NCBI GenBank assembly: GCA_963664705.1
Contig: OY761556.1
Span: 1,536,001-1,600,000, forward strand
Source of the DNA: Acidobacteriota bacterium
GTDB lineage: Bacteria > Acidobacteriota > UBA6911
Direction: 5' to 3'
Length of the DNA: 64,000 bases
This document shows positions 1 through 64,000 of the stretch, piece after piece (the first letter of the stretch is position 1; every line of letters begins with the position of its first letter). The notes beneath the pieces were generated by a model. That model was not told the DNA's origin, ran no database searches, and saw only the letters and a program-made list of their open reading frames with translations. The position numbers were made by a program, and so were the translations under genes.

Positions 1-1
1 G

Positions 2-778
2 GTGTTGGGATACCGTTCGGCGCTGGAAGCAAAGAAACGGATCGGCTACTTGCCCGAAGAACGCGGCGTATACCGCAAAATGCGGGTCGGAGAGTTTTTG
101 GATTTTGTGGCGGGTCTCAAAGGGCTCAAAGGACCAGATCTCGGGAAAAGGATCAAGACTTCACTCGAGCGCGTTGGCCTGGGCGGTACCGAGCAGCGGC
201 GGTGTGAGGAGTTTTCCAAGGGAATGCTCCAGAAGGTTCAGTTTCTTGCTGCCGTGATTCATCAGCCGGACCTTTTGATTCTGGATGAGCCCTTCAGCGG
301 CCTCGATCCTGTCAGCTCAAAACTCTTGCGTGACTTGATTCTGGAGGAACACCGCCGGGGCGCAACGATTCTCTTTTCGACTCACGTGATGCCCCAAGCG
401 GAGGAAATCTGCCAGCATGTTGTGATGGTGCATCAGGGCCGGAAAGTGCTGGACGAAAAGGTTGCCACAATTTGCAGCCAATACGATCCGCGGACCATCG
501 AATTGGTTCCCCTCGACTCCCAGGCCGATATGACGCCGGTTGCGGGCATTGAGGGAATTGAGCGCATGGAATGCAGCAATTCAGTTTACAAGCTGTCGCT
601 TCGCGATGGAGTGAATCCGGCGGAGGCAATGCGCAAAATCATAGATGTTGTCGCTCCTGCCCGCCTGGAGTTGTCGCGGCCGCATCTCGAGGAAATTTTT
701 ATCCGCTTGGTGTCGTCCGAAAGCGATACCGCCGAAGACAGACGCAAATTGAGAGTGGATCTGGGGGAACAAGGCTAA
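2..778 (+). CDS. ABC transporter ATP-binding subunit (5'-truncated by window edge)
   Basis: Signature FSKGMLQK, Walker B LLILDEPFSGLDP and H-loop FSTH; Walker A lies outside the window. Confidence 0.92.
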   Translation: MLGYRSALEAKKRIGYLPEERGVYRKMRVGEFLDFVAGLKGLKGPDLGKRIKTSLERVGLGGTEQRRCEEFSKGMLQKVQFLAAVIHQPDLLILDEPFSGLDPVSSKLLRDLILEEHRRGATILFSTHVMPQAEEICQHVVMVHQGRKVLDEKVATICSQYDPRTIELVPLDSQADMTPVAGIEGIERMECSNSVYKLSLRDGVNPAEAMRKIIDVVAPARLELSRPHLEEIFIRLVSSESDTAEDRRKLRVDLGEQG

Positions 779-2148
779 TGAATAATATTTTTAGGATAGC
801 AAAGCGTGAGTTCATGGCCACGGCGGCCACGCGCGCATTTGTCATCGGCCTTTTGATATTTCCGAGCATGATTGCGATTTTTGCCTTGCTGGGGCCCCGC
901 CTGTTTGGTTCCAGGGATTTTAAGATTCAAGGCACGATAGCCGTAATCGATCCTACGGGCCGCGTCCTTCCGGAACTGCGGAAATCCTGTGATCCTGTGA
1001 CAATTGCGGCGGGGCGCAAACTGGCGGCGAAGAGGGCTCTGGCCAATGCGCCGCAGCAGGTTCGGCAACTGGCCGAAAGCTCAGGCAACAAAAATGTCTG
1101 GGACTCGCTGGAGCCGATTCCCAACATCCAAATTATCGAGCGCCCTGCCGCATCGGACCTCGAGAAGGAAAAGGCCTGGCTTTTAACTCAGACAAGAGAG
1201 AATCCGCGTTTAGCGCTGGTAGTTGTGCATGGAAATGCGGTCGAACCGGCCGGGGGGAGTCTGGATTATGGCTCGTATGATCTCTATGTCCCGCCCAATA
1301 TCGATGATCGGGCGGGGAATGAAATACAGCGGTGCCTTCGAGAAGCGATTGTAAATGCCCGGCTGCAGGTGCGCGCACTTGACCAGACGGAAATAGATGC
1401 CATTGTTCAGGTGCCGCCGGTGCGGTCCACCACTGTAACCGTCAAAGAGGAGCGGCAGACGGTCCGTGGATTCAACGTAATGCTGCCTGCGGTATTTGGT
1501 GCGTTGCTGTTCATGGGAGTGATCGGAGGAGGGGGGCAGTTGCTTACGACCATGGTTGAGGAGAAATCCAACCGTATCGTGGAGGTTCTGTTATCGGCTG
1601 TTTCACCAATGGAATTGATGGCGGGCAAGCTTCTGGGCCAAATGGCGGTCAGCCTGATTGGAATGGCGTTGTATATTGCGATGGGAGTCGCAATGCTGGC
1701 CGGATTTTCGCTTTTCGGGCTTTTTGACGTTTCCCTTATTTTCTATCTGCTTCTATTTTTCCTTATCACCTATTTGCTGATGGGCTCATTGATGATGGCT
1801 GTTGGTGCGGCTGTCAATGATATGAAGGAAGCGCAGTCCCTGATGGCCCCGCTGACAATCATCTTCATGATTCCATGGCTGCTCTGGATGCCGATTTCCC
1901 GCAACCCGGATTCTGTCTTTAGCATTACGATGAGCTTCACTCCTTTTGTGAACACGTTCGCGATGCTCTTGCGCATGGCATCCAATACGCCTCCTCCATT
2001 CTGGCAGGTGTGGCTCTCGATCCTGATCGGTATCGGGACGGCGTACATCGCCCTCTGGTTTACGGCCAAAGTCTTTCGCATCGGGCTTCTCATGTACGGG
2101 AAACCACCCAATTTCGCAACTCTTATTCGCTGGGCTCGGGCAGCGTAG
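778..2148 (+). CDS. ABC-2 type transporter permease (NatB/YhaP-like)
   Basis: ATG overlaps the upstream TAA (TAATG); EEKSNRIVEVLLS motif; N-terminal TM, large soluble loop, several C-terminal TM helices. Confidence 0.9.
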   Translation: MNNIFRIAKREFMATAATRAFVIGLLIFPSMIAIFALLGPRLFGSRDFKIQGTIAVIDPTGRVLPELRKSCDPVTIAAGRKLAAKRALANAPQQVRQLAESSGNKNVWDSLEPIPNIQIIERPAASDLEKEKAWLLTQTRENPRLALVVVHGNAVEPAGGSLDYGSYDLYVPPNIDDRAGNEIQRCLREAIVNARLQVRALDQTEIDAIVQVPPVRSTTVTVKEERQTVRGFNVMLPAVFGALLFMGVIGGGGQLLTTMVEEKSNRIVEVLLSAVSPMELMAGKLLGQMAVSLIGMALYIAMGVAMLAGFSLFGLFDVSLIFYLLLFFLITYLLMGSLMMAVGAAVNDMKEAQSLMAPLTIIFMIPWLLWMPISRNPDSVFSITMSFTPFVNTFAMLLRMASNTPPPFWQVWLSILIGIGTAYIALWFTAKVFRIGLLMYGKPPNFATLIRWARAA

Positions 2149-2336
2149 GAAAAAAGGGAATTGGAGCCGAAGCAATCGATTCGTTGCCTGCGTATGACCG
2201 GATGGCCAAACCTCATATCGCGATTAAGAGGGTGTTTGTGGCGCAATAGTGCTTGCGAAAAGCTGCGACAAAAAGTAAAGTACTTGCAATGTAAAGCTGT
2301 GCTGAAACCAAGGCATAGTGAACAAGGTAGTTAAAG

Positions 2337-2359
2337 TGAGCGGGAGTAATTCAGCGGTA
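2337..2359 (+). repeat. att site (left): 23-bp direct repeat TGAGCGGGAGTAATTCAGCGGTA = 5' end of tRNA-Gly
   Basis: Identical to 12750-12772, which overlaps the first 20 nt of the intact tRNA-Gly; lies ~240 bp upstream of the integrase. Confidence 0.93.
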
Positions 2360-2487
2360 TTTGTCCACCCCAGCAAGCAAAAATAATCAAAAACAATAAA
2401 ACATAGATAAATCCTGCTGTTTACGCGGGTGCGGGGATGCCTCTCTTTTTTGTTCTCTGCTTAAAATTGCGCTTTTTCATTCTTTTT

Positions 2488-2598
2488 TGTTGCGGTATTG
2501 GTGCGACGGAGTAATAGTAATTTCGGCTGGGTGATAATTAATTCAAATTTTACACCCTAATTTCTAGCAGTCGCACCAGTCGCACCAATACCGCAACA
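2488..2598. repeat. 20-bp perfect inverted repeat (TGTTGCGGTATTGGTGCGAC / GTCGCACCAATACCGCAACA), likely integrase arm-type sites
   Basis: Arms at 2488-2507 and 2579-2598; related copy TGTTGCGAAATTGGTGCGA at 12683-12701 near the other att. Confidence 0.75.
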
Positions 2599-2602
2599 GA
2601 CT

Positions 2603-3700
2603 ATGAAAATTGCCCTACGATCCAGACCGACTACGATACGTGGCAAACGAAGCCTGTACCTTGATTTTTACGACAACGGCAGGCGCTGGTATGAAAGCCT
2701 GGGCTTATACACGATCGGCGATCGTGAGGCGGATAAACAGACAAAACGGCTTGCAGAAACTATCCTCAGCCAGCGGCGGCTTGATGCTGCATCGACTAAC
2801 AACGCGCTGCCAGCGCCATCACGATCAAAAGCCGATTTTGTGGAATTCTGCCGGAAGATCGGAGAGGAAAAGCCTTCGGAGAATACCCAGCTTGTTTGGA
2901 AAAACACCATTTCCCATTTAAAAGCCTTCGCGGGGGAACATGGAATTACGCTCGGGGCCATCAATGAAGCTTTTCTGGAAAGATTCCGCGACTACCTTTT
3001 GACGAAGGTGAGCCCGAATACAGCGCTCACCTATTTTTCCAGAATAAAGACAGCCTGCAGGAAAGCGGCGAATGAGCAAATCATCCCGCGTTATGTCGGA
3101 AGCGGTATCACGATCAGAAAACAGCAGACTAACCGCGCATACTTGACACTTGAGGAACTGCAAAAGCTCGAACGGACTCCAAGCGCAAACCAGGCGGTAA
3201 GGGATGGCTTCCTGTTCTCATGTTTTGCAGGATTGCGATATAGCGACGTAAAAGCGCTGACCTGGGATCAGGTAAGGCGAGAGGGAAATCATTCGTTCTT
3301 GTGGTTCTCACAAGAGAAAACAGGGGATTTTCAATCACTCCCGCTATCTCACCAGGCGCTTGAAATTCTGAACGCGCAGCAAAAGGCAAAACCTTCGCCG
3401 AAGATCCGGCAGGAAATTGGGAAAGACATTATTTTCAAGCTTCCTGCTCAGCAGACTGTGGACAAGGCTTTGAAGCGCTGGGCGAAGCGGGCCGGGATAG
3501 AAAAAACCGTTAGTTTTCATGTGGGCCGTCATACCTTCGCAACACTGGCGCTCACCTATGGTGCGGATCTTTACGTTGTTTCAAAGCTGCTCGGGCATCG
3601 GCGGATAGAGACAACGGAAATATATGCAAAAGTCGTGGATAAATCCAAGCGGGATGCAGTTACACTTCTGCCAAAGCTCAAACGAGCGCCGAAAAAATAA
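2603..3700 (+). CDS. int: Tyrosine recombinase / site-specific integrase
   Basis: Catalytic motifs GLRYSD, FHVGRHTFAT, LLGH and TEIY; N-terminal arm-binding-like SLYLDFY segment; next to att. Confidence 0.96.
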   Translation: MKIALRSRPTTIRGKRSLYLDFYDNGRRWYESLGLYTIGDREADKQTKRLAETILSQRRLDAASTNNALPAPSRSKADFVEFCRKIGEEKPSENTQLVWKNTISHLKAFAGEHGITLGAINEAFLERFRDYLLTKVSPNTALTYFSRIKTACRKAANEQIIPRYVGSGITIRKQQTNRAYLTLEELQKLERTPSANQAVRDGFLFSCFAGLRYSDVKALTWDQVRREGNHSFLWFSQEKTGDFQSLPLSHQALEILNAQQKAKPSPKIRQEIGKDIIFKLPAQQTVDKALKRWAKRAGIEKTVSFHVGRHTFATLALTYGADLYVVSKLLGHRRIETTEIYAKVVDKSKRDAVTLLPKLKRAPKK

Positions 3701-3929
3701 AGCCGATAGTCTTTAGATCCTTCACAGATATATCCAAAAAATATCAAATATCCTATAAATGTGTCTGATTAAACAGAACACCTAAAAATATTTGTGTAGC
3801 GCTGACAGCCTTTATTTATAAGGGTTTAGTGGCGATATAGGGGGGTGTCTTACAAGATAGGACATAGTTTTTTTATTTGCCCATCTTTAATCTACTACTC
3901 GGCTGTTGTTGTTATTAGGAGATTCCAAA

Positions 3930-4217
3930 ATGACCAATCGTGAAATTGCCGAAAAATTAGAGAGCATAGAATCTAAGCTTTCCGATCTGACCAAGGCCTC
4001 AGAAAAACCCTTTGATTTGGCGGCGGCTGCGGACTATCTGAAGATGAGCAGAAGCCACTTATATCAATTGACCTGCCGAGGAATAATAGCGCACTACAAG
4101 CCAGGCGGAAAGCGAATCTACTTTGAAAAATGTGATTTGGATGAATACGTGCGGCGGAACCGTATCAGATCGCAATTCGAATTGGAATCTGAAGCTGCCA
4201 ACCGGATATCGGCTTAA
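3930..4217 (+). CDS. Excisionase/AlpA-like helix-turn-helix DNA-binding protein
   Basis: AAADYLKMSRSHLYQL...IAHYKPGGKRIYF pattern of excisionase-family HTHs; AGGAG RBS before ATG 3930. Confidence 0.85.
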   Translation: MTNREIAEKLESIESKLSDLTKASEKPFDLAAAADYLKMSRSHLYQLTCRGIIAHYKPGGKRIYFEKCDLDEYVRRNRIRSQFELESEAANRISA

Positions 4218-4229
4218 GAAGGCTTCCCA

Positions 4230-5087
4230 ATGAATAAGTTTTGGTGGTTTCCATTTCCTGTCGAATGGTGGCTGGTTACTACACGGTTCATGACTGCAGA
4301 ACAGGCAGGCTTTCTAATCAACCTGATGGCTGAATGTGGAAATTCGCCTGAGTGCGGAATTCCCGCCGACCCTGATACTTTGTGGCAGCGGGCGCGCGCA
4401 AAAAATCGAAAACGATTCGAATTTTTATCAAAACCAGTCCTGGAATTGTTTGTACTCCGAAATGACTTCTATTACTCACGAAAATTGCTCGAACTGAAAG
4501 AAGACCTTGACGAAAAGACAGCCCGCCGTCAAGCAGCTGGAAAAGCTGGAGCTACAGCCCGCTGGGGATCAGAAAGCGCAAAGCAACCGGATAGCAATGC
4601 TATGCGTTTGCCATCAACGCCGCATGCGGATGCCATAAAATCGCAATGCGAAACAATGGCATATACAGTTACAGATACAATTAGAGATACAGAACATAAC
4701 AGAACAGAAGATAAAAATACTTCTTGCGCTGCGGCAAGCGCCGCGCCGGAACCAGTCGAGCCGGTTATATCGCTTCCTCTGAATGATGGAACTGAATTTT
4801 CAGTTGAGCAAAAAATGCTCGATGAGTGGCTAGAACTTTATCCTGGCGTCGATGTGCGCCAGGCGCTTCGGAATATGCGCGGCTGGCTTCTCGGTAATCC
4901 ACGGAATCGAAAAACCTGGAGCGGCATATACAAATTCATCGTTAGTTGGCTCTCAAAGGATCAAAACAAAGCGCCAGCACTCAGTGGCAAGAACGGCCAC
5001 CGGAAACTAGCCAACATAGCCAGGCTGACAGAGGAAGATCTTTCGGGCGGACGGACCATGAATCCAGATGGGACTTATCGATTATGA
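4230..5087 (+). CDS. Phage-type replication initiator (YdaU/DUF1376-like N-terminus)
   Basis: N-terminal WFPFPVEWWL..TRFMTAEQAGFLINL, central RQAAGKAGATARWG, repetitive linker, C-terminal YPGVDV..LRNMRGWL..NP..RKT..FIVSWL as in phage replication proteins. Confidence 0.75.
   Translation: MNKFWWFPFPVEWWLVTTRFMTAEQAGFLINLMAECGNSPECGIPADPDTLWQRARAKNRKRFEFLSKPVLELFVLRNDFYYSRKLLELKEDLDEKTARRQAAGKAGATARWGSESAKQPDSNAMRLPSTPHADAIKSQCETMAYTVTDTIRDTEHNRTEDKNTSCAAASAAPEPVEPVISLPLNDGTEFSVEQKMLDEWLELYPGVDVRQALRNMRGWLLGNPRNRKTWSGIYKFIVSWLSKDQNKAPALSGKNGHRKLANIARLTEEDLSGGRTMNPDGTYRL
4662..4716 (+). repeat. Degenerate 5-6 nt repeats (TACAGT/TACAGA/ACAGA) inside the rep gene; candidate origin
   Basis: tacagttacagatacaattagagatacagaacataacagaacagaag encodes the low-complexity linker; lambdoid origins lie inside the initiator gene. 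Confidence 0.45.
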
Positions 5088-5228
5088 ACGGATTTCCTGC
5101 TGTGCCCAGGTCTCAAAACTACCTTTCAGGGGCAGGCGTCAACGGACTACTCCACCGTTGACAGTCGATCGGCAACCGTGGCACATGCCGATCGGCACAA
5201 CACACAAATGACGAGAAAGGAAAAACAA

Positions 5229-6047
5229 ATGGAACAGGCAAGCGTTGTTACGGATCAGCAATTACGGGCGAGCTTCCGCGCTGTAATCGGCAAATCTGAA
5301 TCTGTGATTGTCAGAGAAGACAAGAAAATCTGGCGTGCATTCCACGCGCAGCTACCCGGACCGCATAAGCCAATAACGCGCGAGCAAAGCAAACGCTGCG
5401 CTGAAGCTGAGGGGCTTGTGTACGAAGGGCTTCAGCCCTGGGGATTTTGCCTATACCGGAAAGATGCGAAAAGGCCCGAAATTCGGCTAATGGCATATGC
5501 GCGTGAAAAGGGATTGCATTATGTCGATGCGCCTGCATCGGGTTCCGCAAGCACGTCCAAAGGCGCGACGGTTGAACCTGGCCAGGCCATCGTCAAAAAC
5601 GATGTTCCGCAAGCTAAGCCTGCCCAGAAAAAAACGTTCAAGACTCCAAGACAAATTGCGGCGGATGCAGTGCAACTGGTAGAAACCGCGCGGGCAGAAG
5701 GCCGCATTCTCAGCAGTTCCGATGCTGTGAATATGGTTTTAGCCAGGCCCGGAACTGTTTGCTCAGCAATGCTCAAGGAAAGCGTGAGCCCGCACAGTGA
5801 TGAGCCCGCATCCGCCGTGGTGGATAGCCAGGTGCGCCAGGTGCAGGACTTGGTTGCGTATGAAGCGGCGCACGGTCGCAAACTCACAAACGCCGAAGCC
5901 CTGGCGATAGTTACGCAAAAAGAAAGCGCCGAAGATCCGAAGCAGCTGGCACGCAGGGCGCAGCAATATGTTGACGCCCAGGCCGCGCTGGGGCACCGAG
6001 TAACCATGGCCGAGGCAGTCTCGACTATTTTACAAACAAACCACTAA
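5229..6047 (+). CDS. Hypothetical protein with three C-terminal repeats resembling head scaffold/prohead-protease C-termini
   Basis: Repeats QIAADAVQLVETARAEGRILSSSDAVNMV, QVRQVQDLVAYEAAHGRKLTNAEALAIV and QLARRAQQYVDAQAALGHRVTMAEAVSTI; AAAGGA RBS before ATG 5229. Confidence 0.6.
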   Translation: MEQASVVTDQQLRASFRAVIGKSESVIVREDKKIWRAFHAQLPGPHKPITREQSKRCAEAEGLVYEGLQPWGFCLYRKDAKRPEIRLMAYAREKGLHYVDAPASGSASTSKGATVEPGQAIVKNDVPQAKPAQKKTFKTPRQIAADAVQLVETARAEGRILSSSDAVNMVLARPGTVCSAMLKESVSPHSDEPASAVVDSQVRQVQDLVAYEAAHGRKLTNAEALAIVTQKESAEDPKQLARRAQQYVDAQAALGHRVTMAEAVSTILQTNH

Positions 6048-6057
6048 AGGAGGCCGT

Positions 6058-6486
6058 ATGAAAGAACTTGTTGAAGTTCAAGATTTCTATAATGCGATCG
6101 GGCGCGCTGTAAAGGAAAGCGCCACACGAGAAGCGCTCACCTGGCTGGAACGAGTGCGCGCGGCAATTGAATACGCAGAGCAGCGGGAACTGTCAGAATC
6201 GGAGCGCGATGATATCGCGGCTATAAGAAGGCGGCTTGCGTTTGAAGCCTTAGAAATTCAGCAGCGACTGCTTCCGGTACTGAAGCAGCTTGAGACCGCG
6301 CTGTTTGATGCAGCTGGAAAAGCGGCAATTGATACCGCGTGCACCGGTGTCACCAAGGATTTTGGCGGCGGAAACGTTAAGCGCTATCCGGCTCCATTTC
6401 AGCATCCCGCTGAATACGAAAAGGCAAATTCGGAACCAAAGCGGGAACCATTCCTGCAGCGCCTTTTTGGGAAGGGAGCCGCTTAG
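6058..6486 (+). CDS. Hypothetical protein (element-encoded, helical)
   Basis: Strong AAGGAGG RBS; operon position. Confidence 0.7.
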   Translation: MKELVEVQDFYNAIGRAVKESATREALTWLERVRAAIEYAEQRELSESERDDIAAIRRRLAFEALEIQQRLLPVLKQLETALFDAAGKAAIDTACTGVTKDFGGGNVKRYPAPFQHPAEYEKANSEPKREPFLQRLFGKGAA

Positions 6487-6678
6487 ATGTCTGAACAAAT
6501 TGCGGGCAGGCTCAATGACATTCTATTGGGCTTAACTTATCGAAGAAGTTCGGATGATTTAGGGAGTGTACAGCTTCCTGAGTGCGCGCGAAAAGCGATT
6601 GTTTCCGCACTTCTCCCAGAGATCAAAAAAATGATTGCTGAAAACTCTTCCCAGGCTGAAGAAAAGCCCAGCAAATGA
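6487..6678 (+). CDS. Small hypothetical protein
   Basis: ATG directly follows the previous TAG; GGGAG RBS. Confidence 0.55.
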   Translation: MSEQIAGRLNDILLGLTYRRSSDDLGSVQLPECARKAIVSALLPEIKKMIAENSSQAEEKPSK

Positions 6679-7083
6679 TTTGGCCAGGCGCGCCCACGGC
6701 GTTTCGCTTGACCGAGGCTTTCAAACCTTTCACTCGGTCAGGTGGTTTCCGTGGCAGAGCGCCGATACCTGCGGCAAGCTTCTGGAGCGTGGGCGGCTTG
6801 TCGCAAATAACCAGCGATAGGAAATATCATCGGGAATGCGATTCAAAACCGAAATGACAGAATCAAACCGAAACGATTACGGAAAATGCAAGAGTGCCCG
6901 GCGCTGCGATTGCCAGGCACTCTTTTTAGTTTGCGCGCTTGTCTCGTTTGATAGGACATTGGCAGCAGGTACACCCCAAGGATAGAGTGACGGCATGGTA
7001 AGAGATTTGAAAGAGTTAGGGCCAGTGCAGAAGCGCGGCGGGGGTGGTACACCCAGAGGCGTGAGGGTGTTTTTGAAGGCTGG

Positions 7084-7190
7084 AGGTACTGGTAGGAAAT
7101 TTTTTAGCGCGGGTACCGGCGATGGCGGGCTTTGGCTTACGTAACGGGTTTTTTAAGTCGTGTCAGTGTCAGTTTGGCTAACCCTGGGAG
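7084..7190 (+). other. Putative cos/packaging site upstream of terS
   Basis: Non-coding; AGGTACT...T-tract...GCGGGTACCGGCGATGGCGGG shares the CGGCGA core with lambda cosN and sits directly upstream of a Nu1-like gene, as in lambda. Confidence 0.45.
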
Positions 7191-7201
7191 GGTAATCGGA
7201 A

Positions 7202-7753
7202 ATGGCAAATAGATCTGCTGGTAACCTGGTAAGAGTGACGCAGATCATGGCGGATTTTGGATGCTCTGAGCGCCAGGTTGGCCGCTTCGTTTCTGAGGGG
7301 ATGCCCAAAGCCAGGTACGGCAAATATGATCGGCTGGCGTGTCTTATGTGGTACTCGAAAAAGCTAAGGTGCGACCTTGATGCTGCTGGCGATATAACCG
7401 ACTTAGAGCGGGAACAAATCAGAGTACAGAGAGCAACCGCAGATCTAAAGGAAATGGAACTTAGCGATAGACGCGCCAGCTTGATACCGCGCTGGATACA
7501 TGAAAAGCACGTACAGATGGCTTTTGACGCTGTGCGGCGGGCTATCCTGCCAATCGCAGAGCAGATCGCGCCTGAACTTGAAGGCCTGGATAGATTGGAG
7601 ATCAAAACCAGGCTGCACAAGAAGTACCGCGATGTTTTAAGCCAGCTGGCCACGGGCGCGGATGTGGTAATGGAAGTACCTTCCGACGATGATGCGGGCA
7701 CCGAAGTTAAGCAGCCGATCGCAAAGAAGCAAAAAACAAAAGGGCGTAAGTAG
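7202..7753 (+). CDS. Terminase small subunit, lambda Nu1-like (or Rpp-like packaging redirector)
   Basis: N-terminal wHTH (IMADFGCSERQVGRFVSEGMP..GKYDRLACLMWY) followed by a coiled coil (EREQIRVQRATADLKEMEL..RASLIP); GGGAGG RBS. Confidence 0.85.
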   Translation: MANRSAGNLVRVTQIMADFGCSERQVGRFVSEGMPKARYGKYDRLACLMWYSKKLRCDLDAAGDITDLEREQIRVQRATADLKEMELSDRRASLIPRWIHEKHVQMAFDAVRRAILPIAEQIAPELEGLDRLEIKTRLHKKYRDVLSQLATGADVVMEVPSDDDAGTEVKQPIAKKQKTKGRK

Positions 7754-7780
7754 GCGCTCAAGCCTGAATGGAGGGAGTCT

Positions 7781-7975
7781 ATGCGCGCGCGATATCACAG
7801 CGTTTGCCGTACTTGTAAAAAGCGCATCCGACCAGGTGAGGAAATTCGTTTCGTGCGCGAAAATTTCACGATTCATCAAAACTGTTCGCCCAAAGTACCG
7901 CCGAAGTCTTCCGCGCTGAATCAGCAACGGACGCAGCTTGCCCTTGAACGGTTTGAGCGCGCCGGATTCCGGTAG
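7781..7975 (+). CDS. Small putative zinc-binding protein
   Basis: CRTC...I.PGE.I....HQNC motif; GGAGGGAG RBS. Confidence 0.65.
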   Translation: MRARYHSVCRTCKKRIRPGEEIRFVRENFTIHQNCSPKVPPKSSALNQQRTQLALERFERAGFR

Positions 7976-8001
7976 TACCAGGCAAGGAAAGGGGAAAATT
8001 G

Positions 8002-10860
8002 ATGGCTAACAATGCGGCACCTGATGTGCGGGTAAGGCTCAGCGCTGAAGGCGTGGCCGAAGTAGTCAAGGCGTTTAAACAGGTTCAAACCGAATCCGAG
8101 AAAACCAAAAAGGCTGGCGCAAGTTCGGGCGGCGCGATCGGGCAGCTTATGGGAAACCTGGGCGGCCTAAAATCGCTGATTCCCACCATAACCGTGGCCG
8201 GAATAATCACGGGCTTTGTGGCCATGGCAAAGGGCGCGCTGGATGCGGCGGCAGCCATCGGCAAAATGAATCAACGCACTGGGCTTTCAGTGCAAACCCT
8301 GAGTGTAATCGGTTATGCCGCGCAAAAAACCGGCAGTGACTTGGAAGTGGTAGAAAAGGGCTTTGTCAAATTTGATAAAGCCATGCTGCAGCTGGACAAT
8401 AACAGCAAAGCCACGCGGGATGCCCTGCAGGATTTAACGGGCAGCGCTGATTCACTGAATGGCCTTAACACGGATGAAAGGCTGAAAAAGGTAATTGATG
8501 CCCTGGCGCAAATGGAGCCCAGCTACAGGCGCACGGCACTGGCCCAGGAATTTTTTGGAAGGGGCGGCGCGCAACTGCTACCCATCATTGACAAGCTGGG
8601 CGGGGAAGGCTTCGCAAAGCTCCGCGAGGAAGCGGAAAAAGTGGGCCTGATGTATGACAAAAGTTTTATCCAGGCGGCCCGCCAGGCTAAAGCAGGCATG
8701 CGCCAGCTGCAGCTGGAAGCCAGGGGCATGGCCACACAATTTTCTGCTGGCCTTATTCCAGCCATATCTGATGCAGGCGCGGCGCTGATGGAAGCCACGG
8801 GCGGCAGTGGTATTAATGGCTTCAAAATGCTGGGAGAATTCGCGGGCAATGTTATCAAAACGATTATATCCGCACTTGTAAAAATCGGCCTTAACGCTAC
8901 CTGGATTTTTGGGCGCGTGGCCAGCCTTGGCACACGCACATTTGAGTTGATTAATAATGCCGCGCATGGCCGCATCAAGGTGGGCTGGGAAGCCTTCAAG
9001 CAGGGAATAATTAACGATTCCACGGCGCTGGATAAAACCCTGCAGGATAAATACGACAAATTCCAAATGGCCCTGGAGGGCAAAAAGCGCCTGAAGCCAG
9101 AGCCAGAGCCCGTGCAGGATGAGACGGACTACAGCTATAAGCCCGATGAAGGGAAGATAGAAAAGGCGCGCCGGGCCGCGCTGGCACTTGCGGAAGCTAA
9201 CCAGGATGCAGCCGCGCGCGTGGCGGCTGCCGAACTGAAGCAGCGCGAAGCGGAAGAAAAGGAAAAGTATGAAAAGGGCCTGGAATCCTTGAATGAATAC
9301 TACCAGGCGCGCCTGGATATGACGCGGGAGCAGGCCGCAAAAGAGGAAAAGGCCCTATACGACAAAATCCAGCAGCTGCAGAAAGCACCCCTGGGTAAGG
9401 ATGAATTGCAGGATGAGCGCCAGGCCGAAATTGTGAAAGCATCCGCAGATTACCAGGTGAAGGTGCTAGAAAATACGGCGGCGCTTAAGGCCCTGGAAGC
9501 GGAAAGGGCCAAAGAAATGGAAGACCTGCAGCAGAAGGCCCTGGAGTTTGAAAAGAAAATCCAGAAGGTGCAGGCCGATAGATACCGGGCCGCAAAGGCG
9601 GATATTGACGCCCAGGCGGCGGCCCTGGATGCGCTGCTGCAAAAGCAGGGCGTGGCACCTGCGCAGCGATCGCAGCGCGTGGAAGCCTTCCGGCAGGCTG
9701 GTTACCAGGAAATAGATTTCGGCCAGCTGCAGAATGATGGCGATAGAGCCATAAAGGAAATTGCAAACGCCAGGGCGGATATTAACCGGCAAGCCCAGGC
9801 GGGCCAGCTTACTGAAATGGAGCGAGAGCAGCAAATAGCAAATATGGAACGCGCGCGGCTGCCGATTCTGCAGGAAATTGCCAAAGCCCTATCAGGCACT
9901 GCCATAACGGATGAGCAACGCCAGGCCGCCGCTGATTTCCAGGTGCAGATTGAATCCATGGCTTTTAACCAGCAGCGCGACCTGGGCACCCAGGCCCTGC
10001 AGCAGCTGGACAGGGCGCGCCAGGATATCCAGCGCAAGGTACAGGAAGGGCAACTGTATGAATTCCAGGGTGAGGAACAAATCAGACAGCTGGAAATCCA
10101 GCGCCTGCCACTGCTGCAGCAGATAGCGGATGCAATGAAGGCGGCAGCCATCACGGATGAGCAGCGCCAGGCTGTGGCAGACTTCCAGGCGCAAATAGAC
10201 CAGCTGGCCACCAGCACCAATAAGGCGGCCCTGGAATCGGCAGCGTTTAAACGCGACGTGCAAGGCGCGCTTACATCCGATCTTACTAACTGGTTTTCAA
10301 GCGGCATAGACGGCGCTGAAAGCCTGGGGGATGCATTCAGGGGCCTGGCCGCCAGCGTGGTGCAATCGCTGCGGCAAATCGCTTCACAGATGCTGGCAAA
10401 CCTGCTTATCCAGAAAATGCTGGGCCTGGTGGGCGGAATTGCAGGCGGCGCACCTGCCGGCGGATCGGGCGGCGGATCTGCGCCCGTTTTCGTTGCCAGT
10501 GGCGGCCTGGTGCGCGGGCCTGGTACTGGCACCAGCGATAGCATAGCAGCCCGGCTTTCCGATTATGAATACGTGGTGCGCAGCGCGGTGGTAAGAAAGC
10601 CAGGCGTGCTGGAGTTTTTAAGCAGGCTTAATTCTGGCGGGCCAGTGGTGCGCACTCCCAAAAGTTACCGCTTCGCCCAGGGCGGACTGGTGGATGTAGC
10701 GGCATCTGGCAAGGGCGGGCAAGCAGGCATCACTGCAGTGCTGGGCCTAGATGAAGCACTGCTATTAAAGCGCGTGGAAGCTTCCCCAGAATTCAGCAGA
10801 GTAATTGTACGGACTGCCGCGAACAATCAAAAGGCAATGAACAATGCCCTGGGAAGGTAG
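8002..10860 (+). CDS. Phage tail tape measure protein
   Basis: N-terminal VRVRLSAEG, long Ala/Gln/Lys-rich helical body, FFGRGGAQLLP, and the typical TMP C-terminus ASGGLVRGPGTGTSDSIAARLSDYEYVVR...RFAQGGLV. Confidence 0.92.
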   Translation: MANNAAPDVRVRLSAEGVAEVVKAFKQVQTESEKTKKAGASSGGAIGQLMGNLGGLKSLIPTITVAGIITGFVAMAKGALDAAAAIGKMNQRTGLSVQTLSVIGYAAQKTGSDLEVVEKGFVKFDKAMLQLDNNSKATRDALQDLTGSADSLNGLNTDERLKKVIDALAQMEPSYRRTALAQEFFGRGGAQLLPIIDKLGGEGFAKLREEAEKVGLMYDKSFIQAARQAKAGMRQLQLEARGMATQFSAGLIPAISDAGAALMEATGGSGINGFKMLGEFAGNVIKTIISALVKIGLNATWIFGRVASLGTRTFELINNAAHGRIKVGWEAFKQGIINDSTALDKTLQDKYDKFQMALEGKKRLKPEPEPVQDETDYSYKPDEGKIEKARRAALALAEANQDAAARVAAAELKQREAEEKEKYEKGLESLNEYYQARLDMTREQAAKEEKALYDKIQQLQKAPLGKDELQDERQAEIVKASADYQVKVLENTAALKALEAERAKEMEDLQQKALEFEKKIQKVQADRYRAAKADIDAQAAALDALLQKQGVAPAQRSQRVEAFRQAGYQEIDFGQLQNDGDRAIKEIANARADINRQAQAGQLTEMEREQQIANMERARLPILQEIAKALSGTAITDEQRQAAADFQVQIESMAFNQQRDLGTQALQQLDRARQDIQRKVQEGQLYEFQGEEQIRQLEIQRLPLLQQIADAMKAAAITDEQRQAVADFQAQIDQLATSTNKAALESAAFKRDVQGALTSDLTNWFSSGIDGAESLGDAFRGLAASVVQSLRQIASQMLANLLIQKMLGLVGGIAGGAPAGGSGGGSAPVFVASGGLVRGPGTGTSDSIAARLSDYEYVVRSAVVRKPGVLEFLSRLNSGGPVVRTPKSYRFAQGGLVDVAASGKGGQAGITAVLGLDEALLLKRVEASPEFSRVIVRTAANNQKAMNNALGR

Positions 10861-10865
10861 AAAAT

Positions 10866-11141
10866 ATGATTCCGGCAACTACTCTGTTTTGGGTGATAGT
10901 GGCCGCGCTCTATGCGATTATCGGGGCATTCTGGGCAGGCGCTGCAAAGGTACACGGGGCAATACGCTGTATAGCGATCTTGAGCGGAGAAGTGAAAGAG
11001 GAATGGCCAGCGGCCCGCAATTATTACCATTGGATTAGGCCCTTGGGATTTTTCTTTCTGTGGCCGCTGTTTTGTTGGATCGCGGATTATAGAGTAGAAA
11101 AGGAACGGCGCGCCGAAGATAAGCGGCGCGCCGGGTCATAG
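10866..11141 (+). CDS. Small membrane protein
   Basis: Two hydrophobic segments; starts 5 nt after the TMP stop. Confidence 0.6.
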   Translation: MIPATTLFWVIVAALYAIIGAFWAGAAKVHGAIRCIAILSGEVKEEWPAARNYYHWIRPLGFFFLWPLFCWIADYRVEKERRAEDKRRAGS

Positions 11142-11186
11142 TTATTTGATTGTGCGGCCTTGGCTGCGGGCCAGGGCTGCATATTC

Positions 11187-11348
11187 CTACACTTCTTTTT
11201 CTTCGAAGCCGCACAATCGCGCGGCGCATTCCACCACGGTTTCTATATCCTTTTCCTGAAGCGCGGCCTTCATGCGGGCCAGGATGGCTTCGCGGGCCTT
11301 TCCCATTTCAATCAGTACCTCCACCAAGGGGCGTCTATCTTCGCTCAT
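11187..11348 (-). CDS. Small hypothetical protein (53 aa, MSEDRRPLVEVLIEMGK...), not in the ORF track
   Basis: ATG immediately follows the TAA of the upstream minus-strand ORF; read manually to a TAG at 11187. Confidence 0.5.
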   Translation of the reverse strand: MSEDRRPLVEVLIEMGKAREAILARMKAALQEKDIETVVECAARLCGFEEKEV

Positions 11349-11672
11349 TTAGCATCCTGTCCTGACGAAGTGCGTTATTCGGCTCACAGCAATCAATGCA
11401 TTTAATCCCTTTTCGGCCTTTGTGGACGCGGCAGGATTGAAGGCGCTCTGGAATTGTGACGGCCACAAGTGCAAGAACGATAGGGCATCCCGCTGGGCTG
11501 CGGAGATTCTAAGCAGCGCGCGCGATCGCGCGTAAGCATCTACCTTAGTTGGGCTCATTCCGGCAGCTTGTACCGTGAGGCCCGTAATATCAGTTTCGAA
11601 GTCTTCGACTCTGAAGGCTGCAGGATTGCGAAGAATCGCATTCTGAACTTTTAAAAGTAATCGGGTATTCAT
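11349..11672 (-). CDS. Hypothetical protein (MNTRLLLKVQ...)
   Basis: GGAGG RBS before ATG at 11672; upstream TTGACA..CAAGAT promoter-like sequence on the minus strand. Confidence 0.65.
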   Translation of the reverse strand: MNTRLLLKVQNAILRNPAAFRVEDFETDITGLTVQAAGMSPTKVDAYARSRALLRISAAQRDALSFLHLWPSQFQSAFNPAASTKAEKGLNALIAVSRITHFVRTGC

Positions 11673-11719
11673 TTTTGGTATTCCTCCGGATGTACCGAAG
11701 GCACGCGGGTATATAATGC

Positions 11720-11794
11720 GGACGGCGCGCTGCGTGCCCAAATCACGCGGTTCGCTAGGCCCTGGTGGGTGTTAGTAGCACTCCCAGGGCCGCC
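11720..11794 (+). ncRNA. Candidate cis-antisense/structured RNA (SymR-like hairpin)
   Basis: Hairpin GGCCCTGGTGGGTGTTAGTAGCACTCCCAGGGCC downstream of a + strand TATAAT at ~11712, overlapping the leader of the minus-strand gene. Confidence 0.4.
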
Positions 11795-11950
11795 AATCCC
11801 TACCATCTTGTTTGCTTGGGCCTGATTTTGTCAAGCTGGATACGTCCGATTTGTGCCCGCCATCACATTTTTCGTGCATAGCGGGAACAAGATGTTCCGA
11901 TATAATAAGCGGCATTCCTTAGCCCAATACGACCGTAAAGGAGGAAGCTT

Positions 11951-12562
11951 ATGTTCTGCCAGAAATGTGGGAAAGAGATTCCTGACCAATCGACCTTTTG
12001 CAATCATTGCGGCAATAAGAGCACGGATAATGCGGAAAAGAGCCAGAAGAAGAGCAGAAGCAGCGTTCTCCCCTGGGTACTTGTTCTTATTCTGGCAACT
12101 GCAGTGGTTGCGCTATGGCTCACAAGCGGAACAGTAAAGAAATCAGAGCCGGAAACGGCTGCTATGTCACAGGCAACTAAAGTGAGGGAACAAGTTTTTA
12201 TTCCGAAAGAAGATTCCCTTATTTCGGGAACCATAAACATTCCAGCTGGGAAGATACATGAAGCCCGAATCTTGATATCGGAAAAGATGCGCAATCCCAG
12301 GATAGTGGGCCATTTCAGCGCTTCCGGTGGATCGGGCAACGATGTTCAAGTGGTTCTCACGGATGAAGACAATTTCGTTAATTGGAAGAACGGGCACCAG
12401 GGCCGGGCTTTGTATAATACCGATAAGATTACCCAGGACTCAATTAACGCCAGAATTCCAGGGCCTGGAATTTACTATTTAGCCTTTAGTAATTCCTTTT
12501 CGACATTCACTGAAAAGCAGGTTACTGCAGACATCAAGCTGAAGTACGAAATTCTTCAATAG
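11951..12562 (+). CDS. Zinc-ribbon membrane protein
   Basis: MFCQKCG...FCNHCG zinc ribbon, one TM helix, beta-rich C-terminal domain; AAGGAGG RBS. Confidence 0.85.
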   Translation: MFCQKCGKEIPDQSTFCNHCGNKSTDNAEKSQKKSRSSVLPWVLVLILATAVVALWLTSGTVKKSEPETAAMSQATKVREQVFIPKEDSLISGTINIPAGKIHEARILISEKMRNPRIVGHFSASGGSGNDVQVVLTDEDNFVNWKNGHQGRALYNTDKITQDSINARIPGPGIYYLAFSNSFSTFTEKQVTADIKLKYEILQ

Positions 12563-12752
12563 AGAGATTAAACGGGTAAGCTCTTGAAAAAAAATCCGTT
12601 CCAGGATAAATTGTTGCCCGTGATGAGCACGAAAGAGCAACGGGCAATTCGGAATGGCAACCCCATACACCAGAATTTGACTTGTTGCGAAATTGGTGCG
12701 AATAGGAAATTGCAAAAACAGTAAGTCTATCAATTTCAATAAGATAGATTGA

Positions 12753-12827
<75 letters not shown>

Positions 12828-13243
12828 GCCAAATCAAACAAATCCAATCACTTACGGCGACACGAAAAAACGAGGAGAGAACGGGTTCCCTACTGGTGCA
12901 GCCAGGGTGCAGATTCTGATCGGTCTAGACTGGGTATCCAAACTCGCAGGGACAATGGATGCCAATATATTTCTCCCATGGCCGTTCCCACTGCAGGCCA
13001 CGGATTAAACAACAGCAAACCCTATTGAGCAATGTGATCGTGAAGCATTGGAGATATTCTGCGCAGTCCACCGTGAGATGAAGAATCTGTCCCAGGCGAT
13101 ATAGCGTCGGATGAGGGCAGCGTTTTTGCTGTTGAGTGTAGCAGGGGTGCAGATTTTTGCCTGATTCGAGGATGTACTTGATGCCAGATTTTAATAGAAA
13201 GCGTGTCCCATATATGGGACGCTGACGCAGAAGTTTAGATGAA

Positions 13244-13592
13244 ATGGAGTGGATTCCTGTTCGCTTTTACGGCTCCGCGCGGGATGTAATTCATGGTTGG
13301 CCGCTGGAGGTTAAGAAGGAATTAGGGTCAGTATTGACGAGACTTCAGAAAGGCGACTCCATTGGAATGCCTGATGTTCGGCCCATGCCCGATATCAGCC
13401 CGCAGGTTTCAGAGATCAGAATACCTGACAGGAGTGGAAATTGCAGAGCATTGTATGCAATCCGAACGAAATTTGGAATCTTGCTGTTCCACGCGTTCCA
13501 AAAAAAAGAGCCGCAAAACCTCCGAAAGGGAGAAGAAGACCGCGCGAACTCGACTTGAAGCTTTTTTGAAAGAACTTGAGGAAGGGCAATGA
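13244..13592 (+). pseudogene. RelE/HigB (Gp49-like) toxin, frameshifted at an A8 tract
   Basis: Frame 1 ends ...LLFHAFQKK; the expected tail SRKTSEREKKTARTRL..EGQ* is in another frame and ends overlapping the antitoxin ATG; one extra A at 13500-13507. Confidence 0.8.
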
Positions 13593-13891
13593 AACAAAAA
13601 AGGGAAGGCAGCAAAACCGTTACGGCGAAGACACCGAACGATATAGGACGGATACTGGGGCTTACTCCAGGGGATATTGCTCTTATGAAATACAAGACAG
13701 AGCTATCGCATCTGGCCGTCAAATCGATCCGGGAATCGGGACTCGCGCTCGGTGAAATTGTAAAAAGATCCGGGGTTGCTCGCTCGAAAGTGTCCGCGAT
13801 AAAAAACGGAGCAACTGTTTCTGTTTCCTGTGATCTGTTAGTGAAAATTATCGGTGCCACGGGCGTTGAAGTTCAACCCAATGCTGCCTAA
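13589..13891 (+). CDS. XRE-family HTH antitoxin (HigA-like)
   Basis: IVKRSGVARSKVSAIKNG..VSCDLL HTH; directly downstream of the toxin. Confidence 0.85.
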   Translation: MKQKREGSKTVTAKTPNDIGRILGLTPGDIALMKYKTELSHLAVKSIRESGLALGEIVKRSGVARSKVSAIKNGATVSVSCDLLVKIIGATGVEVQPNAA

Positions 13892-14029
13892 GATACCGCC
13901 AGGTCGTCCTCTCGAAAGAAAAAGGCTTTCCGATTCCGGACTGAAAACTCTGGTCCGCAATCTGGATGGATGGCTCTCAAATTCAGTGCTTGTCCAACCC
14001 AAGCCAGTTTGATTAAGGAGGAATTGAGG

Positions 14030-14647
14030 GTGAATTCCAAAAGAGTGGCGCCTGTTTATCAAATTAAAATTAGTCTGCGGGATACGGAACCCCCTGTTTG
14101 GAGGTGCATTCAGGTCCCATCGAGCTATAGTTTTTGGGATTTGCATGTCGCTATCCAGGATGCCATGGGTTGGACGGATTCCCATCTCCACATGTTTCGC
14201 GTCTCCTCCACAAATAAGCGGAAAGGGGTAAACATAGGGATTCCGGATGAGGACTTCGATGATATCCGGATCTTGGCCGGATGGGAAATCCCACTTTCCC
14301 TGCATTTCCGAGAACCTGGGGCCAAGGGAATCTATGAGTATGATTTTGGGGATAGCTGGGAGCACGACATTCTTCTTGAAGGAGTGCTCATTCCAGAGGT
14401 GGGGGCGAAATATCCGCGGTGCCTCGCGGGGGAGAATGCGTGTCCGCCTGAGGATTGCGGAGGGATTGGAGGATACTACAACCTTCTGGAAATCATTCGT
14501 GACCCGCTTCACGAAGAGTACGAAGAAAGTCTGATTTGGCTAAAGAGCATGGTTCCCGGAAATGTCCCGTTTGACTCGACGAAATTTGCTCCGGAAGAAG
14601 TTCATTTCAATAACCCGAAGAAGAGGCTCAGATCCCTTCACATCTGA
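14030..14647 (+). CDS. Plasmid pRiA4b ORF-3 family protein
   Basis: YQIKISL..PPVWR, LHVAIQDAMGWTDSHLHMF, YEYDFGDSWEH and ACPPEDCGG motifs. Confidence 0.92.
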   Translation: MNSKRVAPVYQIKISLRDTEPPVWRCIQVPSSYSFWDLHVAIQDAMGWTDSHLHMFRVSSTNKRKGVNIGIPDEDFDDIRILAGWEIPLSLHFREPGAKGIYEYDFGDSWEHDILLEGVLIPEVGAKYPRCLAGENACPPEDCGGIGGYYNLLEIIRDPLHEEYEESLIWLKSMVPGNVPFDSTKFAPEEVHFNNPKKRLRSLHI

Positions 14648-14835
14648 CGCGTACCGCAAGATGGTAGTTTCGCCCGGAATTTGCGAACTTGTAGCCAAAG
14701 GTTGATGGTTCATGAAGGATAGAAGTTCGGATTCCAAATATTCCATTAATATTCTATTAAGGGAGCGTGCTGCACCAGTTCGAGGAATATGCTGATTTTA
14801 CATAGCCGTGATTCAATGCCATAAACGCCTAAGTC

Positions 14836-14866
14836 CGTCGCCGGTTCGATCCCGGTCTCCCGCTCC
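14836..14866 (+). repeat. tRNA-Gly 3'-end fragment (att remnant, 31 bp)
   Basis: CGTCGCCGGTTCGATCCCGGTCTCCCGCTCC is identical to 12796-12826. Confidence 0.92.
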
Positions 14867-15283
14867 CAAAAGATAAAATCACTTATAACGATACGGAAAA
14901 ATTGAGGCGGAAGCGATTTTTGCTCCTGGGTGCAGATTCTTCCCAAATTAAACCCATACTGCAAGCATCGGGTGACACTTCATACCGGAGACATAGGTAA
15001 CGGTTTTGGTGCGAAACGCCCGCAGGTTCTAATCTACAGCTCGGCCGTGAGGCATGGGCGCAGGCTACATTGCCGATAACCTTTATCCGGCCCAGCGGAT
15101 GGGTAGTTTACTTCTCAATCGGGGGCCGTATCTCCAAAATCCAATCTGTATTTTAAATTTGGAAACACGGCCCAATGAACCCCATTTTAGCCAAGATAGC
15201 AGTACCTGCACATTTCCTATATGATTGTATGAGTCAATAAAGGCTTCTGAAATGAGCATCGTTGCTGATCAAACGAATTTGCG

Positions 15284-16573
15284 GTGAGGGAAATTAGGAT
15301 GTCGCATAATCCATTTAAGAACAGAAATGAAGACAGCGCATCACCGGCCAAGATTGGGAAACTGGGATGGCGATATCACTGCATCGCGAGCTGGTCTTTA
15401 CTCGCCCAGCTGTGCACCTGCGCGCTGCTCTCTGCACTGATCTGCCGCGCCCAGACGGCGCCCCCTATTGGTCCCATTCGGAGCATCGCTTCGAACGGCA
15501 GCTTTTCGATCGTTGTCAAAGCCGATGGTTCCGTAGTAGGGTGGGGACGAGATCCCGATGGACAGGCGGCTCGACAGCCGTCGCAAAAGCGCGTGATCAC
15601 CTCCCCGGAAACGATCAGCCTGCCAGGCAAAGTGCTGCAGGTGGCGCTTGGTGAAACTACGCAGTACGCGCTCCTTGAAGACGGTACGGTGATTGCGTGG
15701 GGGACAAACGATGAGGGCCAATTAGGTAATGGCCCTATGGGCGCCAGCGGAGAATTGGGCCGATACCCCAAACCATCGGTGACCCCGGTGCTCGTTACCG
15801 GCCTCACTGACATCATTCAGATTGCGGCAGGCTGGAAACACGCGGTTGCTTTGCGCAAGGATGGCACTGTATGGGCGTGGGGGAGACGTGATAACGGCGA
15901 GATCGGCGACGGCAAGCCCGAGGGGCTGAGTGCATTGCGAGCCATCGGACCTACTCGCGTTCCTGGCCTTGAAGGCATCACGCAAATTGCGGTGGCGCGA
16001 CCGCACAACCTTGCGCTCCGGGCCGATGGCCGCGTGGTGGCATGGGGCTCGAACAGGGACGGCGAACTCGGCAACGGTGGACGCCTGACGGGATGGACGC
16101 CGACGGAAGTGAGCGGCATTGATCGTGTCATCTCGATTGCTGCGGGCACTGGTGGCGGCAAAGGCCTTTCGGGTGCGATCCGAAGCGACGGCACGGTCTG
16201 GTTATGGGGAACCAATACCTCCGCGCAGATGGGCAATGGACTTGGGCCGCTGTCGCCTGACGATCCCGGCGGACGTGTGCTGCAACCTGTACCGGTGGCT
16301 GGAGTGGCCGGTGCGAAGAGCCTTACTATCGGCGATGGGCACATCGCGGTGCTGCTCCGCGATGGAACCCTCAGAATGTGGGGTCACGATGGCTGGGGCC
16401 AGATCGGAGTAGGCACATCGGGCTTCTACCACGATATTTATCTTGGCGGCCCACATTCATTCGCGGTTTGCACCGACGGGAAGCTCTGGGTCTGGGGCAA
16501 GAGCTTCATAGAGAATAGTCCCGGCCTGCTTGGGAAGAACCTTTATGCTCCAACTCAGCTCAACTTGCCCTGA
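15284..16573 (+). CDS. Secreted RCC1-repeat beta-propeller protein
   Basis: Repeated DGTVxAWGxNxxGQLGxG motifs; signal-peptide-like segment; start uncertain. Confidence 0.9.
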   Translation: MREIRMSHNPFKNRNEDSASPAKIGKLGWRYHCIASWSLLAQLCTCALLSALICRAQTAPPIGPIRSIASNGSFSIVVKADGSVVGWGRDPDGQAARQPSQKRVITSPETISLPGKVLQVALGETTQYALLEDGTVIAWGTNDEGQLGNGPMGASGELGRYPKPSVTPVLVTGLTDIIQIAAGWKHAVALRKDGTVWAWGRRDNGEIGDGKPEGLSALRAIGPTRVPGLEGITQIAVARPHNLALRADGRVVAWGSNRDGELGNGGRLTGWTPTEVSGIDRVISIAAGTGGGKGLSGAIRSDGTVWLWGTNTSAQMGNGLGPLSPDDPGGRVLQPVPVAGVAGAKSLTIGDGHIAVLLRDGTLRMWGHDGWGQIGVGTSGFYHDIYLGGPHSFAVCTDGKLWVWGKSFIENSPGLLGKNLYAPTQLNLP

Positions 16574-16845
16574 CGCATCCGCTGCTTTCTCCCCTGTCAG
16601 GCTTGCCGTCGACGTACTCCAGTACAATGTAATCCGGGCCTATGTCGAAAAGCTGGCAAATATAAAGGTGATTTAGTGCGGCGATGCGGACAATTATCAA
16701 TTGCCGGCTTCTATGGGTCGAAGAAGGATGGTCTGTACTCCATTAAGAACATGGTTTTCGCGGACCCGCATAAACAGGGCGTATTCTGATCATCGAAAAT
16801 CAACACCATGCAACCTATGTTATGTATTTTCAATGTTGAGTCAAT

Positions 16846-16894
16846 TTCCCAAGCTGGACGTTGCCGGTTCGATCCCGGTCTCCCGCTCCAGCCA
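16846..16894 (+). repeat. tRNA-Gly 3'-half fragment from the anticodon loop (att remnant, 49 bp, 1 mismatch)
   Basis: TTCCCAAGCTGGACGTTGCCGGTTCGATCCCGGTCTCCCGCTCCAGCCA matches 12783-12831. Confidence 0.92.
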
Positions 16895-16914
16895 GATCAA
16901 ATAAATCAAATAAC

Positions 16915-17118
16915 TTAGCGGAACGAGGAAGAAGCGGGAAGGGAAGCTCTGCGAGTCCGGTTGCGTCTGGGTGGCGCTTTCTGGCTAATGAGAGAAAGAC
17001 CCGTATGGCCATCCGCAGCAGTTTGCACGATAAAATCTCTGTCTTCCAGATATGCTCCAATGCTTTCGCGAAGGGATGGATCATCATCGATAATCAGTAC
17101 GCCGGTGGATGGTTTCAT
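16915..17118 (-). pseudogene. Truncated response regulator receiver domain
   Basis: VLIIDDDPSLRESIGAYLED...AADG..GL start; similarity is lost before the phospho-acceptor Asp, next to the att remnant. Confidence 0.75.
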
Positions 17119-17516
17119 AATCTATCCTCGCAATGTACGGTTTCCAGCAATGTTTTCAGGGCTGCTTCCAATTCGGATATATTCAACAGAGGTTTTCGGA
17201 AAACCTTGCCGCAAATACGAGGTACATTTACAAAGCTCTGAGGAAGCTCGTAGTCCAGCGAACCCGTGCAAATTAAGAAAACGATATTCGGATTAAGATT
17301 TGTTGCTGCTTTTATGAAATCATCGCCGGTCATTCCTCCCATGCGTGTATCAACAATCGCAGCGGAAGCCGGCCGAGCCCGAAGCTGATTCAATGCTGTT
17401 TCTGCGCTTTCACATGAAAGAACACTCCATCCACGATCTTCAAAGAATGCAGACAGGCTTATTCGAATGGACTCGTCATCATCAATCACCAGAATCAACG
17501 ATTCTTCACGGGTCAT
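17115..17516 (-). CDS. Single-domain response regulator
   Basis: ILVIDDD, IVDTRM (phospho-Asp), CTG and KP motifs. Confidence 0.92.
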   Translation of the reverse strand: MTREESLILVIDDDESIRISLSAFFEDRGWSVLSCESAETALNQLRARPASAAIVDTRMGGMTGDDFIKAATNLNPNIVFLICTGSLDYELPQSFVNVPRICGKVFRKPLLNISELEAALKTLLETVHCEDRL

Positions 17517-17523
17517 AAAATCC

Positions 17524-20500
17524 TCATTTCTCCCCTAGAAACAGACGGATAATGAAACGAGTACCTTTCCCAAGTTCCGATTCGACGCTGATTTGCCCTC
17601 CATGGTTTTCAACGATGATGAAATAAGATACGGAAAGCCCCAACCCGGTGCCTTGTCCCACGGCTTTGGTAGTAAAAAAGGGCTCAAAAATGCGCTTGCG
17701 GATTTCTTCCGCCATGCCGGGTCCGTTATCTTCAATCTCGATACGCGCCATGCCGCCGTCGCGTACTGTACGCACAATAATGCGGGGCGGTGAAGGCATA
17801 ACGTTCTGGAGCAGCGCATCCTGCATGGCTTCAGCACTGTTGCGGAATAAATTGAGCAAAACCTGCTGAATCTTTTGCGGTTCGCATGGGACCGGCGGCA
17901 GATCTTCTGCATATTGCCGGATGATTTCTATTTTCCTAAAGTCATAGTTCTTTTTCAGGTTGTAATCCGTGCCCGCCAGTTCCAAAGTCTCGTTTATCAA
18001 TGAAGGCAAATCGGCACTGGTGCGGGTTGAATCTGCCTTCCTGCTGAAACTGAGCATATTTTGAACGATGCCGGCTGCGCGCAACCCAGAATCGCGGATT
18101 GTGTCGAGCATTTGGGGGATCCCTCGAGTTTCCGCGTAGGCATGCAGAGCATTGAGAGAAATTCCGCACCGGTCCGCTACCGTCCTGTTCGCTGGCAAGT
18201 CACCGAGCAGCCTGTCTCTCATAACGGAAGCAGTCTGCATCATGCCTCCAAGCGGGTTATTAATTTCATGAGCCATTCCTGCAGCCAACCCGCCTATTGA
18301 GAGCATCTTTTCACTCTGGACCATCATTTCTTCCATCCGTACTTTTTCAGTAATATCATCAAGCCGTATCACTGCCCCTTCTACTCCGTTCGCGATCAAG
18401 GGGAAAATGGTCATATCCTCATAATGCAGTTCTCCCGCTTCACTATAGGAACGGCGTGCTACGTGTCTTGAGTTGCGGTCCTTGATTGAGCGGAAAATTT
18501 CAGACATCTGATCCGAAATGCGAGGAAACACCTCTTCCAGCCTCCGGCCGATCGCTTCACTTGATAAAAGCTTTGTATCTGATTCGGTGCGGCGGTTCCA
18601 TTGGGTTACTTTTCCATTCTGGTCCACTCCGATCAGAACGGATGGCATGGATTGAATTATGTTGGTCAAATAATTGCGAAGCCTGCGCAGTTCTTCTTCT
18701 TCCCGCTTCCTATCGGAAATATCCTTACAGACGGTCAGTGAATAGGTTTCCTCATTGGTAACCCATTTGCGGCTGGAGAGAAGAACAACCGCTACGGATC
18801 CATCTTTTCTGCGAGCGTGCATCTCGCACTGGTTCCCGGTCGAAAGCTCATGCAGCGATTTTGCCCACTGTTCCCATGCAGAAAGGTCCACCCATAAACC
18901 GATATCAAGAGTTGTTTTTCCGGAGATATCTTCAGAGGTGTAGCCGAAAACCTTTGAAAAGGCGTTGTTGGTTTCAATAATCATGCCGTCTGAATCGCGG
19001 GTAACCAAGGATGCATCGGGCAATGTATGAAAATAGCTGAGATATTTGTTCTCTAATTCACGCTTGGCTTCTTCTGCTTTTCTCAACTCGGTTATGTCTA
19101 CCGTGGTACTCAATATGCAGGTTTTGCCTTTAATTTGAACCAGTTTTGCCGAATAAAGCGTGTGCCGTTTTTTCCCGTCTACATTGCGTGTCGTCAAGAG
19201 TTCTTCATTTTGCAGTACCCCGTCTCTCAACAGTTTCTCGTATGCAAGCGCGCTGTGCTCTGGGTTTTCCAGAGTAAACAGTTCGTATTGATTGGAATTT
19301 ACCACCTTATCTTTGGGGACGCCCGCCGCTTCACAAAAAGCTGGATTGGCATCGATGGTATTGCCGTCCAGATCCGAAATTCTTATGCTGAACGGAGCGA
19401 TTTCAAAAATTGTCCTGAATTTTTCTTCGCTTTCCCGTAATGCTTTTTCTGCCGTAATCCGCTCGGTGACATCTTCTTGAACTAGAATGACAGAGAATAC
19501 ATTCCCCTTGGCATCGCGTATTGGATAGAGCTCTCCCTGGAGAATTTTCCTCCTGCCAACGCCCAAAGTTTTTTGAAGATCAAGTTCAAATGGTGGAACA
19601 GTAAGCTGCTCTCCAGAAAATGCTCTTCGAAGAAGAGGCTGCAACCCCACCGCCTCCGTTTGCGGGTCTCGGAATATGTTGTATTTAACGACAGTTTCCT
19701 GCGTATCACCACTCAGCCTCAGGTGCGTTTCATTGGCGTGGATCACGTCTCCAGACGGGGAAAAAACTATAATTGCGAATGGAGACTGATCTACAATGGA
19801 ACGGAAACGGTTCTCGCTCTCGCTCAGTAGCTCTTCGGCTCGTTTGCGTTCACTGATATCACTGGTGCAGACGATCATCCCTGTGTAGTTTCCCTTTTCA
19901 TCAAACAAAAAGCGTCCCGATGAGCGAATCCAGATATAGTGCCCATCCTGATGCTGTAATCGATACTCCACTTCCTGGTCTTTTCCTGTGCGGATTCCGT
20001 CCTGCATTCTGGACATTACGCGAATCCGATCATCGGGATGAACATTGTCGAGGACAGACACGCCCATCAGGCTGTTCGGATCTCTCCCAAATAGCTTCTT
20101 CTGAGCAGGGCCGGCATAGATGTAGCGTCCCTGGGAATCGAGTTCGCTCACAATATCAGACATGTTATCCGTCAAGCGTCGATACATCTCCTCACTTTTC
20201 CGAAGTTTCTCCTCCGCTTCTTTTTGTTGCGTGATGTCGATGCCAACGACAACCTGTTCACCGAAAGGATTTCCGGGTTGCAATAGGGCGGATGTGACCA
20301 GCCCTAAAAACTTTGAGCCGTCCTTTCGACGCATTCGGGTCTCCAAAGATGCAACATTCTTTGTTTTTAATTCTGTCTGAAAATACGTTTTTACCCGAGA
20401 AGCCTCCTCCGGATCGGCATTCAGAGATTCTGTGTGGAGTCCTAAGATCTCATTCTGGTTGTATCCGAACATCTCCCTGCCTGCCTGATTGGTATCAAGA

Positions 20501-20913
20501 ACTTTGCCCTCAGAGGATAGTAAGGTTATTGCCACAGGTGCCGTGCGCAGAACAGTGGCGAGTTTTGCCTCACTTTCGTGAGCCCGCATCGTCATGGTTT
20601 CAAGATTCTGGGCCATTTGGTTCAGGGAATCGGCCAAACCTTTCCATTCATCACGCGATTTGACCAACGCCCGCGCACCAAAGTCGCCTTGAGCAATTTT
20701 TCGCTGAACAGCTGCAATGTGATAAAGGGGCCGTATTGTGAACCGGTTAAATAGGACCATTGCACATACTGTAAGTATGGCTATTCCACCTAGCAGAGCG
20801 AGCATGATCGCGTAATCATTGTGCGTTGAGGTAAAGAAAAAGATGATAAAAACCGCGCTGCCCAGGACTAGAGGTAGTAAGGACAAAAGGAGGAGTTTGT
20901 GCATCAGTTGCAT
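17524..20913 (-). CDS. Membrane sensor histidine kinase with HAMP and multiple PAS domains
   Basis: Two TM helices, HAMP, about six PAS/PAC repeats, H-box AHEINNPL, and DNGPGM/FFTTK/GTGLGL boxes. Confidence 0.95.
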   Translation of the reverse strand: MQLMHKLLLLSLLPLVLGSAVFIIFFFTSTHNDYAIMLALLGGIAILTVCAMVLFNRFTIRPLYHIAAVQRKIAQGDFGARALVKSRDEWKGLADSLNQMAQNLETMTMRAHESEAKLATVLRTAPVAITLLSSEGKVLDTNQAGREMFGYNQNEILGLHTESLNADPEEASRVKTYFQTELKTKNVASLETRMRRKDGSKFLGLVTSALLQPGNPFGEQVVVGIDITQQKEAEEKLRKSEEMYRRLTDNMSDIVSELDSQGRYIYAGPAQKKLFGRDPNSLMGVSVLDNVHPDDRIRVMSRMQDGIRTGKDQEVEYRLQHQDGHYIWIRSSGRFLFDEKGNYTGMIVCTSDISERKRAEELLSESENRFRSIVDQSPFAIIVFSPSGDVIHANETHLRLSGDTQETVVKYNIFRDPQTEAVGLQPLLRRAFSGEQLTVPPFELDLQKTLGVGRRKILQGELYPIRDAKGNVFSVILVQEDVTERITAEKALRESEEKFRTIFEIAPFSIRISDLDGNTIDANPAFCEAAGVPKDKVVNSNQYELFTLENPEHSALAYEKLLRDGVLQNEELLTTRNVDGKKRHTLYSAKLVQIKGKTCILSTTVDITELRKAEEAKRELENKYLSYFHTLPDASLVTRDSDGMIIETNNAFSKVFGYTSEDISGKTTLDIGLWVDLSAWEQWAKSLHELSTGNQCEMHARRKDGSVAVVLLSSRKWVTNEETYSLTVCKDISDRKREEEELRRLRNYLTNIIQSMPSVLIGVDQNGKVTQWNRRTESDTKLLSSEAIGRRLEEVFPRISDQMSEIFRSIKDRNSRHVARRSYSEAGELHYEDMTIFPLIANGVEGAVIRLDDITEKVRMEEMMVQSEKMLSIGGLAAGMAHEINNPLGGMMQTASVMRDRLLGDLPANRTVADRCGISLNALHAYAETRGIPQMLDTIRDSGLRAAGIVQNMLSFSRKADSTRTSADLPSLINETLELAGTDYNLKKNYDFRKIEIIRQYAEDLPPVPCEPQKIQQVLLNLFRNSAEAMQDALLQNVMPSPPRIIVRTVRDGGMARIEIEDNGPGMAEEIRKRIFEPFFTTKAVGQGTGLGLSVSYFIIVENHGGQISVESELGKGTRFIIRLFLGEK

Positions 20914-21417
20914 ACTTGCCTCTCCAGCGTAAGAACAATACTCAAAATACACTACGAGCGCTGTGGGATTATATTTTGCCGATTTTTGTTATTTTCTAAT
21001 TCTGCCAGTATTCAAAATGTAGAGATATTGTCAAGCAGGGAATCAGACATCGCTTAATTCCTGGCGCGTGAATTTGCCTGCCAAAACTGCCGCAAAACCT
21101 CCAAGGTTGTCAGGATCCTGGATGCTTTGCGAGGTGGAATGGATTTTGCAGGGTGTTCTAAAAATCACTCAAGGCTGCGTGGTTTTCATTTCTAAAACGG
21201 GTTTTGCTTCTTTCCGTTTTCGAGGAAATGCTTTCCAAACCGCTGGTTCAAGTCTCCTCTCATGTGAAGAAAGAACAGCGCTGTTTAACGAGTGGGGTGG
21301 TAAAAATCGAATGCTATTTGCGCCTATGCGACCTGTCCGTTCCATCCGAGGTTATTATTAGCGCCAGGTGAAGCATCCGCGATATACTGCAAGGTAATAT
21401 TTATTTGGAGGTATCGC

Positions 21418-23955
21418 ATGCCTGAAACTGCAAGCGTAATAACTGCCGGAGCTCCACCGCTCTCAATCGAACCCTATGATCGCGAATGGGGTGTTGGCGT
21501 CTCAGGCCTTGACGAAAATCCATCCCCATTTCCGCGCATCAATAGGATGCTAAAATGGCTAAAAGACCTCCACAGCACCGCCGATTCACAGCGCGCCGTT
21601 ATTGTCACCGAGTGCTTTGAGAAGTACGCGGCGTATCCGCAGAATATCAAATGGGCGCTGACGATGCGGGAAATTTGCGAGCGCGTCGATATCCATATCT
21701 GGCCGGAAGAGCTTATTGCCGGTGAGCTTGCGGCAGCACCCAATGGCGCACCTATCTATCCGGAGTTCTCCATCGACTGGCTTGTGGATGAATTTGAGAA
21801 CCGCCCCATGGAAGACAGGAGAAATGATCGATACGTGATCGCCGAAAAAGTTAAGAAAGATATTTTCAATATCCAGCCGTATTGGAAAAACAAGACTGTC
21901 TCAGAAGCGATCATTCAATCCTATACCGAAGATGAAGCAAAAGGATCCCATCTTGGGAAAGCTGTTTTGTTGGAAAGCCTGTTTATTTATGCCGGTGTCG
22001 GGCATGTCTGCATCAACTACGAAAAGCTTTTTAAAACCGGTTTTGGCGGCATCCGCAGAGAAATCGAAAAAAGGCTTGCTGTTCTAGACACCTCTCTCCC
22101 AGAAAATATCAAGAAGCAGGAGTTCTATAAAGCTGAGCTCATTGTTCTGGAGGGCGTCCAGACATTCATTTCGCGTTATGGCAAACTCGCTTCAAAGATG
22201 GCGCTCACGGAAGCCGATTCAGTACGGAAAGAGGAGTTGGAGCGAGTTGCGTCCAACTGCCTGCACGTGGCGACGGAGCCTCCACGCGATTTTTGGGAAG
22301 CTATCCAGCTTTGGCATATTGCCACGAATATGATTATTATTGAATCAAACGGTCATTCTGTTACCTATGGACGCTTTGACCGGCTGTTTTACCCATTTTA
22401 CAAGCTGGACGTGGAGAAACGCCATCTAACTCGCGAATTCATGCAGGAGCTTATCGAGCATGCGTTTTTGAAAATGCATCAGCTGCGAAAGATCCGCGAT
22501 ACCCCTGCCATTACGTTCGCAAGCGGTACGATGATGGGCGGCACGGCGCTTGACGTCGGCGGCGTTGACGAAGACGGGAACGATAGCACCAACGATTTGA
22601 GCTATATGGTGCTTGACGCACACGCGCACACAAGAATTCCCAACCCCTGGATGGGCGTTCGGCTTCACAAAGATTCGCCTCGGGAATTTAAAATCAAGAC
22701 GTTCAATGTCATACGCATTGGAACTGGTGAGCCGAAGATATTCAACGATGAACCGATGATCAAGTCCCTCATGAACTACGGCAAGCCGATTGAGGAGGCA
22801 CGAAACTATGTCGGTGTTGGCTGCGTGGAACCCTGCGTGCCCGGCAAGACTTACGGCATGCACGATTCCGGCTCGGTAAATCTCTCGAAGATTTTGACAC
22901 TGGCGATTCATGGTGGCCAATGCATCGACTGCGCGTCGACATGCCCTCGATATAAAGTCTGCGCCGGCATCGGAAAGACCCTATCTCTCAATACCGGAAG
23001 CCTTGAATCCTTTCAGAGCTTCGATGAGGTGCTTGTTTCCTTTAAGAAGCAGATGAAATACTGGTGCGATATCCTCATCTCCTGCCTCAATAAAATGGAT
23101 TATGCACAGCAGCGCCTCAAGCCGCTGCCCTACCTCTCGCTCTTGATGGATGACTGCATTGAGTCGGGCAAAGACATTACAGTGGGCGGAGCGCATTACA
23201 ACCACTCGGGTCCTCAAGGCGTAGGTATCGGCACGACGGCCGATAGTCTCTCGGTCATAAAACAGCTCGTATTTGACGAAAAGCGTGTAACAGGCGCCGA
23301 TCTGCTCAAGGCTCTGCGCGCAAACTGGGAAGGGTATGAGCCTTTATATGCCCTCGTCAACAGTGACCGTATGCACCATTACGGCAACAATGATGACTAC
23401 GCAGACGACATAGCGAAATTTGTTATGGCAACCTATTGCGAGAACATCGAGCACCGACCGACACCGCATGGAGGCCAGTACATGCCCGGTGTATTCTCAG
23501 TGACAAATAATGTCATGCATGGGACGGTTGTCGGTGCAACGCCTGACGGCCGCAAGGCCGGCGAGCCTGTATCCGATTGCATCGGTCCTGTCCATACACA
23601 GTATAGTTCGCATGACAGGCGCGGTCCGACCGCTATCGCCAAATCTGTTGCAAAGCTCGACCATGCCCGCATTGGAAACGGAATTATTCTTAACTGGAAA
23701 TTTTCGCCTACCGCTGTTTCCGGCGAGACTGGCCGGGATAACCTCATTGGCCTCATGGATGCCTATTTTGAAGACCAGGGCATGCAGAGCCAGTTTTCCA
23801 TAATCGGCAGAGATATGATGCTTGCAGCGCAGAAGAACCCTGAGAAATACAACAATCTCGTCGTCCGCATCGCGGGTTATAGCGCGTACTTTGTCGAGCT
23901 GAGTCCGGAACTGCAAAATGACCTAATTGGGCGCACCGAGCTTTCTTTCGATTAA
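21418..23955 (+). CDS. Glycyl radical enzyme (PFL2/eliminase-like, substrate unknown)
   Basis: Gly loop VRIAGYSAYF, Cys loop VGCVEP, GRFDR and ATPDGR motifs. Confidence 0.95.
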   Translation: MPETASVITAGAPPLSIEPYDREWGVGVSGLDENPSPFPRINRMLKWLKDLHSTADSQRAVIVTECFEKYAAYPQNIKWALTMREICERVDIHIWPEELIAGELAAAPNGAPIYPEFSIDWLVDEFENRPMEDRRNDRYVIAEKVKKDIFNIQPYWKNKTVSEAIIQSYTEDEAKGSHLGKAVLLESLFIYAGVGHVCINYEKLFKTGFGGIRREIEKRLAVLDTSLPENIKKQEFYKAELIVLEGVQTFISRYGKLASKMALTEADSVRKEELERVASNCLHVATEPPRDFWEAIQLWHIATNMIIIESNGHSVTYGRFDRLFYPFYKLDVEKRHLTREFMQELIEHAFLKMHQLRKIRDTPAITFASGTMMGGTALDVGGVDEDGNDSTNDLSYMVLDAHAHTRIPNPWMGVRLHKDSPREFKIKTFNVIRIGTGEPKIFNDEPMIKSLMNYGKPIEEARNYVGVGCVEPCVPGKTYGMHDSGSVNLSKILTLAIHGGQCIDCASTCPRYKVCAGIGKTLSLNTGSLESFQSFDEVLVSFKKQMKYWCDILISCLNKMDYAQQRLKPLPYLSLLMDDCIESGKDITVGGAHYNHSGPQGVGIGTTADSLSVIKQLVFDEKRVTGADLLKALRANWEGYEPLYALVNSDRMHHYGNNDDYADDIAKFVMATYCENIEHRPTPHGGQYMPGVFSVTNNVMHGTVVGATPDGRKAGEPVSDCIGPVHTQYSSHDRRGPTAIAKSVAKLDHARIGNGIILNWKFSPTAVSGETGRDNLIGLMDAYFEDQGMQSQFSIIGRDMMLAAQKNPEKYNNLVVRIAGYSAYFVELSPELQNDLIGRTELSFD

Positions 23956-23975
23956 CGCAGCCAATTGGAGGAAAC

Positions 23976-24959
23976 GTGCTGTTTCGAAATTCTGCCGGTG
24001 AGCCGTGTGCGCTGGTGAACAATATTCAGAAATATACGATCCACGACGGACCGGGCATCAGAACTGAGATTTTTTTCACAGGCTGTGCGATGCATTGCCT
24101 GTGGTGTTCGAATCCTGAGACGATTGCGTTTAGGTCTATAATTGGGTGTTATCCAAACAAGTGCCTGTCGCTTGATAAGTGCTCCTGGTGTGTAAAATCA
24201 TGCCCCCTGCAGGGAGCACCCCTTGAATTCGAAAACGGCATTCTTAAATCCATCCGGATGTCTTCTGTCTGTGATACCTGCTTCCAATGCGCCCACGCCT
24301 GCCCGTCTCAAGCGCTTAAGCGGTGGAGCGAGCTCATGACGGTCGAAGCCATGATCAAGGTGATAAAAGAGGATCTCAGCTTTTATCGAAAGACCGGCGG
24401 CGGTATGACGCTTAGCGGCGGTGAAGTGATGATGCAGTGGGAAGTCGCTGCCATGCTTTTAGAATCGTGTAAGATGTTGGATATTAATACCTGCGTTGAG
24501 ACCGCATTGCATTGTCCCCGCGAGCACATGGAAGCCGTGTTTAAGTATGCCGACCTTGTCATTGCGGATATCAAGCATATGAATACACAAATTCATAAAT
24601 CCTTAACCGGTGTCGGCAATGAGTTGATCCTGGACAACCTTAAAAGGACGGTTGAACTGGGCAAGAAGCTTGTAATCCGCACACCTGTGGTGCCGGGATA
24701 CAATGGCGACGAGGCCAATATGCGGGCGAGCGGCGCTTTTATTCGGGATGAATTGCAAAATGAAATTGTTCAATATCAATTGCTTCCGTTCCGGAAACTG
24801 GGCACCGAAAAATACAATTCGCTAGGTATTCCTTATCCCCTGGGAGATTACCGGCCTCCAGAACGGAGCGCCTGGGAGCATGATCTGCTGCAGTATGCCG
24901 ATATGCTAGTCAATGAATATGGCGTGCCTGCAGTCCCCGGTTCCAGCAAGCCATATTAG
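23976..24959 (+). CDS. Glycyl-radical enzyme activating protein (radical SAM with ferredoxin insert)
   Basis: HDGPGIRT, GCAMHCLWCSNPE (CX3CX2C), extra Cys motifs, SGGE. Confidence 0.95.
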   Translation: MLFRNSAGEPCALVNNIQKYTIHDGPGIRTEIFFTGCAMHCLWCSNPETIAFRSIIGCYPNKCLSLDKCSWCVKSCPLQGAPLEFENGILKSIRMSSVCDTCFQCAHACPSQALKRWSELMTVEAMIKVIKEDLSFYRKTGGGMTLSGGEVMMQWEVAAMLLESCKMLDINTCVETALHCPREHMEAVFKYADLVIADIKHMNTQIHKSLTGVGNELILDNLKRTVELGKKLVIRTPVVPGYNGDEANMRASGAFIRDELQNEIVQYQLLPFRKLGTEKYNSLGIPYPLGDYRPPERSAWEHDLLQYADMLVNEYGVPAVPGSSKPY

Positions 24960-25304
24960 ATCCGAAGCGCTTTCCCCCTCGCGTCCCATAGGAGTTCAGT
25001 TAAGCGCCAATGCCGCGTTTCTATCAACCCTGAGCATCTTTCCCTGCAAAGCGCTACCCGTTGATTCTCCAAGCAGGGATGGGGCCTAATCAAATCCATA
25101 AATTGGATGTCCGCCATGATAGCGAACATACCTGAGCGAAAGCCGGGATCTTGTTGTGAGCGCTAGCGCAAATTCCTATGGAAAATCGTCCACACTGAGA
25201 ACTATATTGATTCCAGACCGAAGAAAAACGACAGCAACACGATATAGTCGCCTGGCAGACAAATGCCATCCGAATCATGAGACTTGGCCGGGATAGGAGG
25301 TCCT

Positions 25305-26447
25305 ATGAAGTCGAAGTCGTCACGGAGGGAATTCCTGCGCGCAGGATTAGCCATGCCCGCCGCCGGGCTTATCTCCTCAAGCACACAAGATGCGTTTTCT
25401 CAAGTGCCTGCCGAGATTACGTATAGAACCCTGGGCAACACAGGGCTGAAGGTCTCCGCAATCGGGTACGGTTTGGGATACGATCCGACTCCCGAAATCG
25501 TCACGCGCTGCATCGATTTGGGAATCAACTACTTTGATACTGCGCCAAACTACGGGAATGGCGAGAGTGAGCGGATCCTCGGAGCTTGCATCAAGGGAAA
25601 GAGAGACAAGGTCGTGGTCTCCACCAAAGCCAACACGAAAACCAAGGCGGATATCTTGAAGGAAATGGATGTCAGTCTGCAGAATCTCGGGACAGATCAT
25701 GTGGATGTGTATCTCCTGCATGCCCGAGATACGGTGGAAAGAGTACTCGATGAAGCGCTTGAAGCTCTGGCGATAGTGAAAAAGCAGGGGAAAGCCCGGG
25801 CTGTCGGGATCAGTTGTCACGACCCCAATAACATGGCGGACCACGTCATAAAATGGAAGTTGGACCTGATGCAGACCACCTACAGCTATGCGATTGGCGC
25901 GCCATTCAGGGATGCGGCGATTAAGAAGGTTCACGATGCGGGCGTCGGCGTAATAGCGATGAAGGTAATTATCGGCTTGACCACGGCTCCAAGGGATTTG
26001 GCCCAGAAACCGCGGCTGAAAGCCGAGGAGACCCCTATTGCAGCGCTCAGATGGGTCCTGCGGAATCCGGCAATCGACACAACGGTTCCGCACCACGGGA
26101 GCATCAAAGAACTCGAGATGAATGTCCGGGCGATGACGGGATCGTACTCTCCGGCTGACGAGAAGCTTTTGTATGTGCGCAATGAACAGAACCGCCCGCT
26201 CTACTGCCGCATGTGTTACCAATGCAAGGGGCAGTGCCCGCAGGGAGTGCCGGTTACGGACGAGTTGCGCTTCCTGGCTTACAACGACTTCGGTCGCAGC
26301 CTTTATCAGGCGCACCTGAGTTTTATGGAACTGCCCAAAAATGTCCGTGATGTGCGTTGCAGCGACTGCTCCTCCTGCGTCATTCAGTGCCCGAATGGGG
26401 TTATGGTAAGGGATCGGCTGATTCGTACTCAGGAGTTGCTGGCATAG
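25305..26447 (+). CDS. Tat-exported aldo/keto reductase with C-terminal 4Fe-4S dicluster
   Basis: SRREFL Tat motif; GINYFDTAPNYG..SE; CRMCYQC..CP and CSDCSSC..CP. Confidence 0.9.
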   Translation: MKSKSSRREFLRAGLAMPAAGLISSSTQDAFSQVPAEITYRTLGNTGLKVSAIGYGLGYDPTPEIVTRCIDLGINYFDTAPNYGNGESERILGACIKGKRDKVVVSTKANTKTKADILKEMDVSLQNLGTDHVDVYLLHARDTVERVLDEALEALAIVKKQGKARAVGISCHDPNNMADHVIKWKLDLMQTTYSYAIGAPFRDAAIKKVHDAGVGVIAMKVIIGLTTAPRDLAQKPRLKAEETPIAALRWVLRNPAIDTTVPHHGSIKELEMNVRAMTGSYSPADEKLLYVRNEQNRPLYCRMCYQCKGQCPQGVPVTDELRFLAYNDFGRSLYQAHLSFMELPKNVRDVRCSDCSSCVIQCPNGVMVRDRLIRTQELLA

Positions 26448-26569
26448 TGCCTCAATTTGCACTTCGAAAAACGCCACGAATTTCGCGAATTCCACTAATC
26501 TCTGCATTGTGGGATTCGTGAAATTAGTGGCGGCAGGTCGGGCTGCACAATGGGGAAAGGGAATGTGCG

Positions 26570-28990
26570 ATGACGGAACGAGTCCATCGGCTGAAAAGCA
26601 AGATAATCACAAGCGGCCAGCATATCGGCATCGAAAAATTCAAGATCATCGTCGCGTCGGAAAGACAATGCACAGGCTATCCGCCTATCCTCCGGCGGGG
26701 CATTACCCTGAAGAACGTTCTTGAGCAGATGCCGATTTTTATCCAGCCTGATGAGCTGATTGTCGGAAACCCGGCCGGTCATCCATACGGGCTTGAAATT
26801 GAGGCCGGACTCGGCAAATGGGATAAGGACGAAGTTGATGCGCTCAGAACGGATGGCTATAAGTTCGACGAGAAGGACGAGAGCGAGATGCTGTCCATCA
26901 ACGAACAGTTCAAGCCCTTCGGAATGTATAATGGGGCAAACCTGATCATAGCTGCCGACGACAGACTGGATGTTTTCGCGCGCTGCGGCATGATGCTTGC
27001 CCCGTGGAAAAAAGACAAAACTCTCGGGAATCGGGTTGGAGGTGGAGCCGCATGCTCAGGCCTGGGCAATGGCCCCGGCTGGAATTTGCTTTGCATCGAC
27101 TTCTCCATTCCGCTCACACGAGGTCTGGATGCTCTGATCGAGGAGTGCCGGACCGAACTGAAGAACAATCGCTATTTTGACAGGCTCTCCTACGATCGAG
27201 GCATTACTTTACAGGCAATGATCGCATCGCTGGAAGGACTGGTGCATTACGCTCAGCGTTTTGCCCGGCTCGCCGATGACATGGCCGGCAGGGAGGTGGA
27301 TCCGCAGAGGAAAAAGGAACTGCTGGAGATTGCCGCGATATGCAGGAGAGTGCCGGCGTATCCCGCGCGGACATTCCGGGAGGCCCTGCAATGCTTCTGG
27401 TTCGTTTTCCTGCTGATGAATCCTTCGCCAACGCCCGCGATGGGACGCTTCGACCAGTATATGTATCCATCCTACAAGGCGGATATTGAGGCGGGCAGAA
27501 TAACCGATGATGAGGTACTGGAATACCTGTGCTGCCTGCGTGTCCGCTGTATGGAGCTGAATCAGCAATCGGGTAAAGAAATCCGCAAACGCACTTCCGG
27601 AGGAGCGCGTTGGATGAACATGACTATCGGTGGGGTGAAGCCGGATGGCAGCGACGCAACCAATGAATTGACTCACTTGATCCTGGACGCGCTGATGGAG
27701 TGTCCGACAACCCACCATACCATCACGCTTCGTGTCGCCGACTCTACTCCGGATTCCATTATGCTGAAGGCTGTTACCGCCCAGGCAAAGGGAATGAGCA
27801 TGCCGGCTTTTGTTGGAGATAAATCCTATATTAGCTATTTCAATAAACCGAACGACCCTGATGATGGGCTCGACATTGAAATTGCCAGGGACTACTGCAT
27901 GACCGGCTGTATCGACGGCAACATCGCCGGGCGTACACGTACCATGGGAATCACCATGTTTGTTGTGCCGAAAGTTCTCGACCTGTTCATGCACGACGGT
28001 TGGGATGCAAATATCAAAGAGCAGGTCGGGCATAAAATCGGAGATCTGGGCAGGTTCGCCAACTACGAGGATTTTCTCGAGGAATTCAAAAAGGAGTTTA
28101 CCTATTTTATCCGGCTTTCGGCGGAAAAGCTCAATATCGAAAGCATTGTTTTCAAAAACATGTTCCCCGATCCGTTCCGCGCAGCTCTCATGGACGGCGG
28201 CATACATTCCGGGCTTGACTGCTATGCCCAACCTTATGATTTTGAAAACAACCAACTCCTCAATCCAGTCGGGATGGTTAATCTTGCCCAATCGCTTTAT
28301 GCGATCAAGAAGCTTGTTTTCGAAGAAAGAGACGCCACATTGTCGGAGCTTGTCAAGGCATTGGATGCCAACTGGCAGGGCTATGAGGAGCTTCGGGCCA
28401 GGTGCCTGGCCCTGAGTCATTACGGAAACGGCATCGATGAGATCGATAAGATTGTTGGCGATTGTTATGCATTCTGGGCGGATGTTGCCGACACGATTCC
28501 ATCCATACTGGGTGGGCATTTCAGATGCTCTGCAATCTCCATTACGTCCCACCAGCCGGGCGGTGCGCTGGTCGGCGCCTCCCCGGATGGCCGCTATTCC
28601 GGAGAGATCCTCGCCGACGCATGCGCATCTCCAATGAGGAGCACCGATATCAAGGGTCCGCTGGCTGTTTTCAGAAGCGCTCTTCAAATTCCTCAGGACC
28701 GTTTTCAGGCCATGCTCTTGAATATGAAAATCCACCCGTCAGCCCTTCAATCGGATAGCAGCAAGCTAAAGCTGGCAAGCGCGATAAGAACGTATTTCGC
28801 TCATGGCGGCAAGCATGTGCAATTTATTGTGTGCGATCCGAAGACACTCGAGGACGCGAAGGCGCATCCCGAAGATCACCGCGATTTAATGGTACGGGTA
28901 GCGGGCTACAGCGCCTATTTTGTCCAGCTCACGCCTGGATTGCAGGATGAGGTCATCGCGCGCACGGCACATTTGTTGAATGAGCCCTGA
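26570..28990 (+). CDS. Second glycyl radical enzyme (divergent, substrate unknown)
   Basis: Gly loop VRVAGYSAYF, Cys loop TGCIDG, GRFDQY and ASPDGR motifs. Confidence 0.93.
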   Translation: MTERVHRLKSKIITSGQHIGIEKFKIIVASERQCTGYPPILRRGITLKNVLEQMPIFIQPDELIVGNPAGHPYGLEIEAGLGKWDKDEVDALRTDGYKFDEKDESEMLSINEQFKPFGMYNGANLIIAADDRLDVFARCGMMLAPWKKDKTLGNRVGGGAACSGLGNGPGWNLLCIDFSIPLTRGLDALIEECRTELKNNRYFDRLSYDRGITLQAMIASLEGLVHYAQRFARLADDMAGREVDPQRKKELLEIAAICRRVPAYPARTFREALQCFWFVFLLMNPSPTPAMGRFDQYMYPSYKADIEAGRITDDEVLEYLCCLRVRCMELNQQSGKEIRKRTSGGARWMNMTIGGVKPDGSDATNELTHLILDALMECPTTHHTITLRVADSTPDSIMLKAVTAQAKGMSMPAFVGDKSYISYFNKPNDPDDGLDIEIARDYCMTGCIDGNIAGRTRTMGITMFVVPKVLDLFMHDGWDANIKEQVGHKIGDLGRFANYEDFLEEFKKEFTYFIRLSAEKLNIESIVFKNMFPDPFRAALMDGGIHSGLDCYAQPYDFENNQLLNPVGMVNLAQSLYAIKKLVFEERDATLSELVKALDANWQGYEELRARCLALSHYGNGIDEIDKIVGDCYAFWADVADTIPSILGGHFRCSAISITSHQPGGALVGASPDGRYSGEILADACASPMRSTDIKGPLAVFRSALQIPQDRFQAMLLNMKIHPSALQSDSSKLKLASAIRTYFAHGGKHVQFIVCDPKTLEDAKAHPEDHRDLMVRVAGYSAYFVQLTPGLQDEVIARTAHLLNEP

Positions 28991-29141
28991 CATGGTTCCG
29001 GTATTTTCAATCGCGTGACTCCGATCAGGCAAAATGAGGCTATTGCCTGTCGAATGCCTCGGATGTTCTTGTATTCGAGAGATGTAAATAGAAGAATAGT
29101 CTGTTCGTTGAACGAAACTCGTAAAACTTCGCGAAAGAAAG

Positions 29142-29714
29142 GTGACCGCTCTTCGCATGACGACTTCAGCTGGAAATAACCCATTTTTACGATTGCTGCT
29201 TCTTTTGACACTCTCCCTGACTTCACTCTTTTGTCCAATGACGCTTGGGCAAGCCCCAGTGGTACCCGCGCGCGACGCGCTCTTGGATAAGCTGGCCGGA
29301 CATTGGGTGATGACCGGAACTATCGGCAAGCGGGCTGTAACGCATGACGTCGACGTTGATTGGATCCTCAACCGTCAATATATCCGTATCCACGAGGTTT
29401 CGCGCGAAAAGGATGATGGCAAAGCGCTCGCATACGAAGCGTGGATATACATTGTTTGGGATAAAGAAAACGCTGAATATGTGGTTATGTGGTTGGATAA
29501 TACCGGCACGACCAACTTTGCGGCTGAGGGCGTCGGGCACGGAAAGCCGGACGGCGACCGGATCCCATTCGTATGGAAATCAGCAGACAAGAGTGGTATT
29601 CGGAATACATTCGCATACAATCGCGCGAGCGAAACCTGGTCCTGGGCGATTGATAACGTGGACAAGTCGGGGACACCGTCCCCGTATGCAAATGTGACGT
29701 TGAAGCGGAAATAG
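29142..29714 (+). CDS. Secreted hypothetical protein (DUF1579-like beta-barrel)
   Basis: Signal peptide; LDKLAGHW motif; beta-rich sequence. Confidence 0.7.
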   Translation: MTALRMTTSAGNNPFLRLLLLLTLSLTSLFCPMTLGQAPVVPARDALLDKLAGHWVMTGTIGKRAVTHDVDVDWILNRQYIRIHEVSREKDDGKALAYEAWIYIVWDKENAEYVVMWLDNTGTTNFAAEGVGHGKPDGDRIPFVWKSADKSGIRNTFAYNRASETWSWAIDNVDKSGTPSPYANVTLKRK

Positions 29715-30026
29715 CCACAGTGCAAAGATCATCTGATGGAAATATGGTTTTCTGATCATCGAAAATCAACGCCTCGCAACTTGTCTTCATTATTTTCGAT
29801 TGAGCTATTTCCCTAAGCCGGATGCTGCCGATCTATCCCGGTCTCCGGCTCCTGTTCCGGCGGCTGCTTGTTTTTTGTTGTCTCCAGCAAAGCAGGTGAG
29901 ATATATTGATCTGGGTTCTCCGCAATTCAGGACGCTGCCTGTGACCCGCCACTAAAACATCATCCCCCGCCTTTTGACTGAAAAAATTGAGTCGAACTAC
30001 TAACTAGCACAAAATGAGGAATAATT

Positions 30027-30284
30027 ATGAGAATGACAAGAACAGATAAGACTTGGGAAGGTTTCCCCGTTTATCTAGCCACGGAAAAATCAGATGCATT
30101 GGAGCTAATCAATATCGGCACAGAAGAAAAGTTATCGCCCGCCTTTCTTGTCGGTCCGCAAGTGTTGGATAGAATTCAGGGCAATTACTGTAAAAGCCAG
30201 CCTGCACTGGAGTATTTGATCAAACAATTTCAGGACGGCAAGCTGGAATTGCTTAATCCCCCAGAGGAGAATAAGCGCGCATAG
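30027..30284 (+). CDS. Small hypothetical protein
   Basis: GAGGA RBS; plausible composition. Confidence 0.55.
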   Translation: MRMTRTDKTWEGFPVYLATEKSDALELINIGTEEKLSPAFLVGPQVLDRIQGNYCKSQPALEYLIKQFQDGKLELLNPPEENKRA

Positions 30285-30434
30285 CGGCCAGGAACAATAC
30301 CTTCCAGGTCTCTAGTCGATTTACGGCAAGGAATTCTTTGGACTATGGTTCCCTTGAGGTTAATTCTCAAACGGCGGATCCCATGGGAGCGGCGGCTTCC
30401 GGCATGTTAAAATTTCCATGGAATAGACTAGAGG

Positions 30435-30803
30435 ATGCCCATGAGAATGAATCGCCTGGTGCCGATGCTGCCTGTGAAGAGCCTGCCGGCGAGCATCGAG
30501 TTCTATCAAAAACTCGGGTTCAGCGTTGAGCAAAGGAATGATGATTGGGGTTGGGCAATGCTTCGCTTTGACGACTGTCATCTGATGGTGGATCAATCGA
30601 TCCGTCACCCTAACGTGCCTAATCAATCCGTTCTATACTTTTATCCCGAAAATATCGTGGCATATCACGAGCAGGTGCGAAGAGGTGGCTTGGACATCCC
30701 AGACTTGGATACCACTTTTTACGGAATGACAGAATTTCGAATTGATGATCCGGACGGCAATCGATTGTGGATTGGGCAGAACACTCGATTGGAGCAAAAA
30801 TAG
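30435..30803 (+). CDS. VOC/glyoxalase-bleomycin resistance family protein
   Basis: SIEFYQKLGF and YGMTEFRIDDPDGNRL motifs. Confidence 0.9.
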   Translation: MPMRMNRLVPMLPVKSLPASIEFYQKLGFSVEQRNDDWGWAMLRFDDCHLMVDQSIRHPNVPNQSVLYFYPENIVAYHEQVRRGGLDIPDLDTTFYGMTEFRIDDPDGNRLWIGQNTRLEQK

Positions 30804-31183
30804 TCAGAGAACAGGATGGAGAGAACGGTTCCCAGTTTTCTCCGCTAATGCAATCTGCCGCGATTATGTAACTGCTTTTCAGCACGGTGTTTTGATCTCC
30901 GGCCTCTTTCCGAGCCTCCAACCGGATCGATTTACTCGCTCTCCATTTGCACTCTATTGAGAACCTGCGTTTCGCGGCTCCGCATAAACAGGGCGCTTCC
31001 CGGCTGCGCCAAGTCTCTTTTCCCCATTAAATACTGCTAAGAAATCCTGAAAACATCTCGATAAAAGGATATGGGGTCAGTGTAAGAGCAATCGCGCATG
31101 CTCGACCCGTTGATTACGCAATACATCCTTCCAAGTGGACGTTGATATTGCATTTAGCCGCATCACCGGCGATAGGAATAGGA

Positions 31184-34100
31184 ATGAGCACGTATTTGCT
31201 GAAGGCAGTCAGGCGGGTACTACTGAAAACATCGGCGGGAGTATGTTTGATTTTTATTATGCTCGCAACAGCTGTTTCGGGACTGGCTGCGACCAGCGTA
31301 GATCTTAGCGTCTCTTCTTATAACTGGACGCCCGACCCTGTTATTCGAGGTGGTTCCGCTGTATTCTCCGTTGTTGCCACAAACAATGATGCCAGTTTTG
31401 CAGCCTCGAACCTGACGTTAGCCGTACAACTTCCTGCAAATATCGACTTCAGCACGGTGGCAACCACAACGCCGTCGGGATGCGCTTTCAATCTTACCGC
31501 CAATCCGCAGACTCTCACCTGCACAAAGGCAACTCTGGCTGCTCTGGCCACCTGGAGTTTGAGCTTCACTGGAGTCGGTTCCTCCGCCGGCACGCAAAAC
31601 ACAGTTGCAACGGTGAGCGCTGCGGACAATAGCGATTCGAACAGCGGCAACGATTCTCTAACGAAGCCGACAACGGTAATCAAGGGCGGTGACCTGACAA
31701 TTCAAAAGAGCGGACCCGCTTCGGCAACCGCGGGTTCGACAATAAGCTTCACTATTCGCGTAACGAACAATGGCCCTGATCCGGGGACTACTTTTCGTGT
31801 AACGGACAATCTTCCGGCTGCAATCGATTTCACCTATCAGTCGGCTTCCGGCACCGGTTGGGGGTGTAGCCATAGCGGTACAACGGTAACCTGCGACTAC
31901 TCCGGTGCTGAAGTGACCTCCGGAAACCATGCTCCGGACATCACGCTCACGGGACGCGTCATTACCTCGGGGGGAAGTATTACGAATGGAGCTTCCGTTA
32001 TTACCACGGACGGCAGCACCGGAGATCCGGTTTCCGGCAACAACGGGCCATCGCAAGCGGTAGTAAGCGTGACCGCGGGTACGGACCTCCGCGCAAATAA
32101 GTCGATGGTTTCGAATCTCACGGGAATGACGACTTTTGCAACGGGAGAAGCGGTTACGTTAACCCTTTCGGCCACCAACCTCGGGCCGCAGAATGCAACG
32201 GGTGTAACCATTACCGATAGCGTGACGGCTGATTTCAGCATTGGAATATTGCCTGGCGGATGTTCATCGATCGGGCAGGCTATAACGTGCACAGTCGGCG
32301 CATTGAACAACGGCGTGACCTCTTCCGGCTTCGTCATTCCACTGACAGTCGTGGGAGCCGCCGGAAACAGCGGGACAAATAGCGCAGGCGTAACAAGGAC
32401 AGCGCCGGTTGGGGGATTGAACACAGCCGCGACCGTCGGTTACACGATCAGTGCCCCCTTCGCTCATTTGACGATTGCAAAGAGCAAAGCGCCAAACCCG
32501 GTTGCGGCAGGCGCCAATATCACCAACACTATCACGATTACAAATTCCAACAGCTCGACCTCCGCGGCAACCGGGACCATTCGTACTACCGACGTTCTTG
32601 ACGCCAACGAGAAGTTCGTTTCCTTTTCCGGAAGCGGTTGGGGTTGTTCCGGGCTCCTGGCCGGCGAAACGGGCACGATTACGTGTGATTACAGCGGGGC
32701 GAACCTTGCCAGGGGGGCATCATTGCCAGCCCTGACCATTATTACCCAGACTGACACCGGATATCTTGGTCCCATTAGCAACACTGCCTGTACGGGACAA
32801 TCCGCCGGTTCCCCTCATACGCCGGCCGATAATTCGAGCACCGGCAACTGCCAGAGTAGAACAGTGACCGCGACGCCTCGTTATGTAGATCTCTCAGTCG
32901 CCAAATCCGCCAGTACCGCGCATCTGCTTATCACCGATAACACCTTCAATTATACATTGACCATTGCGAATGCAGGTCCCGACATGGCGCCAACCGTCAG
33001 GGTGAACGATGTGCTCAATGCCTGGTACAGCGGTCTCGCGGGGAGTGCGAGTGGGAGTGCGGAGATTGGCGGCGCCGTTGGGGGCGAATCGTGTTCCTTC
33101 GGTTCAACCGTGAGCTGTACGCTTTTGGACATTGCGGGCGGGACATCCCGCACCATCACCATCACTCTCAATCGGCCGATGAAAGATGGAACGATTGCGA
33201 ATACCGCGACTGTTTCCACTCCTGATGCGATCGACACTGTGCCGGGCAACAACTCCGGCTCCGTCAGCCTCACGATCGATCCGCTTGCCAACGTAGGGGT
33301 TACTTCAATCGCGGCGGCTCCCGATCCGATCAAGGTCGGAGTTCAGCTTACCTATACGACGTCGATCAAGAACAACGGCCCGAGTACGGCGGCCGGGGTT
33401 GTATTGCGGCACCTGATCGATCCGGCAAAGGTGACCTATTCCACCGGTTCTGCCAGTTTGACGATTGGCGGATCCTGCAGCTATATCAGTTCTTTTGTTG
33501 GGGCGCCTTACGCGGGCCAATCCGGCATAGAGTGCAGCGGCTTTTCGCTTTCAAACGGGGAATCCCGACAGCTTACTTTCAAGGTTATCCCCGTTTACCC
33601 GTATCCCGGTGGAGTACCCAATACCTATAGCAGCACCGCTTATATAACAACGACGACTCCGGAAACGGATTCCCCCGGCTATGCAAACAACGAGAACAGC
33701 AATTCGACGGGCGTCATTATTGACGCATTGGATCTCGCGGTAACCGATAATGACCCGAGCTATGATCCTACGGCGTTTGGCGATGCGATCATTTATCAGA
33801 TCAAAGTACAGAACAACGGGCCTTCCCAGGCTACCGCCTTTACCCTGACTGTGACTCCTGTACCTCCACCGCAGGGCGGCGCTTTGGACCCATATGCGAT
33901 GACCTACAACGCCACAGGCAGCAGCCTGCCTGTAGGAGCAACCTGCAGTCCAGTCGGATCGGACATTGTATGTTATCTGGGCGCCGGACCGTCCAGCAGC
34001 TATCTGGCCCTTAACAGCAGCCAAACCTTCAGCCTGAAATTCGACACGGGGCCTCTCACCAACATCCCGAGTGGATCACTGACCTATAAAACAATCGCGA

Positions 34101-37100
34101 CGGTCAGTTCAAACGAGACTTTGGCCGGGGACGATTCACTTCCGGGAAACAACAGCGTTACCGAAACAACCACCGTTCTGCCCAAAACAGACCTTATGGT
34201 TGTCAGCAAAGCTGTCTCTAAAGCGACCGTGGACATTAATGAACCGTTTACGTACACGGTGACAGTCGGCAACAAGGGGCCGTCCGATGCCGCGGGGATG
34301 AAGGTAACGGATATTCTTCCTGCCGGAATCGTTTTGACCGGCGCTGTGACGGTTACGCCGGGTGCATCTGTTTCGTTAACAAGCAATACGTGCACAACTC
34401 CGGGAGTCGGAAACAATGGCACCATTGACTGCACCATTGGGCCGATCCCGACGGATGCGAGTGGAGTCGATGGTACAAAACAGATCACCATCGGAATTCC
34501 GGTCCGTGCTGCCTACCAGTCGAGCGGCACCTATAGTTTTGCCTTCAATACCAATATCACCAATACCGCCACGGCAGCAGTACTCACAGGCGTTTCACTC
34601 GATCCGGACAACAGCAATAACTCACGATCGGTAACGGTGCAGGTGCGCAAGAACAGCATCGGAGGCACCGTCTATGCGGACAATAATAAAAACGACATCA
34701 TTGACGCGGGTGAGGGAATCAACAGCGTTACCCTGACACTGACCGGTACCGATAGCTACGGCAATACCTATCTTTCCAGCGGCGGCACTTATCCGGCCAT
34801 TACCACGACCACTGCCGGGTCGGGAAATACGGGCATTTTCACTTTAGATAAGCTCCCTCCGGGCACATGGGCCATCGCAGAAAGCCAGCCGGCAAATTAC
34901 TACGATGCTTTTGAAACTGCAGGAACCGCCGGAGGAACGGTGCCGCCTGCCACATGCGACGGTACCAATAACTGCGGATCGGCGGCATTACTCAACACAA
35001 TCAGTGGAATCAGCTTGCCCGCAGATACGGCGACGGCGACGACCGGATACATTTTTCAGGAATATCAGAGAGCGTCGCTGACCGGGTATGTCTATCATGA
35101 TGCCAACAACGACGGAGACAAAGCGGCCGGAGAGACCACCGGCGTAAATACCCAGAGCATTACTCTATCGGGTACTGCTTACAATAATGTGAACGTGTGC
35201 ACGATTATCACCTGCACCATTAATACAAATGCATCCGGACTATACAACTTCAGCACGCTGCCGCCGAGCGATGGCACGGGCTACACAGTAACTCAGAATA
35301 ATCAGCCCGCCGGCTATTTGCCAGGCAAATCGCAGAATGGCGCCGGAGTCGGCAACGTCGTGCCGGGATCGGCCGGAGTCTCTGCGCCAAAGAGCATAAC
35401 TGGAATAGTCCTGACTCCAAGCCAGTCTGCAACCAATCGAAACTTCGGTGAGCTTCGGCCGGCTACGATCAGTGGTTTTGTCTTTATAGACGCGGATGCC
35501 GATGCGGTCCGCGATGCAGGCGAAACATCGGGGATGACAGGCTTGACGGTTGCTTTGACCGGGACTGACGATCTGGGCAATCCGGTTGGGCCTACGAATG
35601 CAACCACAGGTGCCAACGGCAGCTATAGCTTCACCAACAACCGACCGGGCACCTACGCGGTAACCGAAACGCCTCCTTCGGGAGTTGTTCACATCGGGGC
35701 ACAGGCAGGTTCCAAGGGAGGAGACATCGCGGGCTCCACCCGTGCATCAGGCGTTGGAGTGGTGGGGGCCGGAAATCTTTCGATTACCAATATTCCGATT
35801 GTATCCAACGACACTGCCGCTAACTACAACTTCGGCGAAAGCGGGCAGGGGTTGTCGGGCTACGTTTATATCGACAGCAATGCGAACGGCATTATGGATG
35901 CTGGAGAACCGGGGATACTCGGGGTGCAAATCACGCTCTCGGGCAACACTGACATAGGAACGAGCGTCTGTGTGGCAATAAATCCGAATCCCTGCACCAT
36001 ATCCACCAACGCTTCCGGCTATTTTCTTTATAGCGGCCTTCCGGCCAGCGACGTCAGCGGCTATACGCTCACTGAGCAGCTGCAAACGGTTTCGCCTCTG
36101 ACAAATTACAGTGACGGTAGCGATAATATCGGAACTGTAGGCGGGACCAGCCGCGGATCGGCTGCCGTCAAAAACCGATTTTCCGGAATCACCCTGGCTG
36201 TTGCAGAAAATGGGATCAACTACAATTTCGGCGAACTTGCCGCCAGGATTTCAGGAACTGTTTACTACGATGCTGACAACGACGGAGCGAAGGGCGGGGG
36301 TGAGGCTGGTTTGTCGGGCATTACGGTAACGATTACCGGCACCAGTGTTACCAGTTCTGCTGTCAACAAAAGCGCGGTAACCGATGCTTCCGGGAATTTC
36401 ACTCTAGGGGATCTTCTGCCGGCAAACGGCTCAGGCTATACCCTGACTGTGACACAACCGGCAAATTACGCCGACGGTAAGAAGTCGGCGGGCACTTCGG
36501 GCGGAACCGCCAATGCGGCGGGTACCAGGACAATTACCGCCATAGCGCTGGGTGCCGGAGCCAATGCTACCGGATATTTCTTCGGTGAGACGCTTGGCAG
36601 CCTTTCCGGAACGATTTATTACGATGCCAATAATGACGGGGCCAAACTGGGCGCGACCGAAGTCGGGATCGGTGGTGTCACGATCACACTGTCCGGTACT
36701 GCCGCTTCAGGCGTGAATGTCTGCACCCTGGCAACCTGTACTGCTGTGACAAATGCCGGCGGAAGCTTCAGCTTCGCCGAACTTCCGGCTGCCAATGGTT
36801 CGGGCTATACCCTGACCGTAACTCAACCAGCAAACTATGCCGATGGCAAGAAGACAGCGGGTACTTCGGGCGGAACCGCCAATGCGGCGGGCACCAGAAC
36901 CATCACGGCCATAGCGCTGGCTGCCGGAGCCAACGGCACCGGGTATTTGTTTGGCGAGACTCTCGGGAGTCTTTCCGGCACGGTTTATTACGATGCCAAT
37001 AATGACGGTGCAAAGCTTGGGGCCGCCGAGACGGGTATCAGCGGGGTATCGATAGCCCTTACAGGTATTGATCTCGCTTCCGGCGCGGCCGTCAGCCAGA

Positions 37101-40100
37101 CCGCCGTGACCGACATAAACGGTGATTATTCATTCAGCGATATTCCGGCGAGTGGTGCCGGTGGCTACACTTTGACGGTTACGCAACCGACCAATTACGC
37201 CGACGGCAAAAAAGCGATCGGAACTTCGGGTGGAACGGCCGGGTCGCCGGGTGTCCGTACAATCACCGGCATCAACTTCGCAGCCGGAACAAATGCCACT
37301 GGGTATCTCTTCGGTGAGACGCTCGGCAGTCTCACGGGTACGGTCTATTACGACTCCAATGATGATGGATTCAAACTCGGGGCCTCCGAGACAGGGATTC
37401 CGGGGGTCACAGTCACGCTTAGCGGGAATCTCGCCACGGGAACGCCGGTCAGCGTTAGTTCAGTGACCGATGGCAGCGGTAATTACTCGTTCAGTAATAT
37501 TGGCGCCAGCAGCGCCGGTGGCTACACTTTAACGGTTACTCAGCCGGTAATTTATGCGGATGGCAAAAAGGTCGTTGGGACATCGGGTGGTACGGCCGGA
37601 GCTCCCGGTATCAGAACGATCAGCGACATCCTCTTCGCGAGCGGAACAAATGCCACCGGGTATCTTTTTGGTGAGCGGTTGGGCCGCCTCTCCGGGACGG
37701 TATATACAGACCGAAATAATGACGGTGTTCACGATGCCGATGAACCTGGCATCTCCGGTGTGACGCTGACGCTATCGGGTACCGATGCGGCAGGAGCCGC
37801 AGTCAACCGGAGTATGGTCAGTGCCACGGACGGCAGCTTTAGTTTTGCGGATGTTGCGGCGAGCAACGGTTCCGGTTACACGCTTACGGAAACACAACCG
37901 GTGAACTATGCCGACGGTCTTGAGACTGTTGGCGGCCTCGGCGGATCGGCCGGAGCGGCAGGCACCAGTGTCATCAGCGGCATTGTCTTCACTGCCGGCG
38001 CCAGCGGGAACGGCTATCTGTTCGGCGACAGGCTGGGCGGACTGATCGGCATTGTCTATGTCGATGACAACAACAACGGCGTTAAGGATGCCGGCGAAGC
38101 GGGCATTGCCAATGTCTCAATAGCTCTGACCGGCACCGATGCGAGCGGGGCAGCGGTAAATCGCAGCGTCATCACTGCATCCGATGGAACCTATAGCTTC
38201 GCAGACGTAGCTGCCTCAAATGGCACTGGATATACGCTCAGCGAAACGCAGCCGGTCGGATATCTTGATGGCATCGAGACTGCGGGTACGCTTGGCGGAT
38301 CAGCCGGAGCGGCGGGCAGCAGCGTCATCAGCGGAATAGTTTATCCTGCCGCATCGAATGCCACTGGGTATCTTTTTGGCGAGCGGTTGGGCGTACTTTC
38401 GGGATTTGTCTACTACGATGCCAACAATAATGGAGCTAAAGAAGCGGGCGAAGAGGGCATTGCCGGAATCGCGATCACATTAACGGGAACCGATGCGGCG
38501 AGCAATCCCGTGAATCGCACAACCACAACGGGAAGTGATGGCGGTTACACCTTTTCAGCCATGCTGTCCGCCAATTCCAGCGGTTACACCCTCACCGAAA
38601 TTCAACCTCCCGGTATGCTTGACGGCAAAGAGACGGCGGGAACGCTAGGCGGAGTGGTCGATAATTCAAGCTTCACATCGCTTGCTGCGCAAAACCAAAT
38701 CAGCGCGATTCCTTTCGCTGCCGGGAATTCGGGGACGAATTATCTTTTCGGCGAGCGGCTTGGCAGCCTTGCAGGAATCGTCTATTACGACCCCAACAAC
38801 AATGGATTGAAAGACCCCGGTGAGACCGGAATCGCCGGAGCCACCCTGACCTTGACCGGCACGGATGCAACGAATGTTGCCATCAACCGTACTGCCACGA
38901 CGGCAGCCGACGGCAGCTATACCTTTGTGGATCTTCCAGCTTCCGACGCGTCGGGCTACACTGTTACCGAGAACCAACCGGTTATCTATTCCGACGGCGC
39001 CGTCACGGTGGGAACAGCCGGCGGCTCAATCGGGATCAACAAAATATCCGCGATCCATTTCGCCGTGGGCATGACGGCAACCGGCTATCTCTTTGGCGAA
39101 CGGCTGGGCAGCCTCTCGGGTACGGTATATACAGACAAAAATGGTGACGGCGTTCGCGATGCCGGCGAGCCGGGTATTTCCGGTATTACAATTACACTTT
39201 CGGGCACCGATGCGGCGGGATCTGCGCTGAGCCGTACTACTCTCACGGTGGATGATGGCAGCTACAGTTTCAAGGAGCTCCCGGTAGCGAACAGCTCCGG
39301 GTACACTCTGACCGAAACCCAGCCGATCAATTACCTCGACGGAAGGGAGACTGCGGGGACGCTGGGCGGCACAGTCGATAACGCAAGTTTTACCGCCCTG
39401 GCAATCCAGAATCGCATCAGCGCTATCCCCTTTGCTCCTGGCGACTCCGGTTCCGGCTATCTCTTCGGGGAGCGGCTGGGCAGCCTTTCCGGAATCGTCT
39501 TTTATGATGCCAACAACAACGGTGCAAAGGAAGCTGGTGAGGATGGATTAGCGGGAGTCGGCGTCAGTCTGACCGGTACCAATATAGGCGGTTCGGCGCT
39601 GAATCTCACCACAGTTACTGCTGCCGACGGCAGCTACAGCTTTGTTGATATTCCGGCGAGCAATGCATCCGGTTACACTCTGACCGAAACTCAGCCACCC
39701 GCCTATACCGATGGTCAGGCAATACCCGGCTCGGCGGGAGGCGCGGCCGGTATCAATGCAATCACTGCAATCAATTTTGCGGCCGGTATCAATGCCGCGG
39801 GATATCTGTTTGCGGAACGTCTTGGCGCTTTGACGGGCAGCGTGTATCTCGATATCAACAATAATAATATTATCGATACAGGAGAAACGGGAATCGCGGG
39901 TGTCACGATTACGCTCTCCGGGATCGATGCCGCGGGTATTCCTGTTAACCGGACCTCCATTACTGCCGGTGACGGCAAGTACGGCTTCAGCGGTCTTCCC
40001 AATGCAAACGGTGCCGGCTATAGATTGGTCGAAACCCAGCCCGCAACCTACCTGGATGGCAAGGTGAGCCGAGGCCTGATCAATGGAGTTGAATGTAATG

Positions 40101-42667
40101 CATGCGACACTGCTGCCTACAATCAGATTGGTTCTATCCCGTACAACGCATCCGGGGACTTTGCCTCCTTCAATTTTGGCGAACTGCAGAGTGCCGGCAT
40201 AGCGGGACAGGTCTACCTCGATCTGAATAACAATGGTACGAAAGATGCCAATGAGCCGGGGCTCTCCGGAGTCAGCATCACCGTTGGGGGAACAGATGAT
40301 CGCAGTGCCGCGGTAAACAGCTCCGTTAATACGGATGCAGATGGAAAGTATCGGATCGACGGTCTCAGGCCCTCCTCGACTGCCGGATATACGATCACCG
40401 AGACGCAGCCGGCAGGATATGGGGATCTCAACGGTGCGGCCGGTGTCACTGTCGGTTCAATCAGCACAATGAATGTCGGAACTGCGGCGCTGAACAGCGT
40501 CAGCGCCATCATCCTTCATGCCGGGGAAAGCGGCATTGGCTACAACTTTGGCGACATAGCCGGAGGACTCACGGGATCCGTTTACATCGACGCCAACGAT
40601 AACGGAACAAGGGATGGGGGTGAGTCAGGAATCGCGGGCGTCATGATCAACTTGACCGGAACCGATGCTTCGGGAAAAGCCGTCAGCCTCAGCGCCATGA
40701 CCGCGGCAGACGGCAGTTTCGGTTTCAGTATTTTGCTGGGCGGGACCTACACCCTGACCGAAACGCATCCTTTGATCTTTCGGGATGGCAGGGAGACGGC
40801 AGGCACGGCAGGCGGAACTGTCGATAATGGCAGTTTCGGCTTCGAGGCTGCTCAAAACCGGATTTCCGGCATGACACTGGCTCCGGGAGTTTCGGCGAGC
40901 GGCTATCTGTTTGGAGAGCGTCCCGGGGTGCCGGCAAGCATCTCCGGCACAGTCTGGTATAACAGTATCGCATTAGACCACACGCAACAGCCGGGAGAGC
41001 ACGGCCTTGCTGGCTGGATTATTGAAGCGGTTCAGAACGGCATCGTTCGCGGGAAGGCAATCTCGGCAGACGATGGCACATTCCAAATTCTTGACCTTCC
41101 TGCCGGCTCAGGTTATGAGCTGCGCTACAAGCATCCACTGAACGGGGCGCTTTACGGAAATCCCGTTTCCCAGGATCCGAACTATCACGATTCGGTGATT
41201 GACCTCAGCGCGCATACGATCGCCAATCTGACCTTGCGGTCGGGCGCAAATATCGTCAAACAGGATTTGCCGCTGGATCCTTCGGGCGTGGTTTATAACT
41301 CCCGAACCCGCAATCCGCTGGCAGGCGCAACGGTTTCGATAAACGGACCGGCCGGGTTCAATGCATCCACGCACTTGCTCGGCGGCATCGCGAATCAGAG
41401 CCAGGTAACCGATGCCTCGGGCTTTTACCAGTTCATGCTTCTTCCGACCGCGCCGTCCGGAACTTACTCGTTGACGCTCACCGCGCCTACGGATTATGTG
41501 CCGGGGATATCTTCCCTGATTCCCCCGACCGCGGGTCCGTTCGATCCAGGGCCCGGCCCCGGCAGCGTTGCGATTCAGACGCAGCCGACCGCTCCGAATC
41601 TTCTCCAGTCAACCCGATATTATGTTTCCTTTACTCTCGGAAGCGGTTCCGCAGGTGTTGTTAACAATCATCTCCCTCTGGACCCGATGCTGGACGGAGC
41701 CATCACGATCCAGAAGACGACCCCTGTGGTCAATGTTCACAAGGGAGACCTCGTTCCGTACACGGTTACAGCCATCAATACACTCTCGGTCCAGTTGTCG
41801 AATATCGACTTGCATGATCGTATGCCTTCGGGGTTTAAATACCGCGACCAAAGCGCTCGGTTCGATAATGCTCAAGCCGCGCCGAACATCGGTGGCCGCG
41901 ATCTTGTATGGAAAAACCTGAGCTTTGCTCCCGGCGAGAAGAAAACCCTCAAGCTGATTCTCGTGGTGGGGACAGGCGTAGGTGAAGGAGAGTACACAAA
42001 TCAGGCCTGGGCCAGCAACAATACTGTGGATGTGGTGGTATCGAATATTGCGGCGGCTACCGTTCGCACAGTGCCTGACCACACCTTTGATTGCACCGAT
42101 GTAATCGGCAAAGTCTTCGACGACAGAAATGCCAATGGCTATCAGGATGACGGCGAACCGGGTTTACCTAACATCCGGATCGCTTCGGCCCGCGGACTCA
42201 TCGTGACCACCGACAGCGAAGGCCGATTCCATGTTCCATGCGCGGCCATACCCGATCCTGACCGGGGATCGAATTTCATCATGAAGCTCGATGAGAGGAC
42301 CCTTCCGGCCGGCTACAGAATAACCACCGAGAATCCGCGGGATGTAAGGGCTACGCGCGGCAAGATGGTGAAACTCAATTTTGGCGCCACGCTCTACCGG
42401 GTGGTCCGCATCGATATGACGGATGCGGCATTCGAGCGAGAGAAGGCGGCGTTGCTCCCCCCGTGGCAAAAGAAGGTGACACAACTCGATGACGCGCTCA
42501 GGGAACATCCCTCGGTTTTGACGATCATCTATCGACGGAATCAGGAACCTTTGAAACTGGCTAAACAACGGACCGAATCCCTGCGCGACATGATGCGGGA
42601 TCGATGGAAGAAGGATAAGCACCGATGCAGGCTCATAATCGAAACAGAGATCGAGGAGGTGCGGTGA
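31184..42667 (+). CDS. Giant secreted DUF11 + SdrD B-like repeat surface protein (~3,830 aa)
   Basis: Signal peptide; about eight DUF11-type modules (DL.I.K..TNNGP..A); about 18-19 G.VY.D.NN.G..D.GE.G SdrD-B repeats; C-terminal FDCTDVIGKVFDD region. Confidence 0.9.
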   Translation: MSTYLLKAVRRVLLKTSAGVCLIFIMLATAVSGLAATSVDLSVSSYNWTPDPVIRGGSAVFSVVATNNDASFAASNLTLAVQLPANIDFSTVATTTPSGCAFNLTANPQTLTCTKATLAALATWSLSFTGVGSSAGTQNTVATVSAADNSDSNSGNDSLTKPTTVIKGGDLTIQKSGPASATAGSTISFTIRVTNNGPDPGTTFRVTDNLPAAIDFTYQSASGTGWGCSHSGTTVTCDYSGAEVTSGNHAPDITLTGRVITSGGSITNGASVITTDGSTGDPVSGNNGPSQAVVSVTAGTDLRANKSMVSNLTGMTTFATGEAVTLTLSATNLGPQNATGVTITDSVTADFSIGILPGGCSSIGQAITCTVGALNNGVTSSGFVIPLTVVGAAGNSGTNSAGVTRTAPVGGLNTAATVGYTISAPFAHLTIAKSKAPNPVAAGANITNTITITNSNSSTSAATGTIRTTDVLDANEKFVSFSGSGWGCSGLLAGETGTITCDYSGANLARGASLPALTIITQTDTGYLGPISNTACTGQSAGSPHTPADNSSTGNCQSRTVTATPRYVDLSVAKSASTAHLLITDNTFNYTLTIANAGPDMAPTVRVNDVLNAWYSGLAGSASGSAEIGGAVGGESCSFGSTVSCTLLDIAGGTSRTITITLNRPMKDGTIANTATVSTPDAIDTVPGNNSGSVSLTIDPLANVGVTSIAAAPDPIKVGVQLTYTTSIKNNGPSTAAGVVLRHLIDPAKVTYSTGSASLTIGGSCSYISSFVGAPYAGQSGIECSGFSLSNGESRQLTFKVIPVYPYPGGVPNTYSSTAYITTTTPETDSPGYANNENSNSTGVIIDALDLAVTDNDPSYDPTAFGDAIIYQIKVQNNGPSQATAFTLTVTPVPPPQGGALDPYAMTYNATGSSLPVGATCSPVGSDIVCYLGAGPSSSYLALNSSQTFSLKFDTGPLTNIPSGSLTYKTIATVSSNETLAGDDSLPGNNSVTETTTVLPKTDLMVVSKAVSKATVDINEPFTYTVTVGNKGPSDAAGMKVTDILPAGIVLTGAVTVTPGASVSLTSNTCTTPGVGNNGTIDCTIGPIPTDASGVDGTKQITIGIPVRAAYQSSGTYSFAFNTNITNTATAAVLTGVSLDPDNSNNSRSVTVQVRKNSIGGTVYADNNKNDIIDAGEGINSVTLTLTGTDSYGNTYLSSGGTYPAITTTTAGSGNTGIFTLDKLPPGTWAIAESQPANYYDAFETAGTAGGTVPPATCDGTNNCGSAALLNTISGISLPADTATATTGYIFQEYQRASLTGYVYHDANNDGDKAAGETTGVNTQSITLSGTAYNNVNVCTIITCTINTNASGLYNFSTLPPSDGTGYTVTQNNQPAGYLPGKSQNGAGVGNVVPGSAGVSAPKSITGIVLTPSQSATNRNFGELRPATISGFVFIDADADAVRDAGETSGMTGLTVALTGTDDLGNPVGPTNATTGANGSYSFTNNRPGTYAVTETPPSGVVHIGAQAGSKGGDIAGSTRASGVGVVGAGNLSITNIPIVSNDTAANYNFGESGQGLSGYVYIDSNANGIMDAGEPGILGVQITLSGNTDIGTSVCVAINPNPCTISTNASGYFLYSGLPASDVSGYTLTEQLQTVSPLTNYSDGSDNIGTVGGTSRGSAAVKNRFSGITLAVAENGINYNFGELAARISGTVYYDADNDGAKGGGEAGLSGITVTITGTSVTSSAVNKSAVTDASGNFTLGDLLPANGSGYTLTVTQPANYADGKKSAGTSGGTANAAGTRTITAIALGAGANATGYFFGETLGSLSGTIYYDANNDGAKLGATEVGIGGVTITLSGTAASGVNVCTLATCTAVTNAGGSFSFAELPAANGSGYTLTVTQPANYADGKKTAGTSGGTANAAGTRTITAIALAAGANGTGYLFGETLGSLSGTVYYDANNDGAKLGAAETGISGVSIALTGIDLASGAAVSQTAVTDINGDYSFSDIPASGAGGYTLTVTQPTNYADGKKAIGTSGGTAGSPGVRTITGINFAAGTNATGYLFGETLGSLTGTVYYDSNDDGFKLGASETGIPGVTVTLSGNLATGTPVSVSSVTDGSGNYSFSNIGASSAGGYTLTVTQPVIYADGKKVVGTSGGTAGAPGIRTISDILFASGTNATGYLFGERLGRLSGTVYTDRNNDGVHDADEPGISGVTLTLSGTDAAGAAVNRSMVSATDGSFSFADVAASNGSGYTLTETQPVNYADGLETVGGLGGSAGAAGTSVISGIVFTAGASGNGYLFGDRLGGLIGIVYVDDNNNGVKDAGEAGIANVSIALTGTDASGAAVNRSVITASDGTYSFADVAASNGTGYTLSETQPVGYLDGIETAGTLGGSAGAAGSSVISGIVYPAASNATGYLFGERLGVLSGFVYYDANNNGAKEAGEEGIAGIAITLTGTDAASNPVNRTTTTGSDGGYTFSAMLSANSSGYTLTEIQPPGMLDGKETAGTLGGVVDNSSFTSLAAQNQISAIPFAAGNSGTNYLFGERLGSLAGIVYYDPNNNGLKDPGETGIAGATLTLTGTDATNVAINRTATTAADGSYTFVDLPASDASGYTVTENQPVIYSDGAVTVGTAGGSIGINKISAIHFAVGMTATGYLFGERLGSLSGTVYTDKNGDGVRDAGEPGISGITITLSGTDAAGSALSRTTLTVDDGSYSFKELPVANSSGYTLTETQPINYLDGRETAGTLGGTVDNASFTALAIQNRISAIPFAPGDSGSGYLFGERLGSLSGIVFYDANNNGAKEAGEDGLAGVGVSLTGTNIGGSALNLTTVTAADGSYSFVDIPASNASGYTLTETQPPAYTDGQAIPGSAGGAAGINAITAINFAAGINAAGYLFAERLGALTGSVYLDINNNNIIDTGETGIAGVTITLSGIDAAGIPVNRTSITAGDGKYGFSGLPNANGAGYRLVETQPATYLDGKVSRGLINGVECNACDTAAYNQIGSIPYNASGDFASFNFGELQSAGIAGQVYLDLNNNGTKDANEPGLSGVSITVGGTDDRSAAVNSSVNTDADGKYRIDGLRPSSTAGYTITETQPAGYGDLNGAAGVTVGSISTMNVGTAALNSVSAIILHAGESGIGYNFGDIAGGLTGSVYIDANDNGTRDGGESGIAGVMINLTGTDASGKAVSLSAMTAADGSFGFSILLGGTYTLTETHPLIFRDGRETAGTAGGTVDNGSFGFEAAQNRISGMTLAPGVSASGYLFGERPGVPASISGTVWYNSIALDHTQQPGEHGLAGWIIEAVQNGIVRGKAISADDGTFQILDLPAGSGYELRYKHPLNGALYGNPVSQDPNYHDSVIDLSAHTIANLTLRSGANIVKQDLPLDPSGVVYNSRTRNPLAGATVSINGPAGFNASTHLLGGIANQSQVTDASGFYQFMLLPTAPSGTYSLTLTAPTDYVPGISSLIPPTAGPFDPGPGPGSVAIQTQPTAPNLLQSTRYYVSFTLGSGSAGVVNNHLPLDPMLDGAITIQKTTPVVNVHKGDLVPYTVTAINTLSVQLSNIDLHDRMPSGFKYRDQSARFDNAQAAPNIGGRDLVWKNLSFAPGEKKTLKLILVVGTGVGEGEYTNQAWASNNTVDVVVSNIAAATVRTVPDHTFDCTDVIGKVFDDRNANGYQDDGEPGLPNIRIASARGLIVTTDSEGRFHVPCAAIPDPDRGSNFIMKLDERTLPAGYRITTENPRDVRATRGKMVKLNFGATLYRVVRIDMTDAAFEREKAALLPPWQKKVTQLDDALREHPSVLTIIYRRNQEPLKLAKQRTESLRDMMRDRWKKDKHRCRLIIETEIEEVR

Positions 42668-45600
42668 TGACTCCGAACTCTCCTAGAGGAATAATCTGTT
42701 TTGCTCTCGCCCTAATGTTCATCCAGGCCGGCCTGATTTTTGCCGGAGATGATCCGTGTCGTGCAGGTGGAAGACCAGATGCGGAAACACCATTCACGAT
42801 TACGGTGGATGGCAGCCCGATGGTTGACGACAGCAAAACCGGCACAGCGGAAGAAAGAGGATGCGTTGATCCGGCGCTGGCGAAGGCCGATATCCAGATC
42901 CACTATGATTCGCTCCAGTTGTCTCCGGCGCTGAATGCCTGGAGTACTGTAAAGGGCGCAGCACGCGAAAACGAGGTCCGGTTCTTCACCTATACCAATT
43001 ATGCTTTGCTCTTGCGCAAGGCAGAGATTCGCATCTTTCGGAAAGGACAAGACACGGCGCAAACGCCTTACGCCGTGATGCCGGTGAGTATCGGAGGTGC
43101 AAGTTCCTGGCAGTGGCCTGCCGAGGCGCCCGACGATCTGTTCTTTGTTTTGCGCGTTTATGACGAAAAGGACCGATTTGATGAGACGGCGGCAAAACCG
43201 GTGGTGCAGCCGACACAGAATAAGTCCCAGAAAGAAAGTGCAGACAAGGAACCGGATGAGCTGGCAGGCTTTGGCGAGAACAGCAGAAAGCTTGCAAACA
43301 TTCCTGTGCACGGTGGCACCATCACGATCAATGGCTCGAAAATGACAGCAGGCCAGACGGTGTCTGCACTCGGCTTTCCTGTGCCAGTGGATAGGGAAGG
43401 GAAGTTCGCCTTCAGGCAGATTCTCCTTTCCGGCCCCCATGTAGTGGAAGTTTCGGTAAAGGATAAAAACGGGCGGGAGACGGTTTTCCGCCGCAGTGTC
43501 TCGATCGCTGACAATGACTGGTTCTATGTGGCTCTTGCAGATATCACACTGGGTCGCAACTCTGCAGTAAAACCATCGGAACTCGTGGCTGACGGTACAG
43601 AATCCTACAACAAGCGCGAGTATATAGAAGGACGCGGGGCCTTCTACCTGAAGGGCCTGGTAAAGGGTGAGTACCTGCTGACTGCAAGCGCCGATACCAG
43701 AGAGCGGAGGCTGGCGGACCTTTTCAGCAACTTCGATTCCAAAGATCCCCAGTATCTTCTGCGCAGGATTGATCCCGACAAATTCTATCCGGTATATGGT
43801 GACGACAGCACCATCGTTGATGACGCCCCGACGCAGGGCAAATTTTACGTGCGGCTGGAGAGAGGCGATTCGCGTGTGATGTGGGGGAATTTCCAGACCT
43901 CATGGACCGGCACCGAGTTGACCCAATACAGCAGGGGACTTTACGGGGCGAATCTCGTGTGGACTTCCGGCAGCACCACGCAGTACGGGGAGAAAAGAGC
44001 AACGGTCAACGGTTTTGCGGCTGAACCGGGGACTCTGTCCTCTCGTGAAGAATTCCGGGGCACCGGTGGGTCACTCTACTATCTGCATAATCTTGACATC
44101 ACCCAGGGATCGGAACGCCTGTGGATAGAGATCCGAGATAAGGATTCCGAGATTGCGGTAGAACGCCGGCAGCTTACGCCAGTGGAAGATTACGATATAG
44201 ACTATATACAAGGTAGAATCATGCTTCGCGCTCCCCTCTCGTCAACCGCAGACGGCAGCACGCTTGTCCGTACTGCTTCCATTGATGGAGATCCGGCCTA
44301 TCTGATCGTTACCTATGAGTATGTTCCGGGCTTGAATAAATTATCCGGCCTGGCAACGGGGGGGCAGGCAGGAGTCTGGGTCAGCGACCATCTCCATTTT
44401 GGAGCATCGGTATACAGTCAAGGAGACGACCAGGTCAAACAGAAACTGGGCGGTGCCGACATCATCGCTCGCTATAAGCCCGGTACCTTTGTTAAGGCGG
44501 AAATTGCCAGATCCGAAGGCTCCGGTAATGGAATGCTCTCATCCATCAGTGGAGGATTCGATTTTAATCAGAGCCTGACTTCCGGAGATCGTGCATCGGC
44601 ATGGTACCTGGTCGGTGCGGTGGATTTTGGCGAACTGTGGAAAGGCTCCAATGGAAGGGCAACAGCCTATTGGAAAGAGAGGGAACGGGGGTTCTCTGCC
44701 CCCGGACAAATCGCCGATACCGGGGAAGCCGTTTCCCAGATGGGCATGACAGCGCAGACGCCGTTCGGCAAGTCCATGCTGATCGGGCTTAAGGCTGATC
44801 GCTTCGATGCGGATAGCCAGACGAGAACTTCAGCGGAAACAAGTGTGAAGAAAAACCTGACGTCAGAGTTCGCGGCCAGCATTGGTGTCCGCTATGACGA
44901 TCGCAACGTTAGGATGGCCAATGCTAGTCGGAATCTGTCGCGCAGCGGCAGCCGAACGGACGCCATCGCCCGGATCGACTATACGCCTGTTGTTCGGGGA
45001 GCGAAGGCAGCGGGCGGGTCGGATGCGAAACCGAGTCACAAATCCTGGGGATTGTATGGGTTCCTTCAAGGGACTGTTGCTCGCACTGAGGACAGAAATC
45101 GCTACGATCGAGCAGGACTGGGCGCTACGTGGCAAGCCAGCAGATATTTCAAACTCGGAATTGAGGCCTCGGATGGCTATGGAGGACTGGGCGGCAAAGT
45201 TTCAGGAGATTATGCCATCAACCAACGCAGCAGCGTCTATCTGTCGTACCAAATGGAATCGGAGTTGCCCGATGCGGAGAACCGAGGCGAAATGGGGACC
45301 GGCGTTTTCGGAAGCAAGTACAAATTCTCAGAGCGCCTGGGTGTATTTGGCGAGACCCGCATAGCCAACGGTTATACGTCGAGCCTTATGCACTCGTTCG
45401 GTCTCGATCTGGCGTCCAGGAAGCGGTGGACATATGGGCTGAAATATGAAACCGGAACCTTGAGCGACCAGAATGCAGGCGATATAAAACGGCACGCAGT
45501 CGGATTGAGCACTACCTATAAGTTCGAGAAGACAAAGTATGCAGGTGCCGTGGAATACCGGAACGATTCCGGCACCGAAGACCGCACTGCCTGGCTGGTC

Positions 45601-46224
45601 CGCAATTCGTTTGCCTATCAGGCGAATCCCTCGTGGAGACTGCTTGGTAAATTCAACCTGTCTTCGAGCGATTCGAGCGCCGGGTCCTTCTATTCCGGGG
45701 ATTTTGTGGAAGGAGTATTCGGAGCTGCTTATCGGCCGGTCAACGGCGATAAATGGAATAGTCTTTTCAAGTACACCTACTACTATAACCTGCCTTCGGC
45801 AGGGCAAAAAACCGCAACGAATCCGGTTGCGGATTACATTCAGAAAAGCCACGTTATTTCCTTCGATGCTATCTACGACCTGGCGCATTGGCTTTCATTG
45901 GGAGGGAAGTACGGGTTGAGATTGGGCGACTTGCAGCAGTCGAGGGTTGACGGGGGCGACTGGTTCTCAAGCCGGGCGCAAATCTACATAGTGCGTGCCG
46001 ATTTTCACGTAATCCGAAATTGGGATGCCACCATTGAGGGCCGGCGCCTTTATGCGAAGGAGGCCGGGGATGCCCGGTCCGGCGCGCTTGCCGCGATCTA
46101 TCGGCACATAGGCGAAAACGTGAAGGTTGGTATCGGGTATAACTTCACCAACTTCTCGGACGATCTGACGGATCTTTCGTACAGAAGTCACGGAGTGTTT
46201 CTGAATGTTATTGGCGGCTTCTAG
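42667..46224 (+). CDS. Large putative outer-membrane beta-barrel partner protein
   Basis: TGATG overlap with the giant gene; signal peptide; amphipathic beta-strands; ends GYNFTNFSDDL...GVFLNVIGGF with terminal Phe. Confidence 0.8.
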   Translation: MTPNSPRGIICFALALMFIQAGLIFAGDDPCRAGGRPDAETPFTITVDGSPMVDDSKTGTAEERGCVDPALAKADIQIHYDSLQLSPALNAWSTVKGAARENEVRFFTYTNYALLLRKAEIRIFRKGQDTAQTPYAVMPVSIGGASSWQWPAEAPDDLFFVLRVYDEKDRFDETAAKPVVQPTQNKSQKESADKEPDELAGFGENSRKLANIPVHGGTITINGSKMTAGQTVSALGFPVPVDREGKFAFRQILLSGPHVVEVSVKDKNGRETVFRRSVSIADNDWFYVALADITLGRNSAVKPSELVADGTESYNKREYIEGRGAFYLKGLVKGEYLLTASADTRERRLADLFSNFDSKDPQYLLRRIDPDKFYPVYGDDSTIVDDAPTQGKFYVRLERGDSRVMWGNFQTSWTGTELTQYSRGLYGANLVWTSGSTTQYGEKRATVNGFAAEPGTLSSREEFRGTGGSLYYLHNLDITQGSERLWIEIRDKDSEIAVERRQLTPVEDYDIDYIQGRIMLRAPLSSTADGSTLVRTASIDGDPAYLIVTYEYVPGLNKLSGLATGGQAGVWVSDHLHFGASVYSQGDDQVKQKLGGADIIARYKPGTFVKAEIARSEGSGNGMLSSISGGFDFNQSLTSGDRASAWYLVGAVDFGELWKGSNGRATAYWKERERGFSAPGQIADTGEAVSQMGMTAQTPFGKSMLIGLKADRFDADSQTRTSAETSVKKNLTSEFAASIGVRYDDRNVRMANASRNLSRSGSRTDAIARIDYTPVVRGAKAAGGSDAKPSHKSWGLYGFLQGTVARTEDRNRYDRAGLGATWQASRYFKLGIEASDGYGGLGGKVSGDYAINQRSSVYLSYQMESELPDAENRGEMGTGVFGSKYKFSERLGVFGETRIANGYTSSLMHSFGLDLASRKRWTYGLKYETGTLSDQNAGDIKRHAVGLSTTYKFEKTKYAGAVEYRNDSGTEDRTAWLVRNSFAYQANPSWRLLGKFNLSSSDSSAGSFYSGDFVEGVFGAAYRPVNGDKWNSLFKYTYYYNLPSAGQKTATNPVADYIQKSHVISFDAIYDLAHWLSLGGKYGLRLGDLQQSRVDGGDWFSSRAQIYIVRADFHVIRNWDATIEGRRLYAKEAGDARSGALAAIYRHIGENVKVGIGYNFTNFSDDLTDLSYRSHGVFLNVIGGF

Positions 46225-46549
46225 TACTCCCGTGTCACGGATGCTGAAACGAACTCCAGATAAGGCATTGTGTATGATCGTGATTTAACAACCAAATGCA
46301 CTCAAACCCGCTGTTTATGCGAATCAGCCCTTGTTAGGACACGCCAGTGAACTGTAACGAGGATTCGCGTGCAGCTATAGCGCAATTGCGGCCGTAATCA
46401 GTTTGTTCATTCCCAAGCTGACTGGAAACAACATAAGTATTGAAATTGAGCGGCCAGGGTAAATTACTACCCGCTTGTTGGCGTATGCTTCTGATACTAT
46501 GTTCCACGCAGGCTATTATCAATTTTTCAAGCATGAGGAGTTGGAATGT

Positions 46550-47017
46550 ATGCCTATACCAATTCATTATCATTTTCAGCAGCTATTTAGGGTATCTGCC
46601 CGTGAGGCATACGCCTGGTGCACAAACTTTGCACCCAACGATCATGCCCTTATGGCCGAAGAGAATGCCCGTCGAAAGGTAGAAAACTTGACCGGGCGAA
46701 CGGTCATTTTGACCGACGCGTTTTTTGTTGGTACGGCAGGCCAGGTTGAAAAACGGAAGCTGGTGCAGCTATATCCTGAAATGCTGTTTTGGACGTGCAC
46801 GCACCTGAGCGGGCCAGCTGTACATTCGCAATTTATCTATCAGATCACCGCACAAGGTGAAAAGGAGTCGCGCCTGGATTTCACCGGTATATTCCTTGAC
46901 CATACGCATGAAGCTCTGAGCGAATCGGATATCAGCAATCTGACTGAAAAAGAGTGCAAGAATGACCAGGCTGCCTGGGAACTTCTGGCAAAGGCGATGG
47001 AGCGGGAACTCTGCTAA
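46550..47017 (+). CDS. Hypothetical protein (possible SRPBCC-like fold)
   Basis: GAGGAG RBS; F.VSAREAYAWCTNF start resembles SRPBCC N-termini. Confidence 0.6.
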   Translation: MPIPIHYHFQQLFRVSAREAYAWCTNFAPNDHALMAEENARRKVENLTGRTVILTDAFFVGTAGQVEKRKLVQLYPEMLFWTCTHLSGPAVHSQFIYQITAQGEKESRLDFTGIFLDHTHEALSESDISNLTEKECKNDQAAWELLAKAMERELC

Positions 47018-47047
47018 CGTGGGAAATCAACCGGGCAAAGGAAACTT

Positions 47048-47365
47048 ATGAGTGAATTGAAGGGATTTCAGAAGTCATATTTAAGAGGCATAGCACATGA
47101 CCGCAAACCCATTGTCCAGATCGGGAAGGAAGGGATCGTGCCGGGCGTGATCCAGTCTGTCAACGATGGACTTCTGCGCCATGAAGTGATCAAAGTCAGG
47201 TTCATCAGCTTCAAGGAAAAGGAACAGAAGGAAGCGCTTGCCTCAGAACTTGCGGCTGCGACGGATTCCATAAGAATCGGGATGGTCGGCCATACGCTCA
47301 TCCTTTATAAACAGCAACCGGATCCCAAGAAGCGAAGAATCCATGTCCCGGCCAGTGCCACCTAG
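47048..47365 (+). CDS. yhbY: CRM-domain RNA-binding protein YhbY
   Basis: YLRGIAHDRKPIVQIGKEG..HEVIKV..VGHTLILY. Confidence 0.92.
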   Translation: MSELKGFQKSYLRGIAHDRKPIVQIGKEGIVPGVIQSVNDGLLRHEVIKVRFISFKEKEQKEALASELAAATDSIRIGMVGHTLILYKQQPDPKKRRIHVPASAT

Positions 47366-47452
47366 CTCTCGGTCACGCTCCCGGCGCCTGCGTAGGCACG
47401 AGACAATAGGGCCATTGCCACGAGTATGACGCATTGCAGCCGTTTCCCTGGT

Positions 47453-48355
47453 TTATTGTCGGGAACGATCTCCCTTTGAACCGATTGTCGATTTCAAGCC
47501 GGGCTTTTGGGCAACCGGGGGTGCTTTGCGGATGGCTCTCAGTCTTAGATATCCGACAGCGGCACGCAACCGCACGCTCTGACTCTGGTCTTTGAGCATA
47601 GTTGCGAGATCGTCCTGAAGGGAAGGATCGTTCCGCAGAGCAAGCGAATGAACCGCTGCGGACCTGACCGAAGCGTCTTTATCCGCCAGCGCTTCCCGCA
47701 AGGCTTTCAGTGTGGCAGGGTCCTTTTCTCTGCCGAGAAGCAGAGCCGCGGTAGCTCGGCCCGAAACTCCCGGGTCCGAGAGGATCTCCTGCATCGACGA
47801 AACGCCGTCCCCAAATCCCGGCAATGGAGCAAAGCCGATGCCTTTCTTAAATGCGAACATGAACAGGGCCCTTGGAGTGTGCAGCATCCGCAATGCATCC
47901 CGTTTTTGCTTGGTCAGATATCCCGACGCCACCTTGGATTCATTGGCAAGCACCGAAAGCAGGGCCTCTTTGCCGGCCGGATCACTCAGGAGAAACAAAG
48001 CCTTTGCGGCAGCAAAGCTCACCTCCGGCACGTCACTGTTAAGAGCCTTGTGCAACAGGAGCGTGGCACGCTTTCCCTTCAGGTCGTAAAGGCTGGCCAC
48101 CGTTGCCAGGCAGACCTCCACGTCCTTGTCATCCAGCAACTTCTCCAATTCGGAAAGAAAGGGCTCACGCTGGCCGCCCAAACTCAGGGCGACAGCGGCC
48201 AGCTTGCGGGTGTCAGGATTATTGTCCCGAAGGGCTTTCGTGATGAGGTCGCGCGCATGCGCTTCGATTCCGGCGGGATTTGTGCTCTCGAGATTCTGAC
48301 CCAGCACGGTGGTCCCAAGAAAAATGAAGGGCAATAGCAGATATATCCGAGCCAT
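47453..48355 (-). CDS. Secreted HEAT-repeat protein
   Basis: Signal peptide; repeated L.D.D..VR..AA..L motifs. Confidence 0.85.
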   Translation of the reverse strand: MARIYLLLPFIFLGTTVLGQNLESTNPAGIEAHARDLITKALRDNNPDTRKLAAVALSLGGQREPFLSELEKLLDDKDVEVCLATVASLYDLKGKRATLLLHKALNSDVPEVSFAAAKALFLLSDPAGKEALLSVLANESKVASGYLTKQKRDALRMLHTPRALFMFAFKKGIGFAPLPGFGDGVSSMQEILSDPGVSGRATAALLLGREKDPATLKALREALADKDASVRSAAVHSLALRNDPSLQDDLATMLKDQSQSVRLRAAVGYLRLRAIRKAPPVAQKPGLKSTIGSKGDRSRQ

Positions 48356-48431
48356 GATCTCTCCCGATTATAATGTTACCGCATCGTTATGCTTCGCATC
48401 GGGTGTTAACCTTTTCGCCGACTGGAGGAAT

Positions 48432-48764
48432 ATGAACAAGGAACCGTCGACACGTCAGAAACAGATAGTAAAAGATCTTGCGCCCAAGCTGTTTGATTTG
48501 ACCGAGAATGTTCTGTTTGGGGATGTATGGGAGCGGCCGGGGCTTTCAAAACGCGATCGCTGTCTTATAACTATCGGGGCATTGATTGCGTTGAATCGCA
48601 CGGAACAACTGCCCTTTTACCTCGAAAAGGCGCTTGAAAGCGGCGTTGCCAAAAATGAACTGATCGAAGTCATCACCCACCTCGCATTTTATTCGGGCTG
48701 GCCAACCGCGATGAATGCCACCACGCTTGCCAAGGAGATATTTTCTAAAGATGAAAAAGGATAA
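48432..48764 (+). CDS. Carboxymuconolactone decarboxylase family protein
   Basis: LFGDVWERPGLSKRDRCLIT..EVITHLAFYSGWP. Confidence 0.92.
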   Translation: MNKEPSTRQKQIVKDLAPKLFDLTENVLFGDVWERPGLSKRDRCLITIGALIALNRTEQLPFYLEKALESGVAKNELIEVITHLAFYSGWPTAMNATTLAKEIFSKDEKG

Positions 48765-48886
48765 AGAGTGCAGGTTGGGAAGCAACAATCTGTAGATTCT
48801 CCTTTTCTTTATAAACAATGGATATCGGCTGTAATGCTATACTGCTGCTCGTTCCACGCAAAACCAACCTTGATGAGGATAACCGT

Positions 48887-50170
48887 ATGCCAGATCGGAG
48901 TTTCTACGGCTGGAAACTGTTGGCGGCTCTATGGGTGATTGTCTGCATCAATCTGGCCTTTCCCATTTACGGCACAAGAGTCCTTGATGCGGTGATGGTT
49001 GAGGACTTAAACCTGAACCGTCAGACATTGGGGGGCATCTTTTCCCTCTACACGATCTTGTCGGGTCTCCCCGGCCCGCTGGCGGCTCTATGTGTTGGAC
49101 GCTACGGAGTCCGAATCACCATGTTTGCCGGAAGCTTGCTGGTTCTGATCGGCTCTCTGCTGATGGCGACAGTGGTCCGGAGCGGATTGCATGCTGCCCT
49201 GGCATTTGGAATCGTTGTCGGCATGGGTGTGGCCATGGGAGGAGTCGTGGGAGCTCAGGCTGGAATTGCCAAATGGTTCGTACAAAGGCGCGCTCTGGCG
49301 CTGGCAATATTCAGCACCGCATCGGGTGTTGGCGGTTTCATCGCATCCCCTTTGTTGAACAAAATTCTTGTCCTGTCGTCGAAGAACTGGAGAATGGGCT
49401 GGGCAATGATTTCGGCTCTGGCCTGCCTTGCTGCAGTGGTCTCAATCATTTTTATTAAAGAGGATCCGAAGGACCTGGGGCAATTGCCCGATGGGAGTGC
49501 CGCTGGTACTTCGACTCAAAACGGTGGCGGTCCCGGAAAGAATCCAAAAAAGTTGCATTTGACAGCCCAGAACTGGTCCTACCGGGAAGTCGTTTCCAAC
49601 CGATCCTTTTGGATCATGATGATTTGCCACATGGGCATGGCTTCCGGATATTCGCTCTTCCTGGGGCATGGCGTGGTTCATCTGATGGATATCGGGCATA
49701 CGCGCGATGCAGGTTCCTGGGCCATCAGCTTGATTGCCTTGACCAGCCTTATAGGGAAGGGAATTATCGCCGCACTGGGCGATCGAATTGAACCTCGATT
49801 TATCTGGGCGAGTTTCATCGCTATATTCGGAGCTGGCATGATACTCACGGTCCATGCAGGAACCACGCTTCTGCTCGTAGGCGTGGCTACGTGCCTCGGA
49901 ATCGGATTTGGCGGAGGCGTCGTCTGTCTTGCCACGGTGCTGAGCAACTATTACGGCACAAAAGTGTTCGCGTCCTTGATCGGGTTGTCGCTGGCCATCA
50001 GCACAACCTTAGGCGCTGTTGCCCCTTATGTGGCCGGGAGATTGTATGACAGCGGGCACGGGTACCAGGGAGTGTTCTATGCTCTTGCGCTCTGGTGCTG
50101 CATAGGATCCATCATTCTCTTTGTCATGAAATTCCCCGTCAGAAGGAATGGTTCGGGACAGGCAGTCTGA
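48887..50170 (+). CDS. MFS transporter
   Basis: About 12 TM helices; GRYGVR and LGDRI loop motifs; WFVQRRALA. Confidence 0.92.
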   Translation: MPDRSFYGWKLLAALWVIVCINLAFPIYGTRVLDAVMVEDLNLNRQTLGGIFSLYTILSGLPGPLAALCVGRYGVRITMFAGSLLVLIGSLLMATVVRSGLHAALAFGIVVGMGVAMGGVVGAQAGIAKWFVQRRALALAIFSTASGVGGFIASPLLNKILVLSSKNWRMGWAMISALACLAAVVSIIFIKEDPKDLGQLPDGSAAGTSTQNGGGPGKNPKKLHLTAQNWSYREVVSNRSFWIMMICHMGMASGYSLFLGHGVVHLMDIGHTRDAGSWAISLIALTSLIGKGIIAALGDRIEPRFIWASFIAIFGAGMILTVHAGTTLLLVGVATCLGIGFGGGVVCLATVLSNYYGTKVFASLIGLSLAISTTLGAVAPYVAGRLYDSGHGYQGVFYALALWCCIGSIILFVMKFPVRRNGSGQAV

Positions 50171-50262
50171 CGACATTCCCTTTGTTCACTGGGAGCGCCG
50201 CCTGGGCAGGGTTGCTCTTGCCGGTGAGACACCTAATGCCATTTGCTTTTTTTTGAGCGTTT

Positions 50263-50505
50263 TTCTTTCGCCCCTGGCCGGGGCTTGTCTATTTTGCAAT
50301 CGAGAACCAGGGGTTCGCTACGCTCACCCCCGGCTATTCGCTATCGGGCCTCCGGCCCTTATAAAAATCGGATATTTCTCCCAAACCGGTCAAGCCAAAT
50401 GGCAGGCATAGCGCCGAAGGCGCGCCAGAAAATAGACAGGGGTGAGCGAAGCGAACCCCTGGAATGTGATCAGGAATGACGGAACCCCGGCCAGGGGCGA
50501 AAGAA
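50263..50505. repeat. REP/BIME-like composite inverted repeat
   Basis: TTCTTTCGCCCCTGGCCGGGG / CCCCGGCCAGGGGCGAAAGAA outer arms and CCAGGGGTTCGCTACGCTCACCCC / GGGGTGAGCGAAGCGAACCCCTGG inner arms. Confidence 0.8.
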
Positions 50506-51029
50506 CGGCAATTGCAATAATAAATGAATGACATTAGGCGAGACGCCAGCGTACCCGGTGCGTCGTGATAAAAAATGGGAGTGCCACAATGTGGGAGTAA
50601 ATCCCCGCAGGGGAAAGCTTCCCCGAACATCCACTCCGTGGCAGATATCGTTTCGATGCAGAATCAGGCTGATTTGCCGATAGTAGACGACAATTAGTCG
50701 TTAATCATCAGAAGCAAGGCCGCATGATGATATGCAATATCGTTTATTGCGCATCGTGCTGGAACCATTATTGCATATTGCATCAAGCAGTAGGGATATT
50801 GTACGTAATCCGTAATACTGTTGCTCGCTGCAAGACGCTCGCTCAGGTATTCCTACCGAAATAGACAATCACTCATTGAAGAACCAATCGGCGGCTTATT
50901 GCTGACGACGCGATTCGTGTCGGATGCGGTATTTGAATGAGCCGTTCCATCTGTGTTGACAAATTGTTTTCGTGCGCTGCGAGCTGCTTTGTTGCCTCGC
51001 CCATGGAACTTTATGCTCCAAGGAGAAAC

Positions 51030-52643
51030 ATGAAACTCGAGCAAAAAAGATTGCCTAGATTGATCTTGGCTATTGTACTGTTGGTTTCCGCGTGTGCTAC
51101 CGCCTATTCATTCGGTTCGTATCTGAGCCAGTTCCTGGCCGCATACCCGACGTCAACCTATCCAAATGCGGCTGCGCTCAATACCTGTCTTCTCTGCCAC
51201 ACTACTTCAAGCGGCGGATCCCGAAATTCTTATGGAACGGCATGGGCTGCGGCCGGATACAGTTTTTCGGCAATTGAAAGTGCGGATTCGGATGGAGATG
51301 GCTACACGAACATCCAGGAAATCACTGCAGGAACATTCCCCGGTGACCTGTCGAGCCATCCAATTCCTGCCACCTATACTATTGGTGGGAGTCTCAGCGG
51401 GCTGTCGTCGGGCAGCGTCGTGCTGCAGAACAACGGAGGTGGCAACCTCACGCTCAGCGCCAACGGTGCCTTTGCCTTCGCCACGAAACTGGCCAGCGGA
51501 ACGGCATACAACGTGACAGTTCTGACACAACCTGCGGGCCAGTCCTGCTCCGTCACAAACGGAACGGGAACTGTGGGTTCGGCCAACGTGACCAACGTTG
51601 CGGTTGCATGCACATTGTTGACGCCAACTACCTATACTATTGGTGGGAGTCTCAGCGGGCTGTCGTCGGGCAGCGTGGTGCTGCAGAACAACGGAGGCGG
51701 CAACCTCACGCTCAGCGCCAACGGTACGTTTGCCTTCGCCGCAAAACTGGCGAGCGGAACGGCGTACAACGTGACAGTTCTGACACAGCCTTCGGGCCAG
51801 TCCTGCTCCGTAACAAACGGAACGGGCACTGTCGGTTCGGCTAACGTGACCAATGTCGCAGTTTCGTGCCAGTCCATTGTTGCTATGCCGAGCATCACCA
51901 TCACATTGCCAACCTCCAGTTCAACCTACACGACAAATTCAAGCCCACTAGACATCTCTGGGGCGACCACTGGCGGTGCCAATATCACCAGCGTGACTTG
52001 GGCCAACCTCACCGGAGGAAATGGCAACGCGACAACCACAACTTCATGGTCCACCTGGTCCGTATCCGGAATACCGCTGCAAAGCGGCATAAATGTCATC
52101 ACGGTAACCGCCAAAGATGCGGCCGGGAATTCCGGCACCGATACGCTGACCGTTACCTACAATGCACCGGATAATTCAGGGGACGATCTGTCCGGCATGA
52201 AGCTATGGGAGGGGAAATGGCTTAAACTAAGCATAGTTCGCGCCGGAAGTCGCGGGTGGGGAAGCACCGCATATATGGAAATTCTGTCGTGGGATTCAGC
52301 TCTGCGAATCCTCCGGACGAAGATATATTCGCCGGACAGCGACAGCAAATCCTGGGGAGTCACTGCATTGCCGTTGCGGTATACCTCGGGGGATCCTCTG
52401 CGGTTCCTGTTCACGTTCGATTTCGCGGGATACTATGGTTTCTCCGGCAGCCTCTCCGGCACTGCGGATAGCGGTGGAACGCTCGTAGCCGCGAAACTGA
52501 GAGCTCAGGGTGTTTATCTGTCGCGTGAAAAGGATGATCAGGAGAACGACGACGATCGTGAAAATACGAGCAGCATACGCGGAATCCTGATACAGCCGTC
52601 TCAGGTCCCGCAGCAGGTGCTCCGAAACGGCTCGGGCTTCTAA
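51030..52643 (+). CDS. Secreted protein with a CxxCH motif, Ca-binding-like DSDGDG motif and tandem Ig-like repeats
   Basis: Signal peptide, CLLCH, DSDGDGYTNIQE, two near-identical 86-aa repeats (258-bp period). Confidence 0.8.
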   Translation: MKLEQKRLPRLILAIVLLVSACATAYSFGSYLSQFLAAYPTSTYPNAAALNTCLLCHTTSSGGSRNSYGTAWAAAGYSFSAIESADSDGDGYTNIQEITAGTFPGDLSSHPIPATYTIGGSLSGLSSGSVVLQNNGGGNLTLSANGAFAFATKLASGTAYNVTVLTQPAGQSCSVTNGTGTVGSANVTNVAVACTLLTPTTYTIGGSLSGLSSGSVVLQNNGGGNLTLSANGTFAFAAKLASGTAYNVTVLTQPSGQSCSVTNGTGTVGSANVTNVAVSCQSIVAMPSITITLPTSSSTYTTNSSPLDISGATTGGANITSVTWANLTGGNGNATTTTSWSTWSVSGIPLQSGINVITVTAKDAAGNSGTDTLTVTYNAPDNSGDDLSGMKLWEGKWLKLSIVRAGSRGWGSTAYMEILSWDSALRILRTKIYSPDSDSKSWGVTALPLRYTSGDPLRFLFTFDFAGYYGFSGSLSGTADSGGTLVAAKLRAQGVYLSREKDDQENDDDRENTSSIRGILIQPSQVPQQVLRNGSGF

Positions 52644-52672
52644 GCAATTCTTCGAATCAGGCAAGCAAACCA

Positions 52673-52699
52673 GGGGCACGGTTCGCCGTGTCCCTTTTT
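52673..52699 (+). terminator. Rho-independent terminator
   Basis: GGGGCACGG-TTCG-CCGTGTCCC followed by TTTTT. Confidence 0.85.
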
Positions 52700-53231
52700 G
52701 CGTGTTGGAATCGGTGCGGACACCCCACGCGATGAAGATCACTTATATTTTGTAAAGGAAACTCCGGGGGTCCCTTTACCTTGAGCCTCCACGAGGTGTG
52801 AAGATTATTAAAATATTTTTAATAAAACCTGCCTGTCCTGAAAAATAAACAGTAAAGGAAATTGCAAAACAGATGCACCTCATAAGTCGGGGCGCAAAAA
52901 GCGACTATTGATAGCGTGGTTGAATCCATTGTGCGCGGCCTCCTGGTGGCAATAGTTCAAGCCTTGAATCTACAGGGATAGCGGCGGGAAGGGAATCCGC
53001 AACAGCCTGCCTAACTTATATGCGTGCAATTTGTCATTATGATAATTCATTTGATGCATGACTGAGTAGGGATCAACAATTAATGCGTAGCAAATTAGAT
53101 AAGAATAATGAAGTCGATCTTGTAGGGTATGAAAAAGCGAGGGCTGCATCTTACCGCTGGGCAGCCGAGATACACGTCTTGAATGAAGCGCTGGCATTTG
53201 AAACTGGGCTATCAGGCCTAAGGAGGTTCCG

Positions 53232-55811
53232 TTGAAAACCAAACTTGGTGTCTTGGCATTCTTCGTTTTGCTGGTGACAAACCACGCTGTCTCTCAATCG
53301 GTCAACAACTACTATCTCCCTCAGGTTGCAAACGGAACCTATAATGGCGGGAGCTTTCGCACGTCTTTCGTGTTTTTCAACAACACCAGTTCGTCGGCAA
53401 CCGTGATCATGAGCTTGACCAATGATTCCGGGAGCTCATTCAGCGTGACGATACCCGGGCTGGGAACGAGCAACCAGTTTACATTCCAACTGGCGGCGGG
53501 AGCGAGCCGGACGCTCCAGACTGATGGCACCGGGCCGCTGACCGTAGGGGCTGCGCAAATACTTTCGACGGCAGCGATAGGAGTGTCAGGCATCTTTACC
53601 ATTTACGATGACCAGGGTGGATTTCTGACCGAGTCCGGCGTTGGTAACTCATCCCCATTGACCGATTTCGTGATCCCGGTCCAAAACGGAGGCAATTACA
53701 GTACCGGTCTTGCGCTGTACAACCCGAACGCGACTGCTTCCTATACCGCGATTCTGCTTGATACAAACGGAGCCGAATTGGCACGAACCACAAAAAGTCT
53801 TGCCAGCGGTGCGCACTCTGCGTTCTTTGTGACGGGAAGTGGGCAGCTTTTTCCCAGCGTTGGGGATGTCCAGGGGACGCTCGTCATTCAAAGCACTGTG
53901 GCTATTTCAGCCGTGGTTCTCCGGCAGAGTTCAACGCCATTTGGTTTCACGAGCCTACCCGTAGTTTCCAAGTCATCCGTCAAGACCAGTCTCAATCTTG
54001 CCCAGGTTGCCAACGGATCGAATGGCGGAGGAAGCTTCCGAACTTCCTTCATGCTATTCAGCATAGCTTCGAGCACTGCCAACGTTACAATGGAATTGAC
54101 AAAGGATGATGGCAGCCCGCTCTCCGTTACGATCCCGGGTCGGGGCACCGGAAGCAGCTTTTCGTTCGCGCTTCAGAATGGAAAATCCCTATTCCTGCAA
54201 ACGGACGGCAATGGAAGCCTTTCCACCGGAGCCGCCAGGATAACTTCGGATGTCCCGATTGGGGCCACCAGCATTTTCACCGTGTATGACGTAGGTGGCA
54301 ATTTCCAGACGGAGGCCGGAGTTGGCGATTCGCCTGCCTTGACCCAATTCACGCTGCCTGCCGACTTGACCGGGAACTTTGACACGGGCGTTGCCTTCTT
54401 CAACCCAAACGCATCTTCGGTCACGGTCACGCTTCGATTCATGAATACGAATGGAGAAAACAACGGTCTGACGCCGCAGGTCACTCTCCCTGCGAAAGGA
54501 CATAGCGCCGCTTTCGTTTCCCAGTTCTTTCCCGGCCTTGGCAGCGTCCAGGGGACTGTCGCTATTTCCTCAACCTCGGCGATTGCGGCCGTGACTTTAC
54601 GACAGAATTCGGACCCTTTCGGTTTTACAACTCTGCCCGTCGTGTCAGGAACTGCGCCTGGAACCACGGCAACAAAAACTCTCTTGTCCCAGACTCAGAC
54701 CGGTGTGAGTGCCACATCCAATACCACGGTCGACAAAACGTTGCCATCAGGATTCAAACTGTCCGGAACGATATCGGGAGGAACGGGTTCGATCGTGACC
54801 GCACAATCCGGCAGCAATCTCTATTATGGAATTGTACTCTCCGGCAAATATGTTGTGGTTCTCCCCGCGGGAACTTACACGGTTAAAGTACTGTTCTCTC
54901 CGGTGAGCCAGACCACAAGCATCATGTCTTACAGCCGCCCCGGGCAGGTGCCGGTTTCGGCGGACACAACACTGGATATTGCGGTTCCAGTCCCGACTCT
55001 CTTTGCGATTTCGGGAACAGTTTCCAACATGGCCGGTATCCCTTCATCGGCGGTCCCTGAACTTGTGCTGACCACCAACGATAATTCAATAGAAAGCCTG
55101 ATCCCCATTACCAATGGCGCGTACCAGGGATCCGTGCCCGCGGGGTCCTATGTTGTCAGCCTTCAGGCGTTGGCTCTTGCATCCGGAGCATCATCGGAAG
55201 AAATGAATGCATACAACATTGGAACAGTGACCGTCAGCGGTATTACGACGGCCAACTTTGCGGCGCCAAACCTTGTGACGCTAAATGGCAGCTTCAACAC
55301 GGTGACGCCATGGGCTTCCCTGGGAGGCGATGTAGAGGCAACCGACACATCCGGACCGGCAATCGATCCTTTCGCCTACCTCGCTCCGCCCCGGACAAGC
55401 GCGGTGCCCTTCCTAAAAACAGCACTTTCATATCAGCTGCTGTTGGCGCAAAACAGAACTTACGGAGTGAGACTGATTCACTCCATTTCCGGCAGCAATC
55501 CGACGGTCGCGCTGGGAAGTATCTACCTCCCGATCACGGTCAGCACCGTAAATATGAGTGGAAACAACAGCTATAACTTCACTGTGCCGGCTCTTCCGGG
55601 GCAGGTTACCATTTCCGGACATGTGACCGATGGGACGGGAACGGCGGTCGCCCATGTATCGGTGACCGCATCCACGGAATCGATTACAGGGGCTTCGAAT
55701 ACAGGCTTTGCCGCGAATGGGACGACTGACAGCAGCGGCAACTATAGCTTCAACGTTTTGAGCGGTACCAATTACCAGCTGATCTTTACGCCTCCGAGCC
55801 CAACACCTTAG
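53232..55811 (+). CDS. Secreted beta-rich protein with a duplicated N-terminal domain
   Basis: AAGGAGG RBS before TTG; signal peptide; two ~230-aa copies beginning L.QVANG..GGSFRTSF; carboxypeptidase-regulatory-like C-terminus. Confidence 0.8.
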   Translation: MKTKLGVLAFFVLLVTNHAVSQSVNNYYLPQVANGTYNGGSFRTSFVFFNNTSSSATVIMSLTNDSGSSFSVTIPGLGTSNQFTFQLAAGASRTLQTDGTGPLTVGAAQILSTAAIGVSGIFTIYDDQGGFLTESGVGNSSPLTDFVIPVQNGGNYSTGLALYNPNATASYTAILLDTNGAELARTTKSLASGAHSAFFVTGSGQLFPSVGDVQGTLVIQSTVAISAVVLRQSSTPFGFTSLPVVSKSSVKTSLNLAQVANGSNGGGSFRTSFMLFSIASSTANVTMELTKDDGSPLSVTIPGRGTGSSFSFALQNGKSLFLQTDGNGSLSTGAARITSDVPIGATSIFTVYDVGGNFQTEAGVGDSPALTQFTLPADLTGNFDTGVAFFNPNASSVTVTLRFMNTNGENNGLTPQVTLPAKGHSAAFVSQFFPGLGSVQGTVAISSTSAIAAVTLRQNSDPFGFTTLPVVSGTAPGTTATKTLLSQTQTGVSATSNTTVDKTLPSGFKLSGTISGGTGSIVTAQSGSNLYYGIVLSGKYVVVLPAGTYTVKVLFSPVSQTTSIMSYSRPGQVPVSADTTLDIAVPVPTLFAISGTVSNMAGIPSSAVPELVLTTNDNSIESLIPITNGAYQGSVPAGSYVVSLQALALASGASSEEMNAYNIGTVTVSGITTANFAAPNLVTLNGSFNTVTPWASLGGDVEATDTSGPAIDPFAYLAPPRTSAVPFLKTALSYQLLLAQNRTYGVRLIHSISGSNPTVALGSIYLPITVSTVNMSGNNSYNFTVPALPGQVTISGHVTDGTGTAVAHVSVTASTESITGASNTGFAANGTTDSSGNYSFNVLSGTNYQLIFTPPSPTP

Positions 55812-55964
55812 GCGATGGGCCTCCCTGCGGTCCTTGAGATCGCACGGCAGAGTGCTGTTTGCCGTCCCGGACAGCTCGACACGGTCAGGCTTATTGGACC
55901 GGGTCGAGCTGTCGGGGCCTCCCCAGGTGATTTGTCGTAGCTGAAGAGACTGCCCCGCCTGCAT

Positions 55965-55997
55965 TTCCTGTCTCCTGTTTCCTGTTTCCTGTCTCCT
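55965..55997. repeat. Heptamer tandem repeat (TYTCCTG) x4
   Basis: tttcctgtctcctgtttcctgtttcctgtctcct read directly from the sequence. Confidence 0.8.
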
Positions 55998-56050
55998 TGC
56001 TCCTTATTCCTTGCTTCGTGGTAGATTTTACTGGAGTGACCGAGCCATTT

Positions 56051-56815
56051 ATGTCAGAGACAAAGCGTGTCGTGGCGTTGGGTGCAAGCAATCTCTCTCG
56101 AGGGATCAGCACGTTAACAAAGCTGGCTAGCGCAGCTTGGGGCCCGAAGACTCAGGTTCTGGCGGCGCCGGGATATGGGCGTTCCTATGGCAGCTGCAGC
56201 AGAGTCGGGTTCCGTACGCTTCCTGGCATCCTGGACTCAGGCCTGTGGCGGACACTTGATTCCATGCCCGCGGCCTCAACCAAGGCAATTGTGACGGATG
56301 TTGGGAACGACATCCTGTATGGTTTTTCCGTGGAAACAATTATGGCTTGGGTGGAGGAGGCCATCGATCGTCTGCAACGAATCACACCTGACATCACGGT
56401 AACGAGTCTTCCCCTGGATAGTATTCGACAGTTATCCCGCCTCAAGTATTTTGTTGTTCGATCCATTTTGTTTCCAGGCGGCACGACGCCGCTCGCGCGT
56501 TTGATCGAATGTGTCGAGGAAATCAATGCGGGACTTGCCATGATGGCTGCCGGTCGCGACATCCGATTGCTGGCGCCAAATCCATTATGGTATGGCATCG
56601 ACCCGATTCATATTCGGCGATGCTTTTGGATTTTGGCATGGAATGAAATGTTGGGTACCAGCGTGAATTCAGCGGATTCTATCCGTAATCTTGATCTGAA
56701 TCGACTGAAGCTGAGTTTTCTGGCTCCGGAGCATCGTTGGTTCTTTGGATTTGAGCAATGGACTCGACAGTCGGGGTATCTTCTTTCCCCAGGAGGTCGC
56801 CTTTGGCTGTTCTAG
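56051..56815 (+). CDS. Hypothetical protein, SGNH-hydrolase-like
   Basis: VVALGASN, DVGND and DPIH resemble SGNH blocks I, III and V. Confidence 0.7.
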   Translation: MSETKRVVALGASNLSRGISTLTKLASAAWGPKTQVLAAPGYGRSYGSCSRVGFRTLPGILDSGLWRTLDSMPAASTKAIVTDVGNDILYGFSVETIMAWVEEAIDRLQRITPDITVTSLPLDSIRQLSRLKYFVVRSILFPGGTTPLARLIECVEEINAGLAMMAAGRDIRLLAPNPLWYGIDPIHIRRCFWILAWNEMLGTSVNSADSIRNLDLNRLKLSFLAPEHRWFFGFEQWTRQSGYLLSPGGRLWLF

Positions 56816-57013
56816 TCCGTTCCCGCATCGAGCGTTCCTTCTAGTGCAAATAAACTACCATGCGAACAAACTAGTTGACCCGCATCAGAAAAACGATTAG
56901 GCTGGCCCCAAAGATTAGTCTGCAATTGGATGATTTTGGGAATGACTTGTCCATATGCAGATTTCCAGCTGTCGAGTGTAGGCTCTTAACATCTTTAGAC
57001 CGGAGAAACCCGA

Positions 57014-60000
57014 ATGCATAAGTGTCTTGTGGTGCGGGGCAGTATTGTCTTTTGGGCGCTGCTGGTGTTTTTGTTGGGCGTCCATTCTGTCGACTTAAAA
57101 GCACAGGCTGAAAAAGCAACCCTTTCCGGAACTGTTTTGGATGTCAGCGGCGCGGTAGTCGTTGGTGCCGCAGTGCAGGCAAAGAATGTAAAAACTGGTA
57201 TTGGCTACTCCGCCGTTACGGACGGACAGGGACGTTATATTCTTCCGGAAATGGCCGTGGGTTCCTACGACGTTTCCGCGTTGAAGGATGGCTTCCAGAA
57301 GATGGTGCAGACCGGAATTGTGCTGACCATCGGCTCGCGGCCTGTCTTGGACTTTAAGCTGGCGGTAGGCCAGCCTTCGGATACCGTCGAGGTCCAGGGA
57401 CAAACTTCCAGCGTCAATACCGAATCGGCCTCCGTGGGCGCGCTGATCGCACCTACGCAGATGGAGTTTTTGCCGCTCAATGGCCGTAATTTCACAGATC
57501 TTCTCAGCCTGGCGGCTGGAGTAGCGACTGTGCCTGCGACCGGGGGAGGCGGCGGTCAGTCCGCCACGGCCTACGGTCAATCCACCAACTACTCTGTTTC
57601 CGGTTCTCGCCCGGTGGGAATGGCCTACATGTTGGATAACACCGACATTCGCAACGCGATGGACCACGGAGCGGGCGTCAGCGTGATGGGGACTTCGCTG
57701 GGCATGGAAGCCATCCAGGAGTTCACGATTCTGACCAATACCTACAGCGCGGAATTCGGGGGGTCCGGAGCGGCGGTCAATGCCGTCACCAAGTCGGGCA
57801 CCAACGATATCCATGGTACGGCCTACGAGTACATGCGCAACAGCGCCCTGGACGCAAAGAATTACTTTGATGTCCCAGGCCAGAAGAAGCCAAGCTTCAA
57901 GAGAAATAATTTCGGTGCCTCGATCGGGGGGCCCATCAAGAAGGAAAAAGCCTTCTTCTTTTTCAACTACGAAGGCTTGCGCGCGAGCACGGGCTTGACG
58001 AGCCGCGCGGTGGTGCCTACTTCGTTGCCGGATCTCTACAAGGCCGGAGGCATGACGCAAAACAGCAGCGGCCAGTGGGCGGGCGCTTTCGGGCCCATCG
58101 ACCCGATAGTGCATCGCATATTCCAGATGTACCCGCTTGCGCAGAGTGCCTCTCAATGTCCCAATGTTGCCGGAATCAACTTCCTGCCGGGCACCGGTCT
58201 CTACTGCTCACAGGAAAAGCAGATGGGGAACGAAGACTACGTGTTGGGCCGCGTGGACTTCAAGCTGGGAACCAAGGATAGCTTGTTTGCCCGCTTTGCC
58301 AGGGAGAGCGCTTATCAGGTTCTGCCCTATGTGTACACTCAGGTGCCCGGGTGGCCGGAAGTGGACCACGAGCGCAACCAGTACCTCACCGTTGACGAGC
58401 AGCACATGTTTACACCCAAGATAATCAACGATATCCGTTTGGGGTATGTGCGGCTGTATACGCAGACGGCCAACGGCGGCATTAATGGAACCGGCACCGC
58501 CCTGCAGCAGGTCCCCGGAAGACAAGATATGGATTTTTCACCCGGCTGGGGACTGGCATCCTTGGGCCCCTCGCCTTCGAGCCCAAGCCGACCGGTTACC
58601 AACCGATTCAGCCTCGGCGACAATGTCTTTATGTCGCTGGGTGCGCATAGCCTGCGCTTCGGTGTCACCGTTACCCGCACGCAGCTGAATATGGTGTGGA
58701 ACCAATATTCCGGCGGCGCCTGGATTTTCGCAAACCTGGGTGGGGCTATCGGACCGCTGGGCGGCTCATTATACGGTATGCCACTGCTGGGTCTGACTGC
58801 GGCCGGTGACAGTTACACCTATAAAACGCCCGACGGGAAGAGTTATCCCTTCAATCCCAGCCGCTACTGGCGTCAGACCTATATGTCTCCCTTTGCTCAG
58901 TACGACTGGAAAATCACGAAGAGACTTACGTTAAATCTCGGCGTGCGCTACGAGTGGGCCAGCAACCCGACAACAGTCGGTGAACCGGTGTTCACAATTA
59001 ACAACTTGGATAAGCCGACGACGACCGAGGACAGCTTTGTCGCTGTTGAGCATCCATTTAACAGCAATCCCAACGTCAAGAATTTCGATCCGCGGATAGG
59101 CATTGCCTGGGACGTGTTCGGGAATCACAAAACTTCCATCCGCGCCGGCTTCGGCACGTTCCACGAACCTGTCACCGCGCGCACCTATGCCAATAACAAC
59201 ACGTCGTTCCGCCCGAACCAACCACTGTTCTTCCTTTTCTGGACCTCTGGTTTGTTCCCCAATCTGCCGAGCGATCCGCATCAGGTCATAAACAGCCCGC
59301 TCACGGGACCTTCCCTGGCAAATCAGCAGATTGCCTGGTACTACGCCCTCCCGAATACGGTAGATACGGCGCCTTACATGATGCAGTACAACGTGACGGT
59401 GCAGCATGAACTGGGAGCGGGAACGGTATTGACAATAGGCTACAACGGCTCCAAAGGCAAAAACCTGTTCCTGTGGTCTAATGCCAATCCTCCACTGGCC
59501 TTTTCCGATCAGTCCGCTGATTGGCAGAAGGCCAACGCTGCCAGCTGGCCCGGTGCCAACGGCTCCGGCCCGCGAGGCACAGTGGCCAATCCATTTGTAG
59601 GCATATACAGGAATCCCAACTTCAAGGCAGTGGAAGCAGTGACGCCTACGGCACACTCCACCTACAACGGCTTGCAGATCACGCTGAGCCGGCAGTTCGC
59701 CAAGAGCCTGGTGGGCACTGTCGCCTACACGCATTCCAAGTGCAGGGATAATGCCTCGGGCACCAACAGCTCGGAACAGGGCCAGTGGGCTGTCTATAAT
59801 GCCTACGACCCGGACTATGACAACGGTCCCTGCAGCTATAGTTCCGACAATGTATTTACTGCCAATGCGCTTTATCGGTTCCCTTTTAAGGGCAACCGGG
59901 CAGTGGATGGATGGCAAATTGGTACGATCATTACGCGATATACCGGCTTGCCTTTTAATGTCCAGAACCAGTTTGGGGGCCAGTATCAATCCGCAACGGG

Positions 60001-60475
60001 TGGTGCCACGGAAGGCGAGCGCCCGAATATCGTTCCCGGCTGCAATCCCATGACGAGGAAAAGGGATCAGTGGTATAACCCGGAGTGTTTCGTGTACGCG
60101 CCTTATGGCACTCTCGGAAATTCCGGACGCAATTCGCTCAACAATCCCGATTTCTTCAACATGGACTTCTCGATCGTAAAAGACACCAAGCTGAGCGAGA
60201 ATGTCAACATGCAGTTCAGGGCGGAGTTCTTCGACATCCTGAACCACCCCAACTTCTTTTTCGGCGCACAGACCTATTTGATGGGTACGGCAGGCACTGT
60301 CGCTCCGACGGATCCCCGCTACCAGTATCTCTCCAATCCGGCTGCCTATCGGAACCCCGGTGGAGCGATCTGCAATGGCGGTCAAGGCCCTTGCTATACC
60401 ACCTCAACCGGCTTGGCTTCGACCATGCCGGGGAGCCAACGTCAGATTCAGTTTGCTCTGAAACTGTTGTTCTAG
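57014..60475 (+). CDS. TonB-dependent receptor (Oar-like, N-terminal carboxypeptidase regulatory-like domain)
   Basis: LPLNGRNF, TKSGTN..HG..YEY.RNSALDA, LTLNLGVRYE, FRAEFF..LNHPNF and terminal RQIQFALKLLF. Confidence 0.93.
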   Translation: MHKCLVVRGSIVFWALLVFLLGVHSVDLKAQAEKATLSGTVLDVSGAVVVGAAVQAKNVKTGIGYSAVTDGQGRYILPEMAVGSYDVSALKDGFQKMVQTGIVLTIGSRPVLDFKLAVGQPSDTVEVQGQTSSVNTESASVGALIAPTQMEFLPLNGRNFTDLLSLAAGVATVPATGGGGGQSATAYGQSTNYSVSGSRPVGMAYMLDNTDIRNAMDHGAGVSVMGTSLGMEAIQEFTILTNTYSAEFGGSGAAVNAVTKSGTNDIHGTAYEYMRNSALDAKNYFDVPGQKKPSFKRNNFGASIGGPIKKEKAFFFFNYEGLRASTGLTSRAVVPTSLPDLYKAGGMTQNSSGQWAGAFGPIDPIVHRIFQMYPLAQSASQCPNVAGINFLPGTGLYCSQEKQMGNEDYVLGRVDFKLGTKDSLFARFARESAYQVLPYVYTQVPGWPEVDHERNQYLTVDEQHMFTPKIINDIRLGYVRLYTQTANGGINGTGTALQQVPGRQDMDFSPGWGLASLGPSPSSPSRPVTNRFSLGDNVFMSLGAHSLRFGVTVTRTQLNMVWNQYSGGAWIFANLGGAIGPLGGSLYGMPLLGLTAAGDSYTYKTPDGKSYPFNPSRYWRQTYMSPFAQYDWKITKRLTLNLGVRYEWASNPTTVGEPVFTINNLDKPTTTEDSFVAVEHPFNSNPNVKNFDPRIGIAWDVFGNHKTSIRAGFGTFHEPVTARTYANNNTSFRPNQPLFFLFWTSGLFPNLPSDPHQVINSPLTGPSLANQQIAWYYALPNTVDTAPYMMQYNVTVQHELGAGTVLTIGYNGSKGKNLFLWSNANPPLAFSDQSADWQKANAASWPGANGSGPRGTVANPFVGIYRNPNFKAVEAVTPTAHSTYNGLQITLSRQFAKSLVGTVAYTHSKCRDNASGTNSSEQGQWAVYNAYDPDYDNGPCSYSSDNVFTANALYRFPFKGNRAVDGWQIGTIITRYTGLPFNVQNQFGGQYQSATGGATEGERPNIVPGCNPMTRKRDQWYNPECFVYAPYGTLGNSGRNSLNNPDFFNMDFSIVKDTKLSENVNMQFRAEFFDILNHPNFFFGAQTYLMGTAGTVAPTDPRYQYLSNPAAYRNPGGAICNGGQGPCYTTSTGLASTMPGSQRQIQFALKLLF

Positions 60476-60506
60476 GTTTCAGCGTAACATCTTTAGGCCA
60501 ATTTTC

Positions 60507-60541
60507 CGGCGGCAACCTCCAAAGTTGCCGCCGTTTTTTTT
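60507..60541 (+). terminator. Rho-independent terminator
   Basis: CGGCGGCAAC-CTCCAAA-GTTGCCGCCG followed by a T run. Confidence 0.85.
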
Positions 60542-60614
60542 CAGACGGAGAGGATTCCAGATTATAATGCTTCCGCATTTCCAATAGTTCTGTGTGCTAA
60601 TCCAAGGAGAATCC

Positions 60615-61199
60615 ATGAAAAGACTTATCATTGCTACTTTTCTGCTTGCAGCTCTCGTTCTGGTAAATATTTCCTGTGGCCGCAGCTCTGCGCCATCCAG
60701 CGGCGCAAATCCTGCCGCCGGCGCAAGCCAGCAGACGGCGCAGAGTGCGCCCGCCGCCTCCGCCAATCCTCTTGATCCTAAAAGTCTCATTACCGATGAC
60801 AAAGTCAACCGCTATGTCATCTATCAGAAGGAAGTCAACACAGTGGCGGACCTGGTCATGGGCCTGGCCGGCCAGGCTTACAAAAATTCCGGGGGCAGCC
60901 AAAAGGAATTTGAGCAGGGGCTGGCAAAAGATGAGCGGACCAAAAAGGTTGCGGAGGTAGAGGCGTCAGCGCTATCCAAATCCGGACTCAATCGAACGGA
61001 AGCAATGGAAATATCCAAGATTGTTTCTTCATTTACAGCGGGTGCAACAATTGGTGACGACGAAATGAAGAAGACTGCCCGCAATGAGTTCTCGACCAAA
61101 TATGGCGCGGATGCCCTGGCCATTATGGAAAAGCATCTGCCGGAGCTGTCGAAGCTGCAGGATGAAATGATGCAGGCTGCATTCGGAAAAAAGAAATAA
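60615..61199 (+). CDS. Putative lipoprotein
   Basis: AAGGAG RBS; signal peptide ending NISC; Ala/Ser/Pro linker. Confidence 0.75.
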   Translation: MKRLIIATFLLAALVLVNISCGRSSAPSSGANPAAGASQQTAQSAPAASANPLDPKSLITDDKVNRYVIYQKEVNTVADLVMGLAGQAYKNSGGSQKEFEQGLAKDERTKKVAEVEASALSKSGLNRTEAMEISKIVSSFTAGATIGDDEMKKTARNEFSTKYGADALAIMEKHLPELSKLQDEMMQAAFGKKK

Positions 61200-61265
61200 G
61201 CGTGCACCGAAAGTAAACTGGGAACGCCGCAGTTCCGGCGGCATCAGCGCTATGGAAGTAGCCGC

Positions 61266-61620
61266 GCTCCTGCCGGCGAGATGCGTAATGCTGCCTATTA
61301 TTTGCTCTAAGCCCTGCGACGCGAGTGAAGCAAAAGGCCCGGAGGGCCGGCCAGAAAGTAGCCGGGGGTGAAGCGCAGCGAACCCCCGGTAGAGATAAGT
61401 GCGGGAAAGAGCCCTGGCAGGGCGGCAGAAACGGTGAGCCCCGATCCAATGTTCAGCTTTAGGTTATGTAGAGGAACGAAAATATCTTTCGCCGCCTCCG
61501 CGGCTCCTTTAAATTTCATGCTAGCCGGGGGTGAAGCGCAGCGAACCCCCGGCTACGTTCTGACCGCCCCGCTGGGGCGGATGCAGCTTTGCTCCTGCCG
61601 GCGAGACGCGGGCGCTCCCA
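61266..61620. repeat. REP-like repeat cluster
   Basis: Palindromic 31-mer TAGCCGGGGGTGAAGCGCAGCGAACCCCCGG at 61359 and 61522, flanked by GCTCCTGCCGGCGAGA at 61266 and 61591. Confidence 0.8.
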
Positions 61621-61631
61621 GTGAACCTTGA

Positions 61632-63767
61632 CTACTTATTCGGCTGGCTATTTTTGTCGATACGCTTCCCGGTACTCTTGTCAAAGACCGCATTCCGAAG
61701 AAAATCCTCCGCATTCCATGGAGCCGGACCCCCTCCCAGGTACTTTTGAAACCAATCCAGATGAGCGGTGTAATAGAAGGCCATCTCGTACCAGCTCGGC
61801 CAATGTCCTGCATTGCTGTAAATGATCAGTCTGGATGGGACCTGCATTTTCTGCAGTGCGGTAAAAAACTCGAGTGATTGTGTATAGGGTACGCGGTAAT
61901 CCCTTTCTCCCGAAATGACCAGGCAGGGAGTTTTGAAATTCTTGACATAGCGATCTGGCGACCACTTGTCATAAAGGCTCGAGTTCCAGGGTTGTCCTTT
62001 AAGATCCCATTCGGGAAACCAGAGTTCTTCGGTGGCGCCAAACATGGACTTCAGGTTAAAGAGGCCCATCATGGATGCAATGGCTTTGAATCGATTCGTG
62101 TGTCCCTCGAACCAGTTCATCATATATCCGCCATAGGACCATCCCATGGCTCCCATGCGGCTGGAGTCGACATAAGGCAGCTTCTCGAGGGCATCTGTGA
62201 CCTTCATCAAGTCGTCAAATACCATGCCGCCCCAATCACCGGAAATCTCGGCGGTATAATCTTGTCCATATCCTGTGGACCCATGGGGATTGGCAAAGGC
62301 AACCACATAGCCTGCGCCCGGGTAAACCTGCCAGTCTCCTCGGAAACTGTCGGCCCACTGCGATTGCGGACCACCGTGGACATTGAGAATCAAAGGATAC
62401 TTTTTCCCCGGATCAAACCCGTGCGGCTTTGCAATGAAGACTTGGACTTTTGTTGCCCCTGCGCCTTCAACCCACATCGATTCGGCCGGACGTATATCCA
62501 CTTCTTTCTCAAGCGCCTGGTTGAAATAAGTCAAACGGGTCGGGGTTGCGGCCTTTCCGCCCGAAAGCGCCGCGCGAAAAACCTCGATCGGATCTCCTAC
62601 CGATCGGCGTGTGTAATAGATCTGATCGGCACCGGCAGTAAGTTGAAAATCGTCAATCATCCGGTCGGCCAGCACCGGGGAAACGGATCCTGAAGCGAGA
62701 TCAAGACGGTAAATTGGCGTCTGACCTTCGACTTCAGCCTGAAAGAACAAGGTTTTTGAATCCCCGGACCAGGCCAAAGCGTCGATCCAGTTCTGAAACG
62801 ACTCGGTCAGCACTTTCGAAGTTCCGTGTGCGACGTCGTAGAGTGCGAGGCGAAAGAGATCCGATTCATAGCCCGGTTGCTTCTGCAAACGGTATGCAAT
62901 GTATTTGCCGTCCGGGGAGAAAAGAGGGCTGCCGTCATAGGCCGGGTTGGCAGCCGTAAGGTTTTGAGCCGGCGCTTTGGGATCTTCGAATCGGATAAGC
63001 CAGAGATCGTTGTTCGTAGAACTTTCCGGGTTTTTATCGTGATTGGATACGTAGACGAAGGCCTTCCCATCAGGCGAGAACCCATATTGTACCGGCCCTC
63101 CAAGCTGGAACGAAGGCGAGTCGAAATCGCCGGGAGTAAGATCCTTTACTTCGCCGCCGGGGATTGTTGCCAGAAAGATGTGGCGACGTTTTCCGTCTTT
63201 CCACTCCGTCCAGTGGCGATAGAGCAGATGGTCTGCCATATGTGCATGGAGGGCTCCATCCTTCCAGCGGGTCGAGACCTTTTTGTTGCAGGCATCATCC
63301 GCACTGCACTCCGGGTAGACGTCGGTTGAAAATGCGATCGATCGGCTGTCCGGTGACCAGACGGGGTCGGAAATTCCAGTGGAAAGATGGGTTAATTGTG
63401 TGGCTTCGCCGCCGGCAAGCGGGAGCAGGTACAGATTTTCAGAGCCATCGCGCTCACTGACGAATGCGATCCACTTTCCATCAGGAGAAAACCGCGGCGC
63501 GCTTCCTCCTTTCTCTCCGGCAGTCAGGAGTTGTTGGGCGCTGCCATCCGTATTCATGCGCCAGATATGGGTAGTGCGGCGGGCGCGTGCAAGATCGGTT
63601 GTGGCAACGGCAAAAGCCAACGATTTGCTATCCGGCGCCAATTGAAGATCCGAGACTGACTGGACCCGGTAAAGGTCTTCGATGGTAAACGCCCGCTTCT
63701 GGGCATGCGCCTGTCCAGACATCAACAATAAAAGCATGGCAAGGGACAGTACTTTTTCGATTCGCAT
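61632..63767 (-). CDS. S9 family (prolyl oligopeptidase/dipeptidyl peptidase-like) serine peptidase
   Basis: Signal peptide, WSPD/FSPDG propeller repeats, HGGP, GWSYGG nucleophile, D (DYRV) and H (AGHW). Confidence 0.95.
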   Translation of the reverse strand: MRIEKVLSLAMLLLLMSGQAHAQKRAFTIEDLYRVQSVSDLQLAPDSKSLAFAVATTDLARARRTTHIWRMNTDGSAQQLLTAGEKGGSAPRFSPDGKWIAFVSERDGSENLYLLPLAGGEATQLTHLSTGISDPVWSPDSRSIAFSTDVYPECSADDACNKKVSTRWKDGALHAHMADHLLYRHWTEWKDGKRRHIFLATIPGGEVKDLTPGDFDSPSFQLGGPVQYGFSPDGKAFVYVSNHDKNPESSTNNDLWLIRFEDPKAPAQNLTAANPAYDGSPLFSPDGKYIAYRLQKQPGYESDLFRLALYDVAHGTSKVLTESFQNWIDALAWSGDSKTLFFQAEVEGQTPIYRLDLASGSVSPVLADRMIDDFQLTAGADQIYYTRRSVGDPIEVFRAALSGGKAATPTRLTYFNQALEKEVDIRPAESMWVEGAGATKVQVFIAKPHGFDPGKKYPLILNVHGGPQSQWADSFRGDWQVYPGAGYVVAFANPHGSTGYGQDYTAEISGDWGGMVFDDLMKVTDALEKLPYVDSSRMGAMGWSYGGYMMNWFEGHTNRFKAIASMMGLFNLKSMFGATEELWFPEWDLKGQPWNSSLYDKWSPDRYVKNFKTPCLVISGERDYRVPYTQSLEFFTALQKMQVPSRLIIYSNAGHWPSWYEMAFYYTAHLDWFQKYLGGGPAPWNAEDFLRNAVFDKSTGKRIDKNSQPNK

Positions 63768-64000
63768 TTTCGCTCCTTCGTTTTCTTACACAATAACTAA
63801 TAACACAAAGCGAACGGAAAACATGGCCCGAACATCGGCCGGAAAGCCTTCGGTTGCTATCGTTAGGAATATTTTGTGGAATCGGCGGCGGATTTGCAGC
63901 TGTATGCCCGCAAAAAATTCCACCAATGGCAGGATGTCTGATAAAGCGAAGTTGTTACGAAATAGGATAATCAGCGCTCCAGGCGAGCAGGCGTCTTCGA

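What the first reader, a model, noticed from the sequence alone, without database searches (positions are those of the whole stretch)
8002..10860. Orphan tape measure protein lacking its usual tail-gene neighbours
TMP genes normally lie between tail tube/assembly chaperone genes and distal tail genes. Here the TMP is flanked by a 64-aa Zn-binding ORF and a small membrane protein, yet takes about 27% of the element. Known: TMPs set tail length, help DNA cross the envelope, and are targets of some exclusion and defence proteins. Inference: it could replace the helper's TMP to alter injection or host range or evade exclusion, or act as a dominant-negative decoy against helper tails.
Basis: partly seen in the sequence, partly recalled or inferred. 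Interest (0 to 1): 0.8.

Follow-up and report, generated by a model that had tools for sequence, protein, structure and literature searches.

The report
Phage satellite carrying own tape measure
A 10.4-kb mobile island, likely from an acidobacterium, carries a full-length phage tail 'ruler' gene but no capsid, portal or tail-tube gene, so it is likely a phage parasite that would put its own ruler into a helper phage's tail; four related islands suggest such rulers were likely taken from helper phages more than once.

Summary
Confirmed. ORF 8002-10860 is an intact 952-aa tape measure protein (TMP) filling 27.4% of a 10,435-bp att-bounded island at tRNA-Gly. The island also has integrase, excisionase, Rep, a cos-like site, TerS and a protein with three copies of a phage scaffold C-terminus, but no capsid, portal, TerL, tube or tail chaperone. 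The closest TMP of known context (58%, sharing an 82-aa duplication) lies in a full tail operon of a 41.8-kb uncultured phage, whose TerS (49%) and scaffold tail also match. That family, not the two resident prophages, is the likely helper. Three more complete islands and one partial one carry TMPs of this family; two add the tail-tip protein and one the chaperone. Satellite TMPs are not one clade (AU p=8e-6). Best reading: a PICI-like cos satellite that builds chimeric tails, as shown for Vibrio PLEs. Incorporation, expression and excision were not shown. TMP-bearing satellites are published (PLE, cf-PICI, EPIP), and this scan noted them before on other DNA. New here are the lineage, a matched helper family and repeated TMP recapture.

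The parts
2337..2359 (+). attL, 23-bp direct repeat of the 5' end of tRNA-Gly
   Evidence: the 22-mer core occurs exactly twice in the 6.9-Mb genome
2488..2598 (.). perfect 20-bp inverted repeat (2488-2507/2579-2598), third copy at 12682-12701; likely integrase arm-type sites (inferred)
   Evidence: I4, D5, I14
2603..3700 (+). tyrosine integrase, 365 aa, intact
   Evidence: Pfam PF00589 5.6e-22, PF13102, PF17293; phrog_1 2.5e-50
3930..4217 (+). excisionase / HTH_17 regulator
   Evidence: PF12728 1.9e-11; phrog_66
4230..5087 (+). replication initiator-like protein, 285 aa
   Evidence: phrog_3992 'primosomal protein' 1.3e-8; 57% over 72 aa to the Rep-like gene of island S5
5178..6047 (+). orf289: three C-terminal repeats of the helper-family protease-scaffold tail; predicted capsid-assembly (scaffold-mimic) protein
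   Evidence: HMM of 2 phage scaffold tails E 5e-10 among 28,588 ORFs; HMM of 3 tails E 5.8e-16, last repeat strong, first two weak; 56% over 34 aa to G1226 scaffold, 1e-8
6058..6486 (+). orf142, unknown, helical-looking
   Evidence: no Pfam/PHROG/NCBIfam/PADLOC/Atlas hit
6487..6678 (+). orf63, unknown
   Evidence: no family hit
7084..7130 (+). cos-like packaging site (7-mer, 21-nt spacer, GC-rich 12-13-mer) upstream of terS; function inferred
   Evidence: same layout at the ends of lambda NC_001416 and upstream of terS in S2, S4, S5, G1226, L257 and upstream of tmp in S3
7202..7753 (+). small terminase subunit TerS, 183 aa
   Evidence: phrog_57 1.9e-19; 49% to G1226 TerS, 48% to L257 TerS, no hit to resident prophage TerS
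7781..7975 (+). orf64, CxxC/HxxC protein
   Evidence: phrog_1581 4.7e-9; 41.5% homologue in resident prophage A
8002..10860 (+). tape measure protein, 952 aa, with an 82-aa internal duplication (about residues 575-738)
   Evidence: 58% to G1226 TMP over 969 columns
10866..11141 (+). orf91, predicted membrane protein; directly after tmp also in island S2
   Evidence: 38% to the L089 gene, 1.5e-15; 4 proteins
11106..11133 (.). 10-GC-pair hairpin between the convergent gene blocks; terminator-like
   Evidence: total terminator count not above shuffles
11187..11348 (-). orf53, unknown; weak match to orf57 at the same place in S2
   Evidence: (35 bits)
11349..11672 (-). orf107, conserved small protein, also in S2 and S4
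   Evidence: 56% to S2, 7e-40; S4 homologue 1e-11; 365 family representatives at E<=0.001
11661..11810 (-). non-coding leader of orf107 conserved with S2
   Evidence: alignment score 134.5 vs best of 200 shuffles 85.5; no Rfam hit at gathering score
11951..12562 (+). cargo: zinc-ribbon + TM + GOLD-like protein, 203 aa
   Evidence: PF13240 6.9e-7, PF01105 2.4e-7
12750..12827 (+). attR (12750-12772) overlapping intact tRNA-Gly(CCC) 12753-12827

Best explanation
The ORF is an intact tape measure protein carried by a 10.4-kb att-bounded island that likely works as a PICI-like cos satellite and would, when a helper phage of a matching family infects, build chimeric tails with its own TMP in place of the helper's. 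Shown: att repeats, integrase, Rep-like gene, TerS, TMP, no capsid/portal/TerL/tube/chaperone gene; a full phage (G1226) whose TMP, TerS, scaffold tail and cos-like site all match; four related islands. Inferred: the island excises and replicates; its TerS recruits the helper TerL to its own cos; orf289 binds helper capsid protein like SaPI CpmB and may shrink the head; the helper's tube, chaperones and tip assemble around the satellite TMP. The likely gain is that satellite particles get a tail core the satellite controls (DNA entry, escape from TMP-targeting defences, or immunity to its own tail blocker), not a much different tail length.
For: (1) TMP identity; orthologues sit between tube/chaperone and distal tail genes in 13 of the 14 best loci mapped, and in G1226 and L257. 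(2) One phage matches four independent parts: TMP 58% with the same 82-aa duplication (36/60 and 28/60 self-identity vs 12-15/60 in 6 TMPs without it), TerS 49%, scaffold tail 56%/34 aa, cos layout. (3) Recurrence: S2 (L089, 10,255 bp, 47-bp att at tRNA-Glu), S4 and S5 (G942, 18,472 and 17,465 bp, 40- and 46-bp att), S3 (G714, cut by contig end); different integrases and att sites; none of the five has capsid, portal or tube; TMP is the only virion gene in all five. (4) S4 and S5 add the phrog_1101 tail-tip protein (E 1e-211 or better) and S5 the G/T chaperone (2.9e-45, 2.7e-28): the same TMP + chaperone + tip/hub subset that PLEs carry (PMC12987554). (5) Satellite TMPs are not one clade: window TMP is sister to G1226 at 100/100; holding the 4 full satellite TMPs together is rejected, p-AU 7.6e-6 (14 rows of known context). 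(6) Purifying selection: pS 0.685, pN 0.28 vs G1226 TMP; orf107 and orf91 between S1 and S2 pS about 0.76, pN 0.29 and 0.39.
Against: No incorporation, expression or transfer was observed. The window element has no tail chaperone, unlike PLEs and S5, so it would need the helper's. No helper of the matching family is resident: phrog_807, phrog_1082, phrog_1101 and the G1226 capsid protein are not found in G000 (98% complete); the family's tube and phrog_1082 genes were also not found in G401 or G714, nor its capsid protein in G401 or G942 (G714 has a 34% capsid match). Contigs of the source sample cross attL unbroken and no attP junction was listed (contigs drop rare forms). The TMP is only 16 aa shorter than G1226's, so no clear length change. 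The pN/pS path includes time spent in a phage, so it does not by itself show selection inside the satellite. TMPs recombine among phages too, so the mosaic N-terminal third is not specific to satellites.
Confidence: 0.6

Rival explanations
1. The satellite TMP mainly interferes: it poisons or sequesters helper tail parts (dominant-negative decoy), lowering helper yield, while satellite particles use the helper TMP.
For: It sits in the late block after terS and would be made when tails form; its 101-400 region differs from the closest phage TMP (39-44%). Tail assembly is a known defence target (Tab, PMC10884400 abstract and headings; Rta, PMC12987554).
Against: It is full length with conserved ends and hydrophobic segments at the same places as the phage TMP; S4/S5 also keep an intact tip protein and S5 the chaperone, which suits building tails, not blocking them. 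A satellite that needs helper tails would harm itself.
Confidence: 0.12
2. The TMP is a passenger picked up by recombination with a helper and kept without function.
For: Satellite TMPs are polyphyletic and mosaic, as repeated chance capture would give; the selection signal may date from the phage phase.
Against: Five islands with different integrases keep a 2.6-2.9-kb open frame (S3 as far as its contig runs) while lacking capsid, portal and tube; in phages terS and tmp lie about 11 kb apart (G1226), so their junction needs precise loss of all genes between; tmp-orf91 adjacency is shared by S1 and S2.
Confidence: 0.08
3. The element is a decayed prophage of the G1226/L257 family that lost most structural genes.
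For: TerS, cos, scaffold tail and TMP are in phage order of relatedness and all come from one family; no excision seen.
Against: Perfect att repeats, intact integrase, no remnant of 14 other structural genes, a scaffold tail rebuilt as three repeats, satellite-only genes shared with S2, and the same design in four other islands.
Confidence: 0.05
4. The TMP acts outside the virion, in the carrier cell's membrane with orf91, as a superinfection-exclusion or sensing module against the helper family.
For: TMP has hydrophobic segments and orf91 is a predicted membrane protein directly downstream in S1 and S2; TMPs act at the inner membrane during injection (PMC13190303 abstract).
Against: It lies downstream of cos-terS in a late-type block with no separate promoter above chance; orf91 is not found in S4 or S5; no PADLOC hit.
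Confidence: 0.07

Closest known systems
PLEs of Vibrio cholerae with chimeric tails (PMC12987554, Nature 2026; passages and section 8 read)
   Same: Satellite without capsid or tube that encodes its own TMP; S4/S5 also carry a tip/hub protein and S5 a chaperone, like PLE TMP+TAC+BhuB.
   Different: PLEs parasitise the lytic myovirus ICP1 and always pair tmp with tac; PLE TMP is about 20% identical to the helper's and 95 aa different in length. Here the likely helper is a cos phage with a siphovirus-type tail, the TMP is 58% identical and 16 aa shorter, the window copy has no chaperone, and TMPs were exchanged with phages repeatedly. No PLE homology was tested gene by gene.
PICIs as defined for SatelliteFinder (PMC10085698, passages read)
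   Same: Integrase, HTH regulator/excisionase, replication gene, TerS, about 10 kb (PICI median 9.5 kb), no lysis or head genes.
   Different: Tail genes are a 'forbidden' component in that PICI model; this element has one. Its capsid-morphogenesis candidate is a scaffold-tail repeat, not a capsid homologue.
SaPI1 CpmB (PMC5644958, passages read)
   Same: Satellite protein whose C-terminus copies the helper scaffold's capsid-binding C-terminus.
   Different: No sequence relation; orf289 has three copies of the motif; binding is not shown here.
EPIPs of Mycolicibacterium aichiense (PMC12822802, preprint; part 1 of 2 of the text read, main text through funding; supplement not seen)
   Same: About 11 kb, TerS, scaffolding protein and TMP, no tail tube.
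   Different: EPIPs have a serine integrase, head-tail adaptor/stopper and a major-capsid gene; their tails are longer than the helper's.
cf-PICIs with putative tmp genes (PMC12987554 Extended Data Fig. 10 legend; figure not seen)
   Same: PICI-type left arm plus a TMP.
   Different: cf-PICIs encode their own capsid, portal and terminases; this element does not.

Membership tests
Tape measure proteins | Profile match to TMP families | tested here: met
   11 named TMP PHROGs, best 7.6e-25; no Pfam/NCBIfam hit
Tape measure proteins | Orthologues between tube/chaperone and distal tail genes in phages | tested here: met
   G1226 (58%), L257 (42%), 13 of 14 loci
Tape measure proteins | Long all-helical chain with hydrophobic segments | tested here: met
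   (low global confidence, pTM 0.29)
Tape measure proteins | Incorporated into a tail and sets its length | not testable with these tools
   needs virions
PICI | Integrase and att-bounded insertion | tested here: met
PICI | Regulator of AlpA/MerR/Stl type | tested here: inconclusive
   HTH_17 excisionase-type gene (PF12728, phrog_66); no Stl-like divergent repressor found
PICI | Primase-replicase module | tested here: inconclusive
   only an O-like/primosomal initiator, phrog_3992 1.3e-8; no helicase or primase
PICI | Small terminase subunit | tested here: met
   phrog_57 1.9e-19
PICI | Capsid morphogenesis gene | tested here: inconclusive
   scaffold-tail repeats in orf289; effect on heads untested
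PICI | No tail genes (forbidden component in PMC10085698) | tested here: not met
   TMP present; so 'PICI-like', not a PICI by that definition
PICI | Helper-induced excision and packaging | not testable with these tools
   no attP junction in assembled contigs of 5 runs holding the stretch, which cannot show absence
PLE | tmp paired with tail assembly chaperone | tested here: not met
   family G and T HMMs hit only S5 among the five islands
PLE | capR, repA, nixI, lidI core and Vibrio/ICP1 specificity | not tested
   no direct comparison with PLE genes; family scans named none
EPIP | Serine integrase, head-tail adaptor/stopper, major capsid gene | tested here: not met
   tyrosine integrase; no such genes
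cf-PICI | Own capsid, portal and large terminase | tested here: not met
Defective prophage | Pseudogenes or remnants of lost structural genes | tested here: not met
   no tblastn match to 14 of 16 G1226 structural/packaging genes; all ORFs open

The most novel reading that the evidence does not exclude
A family of acidobacterial satellites that remodels all three helper assembly steps with captured helper parts (TerS+cos, multiplied scaffold tail, TMP) and keeps re-acquiring TMPs and TMP segments from the helper family; the minimal form (TMP alone, no chaperone) sits at one end of a gradient that adds chaperone and tail tip, and orf91/orf107 act as an Rta-like blocker of the helper's TMP to which the swapped N-terminal third is immune.
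Probability: 0.2. Interest if true: 0.78.

Novelty: new variant of a known kind. Interest (0 to 1): 0.52.

Why it matters
Why satellites carry a TMP is an open question even for PLEs, where the benefit is stated as unresolved (PMC12987554 discussion passage). This family offers natural comparisons: a satellite TMP 58% identical and nearly equal in length to a sequenced helper-type TMP, differing mostly in residues 101-400, and sister islands with TMP alone, TMP + tip, or TMP + chaperone + tip + TerL. It argues that the gain is not tail length and that satellites keep trading TMPs with helpers. It also shows a blind spot: satellite-finding models that forbid tail genes (PMC10085698) would reject these islands. 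Interest is capped because TMP-bearing satellites are already published, no host or helper is in culture as far as these searches show, and nothing was shown to be active.

Tried and rejected
Single-sequence locus scans with the TMP found nothing in viral or metagenome contigs; profile scans did. orf107 profile: no confirmed locus in viral contigs and only G000 in 137 genomes of its class. Resident prophages as helpers: A (C1:5131981-5171186; TMP 27% over 185 aa) and B (C1:2539795-about 2598000; TMP E 0.52), no TerS or scaffold-tail match; A has a cos-like site of similar layout and a GpA-type TerL, so it is unlikely, not excluded. orf91 as a tail chaperone T: hhalign probability 2.6%, rejected. 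orf142 homology to the helical ORFs at the same position in S2-S4: none. ESM Atlas: orf91 first hits under 0.9, orf142 none. PADLOC: 0 of 12 proteins. Rfam at gathering: tRNAs only, so my recalled idea of a c4-type RNA was not borne out. Promoter and terminator counts do not exceed shuffles. The loose cos pattern occurs 12 times in the genome, so only its position is evidence. Complex prediction of G1226 capsid protein with orf289 245-289: no verdict, 0.29 against a mark of 0.34. No RNA holder listed. Raw-read run X6 laid 0 reads, no test. First AU test (81, p 2.6e-5) used a group named after seeing a tree; the context-defined test (127) replaces it, though earlier trees had been seen. No cultured phage holds a full-length relative: 0 of 70 matching records cover 80% of the TMP (140). 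Loci L258, L260, L262, L263, L265, L266, L053, L138, L158, L022, L072, L073, L330, L331 hold distant TMPs in phage-like tail context or unclear context and were not counted as satellites; G1294 was not opened. Literature: 0 papers for satellite + Acidobacteria + prophage + tape measure; some searches listed only the PLE and EPIP papers as TMP-bearing satellites. Supplements and figures of those papers were not seen and may list further TMP-bearing islands.
Full report
OBSERVATION. The ORF at 8002-10860 (+) is open for 952 codons. PHROGs give 13 families, 11 named tape measure protein, best named 7.6e-25; Pfam and NCBIfam give none. An AlphaFold2 model on an 18-row alignment is all helix (pLDDT 62.7, pTM 0.29), and most of its named Foldseek matches among viral models are tape measures, with low TM-scores as expected for a floppy chain. 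The gene is 27.4% of the element.

THE ELEMENT. A 23-bp direct repeat (2337-2359, 12750-12772) copies the 5' end of tRNA-Gly(CCC); its 22-nt core occurs twice in the whole 6.9-Mb genome. Inside, in order: arm-like inverted repeat, tyrosine integrase, HTH_17 excisionase, O-like/primosomal initiator, orf289, orf142, orf63, a cos-like site at 7084, TerS (phrog_57, 1.9e-19), orf64, TMP, orf91, a hairpin, orf53 and orf107 on the other strand, and a zinc-ribbon/GOLD cargo gene. Of 16 structural and packaging proteins of the closest phage only TMP and TerS match; chaperone G and T profiles find nothing. The host phylum is inferred: a genome of the same genus (G481) encodes a TMP identical to one that NCBI labels Acidobacteria.

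THE LIKELY HELPER FAMILY. A protein search gave 76 relatives. Where context could be read, most are ordinary phage TMPs: 13 of the 14 best loci mapped have the tube/chaperone upstream or phrog_687-type structural genes downstream. A scan for the cos motif (28 viral loci) turned up IMGVR_UViG_3300049436_000041 (G1226, 41,787 bp, CheckV 88%), which encodes P0002, the top hit, in a full operon: cos, TerS, TerL, portal, S49 protease-scaffold, capsid, tube, chaperone, TMP, structural and tip genes. It matches the island in four places: TMP 58% over 969 columns with the same 82-aa duplication, TerS 49%, the scaffold's last helix 56% over 34 aa to orf289, and the cos layout. A prophage in the same genus (L257) is second: TMP 42%, TerS 48%. 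The two resident prophages do not match (TMP 27% over 185 aa and E 0.52; no TerS hit), and the family's tube, phrog_1082, tip and capsid genes are not found in G000. The helper would have to come in by infection. The cos reading rests on the ends of lambda NC_001416, where a 7-mer lies 23 nt before the cohesive end (the names cosQ/cosN are recalled); the loose pattern occurs 12 times in the genome, so the evidence is its position before terS in S1, S2, S4, S5, G1226 and L257.

RELATED ISLANDS. Profile searches covered 137 genomes of the host's class and overlapping samples of 401, 401, 241 and 121 genomes around G401/G942, plus one genome-collection scan. Five full-length close hits appeared: G000, G401, G942 twice and G481; four are islands, one a prophage. 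S2 (L089, Acidobacteria MAG): 10,255 bp, 47-bp att at tRNA-Glu, different integrase and Rep, S49 with scaffold tail, cos, TerS, TMP (42%), then homologues of orf91, orf53 (weak), orf107 and the orf107 leader. S4 and S5 (G942): 18,472 and 17,465 bp, 40- and 46-bp att at tRNA-Arg and tRNA-Gln; both have TMP, scaffold-derived genes, cos, TerS and the phrog_1101 tail-tip protein; S5 adds chaperone G/T and TerL; S4 has an orf107 homologue. S3 (G714): integrase at tRNA-Arg, excisionase, Rep, scaffold-tail gene, cos, TMP cut by the contig end. None of the five has capsid, portal or tube; TMP is the only virion gene in all. Indirectly, homologues of TMP (P0005), orf91 (P0241/P0242) and orf107 (P0085) are each on record on a 33,899-bp contig, which suggests a sixth; I could not read that DNA.

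HISTORY OF THE TMP. In a 14-row tree of TMPs with known context the window TMP is sister to G1226 (100/100); one clade of the four full satellite TMPs is rejected (p-AU 7.6e-6), as is S1+S2 (1.8e-5) (S3 and rows of unknown context left out). Segment trees (FastTree, 35-37 rows) put residues 60-300 with P0004 (99) but 385-570 and 660-952 with G1226/P0003/P0080. Identity to G1226 is lowest at 101-400 (39-44%), which holds a hydrophobic segment at 284-302; 301-400 is variable across the family. Direction of transfer is not rooted; phage-to-satellite is inferred because phages need the gene. pS 0.685 against pN 0.28 to G1226 shows purifying selection along the path, part of it in phages; orf107 and orf91, seen here only in islands, keep pN 0.29 and 0.39 at saturated pS between S1 and S2.

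ACTIVITY. Contigs of three runs of the source sample cross attL unbroken with no attP joint; a fourth run agrees as far as it reaches. A run of a second study holds identical short pieces inside and outside the island. Contigs drop rare forms, so this shows integration, not inactivity.

MECHANISM. Shown elsewhere: PLE11 virions contain the PLE TMP and hub, exclude the helper's, have 10-nm shorter tails, and tmp deletion cuts transfer 96-99.9% in three PLEs (PMC12987554, section 8). SaPI CpmB competes with the helper scaffold through a copied C-terminus (PMC5644958, passages). TMPs are targets of SNIPE and Tab (PMC13190303 and PMC10884400, abstracts and headings). Inferred here: on infection by a G1226-type phage the island excises and replicates; its TerS takes the helper TerL to its cos; orf289 binds procapsids; helper tube, chaperones and tip assemble on the satellite TMP. 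The S1 to S5 gradient (TMP; TMP + tip; TMP + chaperone + tip + TerL) fits building tails better than blocking them. With 952 against 968 residues, length change is not the point; control of the injection core or escape from TMP-targeting factors is more likely. I put this at 0.6; decoy 0.12, passenger 0.08, membrane exclusion 0.07, decayed prophage 0.05.

COMPARISON AND NOVELTY. It works like a PICI in layout and like a PLE in tail piracy but is a member of neither by the tested features (tail gene present; no chaperone, other helper type). EPIPs (PMC12822802) and some cf-PICIs (PMC12987554, figure legend) also carry TMPs. Searches found no paper on such islands in Acidobacteriota. This scan's notes list eight TMP-bearing satellite reports on other genomes and none for this sequence or its relatives; I did not check them. 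Verdict: new variant of a recently described kind, well supported as a mobile satellite design, unproven in function. Interest 0.52.

Noticed in passing
L259 (G433:C18:440000-459999, same class as the host): Compact island-like gene set seen in the ORF map: integrase end, AlpA-like gene, primase-like 749 aa, 621-aa head-like gene, 99-aa chaperone-like gene, 699-aa TMP, HNH-like gene, then TerL and portal; looks like a cf-PICI with a TMP. Labels other than TMP, TerL and portal are by eye.
   Followed up: no
window 12783-16917: Two further copies of the tRNA-Gly 3' end (14823-14894 partial, 16846-16917) at about 2-kb spacing enclose a Gp49/HTH_37 toxin-antitoxin-like pair, a pRiA4b ORF3 gene and an RCC1-repeat gene: small older islets at the same tRNA.
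   Followed up: partly
window 2337-2359 and L363 1506-1545: The window island and S4 duplicate the 5' end of their tRNA, while S2 and S5 duplicate the 3' end; 3' use is the common case (recalled).
   Followed up: partly
G000:C1:5131981-5171186 and 2539795-about 2598000: Two resident prophages, one lambda-like (GpA-type TerL, 1156-aa TMP) and one HK97-like (1443-aa TMP) with large RHS-like genes inside (RHS label by eye).
   Followed up: partly
window 11349-11672 and 11661-11810: orf107 belongs to a large small-protein family (365 representatives at E<=0.001; 13 of 20 scanned hit phrog_889, unknown function) and has a leader conserved with S2 that matches no Rfam family.
   Followed up: partly
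L363 and L364 (G942:C15): S4 and S5 lie on one contig, each has a second integrase at its far end, and their tip proteins are 68% identical; no capsid of the helper family was found in that genome.
   Followed up: partly
run X5 on window 12569-12782, 2338, 11078, 12413: In the second study's run one contig over the right att arm has depth 17 against 2-5 elsewhere, and single contigs leave the window sequence at several places inside the island; may be related islands in that sample.
   Followed up: no
L325 7379-9250 (-) and L328 8833-9684 (-): Scaffold-derived genes of S4 and S5 end in repeated motifs; S5 and S3 match the L016-type scaffold tail, a different motif from the window's, suggesting different helper subgroups.
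   Followed up: partly
window 21418-24959: Glycyl-radical enzyme (PFL-like, 1.9e-193) with its radical-SAM activase; substrate not examined.
   Followed up: no
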